Below are positions 1-64,000 of a stretch of DNA of 64,000 bases, piece by piece (the first letter of the stretch is position 1; every line of letters begins with the position of its first letter). The notes below the pieces were generated by a model. It saw only the letters and a program-made list of their open reading frames with translations, searched no databases and was not told the origin of the DNA. The DNA comes from Heterodontus francisci. Its lineage: Eukaryota. The position numbers were made by a program, and so were the translations under genes. Location: the NCBI RefSeq assembly GCF_036365525.1, contig NC_090408.1, positions 30,558,269 through 30,622,268 of the forward strand, read 5' to 3'.

Positions 1-29
1 GAGGTACTTTGAGGTAAAATCCTACATAA

Positions 30-2065
30 TATAGAATCACAGAATGGTTACAGCCCAGAAGGAGGCCATTCGGCCCATCATGTACATGTCGACTCTCTGC
101 AAGAGCAATTCAGCTAATTCCACTCCCGCCTTTTCCCCATAGCCCTGCAAATTGTTTCTCTTCAGATAACTGTCCAATACCCTTTTGAAAGCCACAGCTG
201 AATCTGCCTCCACCTCACTCTCAGGCAGTGCATTCCAGACCCTAACCGCTTGCTGCAGAACAGATGTTTTCCTCCTGTCACCTTTGGTTCTTTTGTCAAT
301 CACCTCAAATCGGTGTCCTCTGGTTCTCAACCCTTCCACCAATGGGAACAGTTTCTCCCTATCTACTCTGTCCAGACCCCTCATGATTTTGAACACCTCT
401 ATCAAATCTCCTCTCGACCTTCTCTTAGCTATGGAGAACAGCCCTAGCTACTCTAATCTAGCCTCAAAACTGAAGTCCCTCAGCCCGGAACCATTCTTGT
501 AAATCTTTTCTGTACCCTCTCTAACGCCTTAACATCCTTCTTAAAGGGTGGTCCACAGAATTGGACATAATACTCCAGTTGAGGCCGAACCACAGTTTTA
601 TAAAGGTTCACAAGAACATCCTTGCTTTTGTGCCCTAAGCCTCTATTTATAAAGCCTAGGATACCCAATGCCTTATTAACCACTTTCTCAACCTGCCCTG
701 CCACCTTCAATGATTTGTGCACATATACCCCCAGGACCCTCTGTTCCTGCACCCCCTATAGAATTGTATCCTTTATTTTATATTGCCTCCCCTCATTCTT
801 CCTCCCAAAATGAAACACTTCACACTGCTCTGCATTAAATTTCATCTGTCCATTCCACCAGCCTTTCTATATCCTCTTGAAATCTATCTCTGTCCTCTTC
901 ACAGTTCACAATACTTCCAGGTTTTGTGTCATCTGAAAATTTTGAAAATGTGCCCTGCACACCCAAGTCTAGGTCATTAATATACATCAAGAAAAGCAGT
1001 GGTCCTATTACCAATCCCTGGGGAACCCCACTATCTACCTTCTTCCAGTTCAAAAAACAACTGTTCACCATTACTCTCTGTTTCCTGTCACTCAGTCAAC
1101 TTTGTATCCATATTGCCACTGTCCCTTTTATTCCATGGGCTTTAACTTTGCTGAAGCCTGATAAGTGGTACTTTATCAAATGCCTTTTGGAAGTCTGCAT
1201 ACATCACCCTCTCTGTTACCTCATCAAAACAGTCAGTCAAATGCAATTCTCCAGTTCTCTGGCTCCACCCCTGTGTCTAAGGAGGATTGGAAGATTATGG
1301 CCAGTGCTTCTCCAATTTGCACCCTTACTTCCCTTAGTATCCTCGGATGCATCTGACCCAGTCCTGATGACTTAGCGAGTTTAAGTGCAGCCAATCTTTC
1401 TAATACCCCCTCTTTATCAATTTTTAGCCCATCCAGTGTCTCAACTACCTCCTCCTTCATGATGATTTTGGAAGCATCTTCTTCCTTGGTAAAGACAAAT
1501 ACAAAGTACTCATTTAGTACCTCAGCCATGCTGTCTGCCTCGATGCAAAATCTCCTTTTTAGTCCCTAATTGGTCCCACTCCTCCATTTATCACCCTTTT
1601 ACTATTTATGTGCCTATGGAAGACTTTTGGATTCCCTTTTATGTTAGCTGCCAGTCTCTCCTTATACTCTCTCTTTGCTTTTGTTATTTATTTTGCACTT
1701 CCCCTCTGAACTTTCTATATTCAGCCTGCTTCTCACTTGTATTATCAACCTGACATCTGTCATATGCACACTTTTGCTGCTTCATCTTACTCTCTATCAC
1801 TTTTGTCATCCAGGGAGCTCTGGCTTTGTTTGTCCTACCTTTCCCCTCATGGGAATGTATCTCGATTGTACTCAGACCATCTCCTCTTTAAAGGCAGCCC
1901 ATTGTTCTGTTACAGTTTTGCCTGCCAATCTTTGTTTCCAACTTACTTGGACCAAATCAATTCTCACCCCAATAAAATTAGCCCTCCTCCAAATTAATTA
2001 CTTTTACTCTGGATTGCTCTTTGTCCTTTTCCATAGCTAACTTAAACCTTTTGATACTATCATAT
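30..2065 (-). mobile_element. CR1 LINE, 5'-truncated and decayed ORF2 (RT and C-terminus)
   Basis: Minus-strand ORF pieces SGVPQGLVIGPLLFLMYINDLD..FSDDTK, LYKTVVRPQLEY and RTRGH..VRVWNALPE. CR1-type ATTCTRTG tail at ~31-45. Frameshifts and internal deletions. Confidence 0.93.
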
Positions 2066-2187
2066 CCTTGAGTATTCATCTGAACACTATAACCGTGTAT
2101 GCCCACCATTTAAAAAAATAATTGCCAGTTTTTAAAAAAAAATCTTGAGTGTTCCCTTTATGTCTCTGTGGGAAAATATACTTGATG

Positions 2188-2281
2188 GAGTTCTGAGGAA
2201 GTACTAGGCCTGAAATGTCAACAGTTTTCCTTTCTTTACAGATACTGACTTGCTGAATGTTTCCTGCACTTTTTATTTCTG
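2188..2281 (+). mobile_element. Degenerate Penelope terminal-repeat fragment with decayed hammerhead-like core
   Basis: gttCTGAGGAagtactaggcctGAAAtgtcaac followed by acagat..cttgctgaatgtttcc..cacttttt, collinear with the copy at 47781-47879. Confidence 0.5.
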
Positions 2282-3276
2282 TGGTGTGCCTATTTAGTTC
2301 ACAAAAGTTTTATTTGATTTTTGCTTTGTGCTGACTTCGCTGATCTCATACAGGACAGTGCCAAAGCATAGCAAACAGGCTGTTGATTTGTTATCACTCG
2401 TGCTACTCAATCACACAGAGTCAAAATTACTTCCTAAAGGATCACAGAATTCCAGCATCAGGGGGCAGAAATATCATCTTGGGTTCCCACTCCTGTCTGT
2501 TAGCCAATGACTCACAGAGACTCAAGAATGGTTGCCTATTTTGAGGTGATGCACTGCTTAGATCAGAGGACCCAGTACACCTGTGGTTTCTGTTCTCAAT
2601 TTCACACCAAAGCCATTCAAGGAGATAGTCTTCTTAGATAATGTGGATTCCATCTTTCAAGATCGAGAGCCACAAGCAAAATTGTCAGAGATGAGTTTAC
2701 CGGGTGCTTTGCTATTTCTATCTAGAAGGTCCTATGTTTCAAATCTCCAGAGAGTTACATGTTGGGATAAACCTTTAATGGAATTGGCATAGTACATCTG
2801 CTTCCAGAAATCCAGACTAGGCGAAGGCATAATGGCTGTAAGCTAGAATATCAAAAAAATCTGGGGATAGAAAGTGGTGTTGTTGTAGCAGTTCAGCATT
2901 ATTAGGTAAACCCTGACTGGTGTTGTGAGGTGCTGTAATGGTCAATCAATGTTCATTGAAACTGTTAACACTAAAATGGTTAAAATGATGTGCCAGATTC
3001 TCTGGGAGCAATGGCGTGGATGGTGATTTCTGTTGCTCTTCAGATGCAAATAGTCAAGCTTAAGATGAATGCTATATTTAGAAATCAGGTTTCTACCTTT
3101 TGCCAGCTCCAAAACTGTACAGGTGTGTGATCACCTCTAAGGTGTGTGTTGATGAAGGAAATTGCTTTCAAACGAAACTTCAAAAATTTCAACCAAATGC
3201 TTCCAAAAGAATACTTTCGTATTCAGTTTACTTTTTTTTTGAAATTTCTGAACAGCTCACTCAAATACTGGACATT

Positions 3277-3957
3277 TGGGCCTAGACATTGGTTTCTGCT
3301 CTGAAACAGATGTGAGCCCATTGGCAAACTCGACAAGAATTATGAGCCAAAGGACCGCACGAAACTGGACATCTGTCATCATCAGGATGCAACGGGGGTG
3401 CTGGGGACACTATTGCGGCCAAGATGCAGTGCACCAAATGTGGCTACGATTATGGTCAGTCAGAAGGGTCACCAGCACCAGACTTACCAGGAGTCCAGGA
3501 GGGGAGGGGGAGGAGATTGCGTGGGGGTGGAAAATGGCTGACAGCGACCTCCAGCTTTAATGTGAAGTCAGTGGGAGCACTCCTGCGTCTTCTGCCTACA
3601 CATTCAGGCAAGCAAAACGTTGCTTTTAACTTACCTTTTTGGTGGCAGCCTCCTGCATATCCTTTAAAAACTGCTAGTCGGGCTGCTTTTCGTTTGAGAA
3701 ACCTGACAGCAGTATACTGTGGTCAGTCACGATCCAATATTGGGCAGTGCCCTGAAATAGGCAATCGGCCCCCAATTTTCACAGCAATTCATCCAATGCT
3801 CATTTCAGATGGAAGCCTGAACAACGTCAGGGAGCCCTAACCAATATGGGGTGCAACACATGCCCGGCATGGAATAAGCGCCTGCAGGCTGCACTGGAAT
3901 CTTCTGCACCTATTTTTGGCTGAAAAATGGGTGCCGTGCAATGCCATTTATCAGCCT
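3277..3957. mobile_element. Probable decayed MITE (PIF/Harbinger-like)
   Basis: GC-rich island in AT-rich flanks. Starts tgggcctagacattgg and ends ccatttatcagcct (weak inverted similarity), resembling the other GGGC-ended elements here. Confidence 0.4.
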
Positions 3958-4675
3958 TGCAATCCTATTTAGCAGTTGCAGGATACTTTCTGTTGTGGAA
4001 CAGAGGGGCTTACCAATACAAGGTCTGCAAAAATGAGTCTTAGTTCCTTTAAAATTTATTTCCAGGCAATTGTGAAAACTGCTTGAATGTCACACTGGCC
4101 AGGCAGCACAACAGTTGGTGCTTCAATCTCGGTAGAACATGAGCTTTTGCAGGTGAGATCCCTCCTAGCAGGTATCCGACCACACAGAGTGGAGCTCAGG
4201 AATCCACACCCGTTGTACAATTCGTGTAATTGGTTCATGAAGTGTTGGCAGAGGCTAAGGAACTGGTCATTTAGTTTGCTCTTTCAAACAAGCATACAAT
4301 ATGGCATGATTTGGGGAGTTGAATAGACTGATGAGTCAAACAATACACTTTTTAATAAAAACGTGTAAATTCTATACAGACCATGACAGAAATAATTCCA
4401 ACTGAAGATAATCTCGGGCTTTATACGAGAGATGTTGATGCCGTTGAGGAATTTCTAATCATTGTGAACCCTGATTTTTTTTCCAATGAATCAAGAAGCG
4501 ATTGGAGACATTCACCTGATTTGACATTCAGAATTTCGAATGGAAAGAAGCCCATTGTCTCAGACGTCGTAAAAGGAATTGCGCCTTTGATTGTCGTTGA
4601 AAGCTGCTCGAGAAGATTGTAACATAGCAAAATGGTGCTGTTCTTATCAGGTCCCGATTACAATGAAAAGGCAGA

Positions 4676-4756
4676 GAGGGCGGAACCAGGACACTGACTA
4701 GGTGGAGGCAGCGCCTCCAGTAACAAGAGGCTGGGAAACCAATATCATTGCGTCAA
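4676..4756. promoter_or_regulatory. Upstream regulatory motif cluster
   Basis: GC box GGGGCGG (4677-4683), CCAAT (4739-4743) and TTGCGTCA (C/EBP-ATF-like) within 80 bp, about 350 bp from the CpG-rich core. Confidence 0.4.
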
Positions 4757-5059
4757 GGCAATCCCCCCCTCCCCAGCACAGGGCTCCACCCTGGATACAT
4801 TGCTCACACTGATCAAATCCGAAACATAATAACGTCTTGCACTCACTTACCAGCAAACCATCTGTGGAAGACTAAAAGGTATCATTTCACTGCCAAGGCT
4901 ACAGTGAATACAATCAGTGAAGTGAATGTCCCAGTTCTGTGTTAAGGTTTGAATAGCCTTGTTACTGTAAGGGATTGGGATTTATCTTTTATTTTTGGAT
5001 TTGGGAAGTCCACATCCTCCCACCCATCCAATGCTTCTTTTCTGCTTCTGGTTCCCTCA

Positions 5060-5210
5060 GGGTGTTGGCGGGAAACGCTGCTCCCAAGGAGCCCTGTCCA
5101 ATCAGCAGCCCCGCCGAGGCCATCAGCCCGCCCCCTCCCGCAGCCCATTGGGGGAAGGAGCTGTCAATCAGCCGCCCCGCGAGTCCCGGGCTGGAGAGCA
5201 ATCGCGCAGG
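5060..5210 (+). promoter_or_regulatory. CpG-rich TATA-less promoter
   Basis: Local CpG enrichment outside any repeat. E2F-like GGCGGGAAA 5067-5075, CCAATCAG 5098, ATTGG 5147, TCAATCAG 5164, GC boxes CCGCCC 5128 and 5172. Confidence 0.75.
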
Positions 5211-5281
5211 TTCTCCGCTACAACTGGCTCGGACGCTCTTCTCTGTCTCTGTCCTCCAGCACTTCTCGGCATCTTTCTCAA
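5211..5281 (+). other. Probable non-coding first exon of an unidentified gene (start approximate)
   Basis: Directly downstream of the promoter motifs, contains no ATG, and ends at a consensus donor CAA|GTAAGT (intron starts 5282). Confidence 0.6.
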
Positions 5282-8268
5282 GTAAGTCCTCTTTTATTCC
5301 CCCCCCCCCCCTTCAGTTTTTTTTATAGCTCCTTCGATAGCAGCAGCAACGAATGCGTGAACTGTCAGGGTAATGCTGACTTTCCCCGAAGTTTTTCTCC
5401 CCAATATTTGTGTGTTGGGTTGGGTTTGGATTAACATTGCTGCACACTGTGATGCTGATGCTTTTTGTATGTGTGTGTTTGCTTTTAGTCTAGGTCTCGT
5501 AACCCAAACATTGACGTACCGTTTTTTTTAATGTGGGACACGAATACTATTCTATTTTGCTGCAATAATATTTAAATGTCAGCTCATTAGGAAATGTTAT
5601 GTTCTCTCTTTCCCCCCTCTCTCTCTCTGTGTACTGGGGGGTTTAAAGCTGGCGTTGTGCTCCAGTATTTGATGGGGAGATCACTGAGTCAGCGAGCTGC
5701 CGGGAGAGAGCCCTTGTTCTCTGGGTGGGAACCGGAGTTCAGCCTCTCACACACCGATTGCTACTTGATAACTGATCGAAGTCCATGCTCACACTCGCTG
5801 AGAAAGGCAGCGATGCAAATTCACAGCACGACATTTTATTCTCTCTTTAAAATTAGGCGCAAGGAGAGGAAGAGAAATGTGGCCAAATCCGTTTTTTTAA
5901 AAATAAAAAGCCAATTTAAAAAGAAAGACTTTCCCTGGAGTGCTGCGCCCTGAACAGTTGGCACTGTTGCTCCACTTTATTGAAATCAATCACCTTTTCT
6001 GCTTCCCACTCCAGGGAGCTGGGTGGGAAATGGGGGATGTCAGATAGAATCTTATCTATTTGTATAAGGTTACGGTCTCATTCCTTAGGGGCTGATTCTC
6101 CTAATACTTTGCAAGCCGGAGATTTCAAAATATATTCTTTCATGAGTGTCCCTGTGTCTTATTTACTCCTTTACCAAAAAAAATCATTTCTCTCACGCCA
6201 GAAGCTTGATGCAGTGTGATTTGTGACTGAAGATCTCTTTGGGTAACCAGAATAAATCACGCTGGTCTTTTTGGTGTCGAGAGCCAAACCCATTTTGAAA
6301 TGCGCATTAACATTCTGACAGGTGCTATTACAGCTACAGTACACGCTGAGTAATTGCGATGGCATCAAAGTGTTCAGTTATCTGCTCTCATCTCATATCT
6401 TGCCTTAACAAAAATAAAAGTCATCCTCGTTCATCACTTTTCATGCCACAAGTTCTCATTCAGCGATTAAAATTACTTTAGTGCCATACAAAATATTGGA
6501 TAGAATTGGGAAAGAGCAGTTTCTACAGCAAAGGTTCTGCTTGACTCTTGCTATTTATTATGATATTTGGATGAAATGCCGGATACACAGTTTTAACTGT
6601 GTTTACACAGTTGTGTTCTGTGCAGCCAGGATTATGTCACCGAATCTTTAATCACTGTAAACAGATGACCTGTGTTGCACAGTGGAAGCTCTTTTCACAG
6701 CCCCACTTTGTTTTCAGTCAAATGCCCCTTTTGTTCACTGTAAATATTCAAAATAAAACTAGAAGTGTCTTGTGGTCACGTAATGCAGTAGATGAAGCCT
6801 GTTGTTATTTTGCAGATTTATTTTTAATTTAGGAGTGCAAGATTAGAGCCTATCATTTTATATTCTTGGGAATGGCAGTGGTAATTCATAGAAATATTAA
6901 TGATTTATATTCTGTGATTAATGTGATTAATAGTTACTAAAAATTATATAACATGTTTGTCCTCCACATATTGCAAGTGCTAGCTCCTTTACTAAACAGT
7001 ATTCAAAACACAGTTCCAATAAACACCACCTGTATCAATAAGATGTCACCGTTACTGTACAATTGAAATGAAAACATTTCACAACATTTATTATAGAGCT
7101 ACATAGTAAGAGTTGTCCCTACTTATTAATCTAAGCTATTAATACTCAACAACATATTTATGGGGTTAATTAACTGTGAAACTTCCAAAGCTTAGAATAT
7201 TGGTGTATTTCTGATACAACATTGGTATCAAAATAAGATCTATTGTAGAATTTGTGAAGACTGTGATATGGTGGAAATTTTCTACCCTAACATATGGGGT
7301 TACTTGTAACATTTTTTGACCATCTTGTTCCTCTGATGTGACTTTTATTGGCTACATTCCTTTGTCACTGAGTCCTCTGGCAGGTATGTAGGTTGTACTT
7401 ATCCACATTTAAGGTTTAGTTCGGAAGGGAGCATCTTGAATCACAGCTAAGTAAGAACTGGACTTTGCTGATAGACTGAGGAGAAGTCAGGCTACATCTT
7501 TAATGAACTGCCTCTGCAATATCATCTGCATTCACCACCTCCCCCCCCCCAAAACAAAAAGCTAATTGATTATTGCAGCCAAAGATTATCAAGTCTTTCC
7601 TCAGCTCCAGGTTTTAATATCGTAACAACTTTCAGGACTTCACTAAAGCATTCAGGGACCAATCATGTTATTTCCTAAGAAAATGTAATAGGAATGAATG
7701 TTTGAGGGAAAAAAGTGGTCTTCATTTTTCAATGCTCCAAATTCAGACTCTCCAAATGTAAGATTTCCAAAGGCTGAAGAAATTCTTAACAGTAGAACAA
7801 TAGAACTTTGTCCAATATCATACCCCAAACTTTGAGAACTGCTACCATTGCATTATCACATATTGGTTGCATATCCCCTAACTTCATGGAGACTTTGTTA
7901 TAGAACTTTCACAAGAATGCTGATCAATGAGATAATAGCCCATTTTATGGTACACATCAACCATTACAGCAGGTAGCATCCAGCAAGGCTCCTACAGATC
8001 CACACAAGTCCTCAGAGTAGAATTTTTTGTTAAGTCAAGTGCATTTAAAGTGATGCAATTGGGCAAAACTTCAAATGAATCCAAATCAATTCAATTTAGA
8101 ACTCCTGTTTGACTACTTATTACCATCTATGTTATTACTGCGATTTTTAAAGTGAGATTTACTGTTCGAGGTTAGCGACGACGAGTGGAAGAAATGAATT
8201 GGAATGTGGGTTGATTACTTCGAACTCTTGATTGGGAGAAGTGTTAAGAATAACTTGTCTTTTTGCAG

Positions 8269-8346
8269 GGAGTACTTTTACTCAGCACAAAATTCACTAG
8301 CGTTTGGCATCCTTAACCCTGCAGAATGTTTAGTGGCATTTAAAAG
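8269..8346 (+). other. Candidate internal exon (78 nt)
   Basis: Branch-like taac, pyrimidine tract and acceptor ttgtctttttgcag|, then donor AAG|GTAAGT at 8347, in unique sequence. Confidence 0.5.
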
Positions 8347-8638
8347 GTAAGTGTGACTTTGAATGAAACTAAGTTCAGTATAACAACTTTTAGTATTTAT
8401 GCTGGCTGTTGTTTCGCTGTCTGGACACCTGGACTTCTAGCGAAATTGTTAACTGTTTAGTGGCTCGACTCACAGGTTCAGACTTTCCTTGGAGTTGCTA
8501 AAACTGCTGTCACAAATGGGGTTTCTCTTGCACTTCAGGCAAAATTAATGTAGTGGAGCAGGAGCAGATCCAAGGAAATTTCTGGCTTCCGTTTTTCTTC
8601 ATCTCCTGATATTCTTGGCCTCACTAGCTTTCCTGAGT

Positions 8639-9665
8639 TACAACAACAACAACTTATATTTATATAGCACCTTTAATGTAATAAAATATCCAAAGTTGGT
8701 TCACAAGAGCATTATAAAACAAAATATGACACCAAGCCACATAAGGAGATATTAGGTCAGATGACCAAAAGCTTTGTCAAAGAGGTCGATTTTAACGAGT
8801 ATCTTAAAGGAGGAAGCTGAGGTAGAGAGGTTTAGGGAGGGTATTTTAGAGCTTGGGGCCTAGGTAACTGAAGGCATGGCCACCAATGGTGGAGCGATTA
8901 AATTGGAGATGCACAAGAGGCCAGAATTAGAGGAGAGCAGATAACTTGGAGGGTTGTGCGGCAGGAGGAGGTTGTAGAGATAGGGTGAGGTGAGGCCATG
9001 GAAAGTTTTGAAAACAAGGATGAGAATTTTGAAATCAAGACGTTGCTTGACTGGGAACCGATGTAGGCCAGCGACCGCAGGGGTGATAGGTAAACGGGAC
9101 TTGGTGTGAGTTAAGACACGGGCAGCAAAGTTTTGGATGGCCTCATGTTTACCGAGGGTAGAATGTAGGAGGCCAGCCTGGACTGTGTAGGAGTAGTTAC
9201 ATCAAGCAGTAACGACGGCATGAATGAGGGCTTCAGCAGCAGATGAGCTGAGACAGGGGCAATGTTGGGCAATGTTACGGGGGTGGAAATAGACAGTCTT
9301 AGTGATGGCGTGAATATGAGGTCGGAAGCTCACCATGGGGTTAAATGTGAAACCGAGGTTGTGAACACGCTGTTTTAAATTCAGACTGTTGCCAGGGAGA
9401 GGGATAGAATTGGTAGCTAGGAAACAGAGTTTGTAGTGGGGACCGAAAACAATGGCTTCAGTCTTCCCAATGTTTAATTGTAGTAAATTTCTGCTCATCC
9501 AGTACTGGATGTTGGATAGGCAGTCTGAGAATTTAGCAGCAGTGGAGGAGTTGAGAGAGATGGTGATGAGGTAGAGCTGGGTGTCATCAGCGTACATGTG
9601 AAAATTAATGCTGTGCTTTTGGATGATGTTGCCAAGGGGCAGCATGTAGATGAGAAATAGGAGCT
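8639..9665 (-). mobile_element. L2 LINE 3' fragment
   Basis: ORF 9202-9681 has [33 protein letters not shown], typical of L2 RT. Tail aaaggtgctatataaatataagttgttgttg. Confidence 0.9.
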
Positions 9666-10209
9666 CCCAGATCTCTTCCACTACTTAATCTGGCTCCCTG
9701 AAGCTTTTTTTTTCTCCCTTTCATTTCATTAACAAAAACTCTTAGCGTTATCTATGAAGCCCAGGTCTGTCTAAGACTTGAATGATGGGCCCATATCTGG
9801 GAGGCTCTTCAAGCATCTCTTGCACGCCTGGAGAGCAGAAAATAAATGTATTCTGATCGGTGATCTTCATCTCATGCCAGTTTTCTAACATTTCTCCACA
9901 TCTGTGCATCAAAGCTTTTCCCGTCTTTACTTTATCAATATTACTGTGGTCACTGCCGCTCTAAAGTTCCCTGTCAAGCTCCAAGTGAGTCATTATCGAT
10001 GAAAGAAGACATTAATGTTACTTGCCTATCCCCTGCAGTCCAAGTGAGAGATACAGCCTGCAGTTTTTAGCCTGTTTATGGTACAAATCCTGCTTCTAGG
10101 ATTTGTTTAGTATTGATGCGTCTAAGCTACAATTTCTCCCCCCCCACCCCCAAAAATAATGCTTCTTCACAATTTGCAGTGCATGCATTTATTGCTGACA
10201 CTAATGATC

Positions 10210-10337
10210 NNNNNNNNNNNNNNNNNNNNNNNNNNNNNNNNNNNNNNNNNNNNNNNNNNNNNNNNNNNNNNNNNNNNNNNNNNNNNNNNNNNNNNNNNNN
10301 NNNNNNNNNNNNNNNNNNNNNNNNNNNNNNNNNNNNN
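10210..10337. other. Assembly gap (128 N)
   Basis: Run of N. Confidence 1.
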
Positions 10338-10563
10338 CATTACAGGGCAGTCATTTGAACAGAATGGAACTCTGGCAATGTTGGGTGCTGTATACAATGA
10401 GGATGTAAGAATGGAAACGAGGTAATGTCAAAAGACAGAGTAGAGAACTGCTGGGGTGAAAGGATCATCAGTCAATAGCCTGAGATTCAAATGGGAGGTA
10501 GCTATAAATTACAAGATGGAGGAATGATTCTGAAATATATTTTAAAAATGAAGATAATCATAT

Positions 10564-11112
10564 GTGTCAGCTGTGGCTCATTTGATGGCATGCTCGCCTC
10601 TAAGTCACAAGGGCCTGGTTTCCAAGTCCCACTTCAGGACTTGAGCACAATAATCAAGGCTGACACTCCAGTGCAGTACTGAGGGAGCACTGTACAGTCT
10701 TTCAGATGAGACATTGAGGCCCTGTCTGTGCTGTCAGGTGGATGTAAAAGATCCCTTGGCACTATTTGGAGAGCGGGGGTTAACCCTGGTGCCCTGGCCT
10801 ATATTAACCTTCCCATCAGCATTACAAAAACAGGTTATCTGGTCATTGTCACATTGCTGTTTGTGGGAGCTTGCTGTGTGCAAATTGGCTGCCATGCTTC
10901 CTACATTAATAACAGAAGAAATAGGAGCAGGAGTAGGCCATTCGGCCCCTCGAGCCTGCTCCACCATTCAATAAGATCATGGCTGATCTGATCATGGCCT
11001 CAACTCCACTAGAACAGTGACTACATTTCAACAAAGTACTTCATTGGCTGTAAAGCATTTGAAGCTAAAAGTTTCTAAAGTTGTGAAAGGTGCTATGTAA
11101 ATGTGAGTCTTT
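10564..11112 (+). mobile_element. Deu-domain tRNA SINE (SacSINE1/AmnSINE1-like), near full length, interrupted
   Basis: Head gtggctca..caagtcccact, core tctttcagatgagac..gtaaaagatccc..ggcact..ccctgg, tail aaaggtgctatgtaaatg. Homologous to copies at 48.7 and 50.6 kb. Confidence 0.85.
10916..11012 (-). mobile_element. CR1 3'-end fragment nested in the Deu-SINE
   Basis: gaaataggagcaggagtaggccattcggcccctcgagcctg matches the CR1 3' end at 62155. Flanked by an aacag duplication (10911-10915 and 11013-11017). Confidence 0.8.
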
Positions 11113-11765
11113 TTGTTTTCTAACCATAAATGAAAATGACAAATGGGGAATAGAAACAAAACCATGTGGAAAGTAAAGAGAGTCTCCCTTTTACCTTTCT
11201 TTCCAGGTCAACAAATAACAGAGAGAAGTGAATAGGAAGGAAAGAAGTAAATAATGAAGACAGAAAGATAAATAATTGTAAGGAGAACACAAACAGAAGA
11301 AATAACAGCATTAATTGGAAAACAGAAGTGAGAAAAGGCAGGAAACAAAGTGCTTTAAATGAAGTTGCAGAAGCAAGACTTGAGAAGGAAACAGAAGCAG
11401 GAGATAAACCTGAGAACTTAGAGAGAAGAGTAAGCCTATAGGGACACACTGATTTAAAGCATTCCTGCCATGTTATGGTGAAAAATACTTGGCTAAAAAG
11501 TGCTATAAGGGAGATAGTCCACTTTGGTTCCCTTGCATATGCCAGGATCGTATGTTGGGAAATTGTGCACCCCGAGTTTGCCACTTCCTGTTCAGTTACT
11601 GTCTGCCATGCACAGGGGAGCTGGAGTGACAAGTCTTTACCATAACTGCCTTTAAATTGCAGGGAGGCAGTGTTGAGGCTGTCATGTGACATGACTGATG
11701 CTACTTCAAACTAGCCTGGACGCTAAAATCCAGAGCTCCCCAACCTGGAAAACCATGGTTGTACA

Positions 11766-11960
11766 AATTAAATCCAGCCCATACTGATGAGATAAAAGTT
11801 CCTTTTTGCTGCTGTAGGAAACCTGTCTGAAATGATTCTGGTGTACCTTCAAACCAAACCTAATGCTTGTAGCTCTGTAGCCTACAGCTCAAAACTGTTT
11901 TCAATACAGCTTTAATTTGGCAGTCTCGTTCAGAGAAACCTTAAGGAGATCTGGCGTAAG
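11766..11960 (+). mobile_element. Possible LF-SINE-related ancient SINE fragment
   Basis: aaatccagccca..aaagt..tgaaatga..ttggcagtctc..cagaga occur in the order I recall for the LF-SINE consensus. Heavily diverged. Confidence 0.4.
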
Positions 11961-13619
11961 AAGTAGTAAAAGTTCACTCTGGTTCAATAAGGGACTGTTT
12001 GGAGATTAGGATTAAAGTACATTGTTGGAGTCAGTTTTACCCTGGAGCTGGTAGATGCCATATGATTGCCGGGCTGTTGTCAAAGGGAATTAAAATTGGA
12101 TAAGTGTGTTAGTCCCTTGCATTGGCATCTCTCACCTTAGTGAGCACAGGAAGGAGTTCCAGATCCTCTCTGCACTTTTGGACGTAGATATTCATGGATA
12201 TCAGACTGGAGAATGACAGTCTTGCTGGTATTCAAACATGTCGCCGTTGATGTGTGAGGCAAGTGTGTTGCTGCTTCATCACAGAGCCAGTCTGATCTGT
12301 GTTACTTTGCAGTTGCCTCCAGTAAAGCAACTGTTGCAACAAATAAAGAGAAAATGCTTGGAGGAAAGTAGATGAAGCAAGGTCAGGAGCTACCAAACGA
12401 GGGCACCAGATACTGTACATCCTTTGAAGCTACATTTATACTGAGCTAGAACTCTGTTGTATTTCATGATATTTCAGTGCTTTCGTAAAATGTATCTTTC
12501 ATTTTCCAATATCTGGTGGGTAAGAAAAATTAAAGAAATTCAGGTTAGTTCAAAGCAGTTCTGCTGTGAAATGATTGATGGCATTTTTCGCAACAACCTT
12601 TACCCACTTGCCAATTTTGATTCTGATTAGTGCCCTACTTAGAGATAATTTACCTTATTCCTTTGTGCACATTTGCCTGCTGATTTTTTTTCCCCCTCTC
12701 TTTCCCGAACAGCTTTATAATTTTTGATTTGCAGCATCGCCAAAACAGATTTCCGTGTGGTAATGCAAAACATTGTGTTTACACCTGCACATTGCAAGGA
12801 TTATTTCCTTTGCTAATTTACAGATCATATGCAAGTCAGCAGCCACTCTACTGTCTTCATTCGTTTTCGTGCCAGAGGAATTCATCTCATTGCCTAGCAG
12901 CACTTCTGGAGACGCAAAAAATGTTAATGTGAAAACTAAACCTAACTAAAGAGATATATATTGAATCTGCTAATCCTCTGGGATCTAGGATGTTTATAAT
13001 TGTCTCTTTTCATGATTTGCTCATGTTATGGTGCAAGTTTTGGTTATTTGATTTCTGCAAGGCTTCTTTAACCTGAGACTGCTAAATTGCCGAGGTTTGA
13101 ATATTAACAGGAATGTGTCAGGGATGCATACTGATTTGCTCCTGCAGCAAATTTAGATGCACATATCCAGTAAGTATCTGATCTATGGGCTGCTATAGAC
13201 ACAGCAACTGTATCATCTAGACAGGTGCAAAAATCCATTTGCATGAATAATTTACAAAATGAAATTTGAAATCTAAACTAGATCATTTAATGCAAATAAT
13301 AAAACTTCATGGAATATCCCGCTTTCCTTCACCGGAGCAGTTGGATACAACATGAGACGCCATAAGATTCAGAAGAGCAAAGAATATGTGAGAACCAGAT
13401 TGTAACACTCAGAAAAAGAGTATGTGTGCTCTTGAATGCAGAAATTAGGTCAAAGTCCTAAATTCTAACTTTTAGTATCATGTATTCTATAATTTCTTAT
13501 AGGACCTCTCACTAAAATAGAAGGCGTCTGAAATGTTTTTTTTAAATGTTACAAGTTGAAGATTTTAATCAGTTTTCTTTTTTGGATTGATTGAAGCAAT
13601 GAAGCTTTAAAAGCTTTGG

Positions 13620-13702
13620 ATCATAGGAATAGGAGTAGGCCATTTAGCCCATCCTGTTCTGCCATTCAGTGAGATCATGGCTGGTCTGTGACCTAACTCC
13701 GT
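13620..13702 (-). mobile_element. CR1 3' tail fragment
   Basis: ataggagtaggccatttagccc..ctgccattca.tgagatcatggctg, as at 10916 and 62155. Confidence 0.7.
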
Positions 13703-13921
13703 ACTTGGTGGGTTCCTCTGCTAGTGTCTTGGATCAAACTAGCTTCCACGATAAAATGAAATGATTGGTAGTTCTAAAGCCTTATGTAAAACAGTGCCCA
13801 ACCGAATGCCAGGAAATGTATAAAATATTTCACAAGATCAAGATATCTGATCACCATCATCACATGAGCATCCTGCAGAAACCTGAGTATGGGCAGGGGC
13901 ATTTCAACGGTAAAAGGAAAA

Positions 13922-14031
13922 GGAGGATTTGCATTTATATAGTGCCTTTCATAACCTCAGGATATCCCAAAGCCCTTTACAGGCAAAAAAGTACTTTTTG
14001 AAGTATAGTCACTGTTCTAATGTAGGAAATG
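13922..14031 (-). mobile_element. Deu-SINE 3' fragment
   Basis: ttgcatttatatagtgcctttca..cccaaagccctttacag..tagtcactgtt..aatgtaggaa is the reverse complement of the SINE tail. Confidence 0.75.
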
Positions 14032-14152
14032 TAGAGATGGGAGAATTATATTGGCAGGTGAGTCAGTGTTGGAAATTAAAACTATTAAGGGCTTTTTGTT
14101 TATTTTTCTCTTGTCTGTGGGTCCATCGAGCTTATGTGTAAACTTAAGCTGA

Positions 14153-15160
14153 TGGCTCAGAATTTGCAGTTATAATGATGGCGAAACTGTCACCATCATT
14201 ACTCTTTGAAACTGACAACAATTTCTGATGTACGCACATGAACAGTTAAACGCAGAGATCCAGAAGTTGCCGTCACTGATTCCTCACTCTTCCACATGGT
14301 GTACTTTTGAAGTCCTCACAGATGGAAATCAATCAGAAATCACTGATCTGATGTGAACTTCTGCTTTTTACACTATTATTCTGACTGTAAAAACTCTTGA
14401 AAATAATTAAGCCTGTTGAATGAGGTGTAGCTGGGTTTTTAATGGCATACTTTCTTTGGCCTCCTTATCTCGAGAGACAATGGGTAAGCGCCTGGAGGTG
14501 GTCAGTGGTTTGTGGAGCAGCGCCTGGAGTGGCTATAAAGGCCAATTCTAGAGTGACAGGCTCTTCCACAGGTGCTGCAGAGAAATTTGTTTGTTGGGGC
14601 TGTTACACAGTTAGCTCTCCCCTTGCGCCTCTGTCTTTTTTCCTGCCAACTACTAAGTCTCTTCGACTCGCCACACTTTAGCCTACTAAGTGTATAGCAT
14701 ACATAGCATACTAAGTCATAGTTATTGCTGAATAACCTCTTTGGCCCTGAAAAGCTAATTTTGTATTTGTGGAATGTCAAATTTCTGCATTCATTGATAA
14801 ATTCCATAGATTTTTAAAATAATGTTTTCAGATTTTATCATATTTCAGCTTCTACCTTAATCCCAGGTGTATATCCCAATCTTTATTTTGCCTTCTGTAA
14901 AATTATGAATGGATGATAAAACCTGCTTGTTATTTCCTGGTTTGCCGTGAGAATTCTTCAATGTGATAGGCTGCTTAGCCTGCTTGATAATATCGCTGTT
15001 GCTGGAAGCCGCAGATCACCTATAGCTAGTGCCAGAATGAAATTAACATTGGGAAGGGCAAAACTCACATTAAGATACCGCGAGGGATCTTTGTGGGCAG
15101 CTTTCTTCGAGGTCAGCACAGAATGCTGTCACTTTGCCACTGACTGCAAAATTCGGGCCA
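14153..15160. mobile_element. MITE / non-autonomous DNA transposon (PIF/Harbinger-like) with a nested RTE
   Basis: Terminal inverted repeats (TIRs) tggctcagaatttgcagt and actgcaaaattcgggcca. Flanked by tga on both sides (14150-14152, 15161-15163). Confidence 0.75.
14451..14683 (-). mobile_element. RTE-clade LINE 3' fragment (C-terminal C2H2-like motif)
   Basis: Encodes FLCSTCGRACHSRIGLYSHSRRC. About 10 mismatches in ~230 nt versus 45901-46130. Confidence 0.9.
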
Positions 15161-15983
15161 TGACCTTCATTAAGGATATTCCTCCTTTGCTATACCTGCA
15201 CCGGTTTTGGAAAAGAGCTTATGTGGTTTGCATCTTTGAAAGCCCAATAATGAATGCCCACTTTCCTGAAATAACAAGGCACCTATGTAACTCTATTCAA
15301 AAAGGAACTGGTAGAAATCATTGCACTTTTGAATTAGAAAAGAAAATCGTATCTTTTATGTGTGAAATGAGAAGCTGGATTGGTTTCATTTTTACTGCTT
15401 TTCCAAGTAAAATCATGGTGATTGCTTCAGTGTTTAACAAGGCTCTCAACACGTTGCAAATTATAGGTTATTACTATAAGTAGTAAATGCTAAATGCAAC
15501 TAGCAACAAAGAGGTTTGACATCAATAACACAGCAGACAAGGGGTAGGATTGTAGACAAGTAACGAACCGCAGCCATGACAATAGCAGATGTATGGCTTT
15601 GATTTTTAAAAATGCATAAAGTTGAAAATGATACACTGTTTACAGCAAGATTGTGTGTAAGTAATCTGATGTTCTGCAGGACTGTACTGTAGCCTTTCAG
15701 TTATTATGAGAATTCTGTTGCAATTATTGTATGAACACCATCGAAATGATCATTTATAAAGATGAAAATTTACCTTTGCTTTAATGTACTGCAACCAGTG
15801 TACAGGTACCAAGGTTTGGGGGCTGGTATCATTCTAAGTAGATGGTAGTAGAGGTGGCTTATTTGCCATATCCTTGTCTTTTCCATGAGATGTTCAGGTA
15901 GTATGCTACATTATTAGTCATTGGTAGCTCAGTCAGATTTTGAAAGAACGATGCAGTAATTCAATAAGAAGAAGCACTGTAAT

Positions 15984-16400
15984 AGCTCGTGATAGTTCAG
16001 TGGGCAAAGCTACAGTGTGGTGCTGAACCATATAGGTTAAAAGCTTCTGGGATGGGGTTTGCAGACTATGCTGAATTAGCTGATCTCAGCCATGGAGCAG
16101 TTAGGGAGCTACAGTTGGACTTTATGTCTCTGGCCCAGGGAAGATAAAAAGAAACTGAGCAGATTTCCTGCACCTGCTAACTATTGTATTATCCCTGCTG
16201 GAAAGTGCACGTATGGACATTAGGCAAGATCAGGATCAGATTCAACTGATATGCCCTCCATATTCAAAAAGGCTCTGAAGTCCAGCCTCATGTCTGAAAA
16301 ATAGCCATTGCATGAGGTACTGGAGGGTGGCCAAAGCCTGTGAAACTATATCCCAGCAAGTTAACATCCTCAGGAGTGGAAACTGCGGTAAAGGAAAATT
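15984..16400 (+). mobile_element. Ancient SINE-like repeat, unclassified
   Basis: Shares tgctgaattagctgatctcagcc, ctgctggaaagtg and gccattgcatgagg blocks with 29910, 32960 (minus) and 37890. Confidence 0.6.
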
Positions 16401-18189
16401 TTAATGATGTATTTAGGCAGGGACATCTCATAACATTAAGAATATATCAGTATTTGCCTTATGTCAATATTTATCAGCATTTATGCAATATATGCAGATA
16501 CTATATACACGGTTAGCAATTACAAACACATCAGATACAGTGTTTGCTTTTTGTTAATTGAACTCTGACGCTGGATAAAGAGAGCTTTCTGTTTTGATGG
16601 GACTGGTTGAACAAAATGTTCTAAATCCTGTAAACTGCCTGAAGCAGTAGTTCCATAAAGTTTTGGGAAACTGTCTTGTTCATTAGTCACAGAAGGGACT
16701 GCGTGGGAATGGGTCCCTGTTTATTTGTTGTGGTAATTTCTGCCGGATCTCTGGTCAATGTTTAAATAGTATCCAGAGTTTAGTACAAAACAACTACTAA
16801 CGTCAGCATGTATATGGTCTGAGGGATGTACTCAGAATGTCTCTGGAAAGACAAATTAGGAACGAGAAACAACAAGGTAGATTAGAGCTGATATGTGCCT
16901 AAGGGGCTGCTTGGAATGAAAATGAAAGATATGTTGGGTGCTACGTAAAAGTTACTTCTCCTCCCCTCCCCTTCTTCTTTGGTTTTATCTGACAGGATAT
17001 TAAACACATTATGTCATCATGTAAACCATTGTCAACATACAGTTTGTTTTCAGGCACTGTATACATGTTTCTTTCCACTTAAAAAATGCTTTGGATAATA
17101 GCTCTACAAGACTGAAAATACAAACAGAACCAGCATCCGGAGACAGGGAAATGAGGGCTGGTTCCTTTAATTTGGACACCCAGGTGTTTCTAAACTGGTT
17201 CCCATGAAGTGATTGTGTACCACTCACCTACCATTGTAATGTATCCGAAACCTCCCAGAAGAACTAACTGGAATATGCATTACACATAAATGTTGATGAT
17301 AAATTGTAAGGTATTAGTTCAGTGTGATTGCTTTTCGTGCCCCAAAACCACAATTATACAGCTGAATGAACTTAAGAAAGGATGAAAAGGGTTATGACGG
17401 AGTACTTAAACTGATCGGCTTTTAACATTTCTAAAGGATGCTAAAGAATCATGAAATTTTACAGAATATTTTTTAAAAAGTAGGTAGCAATGAGGATAGG
17501 ATGAATACTATCCTCTGGTGTAATATTCACTGATACTGTACATCTTGGGTTCATTGTTGCTGTTCAAAGACAAAATGTCGCCAACAGTCTGTCTTTAACA
17601 TTAAACAGTCACAGAGAAATATGTTTCATTCCACATGATTTTCTGACTGTTGACATCTGACTCCACCCATTTATTGCACTGTCTGTGTCATCTACATTCA
17701 TTGTACATGTGGTTTTTGAGTCCTACAGTACAAAGGACTAAATTGCCTGGCACAGTCCAGCTCTGTCATATTGCTGGGATCAGCAGCTCTAATGGATCAG
17801 TTCAATATTCCTGTAGTCAATGATAACCCTCCATGTTCAAATAGCTGTGCATTTTGTTGAAAAAGTGGCCTGTGTAATAGGAAAACCAAGAGAATGAGGA
17901 TGTTCATAAAGACATAAAAGGCATCTGGAAGGCAACATCTTGTACAGTTCACCCCTCCAAAGAAATCTTTCCTCAGTGCTAGCATTTTGAACTATACAAA
18001 GCTGCTGTTGTGCAACTGGAATCCATTATTACCCATCACTGAAAAATTAGTTTATAAACTTTATTGGGGTGGCATTAAAATTAGATAAAGGAGGTTTTGA
18101 AATGCACCTCTTCGTCCACTTCAGAAACAGATACTAAGTATTAATTTAATAAGTTTGCAAGTCCTTATTATCCATTATAGTCTCGCCTG

Positions 18190-19255
18190 CATCCATCTTT
18201 TGCTGAGCATTTTTACCACTTTCTTTCTCAAAATATTTTTAAATTGTTTTTGCTGTTAACGTTGGTATCTTTGCAAGTTTTTTTTTAAATATATTCTGTT
18301 TTTGCACCTCATTACTTTCTTTGTATCCCTTTGCTTTTAACATCTCTCCCAGTCCACTGGATTTCCATTTTTCCTCATATTTGGGTAAGCCTTTTCTATC
18401 TCTTGCCTTGTTTGTTGACCATAGCTGCTTGCCTTCACAAAATACATTGATTTTTAGGGAGATGTACTGTTTTTGTATCATACCAAATACTTCCTACTGT
18501 TTGTAGGTTTACCCATTCAACAGTTCAGCCCAGTTCATTGTGGTCAATTCAATTCTCATGCCTTCAAAGTTTGCCATACTTAAATTTAAAACCTTGGGTT
18601 ATGACTCATCTCACTCCTTCTGAAACCCAATATTAAATTCAATCGTAGTAGGATCACTACTTTTGCAATGTTCCCGTACCATCTGATTGTTAACTAATTC
18701 TGAAATAATTGCCATTACTCAACAGGCACTTGTATTTATATAGCACGTTTAACATAATGAAACGTCCCAAGGCACTTCACAGGAGGGTTATAAAGCAAAA
18801 TTTGACATGGAGCCACATATTAGAACAGGTGACCAAAAACTTCATCAAAGAGGTAGGCTTTAAGGAGTGTTTTAAAGGAGGAAAGAGAGATGGAGGGATT
18901 TAGGGAAGACATTCTAGGGCCTAAGTAACTGAAGGCACTGACACCAACGGGCGTAGCAATTAAAATCAGGATACACAAGAAGCCAGAATTAGAGGGGTAC
19001 GGGTATCTTGGAGGGTTGTGGGGCTGGATGAGATTAGAGAGGGGTGAGGCCATGGAGAGATTTGAAAACCGAATCCAGTATGGCCTGTTCCTTCATTGGT
19101 TCTAAAACATATTGTTCCAAAAACTTTCTGAATTAAATTCTAGCTTCATTGCCTATTCTACTTGAGCTGCTTCTCCCAGTCAATGTGAAAATTAAAGTAC
19201 CCAATATAATCACATTGTTTTTGCTCCATCCTTCCCTGACCTCTCTATTTATATA
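18190..19255 (-). mobile_element. Old CR1 fragment (APE and linker) interrupted by L2
   Basis: Degenerate similarity to CR1 ORF2 (tttgccatacttaaatttaaaacc, gatcactact, ctcccagtcaatgtgaaaattaaagtacccaat) on both sides of the L2. Confidence 0.5.
18720..19070 (-). mobile_element. L2 3' fragment
   Basis: Collinear with 8639-9020. ORF shows SAFSYLGP..LSSFKTLLKAYLF. Confidence 0.85.
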
Positions 19256-21354
19256 CCACTGCCCCCCGCCCACCCATACTGCATCATGACATGTCTGTAG
19301 ACCACAGGTTAATGGTTATTGGTGAGAACAGTTTGTAGATTGGGAGGCACTTGTAAATTTCCAGATTCACATTGAGAGGAACTAGCAGGGAATGATAGCC
19401 TTCTCTCTTTTATATACTTTTGAGATTGAATTGTGACGAATGCATGGTAAACACTGGACTTCCAAAGACAGAAGTACTATTGTGTTCCTTACTGAGTCTG
19501 CAACAGGAGAGCCCAAGTGAATAGTTCATTTATAACTGAGAGACTGACATTGCAAAGCTATACTCCAAATTTTCTGGCACAATTCAGGCTCCTTATTTAA
19601 GTGCAATTGTTTCATTTTCAAAATTACCTTTTGTGAAGCTCCAGTTTGTGGTGAAAGATGATAACAGCACAGCCTGTTGAAGTAATGTATGGCACCAGAC
19701 AGGCTCTGTACATCTGTTATATTCTGTAGCATAGCCTGAAGTAGTGAGCTTTCGGAATAGTATTAACAATGGATCAAAATCGTTGCCACCTGTCATGCCT
19801 GGCCTTTCTCCTTTAAGCAACAGCGTGTGTGAACAATGTCAGAAAGCAGGCACACCATCAAGTGCTAGCCAAAGAGGCTGCAATATGCAAAGAAAAAAAT
19901 AACCTCTTCATAGCACAAATTGGAGAGGCATTTGTGACATGCTCGTCTCCATCTCGTCTCTCTTGTGCCTCAATGAAGATGCTTTTATTCCTGATTCTAG
20001 TTAAAAAAAACATCATAGATGGTGCATGATATTCCTCGGGCTCTGGGCTTTCAGTAAACTGCTGCAAGTGCTGTTCTTTTGAGAAAATACAGCATGTGTC
20101 GCACACCACTAATTCATAACCCTGAAATAAATCTATAATTTTGGAATCTCCTTATGGCCCAAAATAATTTAAAAGTGAGAACTTGGCAAAAATGCCATTC
20201 TCCAGAAGTGCTGCATGAGCAAGAGTGTCAAATACAATGTTGTTACCCAAACTCCTGCTCCAATGGCAAATCAGTCAATACACAAGTCAAGGAGATCCAC
20301 ACATACTGTACAATTTTCGCCCAGAGGTAGACCGTTGGTCAGCATGAGAAGCACTGCTGAATTATGGCTGAGAATTATTTCAAAACTGTTTTCGATGTGC
20401 TTTTGGTGTCTGATCCCTTTGTAAAGAATGCAACAAAAAGCCCAGGTATTAGAACAGCTGCAGTTTGTTAATTTTAACATTTTTAAGATGGCAAAATGTA
20501 ACTTAAGCTGCTACAAACTGTTCCTACAGTCACAGCACTGTAGAATGAAGTTACAACATCCCAATGCTCCATAAGAAACAACAATATGATACAGGACAGG
20601 GAAGCAACTGCATTATTGTGCTGCATTAGTGAACTGAGATGGAGATTAACATTTCACAAATGCCTGGCCAATTTCTGGTGTGAATAGGTTTTTACTGTCT
20701 TGAAGTTGTGTGTTCCAATCTCCTAAATTGGTAGTTGATGCTGTGCAATGATGTTTCTGGCAATGTTCATATATACTATTGCATAAAGAAGAAGGGCAGG
20801 CAAGGCAGGAGGCTATAAATCAATCCTTTGTTAATATTACTTCAAAAACTGTAGGCAGTGAATGCAACACATGCAAAGAATCTGACTATTTGGTGTTTTG
20901 CAGACCCTATGTTAACATCAGGTTGTGCTGTTGTGTTTTCCTGAAGGTCATTAGCAGACTTTGAATCCAGGATGTAACTCGTACACCCATATAAGCTGGG
21001 ATGTGACTTGCACACCACTGCAACTGATTTGCTTTCTGTCCTCCTGAGTTAAAAAAATTGCAGGAGTGACCAACACAGCAAAATGCCCTCAATTGTTGTC
21101 GAAGGCGATTGGTAACCTCTCAGTTACCCCAGAGTTCTAGTACAGTACAGTCCAAGCACAGGCAGTACATAAATAATGGATCCAATTATTGTTGGCCCAA
21201 CCTCATTAAGTCGTATTGTAGTCACTGAGCCAGGTCCCTACACGTACACACAGTGACCAAACTCTGCCTTTTTGAATCTGATCCCAGATATTCAGCGCTT
21301 GGATTACAGAAAGAATTTAAACTCTTCGGACAGACTTATGTGAGCACAGGACAC

Positions 21355-22169
21355 ACTGGGCTGAATTTTACTGGCCCCTTGACACTGCGGGTCCCAGTGC
21401 AGAGGAAGGTAAAATTCTGCGGGGAGAGGCCCGCTTCGACCCGCGACGTCGAGAAGGGCCCACTGCATATTACCGGGGGGGTTGGGGGAGGAACCTTGGT
21501 GCGGCCCACCCACCGCCTGGAGGTGGGCCCTTCATCTCGATATGCAGATTGCCAATAAATGTATGCAAAATAACTTACCTGTCGTCCCATGCTGATTTTA
21601 CGGCCTCCGTTCGGCCTTCGCGCGCCTTCAAAACTGCTCACGGAGTTCCGAGGCGAGAACCTGGTGGGGAGGGGGAAGGGGATAAAATTTTCAGGGCGGG
21701 AAGGGTGGAGGAGCAGAGAAATCAATTTTTATTGGATGTGGGGATGGTGGGATGGAGTTGAAGGGCATAAGGTTGGGGGGGTGGAATTCGGATATCTGAA
21801 AAATCAATTGATGGTCATTTCAGGCAATGAAATGACCCTTTGAGGGGGGGGGAGGTTTCTGAAGGGCCTCCATCACTTATTTTTATCTTTAATGAAAATC
21901 AATTATATTTTTCCTTTAAAAATTATAATTATTTGTAAGAGCTTAAAGCCCTTTAAAAATGGCGCCTGCACGGTGACGCGGACGTCGTTGCCGGGGATGC
22001 GGTGGCCGCCCCCACACATCATCAGGGCGGATGCTCCACCCCCATTATTTAAATGAGCCCCCGTGCAAAATATCACGGGGGCTCCTTGGCAGCTGCTGAA
22101 TGCGGGCACTCCACTGAGTTCAAAGGGCGCCGCCGCACAGGGCGGTGCCCGAATAAAATTCAGCCCAGT
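21355..22169. mobile_element. Young CpG-rich MITE (PIF/Harbinger-like)
   Basis: Perfect 16-bp inverted repeat actgggctgaatttta (21355-21370) / taaaattcagcccagt (22154-22169). CpGs retained. No recognisable protein. Confidence 0.85.
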
Positions 22170-22429
22170 ATGTTTTTTTAGTTATACTTTGGTGAATGTT
22201 GAAATAATACTTTCAGCAACAAATTTATTATGTCATGGGTTGAGTTTGTTAACTGGAGTGAGTGGCGGGGGAGGTGTGGTGAATTGCTGTCGTCGCTGTG
22301 TGCAGTGATGTTGGAAGCCTCTACAATTTGGGCACATTTACACAGTAACTGCTCAGAACAAACAAAGCGATTCTTCCCTATTCAAATCTGCTTTGACTTT
22401 GATTATTAACAGTAACTAATATTTAATGA

Positions 22430-22748
22430 GGTAAATTGGGAATTACTATTTTCACTAGTTGGCGAGTCAGGAACATAAGAGAGAAACATAAATACAAACT
22501 CATCAAAAAAGTGAAGGAAGTGTCTGAGGAGAATTATTTTTACATGGCGGATTATTTGAATGATTACTGCCCAAAAAGTGTTGTAGAAGCAGAATCTAAA
22601 AGGGAAGTGGATAAATATTTGATATGGCTAAATTTAAGAGAGTATGGGAGGCGGGGAAAGGGGCTAAGTTTGTTTGCTGTTTAAGAATCAGCCAAGAGAT
22701 ATGGGTTGAAGGCCTGCAGCCATAATGTAAAATGTAATGATTCTATAA
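22430..22748 (+). mobile_element. Old CR1 3' end
   Basis: HKYKL..PKSVVEAES..KREVDKYL..LREYG-like remnant ending atgggttgaaggcct..aatgattctat. Confidence 0.6.
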
Positions 22749-22964
22749 ATAGTACTGTCAGGCCGTAAAACTGTTCAGAATAGTTTTTTTAAATGTCTTC
22801 CAATGCTTCAATGGATACATACACTGAGTGGCTGTGGCCTGGACCAGACAGGGATTGGTCCGTGCTCCAAGTTAGATCAGCCTTGAGAACGGTAGCCTAT
22901 AGATACGATCCTCTGATTTGGGGTACTGCCCAGGACTTCTGCTTCTGCACTTTTGCCAGTGACC

Positions 22965-25795
22965 TTGAATGCAAGGAATGTAGTAAATCCGATGAGCTGA
23001 GGGCACAGATTGACACATGGCAACACGATATCATTGCTATAATGGTAAGTTGGCTTAAAAAGGGGCAAGAATGGCAGCTCAACATCCCTGGATGTAGAGT
23101 TTTCAGGCGGGATAGCGAGGATAAAAAAGGAGGGGGTGTAGCATTATTGGTTAAGGAATTAATAACAGCTGTGAGGAGGGATGATATGCTAAATGAATCA
23201 TCAAATGAGGCCATATGGGTTGAGCTCAGAAATAAAAAAGGGGCAGCCACACTACTAGGAGTGTACTATAGACCCCCAAATAGTGAGAGGGAGATAGAAG
23301 AACAAATATGTAGGCATATTTCTGAGTGCAAAAACAATAGGACAATAATAGTTGGGGATTTCAACTACCCTAATATCAACTGGGATACAAACAGTGTGAA
23401 GGGGACAGAGGGCACAAAATTCTTGAGCTCCATTCAAGAGAACGTTTTTAGCCAGCACGTAACAAGCCCAACGAGAGGAGTGCAATTCTAGATTTAGTCT
23501 TTGGTAATGAAGCTGGGCAAGTGGATGAAGTAGCAGTGGGTGACCATTTTGGAGATAGTGACCATAATACAGTTAGTTTTAGTATAATCATGGAAAAGGA
23601 CAAAGATGAAACAGAAGTAACAGTTCTAAATTGAGGGAAGGCAAATTTTACGAAACTGAGAGGTGATCTGGCGAAAGTGGACTGGATACAGCTACTTGAA
23701 GGAAAATCAGTGGCAAACCAGTGAGAGGCATTCAAAAGCGAGATACTACTGGCACAGTGTAGGCATGTCCCCACAAAGATAAAGGGTGGTACAGCCAAAT
23801 CTAGAGCCCACTGGTTATCTAGAAGCATGCAGAGTAAGTTAAAGCAGAAAAAGAAAGCTTATGACGATCATAAAAAACTTAATACTTTAGAAAGCCTAGA
23901 GGAGTATAGAAAGTGCAGGGGTGAAGTAAAAAAGGAAGTTAGAAAAGCAAAGAGGGGGCATGAAAAATTATTGACATAAAATCAAGGAAAACCCAAAGAT
24001 GTTTTATCAGTACATTAAGAGTAAGAGGATAACTAAGGAAAGGATGGGGCCTATCAGGGATATACAAGGGAACATATGCATGGATGCAGAAGATGTGGGC
24101 AGGGTTCTTAATGTTTTTTGTCTCTGTCTTCGCAAAGGAGAGGGTTGATGCAGACATTGTAGTAAAAGGGGAGGAGTGTGAAATATTAAATATAAAGCAT
24201 AGTGAGACAGAAAGTACGAGAGGGTCTGACATCCTTGAAAGTGGATAAACTGCCAGGGTTCAGATGGATTGCATCCCAGGTTATAAAAGGAAGCCAGGGA
24301 GGAAATAGCGGATGCGCTGAGGATCATCTTCAAATCCTCACTGGATACAGGTGAGGTGCCAGAGGAATGGAGGTCTGCGAACGTTATACCATTGTTTAAA
24401 AAGGGTGTGAGGGATAGGCCAAATAATGATAGGCCGGTCAGTCTGACCCCAGTGGTGGGTAAATTATTAGAAACAATCCTGAGAGGCAGGATAAACTGCC
24501 ACTTAGAAAGGCACAGATTAATCAGGGAAAGTCAGCATTGATTTGTTAAGTCTTACTAACTTGACTGAGTTTTTTGAGGAAGTAACAAGGAAGATTGATG
24601 AGGGTAATGCGATGCATGTGGTCTACATGGATTTTAGTAAGGCATTTGACAAGGTCCCGCAGGGCAGACTGGTTAGAAAAATGAAAGCCCATGGGATACA
24701 GGAGAATGTGGCAGGTTGGATCCAAAATTGGCTCAGTGACAGGAAACAAAGGGTAGTGGTTGACAGATGTTTTTGCGAATGGAAAGCAGTTTCCAGTGGC
24801 GTTCCACAGGGCTCAGTGTTGGGTCCCTTGCTGTTTGTGGTATATATTAATGATTTGGATTTAAGTGTAGGAGGCATGATTGGGAAATTTGCTGATGACA
24901 CAAAAATTGGCCATGTAGTTGATAGTGAAGAGGAAAGCTGTAGACTCCAGAATGATATCAATGTTTTGGTTGAGTGGGTGGAAAAGTGGCAAATGGAATT
25001 CAATCCAGAGAAGTGTGAGGTAATTCATTTGGGGAGGGCAAACAAAGCAAGGGAATATATAATAAATGGGAGGATATTGAGAGGGGTAGAAGAAGTGAGA
25101 GACCTTGGAGTACGTGTCCACAGGTCCCTGTAGGTGACAGGACAGATAGTTAGAGTGGCGAAGAAGGCATATGGAATGCTTTCCTTTATTGGTGGAGGTA
25201 TAGAATTCAAAATAAGGGATGTAAAGCTGGAACTGTATAAAACACTGGTTAGGCCACAGCTGGAGTATTGCGTACAGTTCTAGTCACCACATTACAGGAA
25301 GGACATAATTGCTCTGGAGAGAGTACAGAGGAGATTTACAAGAATGTTGCCAGGGTTTGAAAGTCGCAGCTATGAGGAAAGATTGGATAGACTAGGTTTG
25401 TTTTCCTTAGAACAGAGGAGGCTGAGGGGTGACTTAATTGAGGTGTACAACATTATGAGGAGGCCTAGATAGAGTGGACAGGAAGGACCCGTTTTTCCTA
25501 GCGGAGAGTTCAATTACCAGGGGGCACAGAGTTAAGGTGATTGATAGGAGGATTAGAGGGGACTCACCCAGAGGTTGGTGGGTGTTTGGAATTCACTGCC
25601 AGGAACGCTGGTGGAGGCAGAAAACCCTCAACTCATTTAAAAGGTACCGGGACATGAACCTGATGTGGTGTAACCTACAAGGCTATGGACCAGCTGCAGG
25701 AAGGTGGGATTAGTTTGGGCGGCTAGTTTTTTCGGCCGGTGCAGACACGATGGGCTGAATGGTCTCCTTCTGTGCCATAATTTGTCTATCGTTCT
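22965..25795 (+). mobile_element. CR1 LINE, near-complete but disabled ORF2 (APE endonuclease plus RT)
   Basis: GGGVALLVKE, GVYYRPP, VGDFNYPNINW, SDH, WRSANVIPLFKKG, DFSKAFDKV, SGVPQGSVLGPLLF and KFADDTK. Several stops and frameshifts. CR1 3' UTR present. Confidence 0.96.
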
Positions 25796-26159
25796 TTGGA
25801 AGGGCATGAGTGTTGAAAGTGCGTGAGAAGAACGGGCCCTGTTGTGATGGCATAGCACCTACTGCCCAGGAGCACACATGAATTTGGGATGATGTATTGG
25901 AAGGCTGCTGACACCCAGGGAACTGGATCACTATAGGTGTTGTTACACAGGTGCCTGTTCGTTTTGGACTTCTTGAATTGGATTCATTATACTGCTAAAT
26001 CCAGGTTCTTTAACCCAACAGCAGAGTTACAGACCCAGAATAAGGGAGATGAATTTAATAATGCAAATGTGATTGGTTAGCACACACACACACCTGCCCC
26101 TCCACATTCCAAACTAAGCACGCACTAATGTTAAGTTCCCCTTAAGGAGTTTTCACTTT

Positions 26160-26777
26160 CAACAACAACTTGCATTTATATAGCATCTTTGTCCCAAAAT
26201 GTCCCAAGGCACTTCATTGGAGCATTATACCAAGCCAGAAAGTACATATTAGGACAGGTGACCAAAAGTATGGCAACAGAGGTCGGTTTTAAGGAGCGTC
26301 TTTACGGAGGAGAGAGAGGTAATAAAGCTGAGAGGTTTAGGGAGGGAATTCCAGAGCTTAGAGCCTAGCAGCTGAAGGCATGGCTGGCAATGGTGGAGTG
26401 ATGAAAATCAGGGATGTACAAGAGTCGAGAATTGGAGGAATGCAGAGATTTTGAAACGTCGTATGGCCATGAAGGGATTTAAAATGGAGGATGATTGCAG
26501 CATTGCTGGACATGGGAATGATTGATGAACTGCACTAGGATACACACAGCAGAGCTATGGATAAGATGAAGTTTATGGAGGGTGCAAGGTGGGACGCCAG
26601 CCAGGAGAGCACTGGAATAGTCATGTCTATCGGTAATAAAGTCATGGATGAGGATTTCAGCAGCAAATGAGCAGAGGTGAGGTGGAGATGGACGATGTTA
26701 CAGAGTTGGAATTAGGCAGTCTTAGTGATGGAGCGAATGGAGTGTCGGAAACTCAGCTCAAAGTGAAATAAGATACC
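26160..26777 (-). mobile_element. L2 3' fragment
   Basis: caacaacaacttgcatttatatagca tail. Collinear, with deletions, with 8639-9350. Confidence 0.85.
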
Positions 26778-27639
26778 CTTCATTGAGGGAGGTGTAGAGT
26801 GGAGAGGGAGGCTGTTTTGACTTTAACTCAGTAGCTCTCCTGCTAGGTGCTGAAGCTGCCATTTTAAAGGCAGGCTGAGTGAGCAGATTTCAGGAATTTT
26901 TTTCTCACCTCGGTTTGACCTCATTTTCTCAATGGTGTATGATGCATTAAGAGATTCACCATCACATCTGTCACTACAGACAGGTTGGATTGAGGTGGAA
27001 CTGGCTAGATTAAGTACCCACTTCCCAATTGTAAAAATACAGCATCGTTAGGAGAAACAAAGCTCTACAAAATATTACGGTATCCAGTTTGTTTAAAGTT
27101 ATTTTCATTCTCAATGTATAAAGTGGCTTATCTTTCATTTTTAGTTATAGGATAACAGTTGAAATATTTTGCAGTAAACCCCTGCAGTCGGTAGAATTTG
27201 TATCAGTGCCTTATATAAGGCAGAAGCTTGTCTTGAACAATATTTCTCTATTAATAGAATAGCAATAATATGATTAATGTGTTTGATTCATATCCACCAA
27301 TTTTCATACCATTTGGAGAAAGCTGATCAACATTTTCCTCGCCACTAAATTCTTGACGGTCTTTGGGGGACATGCTGTCAGTTGGAATGCTGGCCCCACT
27401 TTATGTTTCAGTGACCTGTGTGGATCAGTGCCTGGACGGCACACTATGTTGCAATAGTTAGCAATGGCCTAGTACACAGTGTACTGGGCTCTCTGCCCAT
27501 TACAGTGACTGAGTGGAGACCAGGTTCTGCTGCTAGTTCCCAATGAATATTGTTAAGACCTTTCTACCCCTGAGCAAAAGTAATGCCCGCAACAAATCGT
27601 CACAAAAGAATCAGTATGGAAAACTAAATGAAACTTCTT

Positions 27640-27942
27640 TTAGCTGTGATGTTACATCCAGGTCCCAGTTGCTTTTCCTGGTACATGTTAAAGATCCAGT
27701 GACACGCAAGTTTATCCAGTGTCTTCACCAACATCCCTCCATCAAATAGCACCACCACCAAAAACTGATGAACTGCAAATTTGTTTCATTGCTGTTTGTG
27801 GGCTCTTGCTGTGTGCAAAGTGTCTGCAGCAGTTGACTACATAATAACAATGATTGAACTACAAAGTAATTCATTATACGCAACATGTTTTGGGATGTTT
27901 GAGAGATGTGATAAGGCACTACAGTATAGAAATGCAAGTGTT
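27640..27942 (+). mobile_element. Diverged Deu-SINE 3' half
   Basis: gttaaagatcc..cattgctgtttgtggg.tcttgctgtgtgcaaa..tttgggatg..tagaaatgcaagt. Confidence 0.7.
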
Positions 27943-28099
27943 TTAAACTTCAGTGTGCTTCCAGAACTGCCAAGAGGGTTTGATGGACATGTGCTGATAA
28001 CACTGTTCTTAAGTCTAAATCATGAAGACAGATTGGAACCAGCTACATAGCATCATAACTCCACCTTTCTGTTATAAAAATAATTCTTTAAAACTCACT

Positions 28100-28485
28100 C
28101 TCGGCATTTGTGTGTCACTGTCAAGACTGGTTTCTATTGCCCATTCCTAGTTGCCCTTGAGAAGGTAGTGAGCTGGCTTCTTGAACCACTGCAGTCCGTG
28201 AGGTGAAGGTGCCCTCACGATGAAGGAGGGGGTTCCAGGATTTTGACCCAGCAACAATGAAGGAACAGTGATACATGTGCAAGTCAGGGTGGTGTGAGAC
28301 TTGGAGGGGAATTTTGAGGTGATGGTGTTCCCATGCGCCTGCTGCCCTTGTCCTTAAAGCTGGTGAAGGTCACAGGTTTTAGAGGTGCTACTGGAGAAAC
28401 CTTGGTGAGTTACTGCAATGCATTCTGTGGTAGGAACAACCTGGAGCTGTAGTATGGTGGGGGAGGGGGTGGATGTTTAAGCTAG
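28100..28485 (-). mobile_element. Older 3' fragment of the tRNA-headed LINE family
   Basis: tattgcccattcctagttgcccttgagaagg..ccaggattttgacccagc, collinear with 51830-52200. Confidence 0.8.
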
Positions 28486-29909
28486 TGCAAACAATTTTGT
28501 TCAGTAGGATGGATATTTATTGGAGCCCTTAAATTTTCTCCCCTTCACCCCTGAAGACATGGTTCTCCATGTGCAGCTCAGTGGACAAAATAGCCTCTCT
28601 CCATGATCTAAACATCTATGGTGAAGCCATTTTCTCCTCGTTACCCTCATGAAATCCTGCTGCACTTTAATGAAGGTGAGAGAAAAATGCCAAACTTGCT
28701 GCTGCAGATTTTGCATGAAACAGTGCAGTACTGGATAAAATCAGCAAAACTGTGCCTCAAGTTGTTTTGAGGCCATGGAGCACGAAGACACTGCTCAGGA
28801 ATAAAATCCTGCCCCATAATTATGCCAATTTTGAAACAAAGGAAATGCCCTGATAAACTATTTTTGGCACAATCCCTTTAAGCACTGACACTGGGGAACC
28901 TGATTGTTGTATTGCTTTCCTTACTCAATTATTTTGGTTGGGGCTCATTAGCTTCAAAACTGTTGAATGTGTACATGGCCCTGTTGGGACAATGTCTCTA
29001 CTTAGACAGAGAATTGACCTGCATGTAAGTTATATCATCAATTCACCGATGGAAAAACTGACTTGTGCTATACCTGTTATTGACCTAAGCTCAGACTGCG
29101 GACTCCAGTTCAGCATTTAATTAGCAACTTAAATTGACTAACCAGCTGTTTAAAAAAAGTTGTAATCTAAGAATGTGCTTGGTTTAAAGGTTTTCTCTCC
29201 ATTTTAAATATCTTTTCTCCCTCCTCCCTTTCTCCTCCTTAATGTAGACACCCTGTTCAACAACAAGCCCTGCCGTGTCCCAGTTTTTCAGATCAGCAAT
29301 GAGTAACTGGTGACACAGGCTCTAGTGGCTGAATGGTCCAGCCCTGTTTCTGTGTTCTTGTGTTCCTAACTAAGGGGTTGAATAAGTGTTCTGGTCCAAG
29401 CTCTCTAACAGCATTCTGTGTCCAGCATCTAGGAGATCTTGTCAGTCTTTTCCATGTGGATAGGCAGGTTTACTATGAGCCATCAGGAAGGGAGACACAC
29501 ACAGAATGATTAAAGAGAAAGAAAAAACTAAAGAGAAAACAAGAGATTAGCAAACATGCATGCAGCATATGGATATAATGGAAGAGAAAATTAGTGGAAA
29601 GACCGAAGGGAAGGGAATGATTAAAGGAAAACTGCAAATATAAGACAGAGACCAAAAAAACTCCTGTTCCACTGTAGAAAGACCAAGGCTGCAATCACAC
29701 TGACCAGCACGTGGGTTTTCACCAATGCAGCACAATTTGTTTTGGATATGTGTGTTATTGTAACCGTGCAGCATACTCTATTACACCAACACATTGGGAC
29801 ATCCATTGAAAAATATAAAGCTCGAATCTCAAAAATGATTTACCCATCCTCCCATTGGCCGAGTGCCTACAACACCTTACAGACCACGTAGAACCCATTT
29901 CTATACCCA

Positions 29910-30240
29910 TCCTGTGCTGAGTTAACTGATCTATCTGGGCAGCAGTAGTGATGCGACAATTGGTCCAAGGAGGAATAATCTTTTCGGGTTCCCTCTACAG
30001 ATCTCTATCCAGTAACTCCAGCTGGAATTGTGAATGCGAGGTGAGAACCAGTCTCGGTGAATTCTCCAACTTCCTCTCTGTTTACAAACCACGTCACAAC
30101 CCATCTCTTCAACGGAGCTTTTGGTCACCCTTCCTAATCTCTTTCCTATCTTAGCAACAGTTTTCCATATGTCGATCTGTGAAGTGCCTTAGTACATACC
30201 TTTCTATAATATCAGCACACTATATAAATGCAAATTCTTG
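29910..30240 (+). mobile_element. Ancient SINE-like fragment (29910-30050) followed by an old L2 3' end (30060-30240)
   Basis: ctgtgctgagttaactgatct..tccagtaactccagctggaa, then aacccatctcttc..gcttttggtcacc..tgtgaagtgcctt..ctatataaatgcaa. Confidence 0.55.
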
Positions 30241-30317
30241 CAGGCAAACTTCAATAAATTACTTAACTTTCCGAGAAACTTAATCACCGAGCTGGTAGCT
30301 GCTCCACAAAGTGTGAT

Positions 30318-30469
30318 ACAAGAGCAAAATACTGCGGATGCTGCAAATACTCAGCAGGTCTGGCAGCATCTGTGGAGAGAGCAACAGAGTTAACGCTTTA
30401 GGTCTCTGACCTTTCATCAGAAGCATATTGAAAGGTCACAGACCTGAAATGTTAACTCTGCATCTCTTC
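30318..30469. mobile_element. Penelope-derived palindromic mini-insertion with two inverted hammerhead-like motifs
   Basis: Arms cagagttaacgctttaggtctctgacctttca and tgaaaggtcacagacctgaaatgttaactctg. Flanks ccacaaagtgtgat (30304-30317) and ccacaaaatgtgat (30470-30483). Confidence 0.85.
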
Positions 30470-31027
30470 CCACAAAATGTGATGCTTTCATTGTAGGTTT
30501 TATGTTCTTTTTAAGAATTGGTTGGCGCATACAGACACCCACCCTACATCACATAAACCAGCTTGTCAGAGGCTCATTAAAAAAGTCTCATGTGCAACCC
30601 TTTTTTTACTGAGAAGGAAACCTGACAAAAAAAAATTATATATAGAACAAATTCTCATCTGTGAAGAGCTACAAAAGAAACCTGTAAAAACTCCCCACTG
30701 GTCCAGGCAAAGTTTAACGGATTTTCAGAGACGCACATGAAGGACAAAATATTTTTCTGCAATGTCAAAAACAGTTATTAGTGGAGGAGGGCCAGACCCT
30801 GGAGTTTTAGCGAGCTGTTGGAGACATTTTACGCAAATGATGTCACTGAATTTAAAAAAATGTTTACTTTGATCAACTATTAAATGCAAAATAGTATTTG
30901 TTTCCCCAGCATTCAAAAAAGGTTTAAATTGTGGGAAGTCAAGGAGGAAATGAAATGGTTAGGGAACACTCACACGTTTGTTCAATCACATGGCATACCA
31001 TTTACCTGGTCTTAGTATAGTGCTTAT

Positions 31028-32054
31028 TATTTTTATTAATTTGGGGGATGTGGGCATCGCTGGCTAGACCAGCATTTATTGCCCATCCCTAATTGCCCTT
31101 GAGAAGTTGGCAGTGAGCTGCCTTCTTGGACCGCTGCAGTCCTCGGGGTGTAGGGACACCCACGGTGCTATTAGGAAGGGAGTTCTAGGATTTTGACCCA
31201 GCGACAGTGAGGGAATGGCGATATGGTTCCAAGTCAGGATGGTGTGTGACTTGGAAGGAAACTTGCAGGTGGTGGTGTTCCGATGCACCTGCTGCCCTTG
31301 TACTTCTAGGTGGTAGAGGTCGTGGGTTTGGAAGGTGCTGTCGAAGAAGCTTTGGTGAGTTGCTGCAGTGCATCTTGTAGATGGTACACACAGCTGCCAC
31401 TGTGTGTCAGTGGTGGAGAGAGTTAATTTTGAAGATGGTGGATGGGGTGCCAATCAAGTGGGCTGCTTTTTCCTGGATGGTGTTGAACTTCATGAGTGTT
31501 GTTGAAGCTGCACCCATCCAGGCAAGTGGAGAGTATTCCATCACACTCCTGACTTGTGCCTTGTGGATGGTGGACAGACAATGGGGAGTCAGGAGGTGAG
31601 TTACTCAACGCAGGATCCCCAGCCTTGACCTGGTCTTGTAGCCACAGTATTTATATGGCTACTCCAGTTCAGTTTCTGGTCAGTGGTGACCCCCAGGATG
31701 TTGATAGTGGGGGATTCAGTGATGGTAATGCCATTGAATGTCAAGGGGTGATGGTTAGATTCTCTGTTGTTTGAGGTGGTCATTGCCCGGCACTTGAGTG
31801 GTGCAAATTTTACTTGCACTTATCAGCCCAAGCCTGGATGTTGTCTAGGTCTTGCTGCATCTGGACACGGACTGCTTCAGTATCTGAGGAGTTGCAAATG
31901 GTGCTGGTCTGACCTTATGATGAAGGGAAGGTCATTGATGAAGCAGCTGAAGATGGTTGGGCCTAGGACACTACCCTGAGGAATTCCTGCAGTGATGTGC
32001 TGGGACTGAGATGATCGACCTCCACCACAATCATCTTCCTTTGCACCAGGTATT
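31028..32054 (-). mobile_element. 3' kb of the tRNA-headed LINE family
   Basis: Collinear with 51800-52850. Includes RT motif GVPQGSVLGPTIFSCFINDL-like and the tail gggcaattagggatgggcaataaatgctgg. Confidence 0.92.
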
Positions 32055-32399
32055 AAGTAATATAAAGGCCAGCAGGGATTGTTGGTGATACTACCTTATG
32101 AATAAGTAACACTTGCATAATGACATTCCTTTGTCCATTCGATTAATGGAGGCGTGACCCATTTATTTTAAATGGATTTGTGCCTGTGTTAAAATAGCAG
32201 AGGAATGTCACACAAAGGCATTATGCATTTTACACTGATAATGCAGTAATTTCCAGTCTGTACTATATCAAATTATAAATGGTGACACTTCAGGTCAGCT
32301 AGTCTAAATTACTGTTCTGAATGTCATGGGAATGACTGCCATGTGTGATTATGTCTCAAATCTGAAGATGAGTCCATTATTCCCAACTAAAAGTCATTT

Positions 32400-32780
32400 C
32401 TTAAAGCACAGTGCATGCTGTGTAAAATATTTTTTGGAAATTGTCTGTAACAAGAAGAGCAGATGCTGAGCGAAAGAATGAGAGATTAGGAGGGGTGATC
32501 AAAAGCTTAGATATGGATTTTAAGGATGTTTTCAAGAAGAGGCAGAGGGTCTTGGGGACGATATTCCAGATATTGAGACCCAGGCGGCTGAAGGCACGGC
32601 TGCCAATGACGGGGTGAAGGGAGGGGGGAGACATAAGAGGCCAGGGTCAGAAAATTGAGATTTAGGGCAGCAAGAGATTACAGAGATGGCGAAGGGCAAT
32701 GTCATGGAGAGATTTAAACACAGGGATGGTTATTTTAAATTTGTGATGCTCAGGAACAGAAAACCATTGTAGGTCAGCCA
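32400..32780 (-). mobile_element. Old L2 3' fragment
   Basis: IGSRAFSRLGLNIWN..FLKTSLK remnant. gtgatcaaaagctt and gctgaaggcacggctgccaat blocks. Confidence 0.65.
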
Positions 32781-32959
32781 TTTTCAATATCTTGCATTTT
32801 CAGTTTTTTCTCTTCACTTTTAGCTCCATCATTCTGTGCAGCATTGCCTAACTGGAAGGATAGCCACTGAGTCTATTCATAAACACTTGGCTGAGGTACC
32901 ATGTAACTACCACTTGACGGTGTCCAAAATTATGTGTGTAACTACCAATTTGTCCCTCC

Positions 32960-33360
32960 TCCCTTCCTTTCCTTTCTCTTTTTCCTGAAGGCAAGCTACA
33001 GTTCTGCAAATGTCAAAGTCCTCCAACATCTCTGCTCCCACCCTCAAGTGGCCATCTTTAGTTGTAAACCTCGATAGTCAGTATTCGCAAGCTGTTCAAC
33101 CATGGGAGGAACTGCCCCTGTGCCTAATCATGTTCCTGCCGATATCAATCCATGCACTTTCCAATAGAGCTCACTGTATGGTTATAAACCCTGGATGATG
33201 TTTCTCTGCCTAGCCCAGGAATAGTGAGATCAATTACAGATCCTCCATTGTCACCCTACTGACATCAGCTACAGATCCTCTGCTGTTACCCTACTGAGAT
33301 CAGTTAAAGGATTGAACTGGGTCCTTTCTTGGTCTCCCTGGCTCAGTACAACACCAGAGG
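32960..33360 (-). mobile_element. Ancient SINE-like repeat (same family as 15984) with an internal ~35-bp tandem duplication
   Basis: ccctcaagtggccat..gcactttcca..ctgagatcag. Duplicated tacagatcct..ccctactga.atcag at ~33235-33305. Confidence 0.6.
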
Positions 33361-35364
33361 GTGAGTCACCATTTTGGGCTGCACTTCCCTCCTTCAACGT
33401 TTCTGCGCATTATAAAGTGTCATCTGTAAACATGAACTCACAACATGGGAATCAACCTGTATCATACACCTTTGGAAAACAGTGCAGTAGGTCACTGGGT
33501 CATCTGTACATAAAATATTTAAAACAACACAGATGAGTTGAATATTGGTGCACATTAAACCATCTTCCTGTTTTGATGTGTGCTCAGCATCTTTCACATT
33601 CATGCTGTGCAAACTCCAACTCTTCCAGATGTTCTTTGTCAATGTGAATGAAAGCCAGAATAAACAAGTCTGAGTGTATTCTTATTTTGAACTATCACAG
33701 CAACCTGGCAAACAGGATCTTTGTGTCCCAGAACAGTACATCACTCTTTCTAGTTTTTGATGCACTTTATTCAAAATCAGTATTGTGCTCTAGCGATCAT
33801 CAGTTATCATTGTGTTTAACATTTAACAAAGCGTCCTTGTAGACATGCCCTAACTCACATCGTCTGTTGTCCCAGCTGCAACACTGAAGAGCTGTGCAAG
33901 TGTCTCTCGTGATTTTCCTGCACCAGTTTAGCTGTAACCTGTTGTCATAACCTCCTCCTTCAGCTAAACAAAAGTCACCATCTCAGACAGTCATCTGACC
34001 ACTAAAGGTCTCAACAAGTGTTTCGAAACACAATAAATGCACCTGAAGCAATGTGCAAACACCAAGAGTTTGTTTCACATGTGAAATTATTGTGATAAAA
34101 ATAGCACAGTGGTCATTTTCCAAAGGCTTTGCAGAATCCTTTTTATAGAGTGATGTCAAGACTTGCCAATCCCACTATATTCAGAACTGCAAAGACAGTG
34201 TCAATTCCTTCATATTCAAAACATTCTCGGAGCTACATTTTCACTTTCAAACCCTTTTAGGCCAGAGTTTCTGCTTTGGGCTACAACACCACGGCCATAT
34301 GTTTTAAAGGGGTGCCATCTAAATGGAAAAAAGTGATAGCCAAACTTTTCTTTATATTTATAAATACGACACAAGTCATGCCAAAATGTATTGGGTCTCA
34401 TACATGTGGAATAATTGTGGAAAAAAATGACACATGGCTCACCACCTCCTTTAAGCTTTATAAACGCGTCTTTGTGAAGACACTGGCCCTTTAAATATCA
34501 GTTTGTTCCAGTGTGTTCAGAACATTGATTGCCTCAGCCCAGAATTAGACAGCTGCCCAGATGGGTTTGCTGTGTACAGCTACTGTGCAGTGTTGCAAAA
34601 CTGTGCTATAAGTGAAAGGGAGACGAGTCACCAGTCTTTAATCAGCGATGATCACACTCAGAATTTTCCATTTATTGGTGAAATTGTAACATCTGCATCA
34701 TGAGCGACAAATAACTGATGGCCATGCATATTGCTTGAGATAGCTGTCTTACACAAAACTGTGGGAGTTCTGCACCATAGCATACAAATCAATTTGTGGC
34801 TGGTGGATGTTGCATGGGAGCTAATGCATTTGCTGCATCAGCAACCTTATAGGCTGTAAGCTTAGAAAAAGGTCAAGAAATAAAGAAAGCTGTGAATAAA
34901 ACATGGTTATGTTTTCATTTTCCCACGCATTGAACAATTCCAGTAATTTGACTGGAATATGATGCCTTTTTGACTGATGCAGCAGTATCATGGAACTTCT
35001 GGATGCCCAGCCACATTCCTGCATAAACACATTGCTAAAATGTGCCCTTTTGCTCTCTATTTACCTCTCTACAGTGGTGTCACTGCAACCCTTAAATAAA
35101 ACAGATAGCTCTTTCCGGATTTAATGTGTTAACAGTGCTGGTGTTTTTGAAATTGTTTCAATTTTTTTTTGCCAAGGAGCAAAAAATGTCAATTCAGCAA
35201 ATGAGGCATGAAACAAACCATTAAAAATGGAATTCAATCTACATTTAGTGCATACCACATGTGTATGTGAAATGGAACACAAAATTAAGCAGAATATTTT
35301 CAAACCGCTCTGATTTTTTTTATATGTTCAGGAAATTAAACTGCGCAATACTGTTAACACCATT

Positions 35365-37837
35365 ATAATAAAAGCAAAATACTGCGGATGCTGGAAATCT
35401 GAAACAAAAACAAGAAATGCTGGAATCACTCAGCAGGTCTGGCAGCATCTGTGGAAAGAGAAGCAGAGTTAACGTTTCGGGTCAGTGACCCTTCTTTGGA
35501 ACTGACAAATATTAGAAAAGTCACAGATTATAAACAAGTGAGGTGGGGGTTGAGCAAGAGATAACAAAGGAGAAGGTGCAGATTGGACCAGGCCACATAG
35601 CTGACCAAAAGGTCACGGAGCAAAGGCAAACAATATGTTAATGGTGTGTTGAAAGACAAAGCATTAGTACAGATTAGGTGTGAATATACTGAATATTGAA
35701 CAGCAACAAGTGCAAACCTGAAGAAAAACAACCTGAAAAAAACAGTGGGTAAGCAAACTGAACAAACTAAGATGAAATGAAATAAATGCAAAAAAAGATT
35801 GTAAAAAATGTAAAAAGGAATGTAAAAAAAAGGAAGAAAAAATAACTAAAAATGACTAAAAATGAAAGTAAAGTGGGGGGCTGTCATGCTCTGAAATTAT
35901 TGAACTCAATGTTCAGTCCGGCAGGCTGTAGTGTGCCTAATCGGTAGATGAGATGCTGTTCCTCGAGCTTGCATTGATGTTCACTGGAACACTGCAGCAA
36001 TCCCAGGACAGAGATGTGAGCATGAGAGCAGGGGGGAGTGTTGAAATGGCAAGCAACCGGAAGCTCAGGGTCCTGCTTGCTGACTGAGCGGAGATGTTCC
36101 GCAAAGTGGTCACCCAGTCTGCGCTTGGTCTCCCCAATGTAGAGGAGACCACACTGTGAGCAGCGAATACAGTATACTACATTGAAAGAAGTACAAGTAA
36201 ATCGCTGCTTCACCTGAAAGGAGTGTTTGGGGCCTGGGATAGTGAGGAGAGAGGAGGTAAATGGGCAGGTATTACACCTCCTGCGATTGCAAGGGAAGGT
36301 GCCCTGGGACGGGGACGAGGTGGTGGGGGTAATGGAGGAGTGGACCAGGGTGTCGCGGAGGGAACGATCCCTTCAGAATGCTGACAGGGGAAGGGAGGGG
36401 AAGATGCGACTGGTAGTGGCATCACGCTGGAGGTGGCGAAAATGGCAGAGGATGATCCTTTGGATATGGAGGCTGGTGGGATGAAAAGTGAGGACAAGGG
36501 GAACACGGTTGAGGGCCCTGTCAACCACAGTGGGGGGAAATCCTCGGTTGAGGAAAAAGGAGGTCATATCAGAAGCACCGTCATGGAAGGTAGCATCATC
36601 AGAGCAGCTGCGTCGGAGACGGAGAAACTGGGAGAATGGAATGGAGTCCTTACAGGAGGTAGGGTGTGAAGAAGTGTAGTCGAGGTAGCTGTGGGAGTCA
36701 GTGGGCTTATAATGGATATTGGTAGACAACCTATCCCCAGAGATGGAGACAGAGAAGTCGAGGAAGGGAAGGGAAGTGTCAGAGATGGACCATGTAAAGG
36801 TGAGAGAAGGGTGGAAATTGGAAGCAAAGTTGATAAAGTTTTCTAGTTCGGGGCGGGAGCAGGAAATGGCACCGATACAGTCATCAATGTACCGGAAAAA
36901 GAGTTGGGGGAGGGGGCCTGAGTAGGACTGGAACAAAGAATGCTCGACATATCCCACAAAAAGACAGGCATAACTAGGACCCATGCGGGTACCCATAGCG
37001 ACACCTTTTACTTGAAGGAAATGCATGGAGTTGAAGGAGAAGTTGTTCAATGTGAGAACAAGTTCAGCCAGGCGGAGGAGGGTGTTGGTGGATGGGGACT
37101 GGTTGGGCCTCTGTTCCAGGAAGAAGCGGAGAGCCATCAAACCATCCTGGTGGGGGATGGAGGTGTAGAGCGATTGGACGTCCATAGTGAAGAGGAGGCG
37201 GTTGGGACCAGGAAACTGGAAATTGTCAAAATGACGTAGGGCGTCAGAAGAGTGACGGATGTAGGTGGGAAGAGACTGGACCAGTGGAGAAAAGATAGAG
37301 TCTAGATAGGAAGAAATAAGTTCAGTGGGGCAGGAGCAGGCTGACACAATGGGTCTGCCGGGACAGTCCCGTTTGTGGATTTTGGGAAGGAGGTAGAAGC
37401 GGGTTGTCCGGGGTTGCGGGACTATGAGGTTGGAAGCTGTAGAGGGAAGATCTCCAGAGGAGATGAGGTCAGTGACAGTCCTTTGGACGGTGGCTTGATG
37501 TTCGGTGGTGGGGTCATGGTCCAGAGGGAGGTAGGAAGAGGTGTCTGTGAGTTGCCGTTGAGCTTCTGCAAGGTAGAGGTCGGTACGCCATACAACAACA
37601 GCACCACCCTTGTCTGCAGGTTTGATGACCATGTCGGGGTTAGACCTGAGAGAACGGAGTGCCTCAAGTTCAGAGGGGGACAGGTTAGAGTGAGTGAGGG
37701 GGGCAGAGAAATTGAGACGACCAATGTCTCGCCGACAGTTTTCAATGAAGAGATCAAGAGCGGGTAAGAGGCCAGGGGGAGGGGTCCAGGTAGAGGGAGA
37801 ATGCTGGAGGCGGGTGAATGGGTCTGCTGGGAGAATG
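35365..37837 (-). mobile_element. Penelope-like element, Neptune type, 5'-truncated, with TSD
   Basis: RT plus GIY-YIG ORF and a terminal repeat with a hammerhead-like motif (35365-35515). Perfect 14-bp duplication ctgttaacaccatt at 35351-35364 and 37838-37851. Confidence 0.95.
35884..37830 (-). pseudogene. Penelope RT / GIY-YIG endonuclease ORF with one in-frame stop and an internal deletion
   Basis: KPADKG, FYLLPKIHK, GRPIVS, MDVQSLYTSI, GVAMG, RYIDD, linker FPCNRRRCNTC and VVYCIRCSQCGLLYIGET. ORFs 36373-37632 and 35884-36213 share a frame across a TGA at 36373-36375. Confidence 0.93.
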
Positions 37838-37889
37838 CTGTTAACACCATTTCCTGGTTTAAAATCCTTTGAGGGTGACTATATTGTGT

Positions 37890-38230
37890 TAGTGTGGCAC
37901 TAAACATTACCAGCTAGGAAAGTCCTGGGTTCAGTCTCTGGCCTGTGTTCCATTAGCTGATCACACCCCTGGTGTTGTGGGAGCACTACAGTTGCTCTGT
38001 ATTCCCATTCTATGGGAGGAGAAGAAAATCTCCCAATGTCTCTGCTACTGATTGCGTTCTGGTAGCCTCTGATGGAAAGCATCTGTGTGGCTACCAATGA
38101 AAGATGGCTCACATGTGATGGACCCCTCCCCATGTATACCCACACTGGAATAGCTTACATGCATTCCCTGTTTAAACTCATACATGCAGAAGGCCACAGA
38201 GTAAGTTCAGTGATTGCAGAGAGTGCGAGT
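37890..38230 (+). mobile_element. Ancient SINE-like repeat (same family as 15984)
   Basis: gtgtggcactaa..gtcctgggttcagtctctgg..ttagctgatc..ctacagttg..ctgatggaaag. Confidence 0.55.
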
Positions 38231-38694
38231 TGGAGAATTAACGCTTTGATATTCTTTGCTCCTCCCCCCCGGCTCCAAGCCACGCTTCCCTCAGTCACCA
38301 CTCCCCACTGAGAGGGTGGGATTGCTGTATTTATCCTGCTGCTTTCAGGGAAGAAAATAGGAGTGGAATGGAAATCGGAATGCTGTGCCCCTCAACCTGA
38401 GCTGCTCTTTTTCAAGTTGTGCATTAATGATGATCACAGTTTTGTTTCTGGGATGTTGATATGCCTGTAGAAGAAATCAGACACCAGCAACATACAGTTT
38501 TTGCATTGATCGCTCCTCTCTGCCTGTACAGCTGGCTTTTTGACTGGCAGGAATGGAGTTAAGTGCCATCTGTGCATGAGATGCTGATTCCTGGAGCTGC
38601 ATCAGGAGAAAAGGTCAAAAATACAGTTAGCATTGACAGGATCACTGCCCCAGATGTGAATCCTTGCAGTGTGTATTACTGTCCGTTGCCCTTA

Positions 38695-39352
38695 GTTTTG
38701 AACTGTGCCCCCTAGTTTTAGTCTCTCCCACAATGGGATACATCCTTTCAATATCCACCCTGTCAAGTCCCCTCAGGATCTTATATGTTTCAATAAGATC
38801 ACCTCTCATCCTTCTGAACTCCAATGAATACAACATTTCTTAAGATAACCCTCTCATTGCAGGAATCAGTCAAGTGAACCTTCTCTGAACTGCTACCAAT
38901 GCAATTATATCCTTTCTTAAGTAAGGAGGCCAAAACTGTACACAATTCTCTAAATGTGGTCTCACCAATGCCCTGTACAACTGTAGTAAAATATCTCTAG
39001 AATCAGAGAATCATAGAAAGTTTACATACAGAAAAAGGCCACTTGGCCCATCATGTCTGTACCGACTAAAAATGATCTAGTCTAATCCCATTTACCAGCA
39101 TTTGGTCCGTAGCCCTGCAGATTACAGCACTTGAGGTGCATATCCAGACTCCTTTTGAATGAGTTGAGGGTTTCTGCCTCAACTACCCTTTCAGGCAATG
39201 AGTTCCAGACTCCCATCACCCTCTGGGGTTCAATTCCCCTTACAATAAACAACAACATTACATTTGTCTTCTTAATCACTTGCATACTAACTTTTTATGT
39301 TCCGTGTACTAGGACACCCAGATGCCTCTGCAGCTCAGAGTTCTGCAATCCT
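38695..39352 (-). mobile_element. CR1 fragment containing a nested CR1 3' end of another subfamily (38998-39227)
   Basis: LYSLEFRRMRGDLIETYKI..KTRGH. A new tail (gaatcagagaatcatagaa) starts at ~38998 and the host resumes at ~39228. Confidence 0.85.
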
Positions 39353-41078
39353 TGTGTATATTATTATTTAGGTGCTTTATTGTCCCATTTACAGCACACT
39401 CCATTATCCAGAGAGTTTGATCCTTCACCACAAGTCTTTTGTGAAGCAGTTTACCAAGTTCCCTCTGAAAGTCCAGATACCAAAAAGATGCCATGTTCCT
39501 TTCCTCCAATTATTTTACATCTTCAAAGAATTAATTTGTCGTGCGTGACCTATTTTTTACAAGCCCAAGTTGGCTGGGAACTATTGTCTTTACCCTTGTC
39601 GTTTTCTTTATAAATAGACTCCATTGGTATTTTTCCCTCAATTAATGCTTTAAGCATCTAAGACTACAATTCCCAGGATCATGTTTTTGCTGTTTTCTTT
39701 TAAAACTGAAATGAGTTGTTTTCCAATTATCTGGGGCTATCCCTGCACTCAATGATCAAAGTGGGCACAGGTTCCCCTTCCACACTCATTTCCTTCAGAA
39801 TTCTTGGATACATTCCATCTGGTCCTGTTGTCTTCAAACACTCTGTTGTGCTATTTGTCCATCTCAGCTGCACTGTGACAAAATATTGATGTAACCCTGG
39901 AACTCATTTGCTGCAGCACACTTGTTACTTTGTAGTCGATGTGTTAATGTGGTCAGTTTCATTTGCACATCACAAGTTAGCTATGAAGTGTTCTGTATGC
40001 CAGTGGCATATCTGTAACTAGTTCATGGTACTTTTTGGACAGCTTAGGTTTGCAGCTGACCTTGATTTTTCTCCAGCTGTAAATGAGCTGTGCATTCCGT
40101 GTTATTATAGTTGCACAGATAATGCAGAAATATGAACTTATCCAAGCAGTGCTAATCATTTGATTTCTGTAAAGAACCAGTTTTGTTCAAAATCATCAAA
40201 ACCAATTCTACTTTTGTCCTTCCAAGCTCAACATTTCGCACTTGAAAACATAATTTTAAAAATGAGTACAAGTGAATATATCTTACATTGCAATAATAAC
40301 CCTTGCCTTTAAATAAAAATAATACTGTGCAGAATAATACACTATTGATCAAGTTACTGTTCAGTGCATTTTCTAAATCGTTTTTCATGATTGATGTCGA
40401 TAAAAACATAAAATGTTCCAGCAAAACTTTAAATAATACAAAAAAGCACTGTTCATGTTACATGTTACACTTTTAATGACAGTCAAATAGTTTAATTCAC
40501 CAAAGCATCGTTATTTTGCTGTGAAGAGCTTAACGATGTGATAAGGTGCTATTTAACCACAAGTTCCCTTTACAGTTCGAAAACTTGCAGCATAAAAGTA
40601 TAACTGTGCAAATTTTTCTAATTCTTGGAGTAAACAGCTCTTCACTAAATGTCAAGTGATGTGCTTTCTGTTTCGATAGCAGTTTTAACTTGGAATAACT
40701 CATTTTATTTAACTCTCCCCACTATGTTGCCATATTTATCCCTTCCCTTCCTTAGTGTCGGAGCTCCAGGGTGCAGTTAGAGACAAGGTTCCTGTGGGGC
40801 TAGTGTGTTTGCGACATCATAAACGGAGCAGGAAGAGTTCCTCCAGTTGCTATGGGCGGGATCTTCTGCACTTAATCCCTGCTGGAATGAAGGGACCATT
40901 TCAGGGTCGGGAACTAGATTTACTAGGGTCTTTCCCAGAGCTAAGGCATTAGCATCCTGCCTCTGTGTTCCCTGACCAATCATTCTGTCAAAAGAAGAAT
41001 TTCTAATTAAAGGGGCCACGGCATGAGTTACAAGGACTCACCAGCACTTGGATTTTTGAGGCTGTAGCAACCACAGGA

Positions 41079-41280
41079 ATGGAGAAGAGACCTGGCAAGA
41101 TCTGATGTCCAGTTCTTTTACTCTTAACCTGGAGGTCCAGCTGCAGGATCTTGGGCTGCAGTGCAAGGATGGGAGGAAGAGGACAGCCTTTCCAACCAAG
41201 CAGACATGGATGGAAGTGCCAACAGCAGAAGTGTGGTCTCTCCAGCCTGGAGACAACGCACCAAGAGGATCTAGGACCTC
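41079..41280 (+). pseudogene. Harbinger Myb/SANT-like DNA-binding protein remnant
   Basis: Across frameshifts: LEVQLQ..DGRKR..TKQTWMEV..WRQRTKRI*DL, matching the W..I/V..W.Q...KW/F.DL trihelix pattern of NAIF1/MSANTD-like domains. Confidence 0.65.
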
Positions 41281-41555
41281 AGGATTCCATGACAGGAGAG
41301 TGGCATAACACTTTCAGGTGCCAAGCCCCACACTCTGACTGGCCTAGCATTCTCCTGCACAGCGCTCCTCAAGTCAACACATCTTGCAGCTCCACTCATT
41401 CCTCTCTCTGCAGGTACCTCACATCCTCATCTGAACAGCCAACACTCACACTCACCCTCACCATATTGCCCTCTAGCAACCATGCCTCACAATCACCCTC
41501 CACAAAAGTTGTCCTTCCCTCCACTGTACACAAGCCATTATGGGGTGAGCCTCTT

Positions 41556-41702
41556 GTGACGGGCACCTTATCGGCCACAGGGAAGGAGTTCTTTTTCCAG
41601 GAGGCTGCAGATGTCAACAGTGACCTCCCACGAGAACCTGAGCCTCCTGAGGCACTGGTGCTCGGACATGTCAAGAGAGCTGATTCTCTGCCTGTAGACC
41701 CT
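41556..41702 (-). pseudogene. Harbinger (HARBI1-like) transposase N-terminal remnant
   Basis: Manual translation RVYRQRISSLDMSEHQCLRRLRFSWEVTVDICSLLEKELLP, then PVADKV in an adjacent frame. DDE core absent. Confidence 0.75.
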
Positions 41703-42479
41703 GGGTTGGGGGTCTCATCTTCCAACTGGATTTTGTTGTCCACCCCCTCTGCCCTTTGCAGGGCATGCAGCTGAGGAAAAGGCAGGTGTTGCTGCTCCTG
41801 CTAGCGGTGCTGTTGCCTCTGCTCTTGCCTCTCATCAGAGGTGCAAGGTGGAGCTGCATAAGTTGGCATCCATGCTATGGTAAAGGCTGACAGCGGGGGA
41901 GTGCAGCTGAAGGTGAGTGAAGTGCCTTCTAAGAAGTTCGCAACTTGTCAAGCAATGATAGCACTCTGGGAGAAGTGCTTTGAACAGCACCTCTCACCTG
42001 GCCATGGCTGGAGCTCTTCAGCGTCACTGATCAAAGGCTTCCCAGTCTGTCAATTTCACAGAAGAAGCTCTTGCTGCTGTGCTCTTGCCTTGGTGATCCT
42101 GGCAAGTTTCTGACAGGTCGGGAAACACATTCCCTGGCTGGGAGAGTCAGAATCCAAGGTTAATGGAGCTCTTTATTGGATTCCCACCAGATCCAAGGAG
42201 GTTCCCTGCTTGCCTTGGAATTCGCTCTGGGGAAACCCGGAAAGGGGTGGAATGACATTGGGACACTGTCCCAACGTCAATTTCAGGGGATTTAACTCCC
42301 TGCGCGTACGCCTCTCCTTGGCTGGGAAATTGGATTAATAGAGACCTGTTGAACAGGACATTTGACTGGGAGATTAAACAAGCCTATATAAGGGACAAGC
42401 CTAACAAATTAGTGAAGGAGTGGTACTATGGGTAAGAGAGAACACAGCATCCAGAGAAATAAATAAATGCCTTGATGGA

Positions 42480-43520
42480 TGCAGCAAAGACCGCATAGGT
42501 TAAGGTCAAGGATAGAAAGAAAAAGATGTTTTTCTAGATCCCCTAGACAGGAGGAGAGGAACGACCAGGAAATGTTTCTACCGATAAGGAAGACTTGTAA
42601 AAAGAACAGAATGTTCATGGTGGGGGATTCCAATTACTCAAAGTATTGACTGGTAAACATCAGAGGAAATCTGAGAAACGCATGTTTGTAAAAATATTCG
42701 AGTTTAAAAGCAAGGACTTTGAACATGAATTTAATTTGGAAAAGTTAATTGAAATGCAATAATATTTGGGAATTTACAATATATTGAGGAACGTATAATG
42801 AGATGTGGACATAGCGTAGGATGTTCCGCGTATCTGACACAGACAGACTAATGAGGAAGTGCTGGAAATGGCTGGAGAATAGAGGAAATTAATGCATAAC
42901 ATCAAAGAGAGAAAGATACAATACTTCGGTCACATCATTCGAGCGGAAGGTAGACAGAAACAACTATTGGAAGGAAAGATCGATGGAAAATGTAGGAGAG
43001 GGAAGCAGAGAAGAAAATGGATGATAAATATAATGGACTGGATGCAGTTGACCTATGCAGAATGTGTAAGGACAGCACAGGGCAGACAGAGATGGAGATC
43101 CATGACCGTCAACCTTCTGGGAAGAAAATGTCTCCAATGAACGAACGAATAATGAGGAAGAAGGCGACCGAATTCAGGACTTTGATCTTTTTAAGGATAC
43201 GTGGTCTCAAAATGAAACTCCGAGGCAAGTTTTCAAGATTATGAGGGGGATCAACAATGTCAATCTGGGAAAAATGACAAAGGGTTCAAAAAGCAGGAAA
43301 CACAAATTAGAAAGCAGTGAACAAAATAGGAGGCAAGGAGCAAGAAGCAATGTCGGGCAGAATGTTTTTCGCCTGGGAAAGCCACTGAAGAAAATGGTAA
43401 AACTGGATTCAGTCAACAATGAGATACATTTATGAAGATCAAGGTACTGAGAAAACAAATAAAGGGAGCTTAATCAAAAGGTAATAGATTTTACAGGCTT
43501 AATGGTCTTCTCATTCCTAA
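42480..43520 (+). mobile_element. Very old CR1 remnants (APE part and 3' end) flanking an RTE insertion
   Basis: tagatcccct (YRPP-like) and atggtgggggattccaattac..attgactgg (GDFNY..IDW-like), later gttttcaagattatgagggg and ggcttaatggtcttct. Confidence 0.5.
42799..43150 (+). mobile_element. RTE-clade LINE 3' fragment with a BovB-like C-terminus
   Basis: EMWT*RRMFRVS..TNEEVL..IQYFGHIIR..LLEGKIDGKCRRGKQRRKWM. Short repeat tail tgaacgaacgaat. Confidence 0.85.
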
Positions 43521-43796
43521 ACATTCTGAGCCTCACAACTGAAAGACTGTGCTCTTGGTGCTGAATCTCATAATTTCGAGACTTAAGAATTTTTGGCTTA
43601 CTGGGCAGGTGCGCAAGACAGATACATTTCCAATTCCACAAACTTGATTCCAATTCTTGTACAAGTATGGTGAAAATATTTAGCTCCCCTCACCCCCCCC
43701 CCCAACCATGTGCTCCTGGCTTGTTAAGATTGCGCCCGTGACTCATTTAACACGCTGCTTTATCCTCAAAACAGTCTCAGCTACGTATTAATCTAA

Positions 43797-44310
43797 TGGC
43801 CCACATTTTGCAGCCAGCGGCAAAGCAAGGGCGCTCACTTCTGACCATGAAGTAAGTCTCGCTGAGATATGTACTGATTTCTCTGGCGAGAATTTTATTT
43901 CTATCTCCATGCAGTGTCACTGCAACTGATTGCTACTGGGCATTTCCAGCATGGAGCTGGACTGATGTCATCAGGCTGTCCAAGCAACCAATCACATTAA
44001 AGGATTTCACAGAGACACAAACAGGAAACTAAAAGCACTAAAATAAAACCACTTTAAAAATTGTTTACATACAGCAAATTAAAGATTGGAACATACACAT
44101 GGGGTGAAGGTAGAAGCTAAAATAGTCTTTTAAAAAGCTCTTTATAAGTTGTTAAGATTTAGCTTAAAAAATCTAGTTCATCATTTAATAGCACTCGATG
44201 GTTATAAAAGTATATTTTCAGGGCTAATTCTGTTCATCACATTTTATTTATCACATTGCCATTAAAAATCCAATTTAACCTGATTGAACAAGGTCTAACT
44301 TTTTAATGGG
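43797..44310. mobile_element. Truncated MITE related to 14153-15160 (opposite orientation)
   Basis: tggcccacattttgcagccagcggcaaag versus the reverse complement of the 15160 end, tggcccgaattttgcagtcagtggcaaag. Confidence 0.65.
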
Positions 44311-44677
44311 TTTCAAATGGGGATGTGGGAGAGGGAAAGTTGAAATTCTCACTGATTTCGGTGATTGCCAGCTCTGGGGTGGGGGGAAGGGGCCACAACA
44401 CAATCAGTGTCAGAGCCCAGAGGGGTAACAACAGCAAATGCTGATAGTTCACCATCAACACCCTCCTCCCCAGCCAAACCCCCACACAATCTGGCCCAAT
44501 ATCTTCTGATTGGCACCCCCACTCTGGCTCATTTATTCTCACAATTCTGCTCATGAACGCAGTAGCATGACTGTGAATAATCAGGAAAAACACAACTTTT
44601 TATCCTTTTTCAATTCTGTTTTCCAAGCAAGTTGCCTCAGCTTAATTTTGATGAGCTCCAACTCTCTCAGTTGGAGT

Positions 44678-45356
44678 ATCCCTACCTGGGGGCTACCATT
44701 GACCAGAAACTGAACTGGAGTAGCCATATAAATACCGTGGCTACAAGAGCCGGTCGGAGGCTAGGAATCCTGCGGCGAGTAACTCATCTCCTGACTCCCC
44801 AAAGCCTGTTCACCATCTACAAGGCACAAGTCAGAAGTGTGATGGGATACTCTCCACTTGCCTGGATGGGTGCAGCTCCAACAACACTCAAGAAGCTTGA
44901 CACCATCCAGGACAAAAGCAGCCTGCTTGATTAGCACGCCATCCACCACCTTCAACATTCACTCGCTCCACCACCGACGCACAATGGCAGCAATGTGTAC
45001 CATCTACAAGATGCACAGCAGCAACTCACCAAGGCTCCTTAGACAGAACCTTCCAAACCCACAACCTCTACCACCTAGAAGGACAAAGGCAGCAGATGCA
45101 TGGGAGCACCACCACTGCAAGTTCCCGTCCAAGCCTCCATCATCCTGACTTGAAACTATGTCGCCGTTCCTTCACTGTCGCTGGGTCAAAATCCTGGAAC
45201 TCTCTTCCCAACAGCACTGTGGGTGTACCTATTCCACATGGACTGCAGCGGTTCAAGTAGGCAGCTCACCACCACCTTCTCAAGGGCAATTAGGGATGGG
45301 CAATAAATGCTGGCCTGGACAGTGACACTCACATCCCATGAACGAATTTTTAAAAA
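44678..45356 (+). mobile_element. 3' fragment of the tRNA-headed LINE family
   Basis: LGATIDQKLNWSSHI..IYKAQVRSVMGY. Tail aagggcaattagggatgggcaataaatgctgg. Confidence 0.92.
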
Positions 45357-45469
45357 TCTCACAGGATGATGTCTTATGAGAGTTTAGTTATCCACGAGTG
45401 TGTCTCCTTTCTCTGTTGAAGATGGAGCAAGAAAATCAAAAGGGGCATTTTTTTGCCACATTTACTTAC

Positions 45470-45575
45470 ATTCAGTTGAGGCCACATTCAGATCAGCCAA
45501 CTTATCAAATGGCCAAGCAGGCTTGAAGGGCCAAATGGCCTACTGCTGCTCCTAATTCATATGTTTGTACCTATG
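45470..45575 (+). mobile_element. CR1-type 3' tail
   Basis: agttgaggcc..agatcagcc..gcaggcttgaagggccaaatggcctactgctgctcctaatt. Confidence 0.65.
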
Positions 45576-45583
45576 TATATGTA

Positions 45584-46135
45584 TCGCAGCCTCCAGAGAA
45601 TACTTGGCATCAGGTGGCAGGACCGTATCTCCAACACAGAAGTCCTCGAGGTGGCCAACATCCCCAGCTTATACACACTACTGAGTCAGTGGCGCTTGAG
45701 ATGGCTTGGCCATGTGAGCCGCATGGAAGATGGCAGGATCCCCAAAGACACATTGTACAGCGAGCTCGCCACTGGTATCAGGCCCACCGGCCGTCCATGT
45801 CTCCGCTTTACAGACGTCTGCAAACGCGACATGAAGTCCTGTGACATTGATCACAAGTCATGGGAGTCAGTTGCCAGCGTTCGCCAGAGCTGGCGGGCAG
45901 CCTAAAGTGTGGCGAGTCGAAGAGACTTAGCAGTTGGCAGGAAAAAAGACAAAGGCGCAAGGAGAGAGCCAACTGTGTAACAGCCCCGACAAACAAATTT
46001 TTCTGCAGCACCTGTGGAAGAGCCTGTCACTCTCGAATTGGCCTTTATAGCCACTCCAGGCGCTGCTCCACACACCACTGACCACCTCCAGGCGCTTACC
46101 CATTGTCTCTCAAGACAAGGAGGCCAAAGAAGGAT
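45584..46135 (+). mobile_element. RTE-clade LINE 3' fragment
   Basis: LQRILGIRWQDRISNTEVL..RLRWLGHVSRMEDGRIPKDTLYSEL..GRP and CSTCGRACHSRIGLYSH. Confidence 0.93.
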
Positions 46136-46403
46136 AAAGAAAAGTAATAAAAAGGCGGAAAACAAAGAAAAAGAGCGTTTAAAAAGAAAGGAGTAGAAGA
46201 ATCTAACAGGGTGCTGTGGTAAAGTAAGTTTATTGTGGTTAAGTTATTATGTCTTTCTTTAAACGACCATGGACTACATATTCAAAATTAGATTTAATCA
46301 GCTGTATTTTAGTCAGTAAAATTAATCTATGATTCAAGTTTCATGGTGTCAGGATTTTAGAATATTTCAGAAAAGGAAAATAATGGGGAAATTAAGCGAT
46401 ACA

Positions 46404-47100
46404 ATGGGCCGGATCTTGCTGGAAAAATAATGGTGTGTTAATGACGCACAGCGATATTAATATGCAAATCAGTCTGCAAGTTCAGCGGTTAAGAGATAGA
46501 TCATGAGTTACGAGTCTCCAGAACTTGCTGATCGATTTATATTACTCCACCTTTTGCTTCCCACAGCAGTACTTTGCCCCTAACCTCCCTGTGATTTTTG
46601 CCAGATTTGCACATTAATTGCCCATTAAACTGGGCACTGAAAGTTACATCTGGTAATTCAAAACGTAAGTATCCTTTTAACGATGCGATAATCGTTGGGG
46701 AGCAATTGGACGCTCATTTTCGCAGGTAGTGAATTGTTCTTGGAGACTTTATATATTTCAAATTCAAAATTTAAAAAAATATTTTTTCTTTTCGTTCTAG
46801 CTTTTTTCTGTCTCTTAATCCAGTCTTTTACTATCTTTATTTTTCAATACCTAATTGGATTAATTCACCCACTCTTAATGCACCCTCCATCTCTGTTATT
46901 TCTCTATTTCTTTCTCAATCCTTAAATCTCACTGGTTAAGGAGATAAGCCTGTTGGTTTCACATTCACTGACGTCCCAGATACCAAGTTGCCCTTGCCAC
47001 ACCATTAGCAGCTCAAACTTCCAGCGAGTTAGATTGCAAAACAAAGTCGGGCTGAAGGTGCACACTGCAAGATACGCCACCCCATCAAGATCTGGTCCAT
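46404..47100. mobile_element. MITE (PIF/Harbinger-like)
   Basis: TIR atgggccggatcttg / caagatctggtccat (2 mismatches). Confidence 0.75.
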
Positions 47101-47319
47101 GTAAATAATTGAGTAATACTGTAGTTTCTTCTAATGATCCCATGCACAGTACTACGTTAGTTATAGCACAACTGCTTGTGTTTAGCATTTGCATTGATCT
47201 TCCCGAGCGTTGAAACATCGAGAGAAAACTTGGAATCAACAAGTAGTTGTACTAAAACAGAGAGCAAGCTATTTGTAGGAGTACGATCTTCCTTAAACTT
47301 GGTAGACTTTATTTGCTTG

Positions 47320-47505
47320 GGCCCCCAGTGTGTTTGCCACTTCCCTTGGTATGTTTGCTAAGTCTCTTAGCATTCCCAGTATCCTCTGGCATGCCTGTGA
47401 ACTCTCTCCCCTGGTGTTTCTGCTGCTCCGCCTCCCCTATGTGCCTGTTCAGTGCCTCAGCATGTCTGCTGATTTCCCCCATGTGTTTGCTTGCTGTCCT
47501 GGTAT
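47320..47505. repeat. Degenerate ~21-bp minisatellite
   Basis: About 8-9 units resembling cccYYrgtRtgtttgct. Confidence 0.5.
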
Positions 47506-47780
47506 ATTATGAAGGAGCACATCTCTTTAATCTCCTTGCCATCATTACACTTCACTTTCACACATAGGAGAAAAGCAATGATTCCAGTGTTGAATGGATA
47601 GATTTTAGGCATAAAATAAATGTATAAAAAGGAATAAAAAATGAAACCTGTTTGAAATGTTTTGTCTCATGATATATTACAGCGTTGAATAAAAACTTGG
47701 CCATTGGTAAAGTAGGATTGGCCTCGTAATGTCACTTGTGACTAATGTTCAGTTGTGGCTTCAAAATTACTTCTATAATT

Positions 47781-47879
47781 TTGTTCTGATGAAGGGTCAC
47801 TGACCTGAAACGTTAACTCTGCTTCTCTGTCCACAGATGCTGCCAGACCTGCTGAGTATTTCCAGCATTTCTTGTTTTT
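47781..47879 (+). mobile_element. 99-bp Penelope-derived mini-insertion with TSD
   Basis: Near-identical to the reverse complement of ~35405-35512. Flanks attacttctataatt (47766-47780) and attacttttgtaatt (47880-47894). Confidence 0.85.
47783..47817 (+). ncRNA. Minimal type-I hammerhead ribozyme motif (Penelope-associated)
   Basis: GUU-CUGAUGA-A-GGGUC acu GACCU-GAAA-CG-UU-AAC: core boxes, helix II, palindromic AACGUU helix III and a 3-bp helix I. Confidence 0.7.
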
Positions 47880-48649
47880 ATTACTTTTGTAATTAATTGG
47901 AATAGGAACCATTACTGGGAGGGAGGGGGGGCTTTTCAGTATTCCTCATTGAGTTTCAAAACCCATTTGCCTGCTACTCAGAGGTGTTTAACAGCCCACC
48001 TGAAAATCCCCATTAGATGAAGTTGTTACAAACTGGAGAGAAGTGCCATCATTGCTGACACCCTTGGGGGAAAAACATACCAGGAGCTACATTCTAGCTG
48101 CGTGACTGCCGATTTAGAATAACCACCTGAAGATTGCAATTTAATGCCAATAATCTCTGCTCAACATCATTATGCCTACACAAAGAACTGTAAACCATTA
48201 CCAGTAACATCTAAATCACTGTAGATTAAAAATAGATCCCTCAATTCCAGTGCCATTAAATCATAAGCTATGAAATATGAAAGCTGTTTAGGTATGGCAT
48301 CAACCTGGATTGTAGAATGCAAAGTCACTTAGTGGTTGTGCACTTTGCACTGTTTACACTGCACTTGCTCAACCAAACACCATTATTCTCTCCAACATAG
48401 CAATCTGACTTTCTGCTATGTTCCTCTTTGGAGTTTTGCTACAATCGTATGCTTTCTATATTGTATTTAATGCTACTTGTGGCAGCCTAATTACAGTCCA
48501 CACCTTTGCCATCATGTTCTACTTGACTGACTCCCAAATAAGATGTTGCTGTCAGAGTCTAATAAAAAGGCAAGGGCAGAAAACAAAATTGATAAAAGAA
48601 AAATACAAGAAAAACTTTTAGAAAAACATTGAAGAACAAAAATATAAAA

Positions 48650-49108
48650 ACACTTGCATTTATTTGGCACTTTTCACAACCACTGGGCATCTCAAAGTGC
48701 TTTACAGCCAAGGAAATATTTTTGACGTGTAGTCACTGTGGTCATGTAAGAAACACAGCAACCAATTTTACACATAGCAAACTCTCACGAACAGCAATGT
48801 GATAATGACAGATAATCTGTTTTTGTGATGTTGGTTGAGGGATAAATATTGGCCAGGACACCAGGGAGAACCCCCCCTGCTCTTCTTTGAAACATTGCCA
48901 AAGGAACTTTTACATCCCCAGAGCAGGAAGATGGGGACTCGGTTTAACATCTCACCTGAAAGACAGCACCTACGACAGTGCAGCACATCCTCAGTATTGC
49001 ACCGCAGTGTCAACCTTGATAGTTGTGCTCATGCCCTGGAGTGGGTCTTGAGCCCAGAGCCTTGTGACTTAGAGTTGACAGTGCTACTAACTGAGCCACA
49101 GCTGATAC
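48650..49108 (-). mobile_element. Deu-domain SINE, full length
   Basis: Reverse complement of the head, core and tail seen at 10564 and 50574. Confidence 0.9.
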
Positions 49109-49199
49109 GTAATATGTAAGAATAGAACTAAATAAAATTTAATTATTTAAAGAATTGAGGAAGCATCTGCCTATGATTTTGGCTTGGATGGTGTTTGCA

Positions 49200-49833
49200 C
49201 AGGGACTCAACAATTGACTATTAGCTGAGGCATATAATATAAGAGCAGGGAGGTTATGATGGAGCTGTATAAAATGTTTGTTTGGCCACAGCTGGAGTAC
49301 TGTGTACAGTTCTGGGCACCACACTATAGGAAGGATGTGATTGCACTGGAGAGGATGCAGAGGAGATTCACCAGGATGTTGCCTGGGCTGGAGCATTTCA
49401 GCTTTGAAGAGAGACTGGATAGGCTAGGGTTGTTTTCCTTAGAGCAGAGAAGGCTGAGGGGGGACCTGATTGAGGTATGCAAAATTATGAGGGGCATTGA
49501 TAGGATAGAGAGGAAGAAACTTTTTCCCTTAGTGGAGGGGTCAATAACCAGGGGGCATGGATTTAAGGTAAGGGGCAGGAGGTTTAGAGGGGATTTGAGG
49601 AAAATAAATTTCACCCAGAGGGTGGTTGGAATCTGGAACACACTGCCTGAAGGGGTGGTAGAGGCAGGAACCCTCACAACATTTAAGTATTTAGATGAGC
49701 ACTTGAAACACCATAGCATACAAGGCTAAGGGCCAAGTGCTGGAAAATGGGATAAGAATAGATTGGTGCTCGATGGCCGGCACAGACACGATGGGTCGAA
49801 GGGCCTGTTTCTGTGCTGTATAACTGTATGACT
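49200..49833 (+). mobile_element. CR1 3' fragment
   Basis: 157-aa ORF LYK..PQLEYCVQFWAPHYRKD..SLEQRRLRGDLIEV..TRGH..RVVGIWNTLP, plus 3' UTR. Confidence 0.93.
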
Positions 49834-50149
49834 AAAGAAAGTGCTTTGTTCAGGTCTGAAATCTCTGTTTTCTCCTTTGCACCCCTCAGGCCACTAAAAA
49901 GCTGTAGTCGGGGGCTGGGGACAGGGGGATGTGAGCTGTCCCCACATGGAAACAATGTTATTCTGAAGCACCTGACAGGAAGTCCACAGCTGCAGCTTGA
50001 ATATGATGCTTTTCCCCTTCCCCACACGGTCACAGTGAAACCTCTACATGGTGGGCAATCATAACAATTAGAGCAAGTGTACATAAAGGAAGTCTTACAA
50101 CAGTCCAGCTGTTTTCGTGGTCATTCTTTGTCTGGTGCTAGCGCTTAAT

Positions 50150-50242
50150 ATAACAGATTATTGAATTCAATTTCACAATTTGCTTCGGTTGGATTTGAAC
50201 TGAATATTCCTAGGTTTGTTGCTTCACCATTACACTGTCATC
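50150..50242 (-). mobile_element. Degenerate solitary tRNA-like head resembling that of the 54.9-kb LINE
   Basis: attgaattcaatttcac..tgc..ggttggatttgaac..accattac versus attaaattcaaattccac..tgc..ggtgggattcgaac..accattac. Confidence 0.5.
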
Positions 50243-50573
50243 ATTAGCACTGGCTTTTTATAGTCATTCTAATTTTTGAGCAAAGGAAATTCATCTTAGT
50301 TACAAAATCTGTCTCCTTAAATTCAATTATTTCTGCAAAATAGCTTCTTGTGTCATATTGTAGTGCAGCCTCACAATTCCAAAATATAATGCACATTCTC
50401 AAACTGTATTTCATTTAAAAAACGAAAAATATTAATAAAATCAAAACTAACACTAAAATGGATCCTCAGACGTTAATTTCAATGAATTTTAAAAACTTCT
50501 CCAAATGGTTGGTTTTGTTAAAGGAGCTGTACTTTCATGGGATCATTCTTGTCTGCTCAATTGCCTCTTTCGT

Positions 50574-51007
50574 TGTCAGCCATGGCTCAGTTAGTAGAAC
50601 TCTTGCCTCTGAGTCAAAGGTTATGGGTTCAAGTCTCACTCCAGGACTTGAGCATTAAAATTAGGGTTGACAATCCAGTGCAGAACTGAGGGAATGCTAC
50701 ACTGTTGGAGGTGCTGTCTCTTGGATGAGCTGTTAAAATGAGGCCCTGTCTACCCTCTCAGATAGATGTAAAAGATCCTGTGGCACTCCTTTGAAGATGT
50801 GCAGGGGAGTACGTAATCCCTGATGTCCTGGCCAATAGTTGTCAGTGAATATCACAGAACAAAATGTGGTCATTATCACATTGCTGTTTGTGGGAGCTTG
50901 CTGTGTGCGAATTGGCTGCTGTGTTTCCAACATTACAACAGTGACTGTACTTAAAGAGTGGTTTGGGATGTCCAGCGGTCGTGAAAAAATTCAAGTTTTT
51001 TTTCTTT
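50574..51007 (+). mobile_element. Deu-domain SINE, near full length
   Basis: A-box-like tggctcagttag, B-box-like ggttcaagtct, then Deu core and tail. Confidence 0.9.
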
Positions 51008-51792
51008 CTCCGACGGATGAACTGTATTGGGTTGCAATAATAAAGATTGGTTTTGTTTTCTGAACAAGTTGCAGCTAGTGATAAGTCTTGACTCGCTGAA
51101 TAAGTTTGCATGTGACTGTTTTCTGTACCTGGCTACTTGAGTGGTTGAGAATATGTCTTACTCTTGTGGGAAGTAGACTACAGATCTGCACTGTAAACAC
51201 CGAGTGGATTATGGTTCCTCCTGAAAGAATCATCGATTTATATTATTTGAATGCTCAATTTACGTAAGGGGTCAGACTGTACTGATCAACAAGGTAACAG
51301 TCTGCAGATGATCTTGGTGCTTGTGTTATCTTGTAGGTGTTGCAGCCATACGATCGGAATATCATTAAATACAATGAGATTTGCTTCAGTTCATAACCAA
51401 TTTGTCCAATGCTTTTGGGGCTTATTAAATATTAGGAGCAATGTCATTCAGCCAGCCAGCTTATTTGTCTGTGATTTTTGCAGTATGATTGCTGCTGTAA
51501 TCTTCATGGTACATTAGTACCAGCTGCAGAATTGCCAATCAAAAACAGTCCAACACCTTTCTTGTGCTTCAGATACACAGCATGAATGGGGTGGGTGTTG
51601 GTTCTTTGCCCACGTCCCATGACAATTCTTACTGTGAGAGACTGGTGAACAACCAGGAATGGATTTGACTTCAGATTGAAGATGGCAGCTGTGCAAAGCT
51701 TCCGTGATCCTTTCCCCAGCAGGTGACTGTTCCCAGACTGTTGTCAATGCTGCTGTTGAGCTGGCTTTTCAAAGCTGTGTGAGTGGTCCAAG

Positions 51793-54700
51793 TTTTTTTT
51801 TTATTCATTCATGGGAGGTGGGCGTCACTGGCTATGCCAGCATTTATTGCCCATCCCTAATTGCCCTTGAGAAGGCAGTGGTGAGCTGCCCTCTTGAACC
51901 GCTGCAGTCCATGTGAGGTAGGTACACCCACAGTGCTGTTAGGAAGGGAGTTCCAGGATTTTGACCCAGCGACAATGAAGGAACGATGATATAGTTCCAA
52001 GTCAGGATGGCATGTGACTTGGACGGGAACGTGCAGGTGGTGATGTTCACATGCATCTGCTGCTCTTGTCCTTCGAGGTGGTAGAGGTCGCGGGTTTGGA
52101 AGGTGCTGTCTAAGGAGCCTAGGTACATTGCTGCAGTGCATCGTGTAGATAGTACACACTGCAGCCACTGTGCGTCGGTGCTGGAGGGAGTGAATGTGGA
52201 TGGTGTGCCAATCAAGCGGGCTGCTTTTGTCCTGAATGGTGTCGAGCTTCTTGAGTGTTGTTGGAGCTGCACCCATCCAGGCAAGTGGACAGTATCCCAT
52301 CACACTCCTGACTTATGCCTTGTAGATGATGGACAGGCTTTGGGGAGTCAGGAGGTGAGTCACACGCTGCAGGATTCCTAGCCTCTGACCTGCTCTTGTA
52401 GCCATGGTATTTATATGGCTACTCCAGTTCAGTTTCTGGTCAATGGTAGCCCCTAGGATGTTAATAGTGGGGGATTCAGCAATGGTAATGCCATTGAATG
52501 TCAAGGGGAGATGGTTAGATTCTCTGTTGTTTGAGATGGTCATTGCCTGGCACTTGTGTGTTGCAATGTTACTTGCCACTTATCATCTCAAGCCTGGATA
52601 TTGTCCAGGTCTTGCTGCATTTCTACAGGGACTGCTTCAGTATTTGAGGAGTCGCGAATGGTGCTGAGCATTGTGCAATCATCAGCAAATATCCCCACTT
52701 CTGACCTTATGATTGAAGGAAGGTCATTGATGAAGCAGCTGAAGATGGTTGGGCCTAGGACACTACCCTTAGGAACTCCTGCAGTGATGTCCTGGAGCTG
52801 AGATGATTGACCTCCAACAAACACAGCCATCCTCCTTTGTGCTAGGTATGACTGTAACCAGCAGAGAGTTTTCACCCTGATCCCCATTGACAACAGTTTG
52901 CTAGGGCTCCTGGATGCCATACTCGGTCAAATGCTGCCTTGATGTCAAGGGCAGTCACTCTCACCTCATCTCTTGAGTTCAGCTCTTTTGTCCATGTATG
53001 AACCAAGGCTGTAATGAGATCAGGTGCTGAGTGGCCCTGTCGGAACCTAAACTGGGTATCACTGAGCAGGTTATTGCTAAGCAAGTGCTGCTTGATGGCA
53101 CTGTTGATGACACCTTCCATCACATTGCTGATGATTGAAAGGAGACTGATGGGGCGGTAATTGGCCGGGTTGGACTTGTCCTGCTTTTTGTGTACAGCAC
53201 ATACTTGGGCAATTTTCCACATTGCCAGGTAGATGCCAGTGTTGTAGCTATACTGGAACAGCTTGGCTAGGGGCACGGCAAGTTCTGTAGCACAGGTCTT
53301 CAGTATTATTGCCAGAATATTGTAGTATCCAATGCCTTCAGTCGTTTCTTGATATCATGCGGAGTGAATAGAATTGGCTGAAGTTTGGCATCTGTAATGC
53401 TGGGGACTTCAGGAGGAGGCCGAGATGGATCATCAACGTGGCACTTTTGGCTGAAGATTTTTGCAAATGCTTCTGCCTTATCTTTTGCACTGATGTGCTG
53501 GGCTCCCCCATCATCGAGGTTGGGGATATTTGTGGAGCCACCTCCTCCAGTTAGTTGTTTAATAGTCCACCACCATTCACGGCTGGATATGGCAGGACCG
53601 CAGAGCTTTGATCTGATCTGTTGGTTATGGGATCGCTTAGCTCTGTCTATTGCATGCTGCTTATGCAGTTTGGCATGCACGTAGTCCTGGGTTGTAGCTT
53701 CACCAAGTTGACACCTCATTTTGAGGTATGCCTGGTGCTGCTCCTGGCATACCCTCCTGCACTCTTTATTGAGCCAGTATTGGTCTCCTGGCTTGATGGT
53801 ATTGGTAGAGTGGGAGATATGCCGGGCCATGAGGTTACAGATTGTGGTTGAGTACAATTTTGCTGCTACTGATGGCCCACAGCACCTCATGGATGCCCAG
53901 TTTTGCATTGCTAGATCTGTTCGAAATCTATCCCATTTAGCACGGTGATAGTGCCACACAACACAATGGACGGTATCCTCAATGTGAATGCGGGACTTCG
54001 TCTCCACAAGGACTGTGCGGTGGTCACTCCTACCAATATTGTCATGGACAGAAGCATCTGCGGCAGGCAGATTGGTGAGAACAAGGTCAAGTATGTTTTT
54101 CCCTCTTGTTGTTTCTCTCACCACTTGCCGCAGACCCACTCTAGTAGCTATGTCCTTTAGGACTCGGCCAGCTCAGTCAGTAGTGGTGCTACTGAGCCAC
54201 CCTTGGTGATAGACATTGAAGTCCCCCACCCAGAGTACATTTTGTGCCCTTGCCACCCTCAGTGCTTCCTCCAAGTGGTGTTCAACATAGAGGAGTACTG
54301 ACTCATCAGCTGAGGGAGGGCGGTAGGTGGTAGGAGGGTACCTTGCCCATGTTTGACCTGATGCCATGAGACTTCAGGGGTCCAGAGTCGATGTTGAGGC
54401 CTCCCAGGGCAACTCCCTCCCTACTGCAGACCACTGTCCCGCCACCTCCGCAGGGCTAGTGATTGCAGTGTCTGGGACATTGTCTGTAAGGTATGATTCC
54501 GTGAGTATGACTATGTCAGTCTGTTGCTTGACTAGTCTGTGGGACAGCTCTCCCAACTTTGGCACAAGCCTCCAGATGTTAGTAAGGAGGACTTTGCAGG
54601 GTTGACAGGGCTGGGTTTGCCGTTGTCATTTCCGGTGCCTTGGTCGATGCCGGGTGGTCCGTCCAGTTTCATTCATTTTTATTGACTTCATAGCGGTTAT

Positions 54701-54975
54701 GTACAATTTCAAATGGCTAGGCCATTTCAGAGGGTATGTAAGAGTTAACCACATTGCTGTGGGTCTGGAGTCACATGTAGGCCAGCAGCTTTCCTTCCCT
54801 AAAGGGCATTAGTGAACCAGATGGGTTTTTACAACCATCGACAATGGTTTCATGGCCATCATTAGCCTAGCTTTTAATTCCAGATTTATTAATTAAATTC
54901 AAATTCCACCTTCTGCTGTGGTGGGATTCGAACCCTGGGTCTCTGAGTTACTAGTCCATGATAATACCATTACCC
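51793..54975 (-). mobile_element. Apparently full-length single-ORF LINE (CR1/Jockey group) with a tRNA-derived 5' head
   Basis: ATG 54676 to stop 51857, broken by stops, frameshifts and deletions. APE motifs TNIW, LTESYL, YRPP, GDFNV, LDLV, SDH. RT motifs NYRPISLLS, LDIKAAFDRVWH, GVPKGSVLGP, FADD. Short 3' UTR with an A tail. Confidence 0.92.
54913..54975 (-). promoter_or_regulatory. tRNA-Thr(AGT)-like internal Pol III promoter
   Basis: Minus strand gtaatggtattatcatggaCTAGTAActcagagacccagGGTTCGAATCCcacc: perfect B box (54924-54934) and anticodon loop CT-AGT-AA. A box degenerate. Confidence 0.75.
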
Positions 54976-55771
54976 TGTCCTATTTGCCTTGTCTCGCTGC
55001 AGTAACTCTGCCTCTTCGAAAGTACGGCTGGGATGAGGGAACCAGAAGCTCAAATCGACATCCATCAACTCCATTTCACAATGCTCTAGAGCACTGATAT
55101 CCTTTATCACCATGCATCATCTCTTTATTAATATTGCTTGGATATTTTATTCTGATGGAATAATGAAGCTTTTGCTATGCAAATCTGACCAGAAAAACTC
55201 TTCCAATTATCTTAGACTAGTTGGAAAAGGGAAAATTAGCCTCTTTTTGAAAAAAAAATCACCCCCTCCTCACCCCCCACCAACCCTACTTTGACATTCC
55301 CCTCCATCTTTCAGTGGAATAGCAGCAATTTTCACAAGCACTTGGAGATCAGGCTTTAAAGCTGCTTTCTAGAGTATTCCTTTAAACTGCTTGAAGTCAA
55401 TACTGAACTGTTTATTTACATTGATTGGTCTGCCGAATGTAGTGGTGGTGTTTAATTGTTTGACCACAAATCCAGCCACGCTGTTTTCATCTCTGCATTG
55501 GTGATTGTTATTTACCAGGTTAACAGTTGTCATCGCCTCCACCCTTACCTATTCATGCAATTGGGAGAACCGTTAATTAATCCTCTGCAACTATACACCT
55601 CTAATGTGTTAATTTAAGGTGCTGCTGCCCCTTTCCAATTATTTGGATGATGTTTGTCTACCTGAAGTGCTATGTTCATGTCATAAACAGACTTAAATTA
55701 GGTTGCTTGGATCAATTGGATTATGTTATGGTCAGTTACACTTGCTCTTTTCACCTCTGAATACAATTTAA

Positions 55772-55858
55772 TACAGAAGCAAAATACTGCAGATGCTAGG
55801 ACTCTGAAATAAAAACACAAAATGCGGGAGCAGCATCTGTGGAGAGAGAAACTGAGTT
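55772..55858 (-). mobile_element. Penelope terminal-repeat fragment
   Basis: aagcaaaatactgcagatgct..ctgaaataaaaaca..gcagcatctgtggagagagaaac, as at 35372. Confidence 0.8.
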
Positions 55859-56449
55859 GGATTTTCGCCATGCCATGGTGATGTGGTTGGGTTGGGGAGG
55901 GTGGGAGCCGTGTTGGGATGGCCCACTGATACATTCCTGCCGCCAGCAAAGTTCCCCAGGCAGGTGGGGGATCAGATCAGCTGCCCACGCCACAGAGACA
56001 GGGTAGCCAATTAAGATAATTAAGGCCTTAATTAGGGGCCATCTCACAGCCTCGCTGACATTTTGCTGCCAATGGAGCAACAGTCCCCACCGGCTGTATG
56101 TGGAAGACACCAACTCAGTTGAGGTGGCCTCCCTCTGGCAGGCAGTGGAGTCTTTAGAGTTGGACCCTCTATGCCCTAATGATGGGGCTGCGGGCATGAA
56201 CGACTGCTCCTGCAATCCAAATCAATCCCCCAGAGGGTTTTCCTCTCCTCTCCACTCCGAGGGGCCTTGCCAGCTTCAGTCCTCATCAGTTTTTAATTTC
56301 ATGAACGCCTCCATGTTGAGGCACCGTCTTCCAGTGGAGTTGTTGAGGCTTCAGGTGGCATCCGAGAAGATTGCTCCCGCGGGTGGGCTGCCGGTAACCC
56401 AATTTGGTTCCGACATCCGCATTCTGAAGCCCACAGTAAAATTGAGCCC
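55854..56449. mobile_element. GC-rich MITE (PIF/Harbinger-like)
   Basis: Ends gagttggattttc and gtaaaattgagccc resemble the TIR of the 21355 element. Confidence 0.65.
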
Positions 56450-56824
56450 AACATTTCAATTTGGTTTTGGTCTGCAGTGTTTTCCTTTAATTTTATAAAG
56501 ATCTCAATACTGCTGACTTCAATAGCCCCAAATACTGAAACCATCTCTGGGCAGAAACCAATAGGACTAAAGTCTCTTTAAATGACCCTCTCAATTATGT
56601 AATCTTTTGTGTTTAGAAACTTCTAATAGTAAAGGACACCACATACACTTTTCTGTAAGAATAAAGGGTAGTTTGGAATATGTTACAAATCGGTAACACA
56701 ATCTGATGACCTAATCAAACTGCAAGACTGAAGCCCAAGTGGCTTATTGTGATCAGTGCCCTAAGATTGCATTACAGTTCTCACCATACTCCATTACTGT
56801 TTACATGTTTTGTAATATATACTC

Positions 56825-57744
56825 TGTCATGCAGACCCCCACCTGCCAAGAATGAGGCATATTAATTTTGTCAAATGAACATTGATTTTAAACTGTTGCT
56901 GGAGCGAGGAAATGTCTTGTTAAACAGATCAGCCGTAGCTGGAAAAAAACATTTACATACTAACAGACAGTGCTTGTGGAGACCAAGGACCATTCCCTGA
57001 CACATTCAACCCCCAATGGACTTTGATCAGCAGACATTGAAGGTGAGGAAGCTCACATTCCAAGATGACTGCCAATGTGGCTGAATCCACAAACGGACCT
57101 GGTCAAACCAGCTAGTCACATGACTAAGCTGCTGGGCAACCTGAGTTTTTTTGAATTGCACAGACAGTTTTGAGAGAGAGAGACTGTTTTCTTCTGGACT
57201 GTAAAAACCTCTCCTGTCTGGTTCACCACCGCTTCTCCTGTCTATTCCCATCTCTTCCTCATGGAACTCCAAATCCACTGAAGACATGAAATACAAGAGA
57301 GAAAAGTCTCCTACATCGAACAAGGTTTAAGAAGAATAGTGGGCCCCAATGAAAAGCAAGATCTACCTACAATCAAGGACTCTACAGCGAGCTCGAAGAA
57401 CAGTAACCAAAACCATCTTCAGATATTGCCTCAAACTTTTCCACTTTATTTCTTCTGCTTTTCCATCTCTATCTGCATGTGTGTATCATGTATGCATTCT
57501 AGTGTGGGCGTGCTGCGTATCCATAGGCGTTAACCAAATTAGAGTTTAATAAATTTCAACTTTTCTTTTAACCTAAGAAAACCTGTTTGGCTGGTTTCTT
57601 TGCCTTACAATTGGAAAGCAGTGAACAAAGATTTACCAAAGGGGAAGCTAAAAACAAGGTGTGTTTCAAATTAAACCCTGTTACGGTAAGACCAGGTGAA
57701 GGCTGAAAGGGAACCCTAGACCCTTTTCTCACTTGGTCGTAACA
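56825..57744 (+). mobile_element. Solo LTR (920 bp; Gypsy or ERV type)
   Basis: TGT...ACA termini (tgtcatg / cgtaaca), exact 4-bp TSD actc (56821-56824, 57745-57748), AATAAA at 57548. Strand inferred from the polyA signal. Confidence 0.88.
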
Positions 57745-60700
57745 ACTCACTTATGTTTTTCATCTGCAACCTTGTCTGTGTATGCTCAACAACTACAGAC
57801 ATGCTGTGTAGTTCAGCACCACTGGCACATTTTAGCTCTGTTCTAAGCACCAAATGAGCCCTTCGAATTTGTGTGTTTTTCACTCCCTCTGCTGATTTTT
57901 GCCACAAACTGTATATTTCATTAGGGCTTTGTATCACATCACATGAAGAGGTTTTACTTTTGCTGAAATTTGTGCTCCTCAAGGGATCTTGGTGCTCAGT
58001 TGTTCGTGCTGCACACCCATTATCAGCATTAAGCACGCTTTTTGGTCAAGTACAGCATGGCAGCTACTAATGTAGATCCTTCTGTACTGTTCCAACAATA
58101 GGCTGTATTCTCAGAATAGTACTGTGCACTGCAACAATATGGTTTTTTTTCCCACTTGCCTTTATCAGATAGCCTTCTTTGGTCAAGTATGGATGCACTG
58201 CTACTAAGTTTTGGGAGTGGACTATGTCCAAACTTATTAAAAAAGAACCCTTCCAGCAGAGATTTTCATTCTCGTCGACTGAACTGGATTTTATAGATGA
58301 AAGTATCGTCTTCTAATTCAATGTCATCAGGCCTCTTACTGTGAGGATGGGGAGGGGGGCACTTCAGAGTAAAATGAATGTGATACCATGGCAACAGGGG
58401 TCAATGGTGCAACATTTCAATTCAAAAATAATGCGTGCTATTTTACCAGGATCTTCGCTACCCTATGTATGATATTGGTACTATAAAAAGGCAAAGGTTA
58501 TAAGACTGAATGGCTTCCTCAGTCTGAAGTGGATGGATTCTGCACATGCAAATAATTTGACAGAGTATGTTCAGCTTCTATTGATCTCCAATTCAATTAT
58601 TTTGTATAAGATTATTTGATTCCGAACATTGAAGGCACTCTCAGTACTTAGGCTGATTAGATAACAAAAAGATGTTGTCATTCGTATTGGAACATGCCTG
58701 GTTCTGACTCTGAATTGAGAGACTTTCTGTTGGGTGGGGAGGGGGCTGTCTCTCGATAACTGGTTAGGAAAGAAACAACAGATGCATTTGATGAAGCCGG
58801 TTCTGATTCACAATTGTGGGGCAGAGCTGGGTCACCTTCTAATTGAGCCTGATTCAGTGTGAAGCTCAGCTGTGAGCAGTTCAAATTGATTAAAATGATG
58901 TAATCCCTCAAGGTGCAGACTGCAATTTTGTGTGATAACACCAACTAATGCACACTAGGGGAAAAAAGGTTCTGGACATCTCAATTTGGTAAATAATCAC
59001 AGTACATTATGCTAGTGATGAACTCCATCTAGTAAAACAGCTACAAGCAATTCAAAATAACTCCTGCATTGCGAGTTCGTTGATATATTTTCTACATTCT
59101 TTTTAGTCATTTAAGTTTGTACTGAAGATCTCGTAAATTGGGCCATAAGCCCACTGTCAAGGGTCTGGTATGACTCAAGGAGACAGAAGGTACAGTTGTA
59201 CTGCCATCTTCACATAAATGTGACATGAAAAGTAGCAATATCCTGTAGGTGTTGAGGGCATCTCATCCCACTTAACCTTCATACCGGCTTTGGTATAACT
59301 TTATCTTAGTGTGAAGCTGCAATTTAAAAATGTCCAGAGGGCTGTGCGATCTTTTGAACTTTAATGTTGGGAGAAAAGCAGATAGTCCATCTCGTGCTGT
59401 CCTAACTTTAAAAATGAGCTGCTGTGGTGTGGAGCTCTGTGCTTGCAGTGGGAAGAGGTCTGTTGTCACTCTGTGTGGGTGCTGATTGAGCCGAACACTG
59501 TCACGGAGTTGGGCAAATGTGCAACACAGCCAGCAAGTACCAATTAAGTCCTTAGCTGTGGAGAAATGCCAAGGAAGGCTGGTAAATTAATGGCCTAGAA
59601 TAGAGATTAACCAGAGTACATAAAGCAGTGATGTTCCCAAGAGAATTACTTATCATGTCACTATACATTTAAAAAAATCTACAGCAACATTAAAGGGACA
59701 ACTGGATTTTTTCCAAAGCCTTTAATATGCTTCTATGCATTTATGAAAAAAACTTCATAATTTATATTTATTTCTCCACTATCTTTAAGGTTTAAGCTGG
59801 AATCTTGGTCTTTCTGTCCCTGTGCCATGAGCTTCTTGAAATTATAGCCCTCCTACCCATGTAACATTTCCCAGTCAAAGGACCAGAAGGTGATCTACTC
59901 ACACGCTTAAACACTCCGAGAGTCATTATTGATCTGAGGGCTGCCTACCTGCCAATTTTCTTTCCTTATAGGGAAGAGACTAACCTGCATTCACTTCCTC
60001 TCTTTGTCTGTCAGCTGAAATTGGGAACTGGGCATGTGACAAATTGCGAATATGCAGTCGTTGTCCAACCATTTTGTGACTTAACACATTTTTCTTGTAC
60101 CAGCCTTACTGGGCTGCCTGCTGTGGTTCAGCTTGTAATTTGGTTGCTTTCTGCTAAGTTCTTTTATTTGGAAAAGTATCAAATCTCTCCTCGGCTTCTT
60201 TATTCCATTTCTGTCATAGTTAGAACAATTCTCTGTGATTGCTGCCCTTTAATTTCAGGTAACCAGTCTACAGGGTGTCTGCAGAAAGAGCTATCATAAT
60301 CATTATTAAAATAGCTCTGTAAACTGTTCTATGTGAGTCTGTGCAAGATGTACATGAAATTCAAAATCAGCAACACAACTGGAGAGGGGCCATTAATCTA
60401 TGTCTGAAATCAGTCCCAGTGAAGAGCAAATTAATTTCTCCATTGCATATCTTCTGAATTTATGTTCTGTTGAAATATTAACCTAGAGAAAAATTAAAAT
60501 TAAACGTGGAGTACATGAAATATCTTTCTTGTTCCCGGAATGCATTAAAAAAGAATTGTAATCATGATGCTTTTGCTCAGGTGCAAGGAAACTGCCATAG
60601 TAAGGTGAGAATTTAATTTATTGGAAACGCAGATCATTTCATATTTCAACATGGTGGGTGAGTTGATGCAAAGATACTACTTAATTGTGTCATAATCTGT

Positions 60701-61199
60701 GATATGCTTACTTTGTGCAGCACAAAATTGATTTGCAGTCGTTTGGCCTCTGTCTAGTAATATTAAAAAATACTCTTTCTGACTTGGGCAAGTTGAGCAA
60801 AGTGATAGAGCCATGATACAGTGACACACCCCTCAGTCCATTAAAGATATTAGTAATTAATTTTGCAATTGAGAAGTGGTTTGCCTGTAAAATATGAAAT
60901 TGTCTCACCCTACAATTTTACGGTTGAAATCTCTGGTATTCACTTAAATAAAATACTAAATATACAATTTAAATCCATTTCCTTTTTCAAGCCTTCATGT
61001 GGAACATTTGCTGTATTGAATACAAATCGATCGTTGTTTCTTTCCGTGCCACTAAATCTAAAACTGTCAAGATGTGATTGCAGTTCACACGAGGGAATAG
61101 GAACCAACACCCATTTCCCACCCACCATCACCACCCCACACGACCAAAAAAGGTCAGAGCTCACTGATGGATGTTAACATTCTGTGGTTTGGTACTAAG

Positions 61200-61800
61200 G
61201 TACATAGACCAGAAACTGCACAGCTTCCAGCACTGATTACAAAATAGAATATACACATGAGGAACACTATTTGGCTGACCCACCCTTCCAGAAAAGCCCT
61301 ACAGTTGCCCCACCTGGATATTCAGTTGTTTCTTAAAAGATTCTGGGCTTTTTCTTTCCTCTACTAATCTCCAAGAATTCCATTCCATGTGTTGATCACT
61401 CTTTGTATGAAGAACTGTCTGACATAAGTCATAACATTGCTTTTTGCCATTTTGAACCTGTATTCCTTTCTTCTGCTGTGGTTTAATGTGATGTTCTAGA
61501 TTAGTTTTTCTATACAATCTATTACCTATATTCCTCCATGAAGATCATTTCTACATTGTCTCTCTTCAAGGCTGAAAGGCCCAAGCTCCACCATTTTTTC
61601 CCCATAAGTCAGACTCATTGTCCTAGGTTTAAATTTCCCTGTCTCTTTGTAACTTTGTCCAAACTTTTGGAAGTCAAGGTACAGCATGTCAGGACTTTCC
61701 ACAATCCACTTGGGATATCACTTCCTCAAAAAACGTCAAGGAGGGACTTCCAGCTCATTTATATTGAAGCTTGGATTATTGCCATGTTACCTTATTATTC
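61200..61800 (-). mobile_element. Very old CR1 3' fragment
   Basis: WNS..LVE..SPESFKKQL remnant. ctctcttcaaggctgaaaggcccaagct block. Confidence 0.5.
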
Positions 61801-62151
61801 ACACCTTCTCGTAAAGTATTTAGAGGAAGGAGCACTCTAGTCTGTGCTGAATTAGGTGACCTCACTTATTTTGCCATTCATTCTTAGATTGAGGTAGTAT
61901 ATTTGGCTGATTTTTCTCTTCAGCGCTCCATAATTGAACAGGCTGTCAATACTGTGCAGTCCCTCATATAAAGAGTCGTCACTTCTGTAATGTAGTGAGG
62001 GATTGCAAGTACCCATGGAACCATATTCCACCTGTAGTCCAGCCTTGGGGAGAGAATACTGGCAAATAAAGAAAAACATTGGGTTCCATCCCACGTATGC
62101 CAAATTTGGATTCTGATTGATCTTATGAAAATGGCCCTGGGTCATTGGTTT

Positions 62152-63412
62152 AGGAAATAGGAGCAGGAGTAGGCCATTTGGCCCCTTGAGCCTGCTGTGC
62201 CATTCAATAAGATTATGACTGATCTGATTGTGGCCTTAACACCATTTTCCTGCCTGCCCCCCATAACTCTTGACTCCCTTGTTGATCAAAAATTGTCTAA
62301 CTCAGCCTTGAATATATTCAATGACCCAGCCTCCACTGCTCTCTGGGGAAGAGAATTCCAAAGATTACCGACCCTCTAAGAGAAGAAATTCCTCCTCATC
62401 GATGTCTTAAAAGGAAGACCCCCTTATTTTGAAACTGTGCCCCCTAGTTCTAGATTTCCCCCATGAGGCAAAACATCCTCTCAGCATCTACCTTGTCAAG
62501 CCCTTTCAGAATCTTACGCTTCAATAAGATCACCTCGCATTCTTCTAAACTCCAATGAGTATAGGCTCAACCTGCTCAACCTTTCCTCATAAGACAACCC
62601 TTTAATCCCAGGATTAAGCCTTGTGAACCTTTTCTGAACTGTTTCCAATGCAATTAGATCCCTCCTGAAGTAAGGAGACCAAAGCTGTACGCAGTAATCT
62701 AGGTGCGGTCTCACCTATACCCTACAGTTGTAGCAAGACTTACCTCCTTTTATACTCCATCCCCTTTGCAATAAATGCCAACTTTCCATTTGCCTTCCTA
62801 ATTACTTGCTGTACCTGCATGCTAACTTTTTGTGATTCATGCATGAGGACACGCAAATCCCTCTGTACCGCAGCATTCTGCAATCTCTCTTCGTTTAAAT
62901 AGTATTCTGCTTTCCTGTTCTTCCCACCAAAGTGGACAACCTCACATTTTCCCACATTATACTCCATCTTCCAAATCTATCTCTCTGCAGATTCTTTGTG
63001 TCCTTCTCGCAACTTGCTTTCCTACCTATCTTTGTATCATCCGCAAGTTTAGCCACAATACACTCGGTCCCTTCATCCAAGTCATTAATTTAGATCATAG
63101 TTGAGGCCCCAGCACTGATCCCTGTGGCACTCCACTAGTTATAGTTTGGCAACCTGAAAATGCCCATTTATCCCGACTCTCTGTTTTCTGTTAGTTAACC
63201 AATCCTCTATCCATGCTAATGTATTACCCCCAATACCATAAGCTCTTATCTTGTGTAGTAACCTTTTATGTGGCACATTATCAAATGCCTTTTGGAAGTC
63301 CATCTACTGGTTCTCCTTTATCCACCATTTTTGCTGCATCCTCAAACAACTCGAGCAAATTTGTCAAACACGATTTCACTTTCATAAAACCATGCTGACT
63401 CTGCTTGATTAC
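62152..63412 (-). mobile_element. CR1 LINE 3' portion (RT to tail)
   Basis: SQHGF..SCLTNLLE, KLADDTKIG, KCEVVHFG, RPHLDYCVQLWSPY and LEFRRMRGDLIE. Confidence 0.94.
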
Positions 63413-63559
63413 AGAGTATTCAGAGTATAGCTGATTTCTAGCTGTGCCGCAGGTATAATTTTGTGACTGCAGGATTCTGCATTGTAACAAAATGCCCCGG
63501 TTATGATTGAAAAAGTTTCAGAGTGTTGCACTTCTTGACTTTCAGAACATGTTTCTTTG

Positions 63560-64000
63560 TTGCTGTGAGTAAAGTTTGTGGAAGAACTTCAAGGAGCTGG
63601 TCATCCCACAGGCAGTAAGAATTCAGGATACTAGCTGGGTAGCCGTCCGGAAGACTAGGAAGAGGCAAGAGGCGTGGGAGTCTTTGGGGGGGTGTGTCCC
63701 ACTCTCATACAGTTACTCAGCATTGGAGACTATCGGCAGTGACAATACCCCAAAGAAGTGCAGTCCAGACCATGGCACCAGGGGGCAAGGGACTGTACAG
63801 GAGGGAACAGCAAAGTGTAGAAATGCAGTTGTTGTAGGAGATTCCATAGACATGGGAATAGACAGGCATTTCTTAACCGTCATCTTCAGTCCCGCATGGT
63901 GTATTGCCTCCCTGGTGCCAGGATAAAGGACATCATGGAGAGGGTGCAGGATATTCTGCAGGGGGAAGGGAGTGAGCCAGAAGTTGTGGTACACGTTGAT
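63560..64000 (+). mobile_element. CR1 ORF1 fragment (SGNH/esterase-like), runs off the window
   Basis: WVAVRK..VPLSYSYSAL..AVVVGDSI, then after a frameshift CLPGARIKDIMERVQDILQGEGSEPEVVVHV. Confidence 0.88.

Follow-up and report, generated by a model that had tools for sequence, protein, structure and literature searches.

An autonomous LINE that would be transcribed by polymerase III (Pol III) and translated without a cap is the best reading, and in our judgment a fairly probable one, of an element found in the genome of Heterodontus francisci. The window (64,000 nt of contig NC_090408.1, the whole stretch of DNA analyzed) carries at 54975-51793 on its minus strand what is, judged by its sequence, a dead copy of an abundant, A-tailed, 3.29-kb LINE with a single ORF (APE plus RT) belonging to the elasmobranch Zenon family of the CR1 group. 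Its anatomy, a head found family-wide, the avoidance of T-runs, shared change biased toward synonymous sites, and short derivatives made of head and tail are direct observations; full-length Zenon is likely to be a Pol III transcript. The original prediction, that Pol III reads through the whole unit and makes it a SINE-LINE hybrid, is supported by these patterns. The family itself corresponds to the published elasmobranch Zenon (PMC13343379); its 5′ anatomy is undescribed in the literature covered, and its sequence strongly bears the marks expected of reading by Pol III from end to end. Papers cited here by PMC number were covered in part, and statements about them refer to those parts.

The element and its family

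The family consensus of 3289 nt, built from 23 contiguous copies and the window copy, is ordered as tRNA-like head, non-coding body to about position 321, A-rich linker, 975-codon frame, short 3′ UTR, and A tail (Table 1). The window copy diverges from it by 5.1% at non-CpG positions, and its ORF is broken by several stops, frameshifts, and deletions; other copies diverge by 2.1-4.5%. Since all copies examined are 2-5% decayed, the family may be inactive in this genome. A search for an older subfamily, seeded with the fragment at 28083-28487, returned the same family again.

Zenon has been described from sharks, rays, coelacanth, and hagfish as a LINE without ORF1 and with a poly-A end (PMC13343379). 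Five of the seven elasmobranch consensuses published there are 3.24-3.31 kb long and two are shorter (2.9 and 3.1 kb); by eye, the first 400 nt of the CarCar, RhiTyp, ScyCan, SquAca, and HypSab consensuses match the head, body, and ORF start described here. In the parts covered, the main text of that paper mentions no tRNA, polymerase III, or promoter, its supplement mentions no tRNA, and the head, the terminator avoidance, and the missing AUG are undescribed. Neither a Pol III-driven coding LINE nor this head appeared in the literature searched; repeat databases (Repbase, Dfam, and SINEBase) may contain an earlier record of it.

In an unrooted RT tree of 141 of 200 sequences, which held no named Zenon reference, the protein falls among unnamed homologs of 930-1000 aa (support 0.987), apart from the CR1 of this genome. 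DNA of close relatives was found at one short locus in metagenomes and at none in viral contigs.

Table 1. Features of the Zenon copy at 54975-51793 and other family copies in the window
Feature	Position	Strand	Remarks
tRNA-like head (family positions 1-95)	54914..54975	-	5′ end short by ~12-14 nt; internal hairpin of 20 nt deleted
A box remnant (family positions 11-21)	54967..54975	-	partly lost; family consensus TGGCGTAGTGG
B box GGTTCGAATCC (family positions 75-85)	54924..54934	-	intact
Non-coding body (family positions 96-321)	54705..54913	-	AT-rich start; common to the short head-plus-tail derivatives
A-rich linker	54673..54684	-	length varies between species; contains a private in-frame ATG (54676)
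Conserved out-of-frame ATG (54672) with 46-codon frame	54532..54672	-	overlaps the main ORF start; end approximate
Single APE+RT frame	51857..54718	-	975 stop-free codons in consensus; broken in the window copy
APE endonuclease domain (PF14529/PF03372)	54020..54592	-	
Reverse transcriptase domain (PF00078)	52540..53220	-	FADD motif at 52689
3′ tail (family positions 3222-3289)	51803..51870	-	predicted stem-loop; retained in short derivatives
Short poly-A tail	51793..51802	-	
Same-family copy, 83%	31027..32053	-	5′-truncated; no sense T4
Same-family copy, 88%	44685..45347	+	5′-truncated; no sense T4
Old same-family 3′ fragment, 72-77%	28083..28487	-	one T4 near the 3′ end

A tRNA-like head shared by the family

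The perfect B box on which the original prediction had relied was found at 54934-54924. In the family consensus the A and B boxes lie 53 nt apart and both match the box consensus, and fold prediction gives the head tRNA-like arms, with zero net covariation. ARAGORN called no tRNA in the head, and Rfam called no tRNA, ribozyme, or IRES for the element. Alignment of the head with genomic tRNAs gave z ~6 for Thr(TGT) and Lys(TTT) alike, the only two genes compared. The boxes and the arms bear out a tRNA-like head; with these two genes for comparison, the Thr(AGT) identity given to it is at most plausible. The head is indeed present in the window copy, although damaged there, with its A box partly lost and a 20-nt hairpin deleted.

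One concern had been that the head might be private to this copy; it is instead family-wide, reaching 38 of 58 copies selected on the ORF and five published shark and ray species. A query of head plus ORF returned 6812 first-look candidates across the 6.0-Gb genome; 40 were scored, and each of the 39 copies fetched aligns from its head region onward. Because that sample had been chosen on the head, the test was repeated with ORF-only queries. Among copies picked with APE DNA, 20 of 29 begin at the head and 9 are cut within the head or ORF; with APE protein, 18 of 29 do so, the other 11 being truncated at positions between 51 and 375. The copies short of the head in this pooled set are 5′-cut, and in every search only the top-scoring loci were looked at. 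The 600 nt upstream of the 11 cut copies share no common alternative, giving only three short unrelated matches. The predicted lack of ORF1 agrees with the 58 ORF-selected copies, which hold no upstream ORF and no alternative shared 5′ UTR. Head variants and ORF variants co-travel weakly (Mantel P=0.027).

Beyond this genome, comparison by eye of the seven published elasmobranch consensuses (five species) gives an A-box match in 7/7 and a B-box match in 6/7, the stingray being one base short, while the hairpin between the boxes diverges among them. Hagfish and coelacanth Zenons, in contrast, lack the head, start differently, and carry T4+ runs in their first 400 nt (by eye; PMC13343379). A head with A and B boxes occurs at 0 of 80 genome-collection loci of relatives, many of which are 5′-cut and which are only 24-39% identical.

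Avoidance of T-runs and terminators

As predicted, the plus strand of 51793-54975 holds no AAAA, hence no sense T4, and the more than 15 T4 runs claimed for the opposite strand number 18 T4+ runs. No other A4-free gap on the plus strand of the window is as long as the one around the element (51541-55193; 3652 nt); the next longest (1276 nt, 30915-32191) lies over a second Zenon copy. The lack of sense T4 reported for the copies at 31.0 and 44.7 kb holds as well, as does the contrast with T4-rich sense strands elsewhere: the CR1, L2, and Penelope ORF consensuses of this genome have 7, 6, and 8 T4 runs. The six to eight runs expected by chance proved slightly too many, a mononucleotide shuffle of the window copy giving 5.4 (P=0.004).

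The family consensus also has zero T4. Taken alone this is a modest signal (P=0.006 in a synonymous redraw, 0.013 in a base shuffle, 0.08 in a codon shuffle on its own usage, 0.15 under a first-order Markov model), whereas the wider T-run pattern is strong and survives codon and dinucleotide controls, unlike in the other LINEs here; it is in this broader form that the proposed T4 depletion withstands correction for composition. The ORF has 4 TTT against 12.8 after codon shuffling, a ratio of 0.31, and the ratio in 82/82 control ORFs is 0.78-1.20. These controls were the CR1, L2, and Penelope consensuses of this genome, one RTE copy (a single copy since the RTE family search returned nothing), and the 78 of 80 invertebrate-type relatives with a long frame. 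Over the whole element there are 8 TTT against 12.3 under a first-order Markov model (P=0.14). At synonymous T:C choices where T would make TTT across codons, the consensus has 0:22, compared with 202:278 elsewhere (P=9e-6); a single intact copy, L051, gives 1:21, so the codon-context bias is not an artefact of the consensus. A runs and C runs show no matching synonymous-context effect.

Terminator-like motifs (T4, T3VT, TVT3, and T3V2T2, the non-canonical types being taken from PMC3141230) are absent from the ORF, where codon shuffling gives 6.9 (P=0.004) and dinucleotide shuffling 5.7 (0/300 shuffles as low). No such depletion is found in the CR1, L2, Penelope, or RTE of this genome. The whole element has 3 of these motifs in sense against 45 in antisense. 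A site of T3V2T2 type lies at family position 112, in the AT-rich stretch of the 5′ UTR just past the head, and a weak T3CT/TAT3 site lies within the head at positions 57-59; to read through, Pol III would therefore have to leak past both. In decayed copies T4 has returned at 0.23 per kb, compared with 6.5 per kb in their flanks.

Avoidance of splice acceptors was rejected as a cause, pyrimidine tracts not being depleted (8 vs 4.6). TT is depleted in general (odds 0.69), and TTA is used zero times. The closest invertebrate relative with DNA, L222, has a TTT ratio of 0.82, a context P of 7e-4, and 2.2% Phe, which makes it possible that some of the bias is a trait of the clade; the milder context avoidance of L222 and another relative, L298 (P ~7e-4), is gone under dinucleotide control. 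The Phe content of the Zenon protein (1.8%) is the lowest when set against 120 homologs, but with near relatives at 2.1-2.4% it was not counted as an element-specific trait.

Coding frame, selection, and start codons

Motifs are intact in the consensus frame, and the head-bearing copy L051 has an open frame of 941 aa with PF03372, PF14529, and PF00078. Among 24 head-bearing copies, the non-CpG ORF variants that at least 4 have in common comprise 27 synonymous and 17 non-synonymous changes, whereas private variants comprise 542 and 1209 (P=5e-5). This excess points to selection on the protein in head-bearing source lineages; some shared variants occupy former CpG positions and do not follow a clean tree, so the synonymous excess may be inflated.

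The head begins ~300 nt before the ORF. ATG 54676, which had been put forward as the start codon, turned out to be a private mutation: an in-frame ATG within 30 codons before APE occurs in 3/48 copies (the window copy, one other, and one that is frameshifted), and the family consensus has no in-frame AUG before APE. The ATG found family-wide is 54672, just past the A-rich linker and in a frame different from the main ORF; the published stingray consensus has its equivalent at an identical offset (by eye; PMC13343379). Inspection of the out-of-frame leader by eye gave no canonical slippery heptamer. The leader of the main frame is Arg-rich and resembles, by eye, the basic N-termini of several homologs. 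The original prediction had also held that no SINE tail separates head and ORF, and here the A-rich linker at ~54684-54673 could be the remnant of such a tail. We propose that main-frame translation may start internally, at a non-AUG codon, or by a -1 shift.

The 3′ end and short derivatives

No target-site duplication was found for the window copy, and none consistently across the family; a crude search flagged 5/25 copies, ~2 of them plausible. T4+ precedes the A tail in 6/34 tails, compared with 25/324 other A runs, and the consensus has one T there. We considered whether the element carries its own terminator ahead of the A tail, which the counts do not support (T2+ before 15/34 tails vs 123/324 other A runs), although an internal control gave 0/28.

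At 8 of 29 head-selected loci, 7 of them distinct, the head portion is joined straight to the 3′ tail. The junctions are 321/3204, 321/3222-3225, 335/3155, 346/3152, and 354/3173; older short derivatives of 74-88% identity were chance finds in control loci, and similar head/tail joints are present in sequencing runs from other organisms. The varied junctions, and heads that track those of the LINE itself, suggest that short derivatives have been born repeatedly by internal deletion.

Element sequence was found in runs from seven organisms and in one metatranscriptome. In four runs examined as contigs, cover spans the element with peaks at the head and 3′ end, and strand, start, and polymerase are not readable from it; depth climbs toward the 3′ end, as expected of truncated copies within host RNA or DNA.

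Relation to known elements

BovB has acquired SINE pieces at its 5′ end, and a Pol III claim once made for L1 was later dropped. The prevailing division assigns LINEs to Pol II and SINEs to Pol III (PMC5786205 and PMC10886601), with SINEs said to be unable to encode a protein (PMC5786205); PMC3747384, PMC7245038, PMC4016481, PMC11481361, and PMC5499810, in the parts covered, hold to this polymerase split or treat other SINEs.

SINE2 elements with LINE tails (HE1/HER1, SacSINE1, and CmiSINEs; PMC3747384, PMC5499810) likewise have a tRNA-like head with A and B boxes, a non-coding body, and a LINE-type tail. Shark Zenon, unlike these, has a full APE-RT ORF under apparent selection, a distinction drawn from descriptions of SINE2 elements. 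At 3.29 kb and with a 975-codon frame, the full element lies outside the SINE2 definition of short and non-coding, within which only the head-plus-tail derivatives fall. Lepidopteran Zenon is likewise a single-ORF, 3.3-kb LINE giving repeated 5′+3′ deletion derivatives (Persaeus; PMC6740152). Persaeus is described without tRNA homology or a Pol III promoter, whereas the shark derivatives inherit the head and look like true SINEs. R2 is also a single-ORF LINE that is not expressed as an ordinary Pol II mRNA: for it, both an upstream stop codon and initiation of IRES type have been proposed, and it is site-specific and cut by a ribozyme from an rRNA co-transcript (PMC3414825). Shark Zenon differs in its internal tRNA-type promoter sequence, its dispersed insertions, and the lack of a ribozyme by Rfam. 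Cassandra, Helenus, and Ajax have also acquired Pol III promoter sequences of 5S or tRNA type (PMC10886601), but they are non-autonomous LTR elements without protein.

Weighing the alternatives

One can envision a division of labor, which we regard as unlikely, in which Pol III makes the full-length template RNA while capped Pol II transcripts, reading through Zenon copies from host promoters, supply the protein; Zenon would then multiply like a giant SINE of its own family, with no Pol III RNA being translated. Such an arrangement would cover the head, the terminator avoidance, and the problem of uncapped RNA together, and element sequence is plentiful, with 3′ bias, in putative RNA runs. Purifying selection on the ORF of head-bearing lineages is, however, easier to maintain if the RNA that is copied is also the RNA that is translated, and a capped transcript would likewise have no in-frame AUG. 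Equally improbable in our estimation is an ordinary Pol II LINE whose SINE-derived head is carried along as a passenger or now serves as a Pol II promoter, T-runs having been lost from some other cause, such as sensing of U-rich RNA, nuclear retention, or inherited composition. The description of LINEs as Pol II units (PMC5786205, PMC10886601), the general depletion of TT, the unused TTA, the mild avoidance in L222, and the possible terminator just after the head all speak for it; it is at odds with A- and B-box matches that are kept across sharks and rays as neighboring sequence changes, with pyrimidine tracts that are not depleted, and with a depletion that goes beyond what dinucleotide content predicts, concerns T and the sense strand specifically, and is not seen in four other families of this genome.

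Far less credible is a non-autonomous chimera, born of a single fusion between a SINE and a LINE fragment and moved in trans by another element with the ORF as inert cargo. The absence of an in-frame AUG and a linker that may be the remnant of a SINE tail would fit this origin, but a 975-codon consensus frame open with intact motifs, a 941-aa open copy, shared change biased toward synonymous sites, and persistence in five species would not; nor did the 58 ORF-selected copies include a head-less parent with another 5′ end.

Proposed mechanism and implications

The fuller form of the Pol III reading, toward which we lean with somewhat less assurance, is that elasmobranch Zenon would be an autonomous coding retrotransposon with a tRNA-derived Pol III promoter and purged terminators, translated from uncapped RNA with no AUG, persisting since before the split of sharks and rays, and giving rise repeatedly to tRNA-SINEs by internal deletion. 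Before that split, an ORF1-less Zenon may have had its 5′ end exchanged for a tRNA-SINE head. TFIIIC would bind the A and B boxes of the head, and Pol III would start there, read the 3.3 kb and the A tail, and terminate where it first meets a T-run in the flanking DNA, as happens with Alu-type SINEs. Ribosomes would begin on this RNA internally or at a non-AUG codon, or else would reach the main frame through a -1 shift after starting at the conserved out-of-frame AUG. The APE-RT protein would then bind the stem-loop of the 3′ tail and integrate the RNA via target-primed reverse transcription. Internal deletions would yield ready-made SINEs that keep promoter and tail.

Pol III reading is directly testable, as the consensuses are published and mutants of the B box or with T5 insertions predict sharply. 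If the proposal is wrong, a re-annotated 5′ end of a known LINE remains, along with a codon-level bias without explanation. If it is true, a natural, translated Pol III RNA of 3.3 kb would break, in a vertebrate, the division between coding LINEs read by Pol II and non-coding SINEs read by Pol III; it would also provide a model for translation that needs neither cap nor AUG and show how new SINEs can arise in one step.

T-runs in relatives and within the Zenon family

LINE-like proteins are encoded by 542 of the 602 pattern matches in the prokaryotic genome collection (which includes loci L221-L300), apparently host contamination in MAGs. Sense T4 is scarce in three invertebrate-type CR1-group copies, at L298, L273 and L294, while TTT is near normal in all three despite that scarcity; for L298, the terminator count is in line with dinucleotide expectation. 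The Zenon-like ORF at L222 displays mild avoidance of T-runs and is low in Phe; its upstream sequence of only 33 nt is too short for the head test.

Within Zenon itself, two neighboring shared variants at family positions 1387-1388 occur together in 10/12 copies. The first by itself would create a TTT, and the pair together would not. At the 3' ends in genome G000, 2-6 T stand before the A run in many tails, a feature not clearly in excess of the background of A runs. One Zenon copy, at L041, is interrupted by an RTE-like element for which DNA search returned zero matches.

Other repeats in the window and at other loci

Features in the window and at other loci
Feature	Location	Strand	Details
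Invertebrate-type CR1-group copy, 5'-cut	L298:5001-7034		sense T4, 1 vs 8.6
Invertebrate-type CR1-group copy, 5'-cut	L273:4857-6938		sense T4, 4 vs 11.7
Invertebrate-type CR1-group copy, 5'-cut	L294:568-1854		sense T4, 0 vs 5.2
Zenon-like ORF, intact	L222:34-2892		953 codons, in-frame Met
RTE-like element inserted within Zenon copy	L041:3-2276		758-aa open frame
Old family, presumably L2-like	window 9100-9700	-	16502 candidates, ~83%
Conventional CR1 family fragments	window 24522-25775, 49219-49816, 296-1186, 39028-39227		11449 candidates for 24522-25775
Penelope-like element	window 35887-37878	-	RT + GIY-YIG, each under Pfam cut-off
Dispersed short repeat	window 8644-9015, 18720-19069, 26160-26446
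Dispersed short repeat	window 10561-10906, 48744-49111, 50574-50935
Dispersed short repeat, inverted pair	window 14452-14684 with 45899-46131		95% identity

Galeomorph sharks are without full-length L2s according to PMC13343379. The conventional CR1 fragments were used only as controls, as was the Penelope-like element, whose family, with 98-100% identity among the best 40 copies of 743 candidates, is young.
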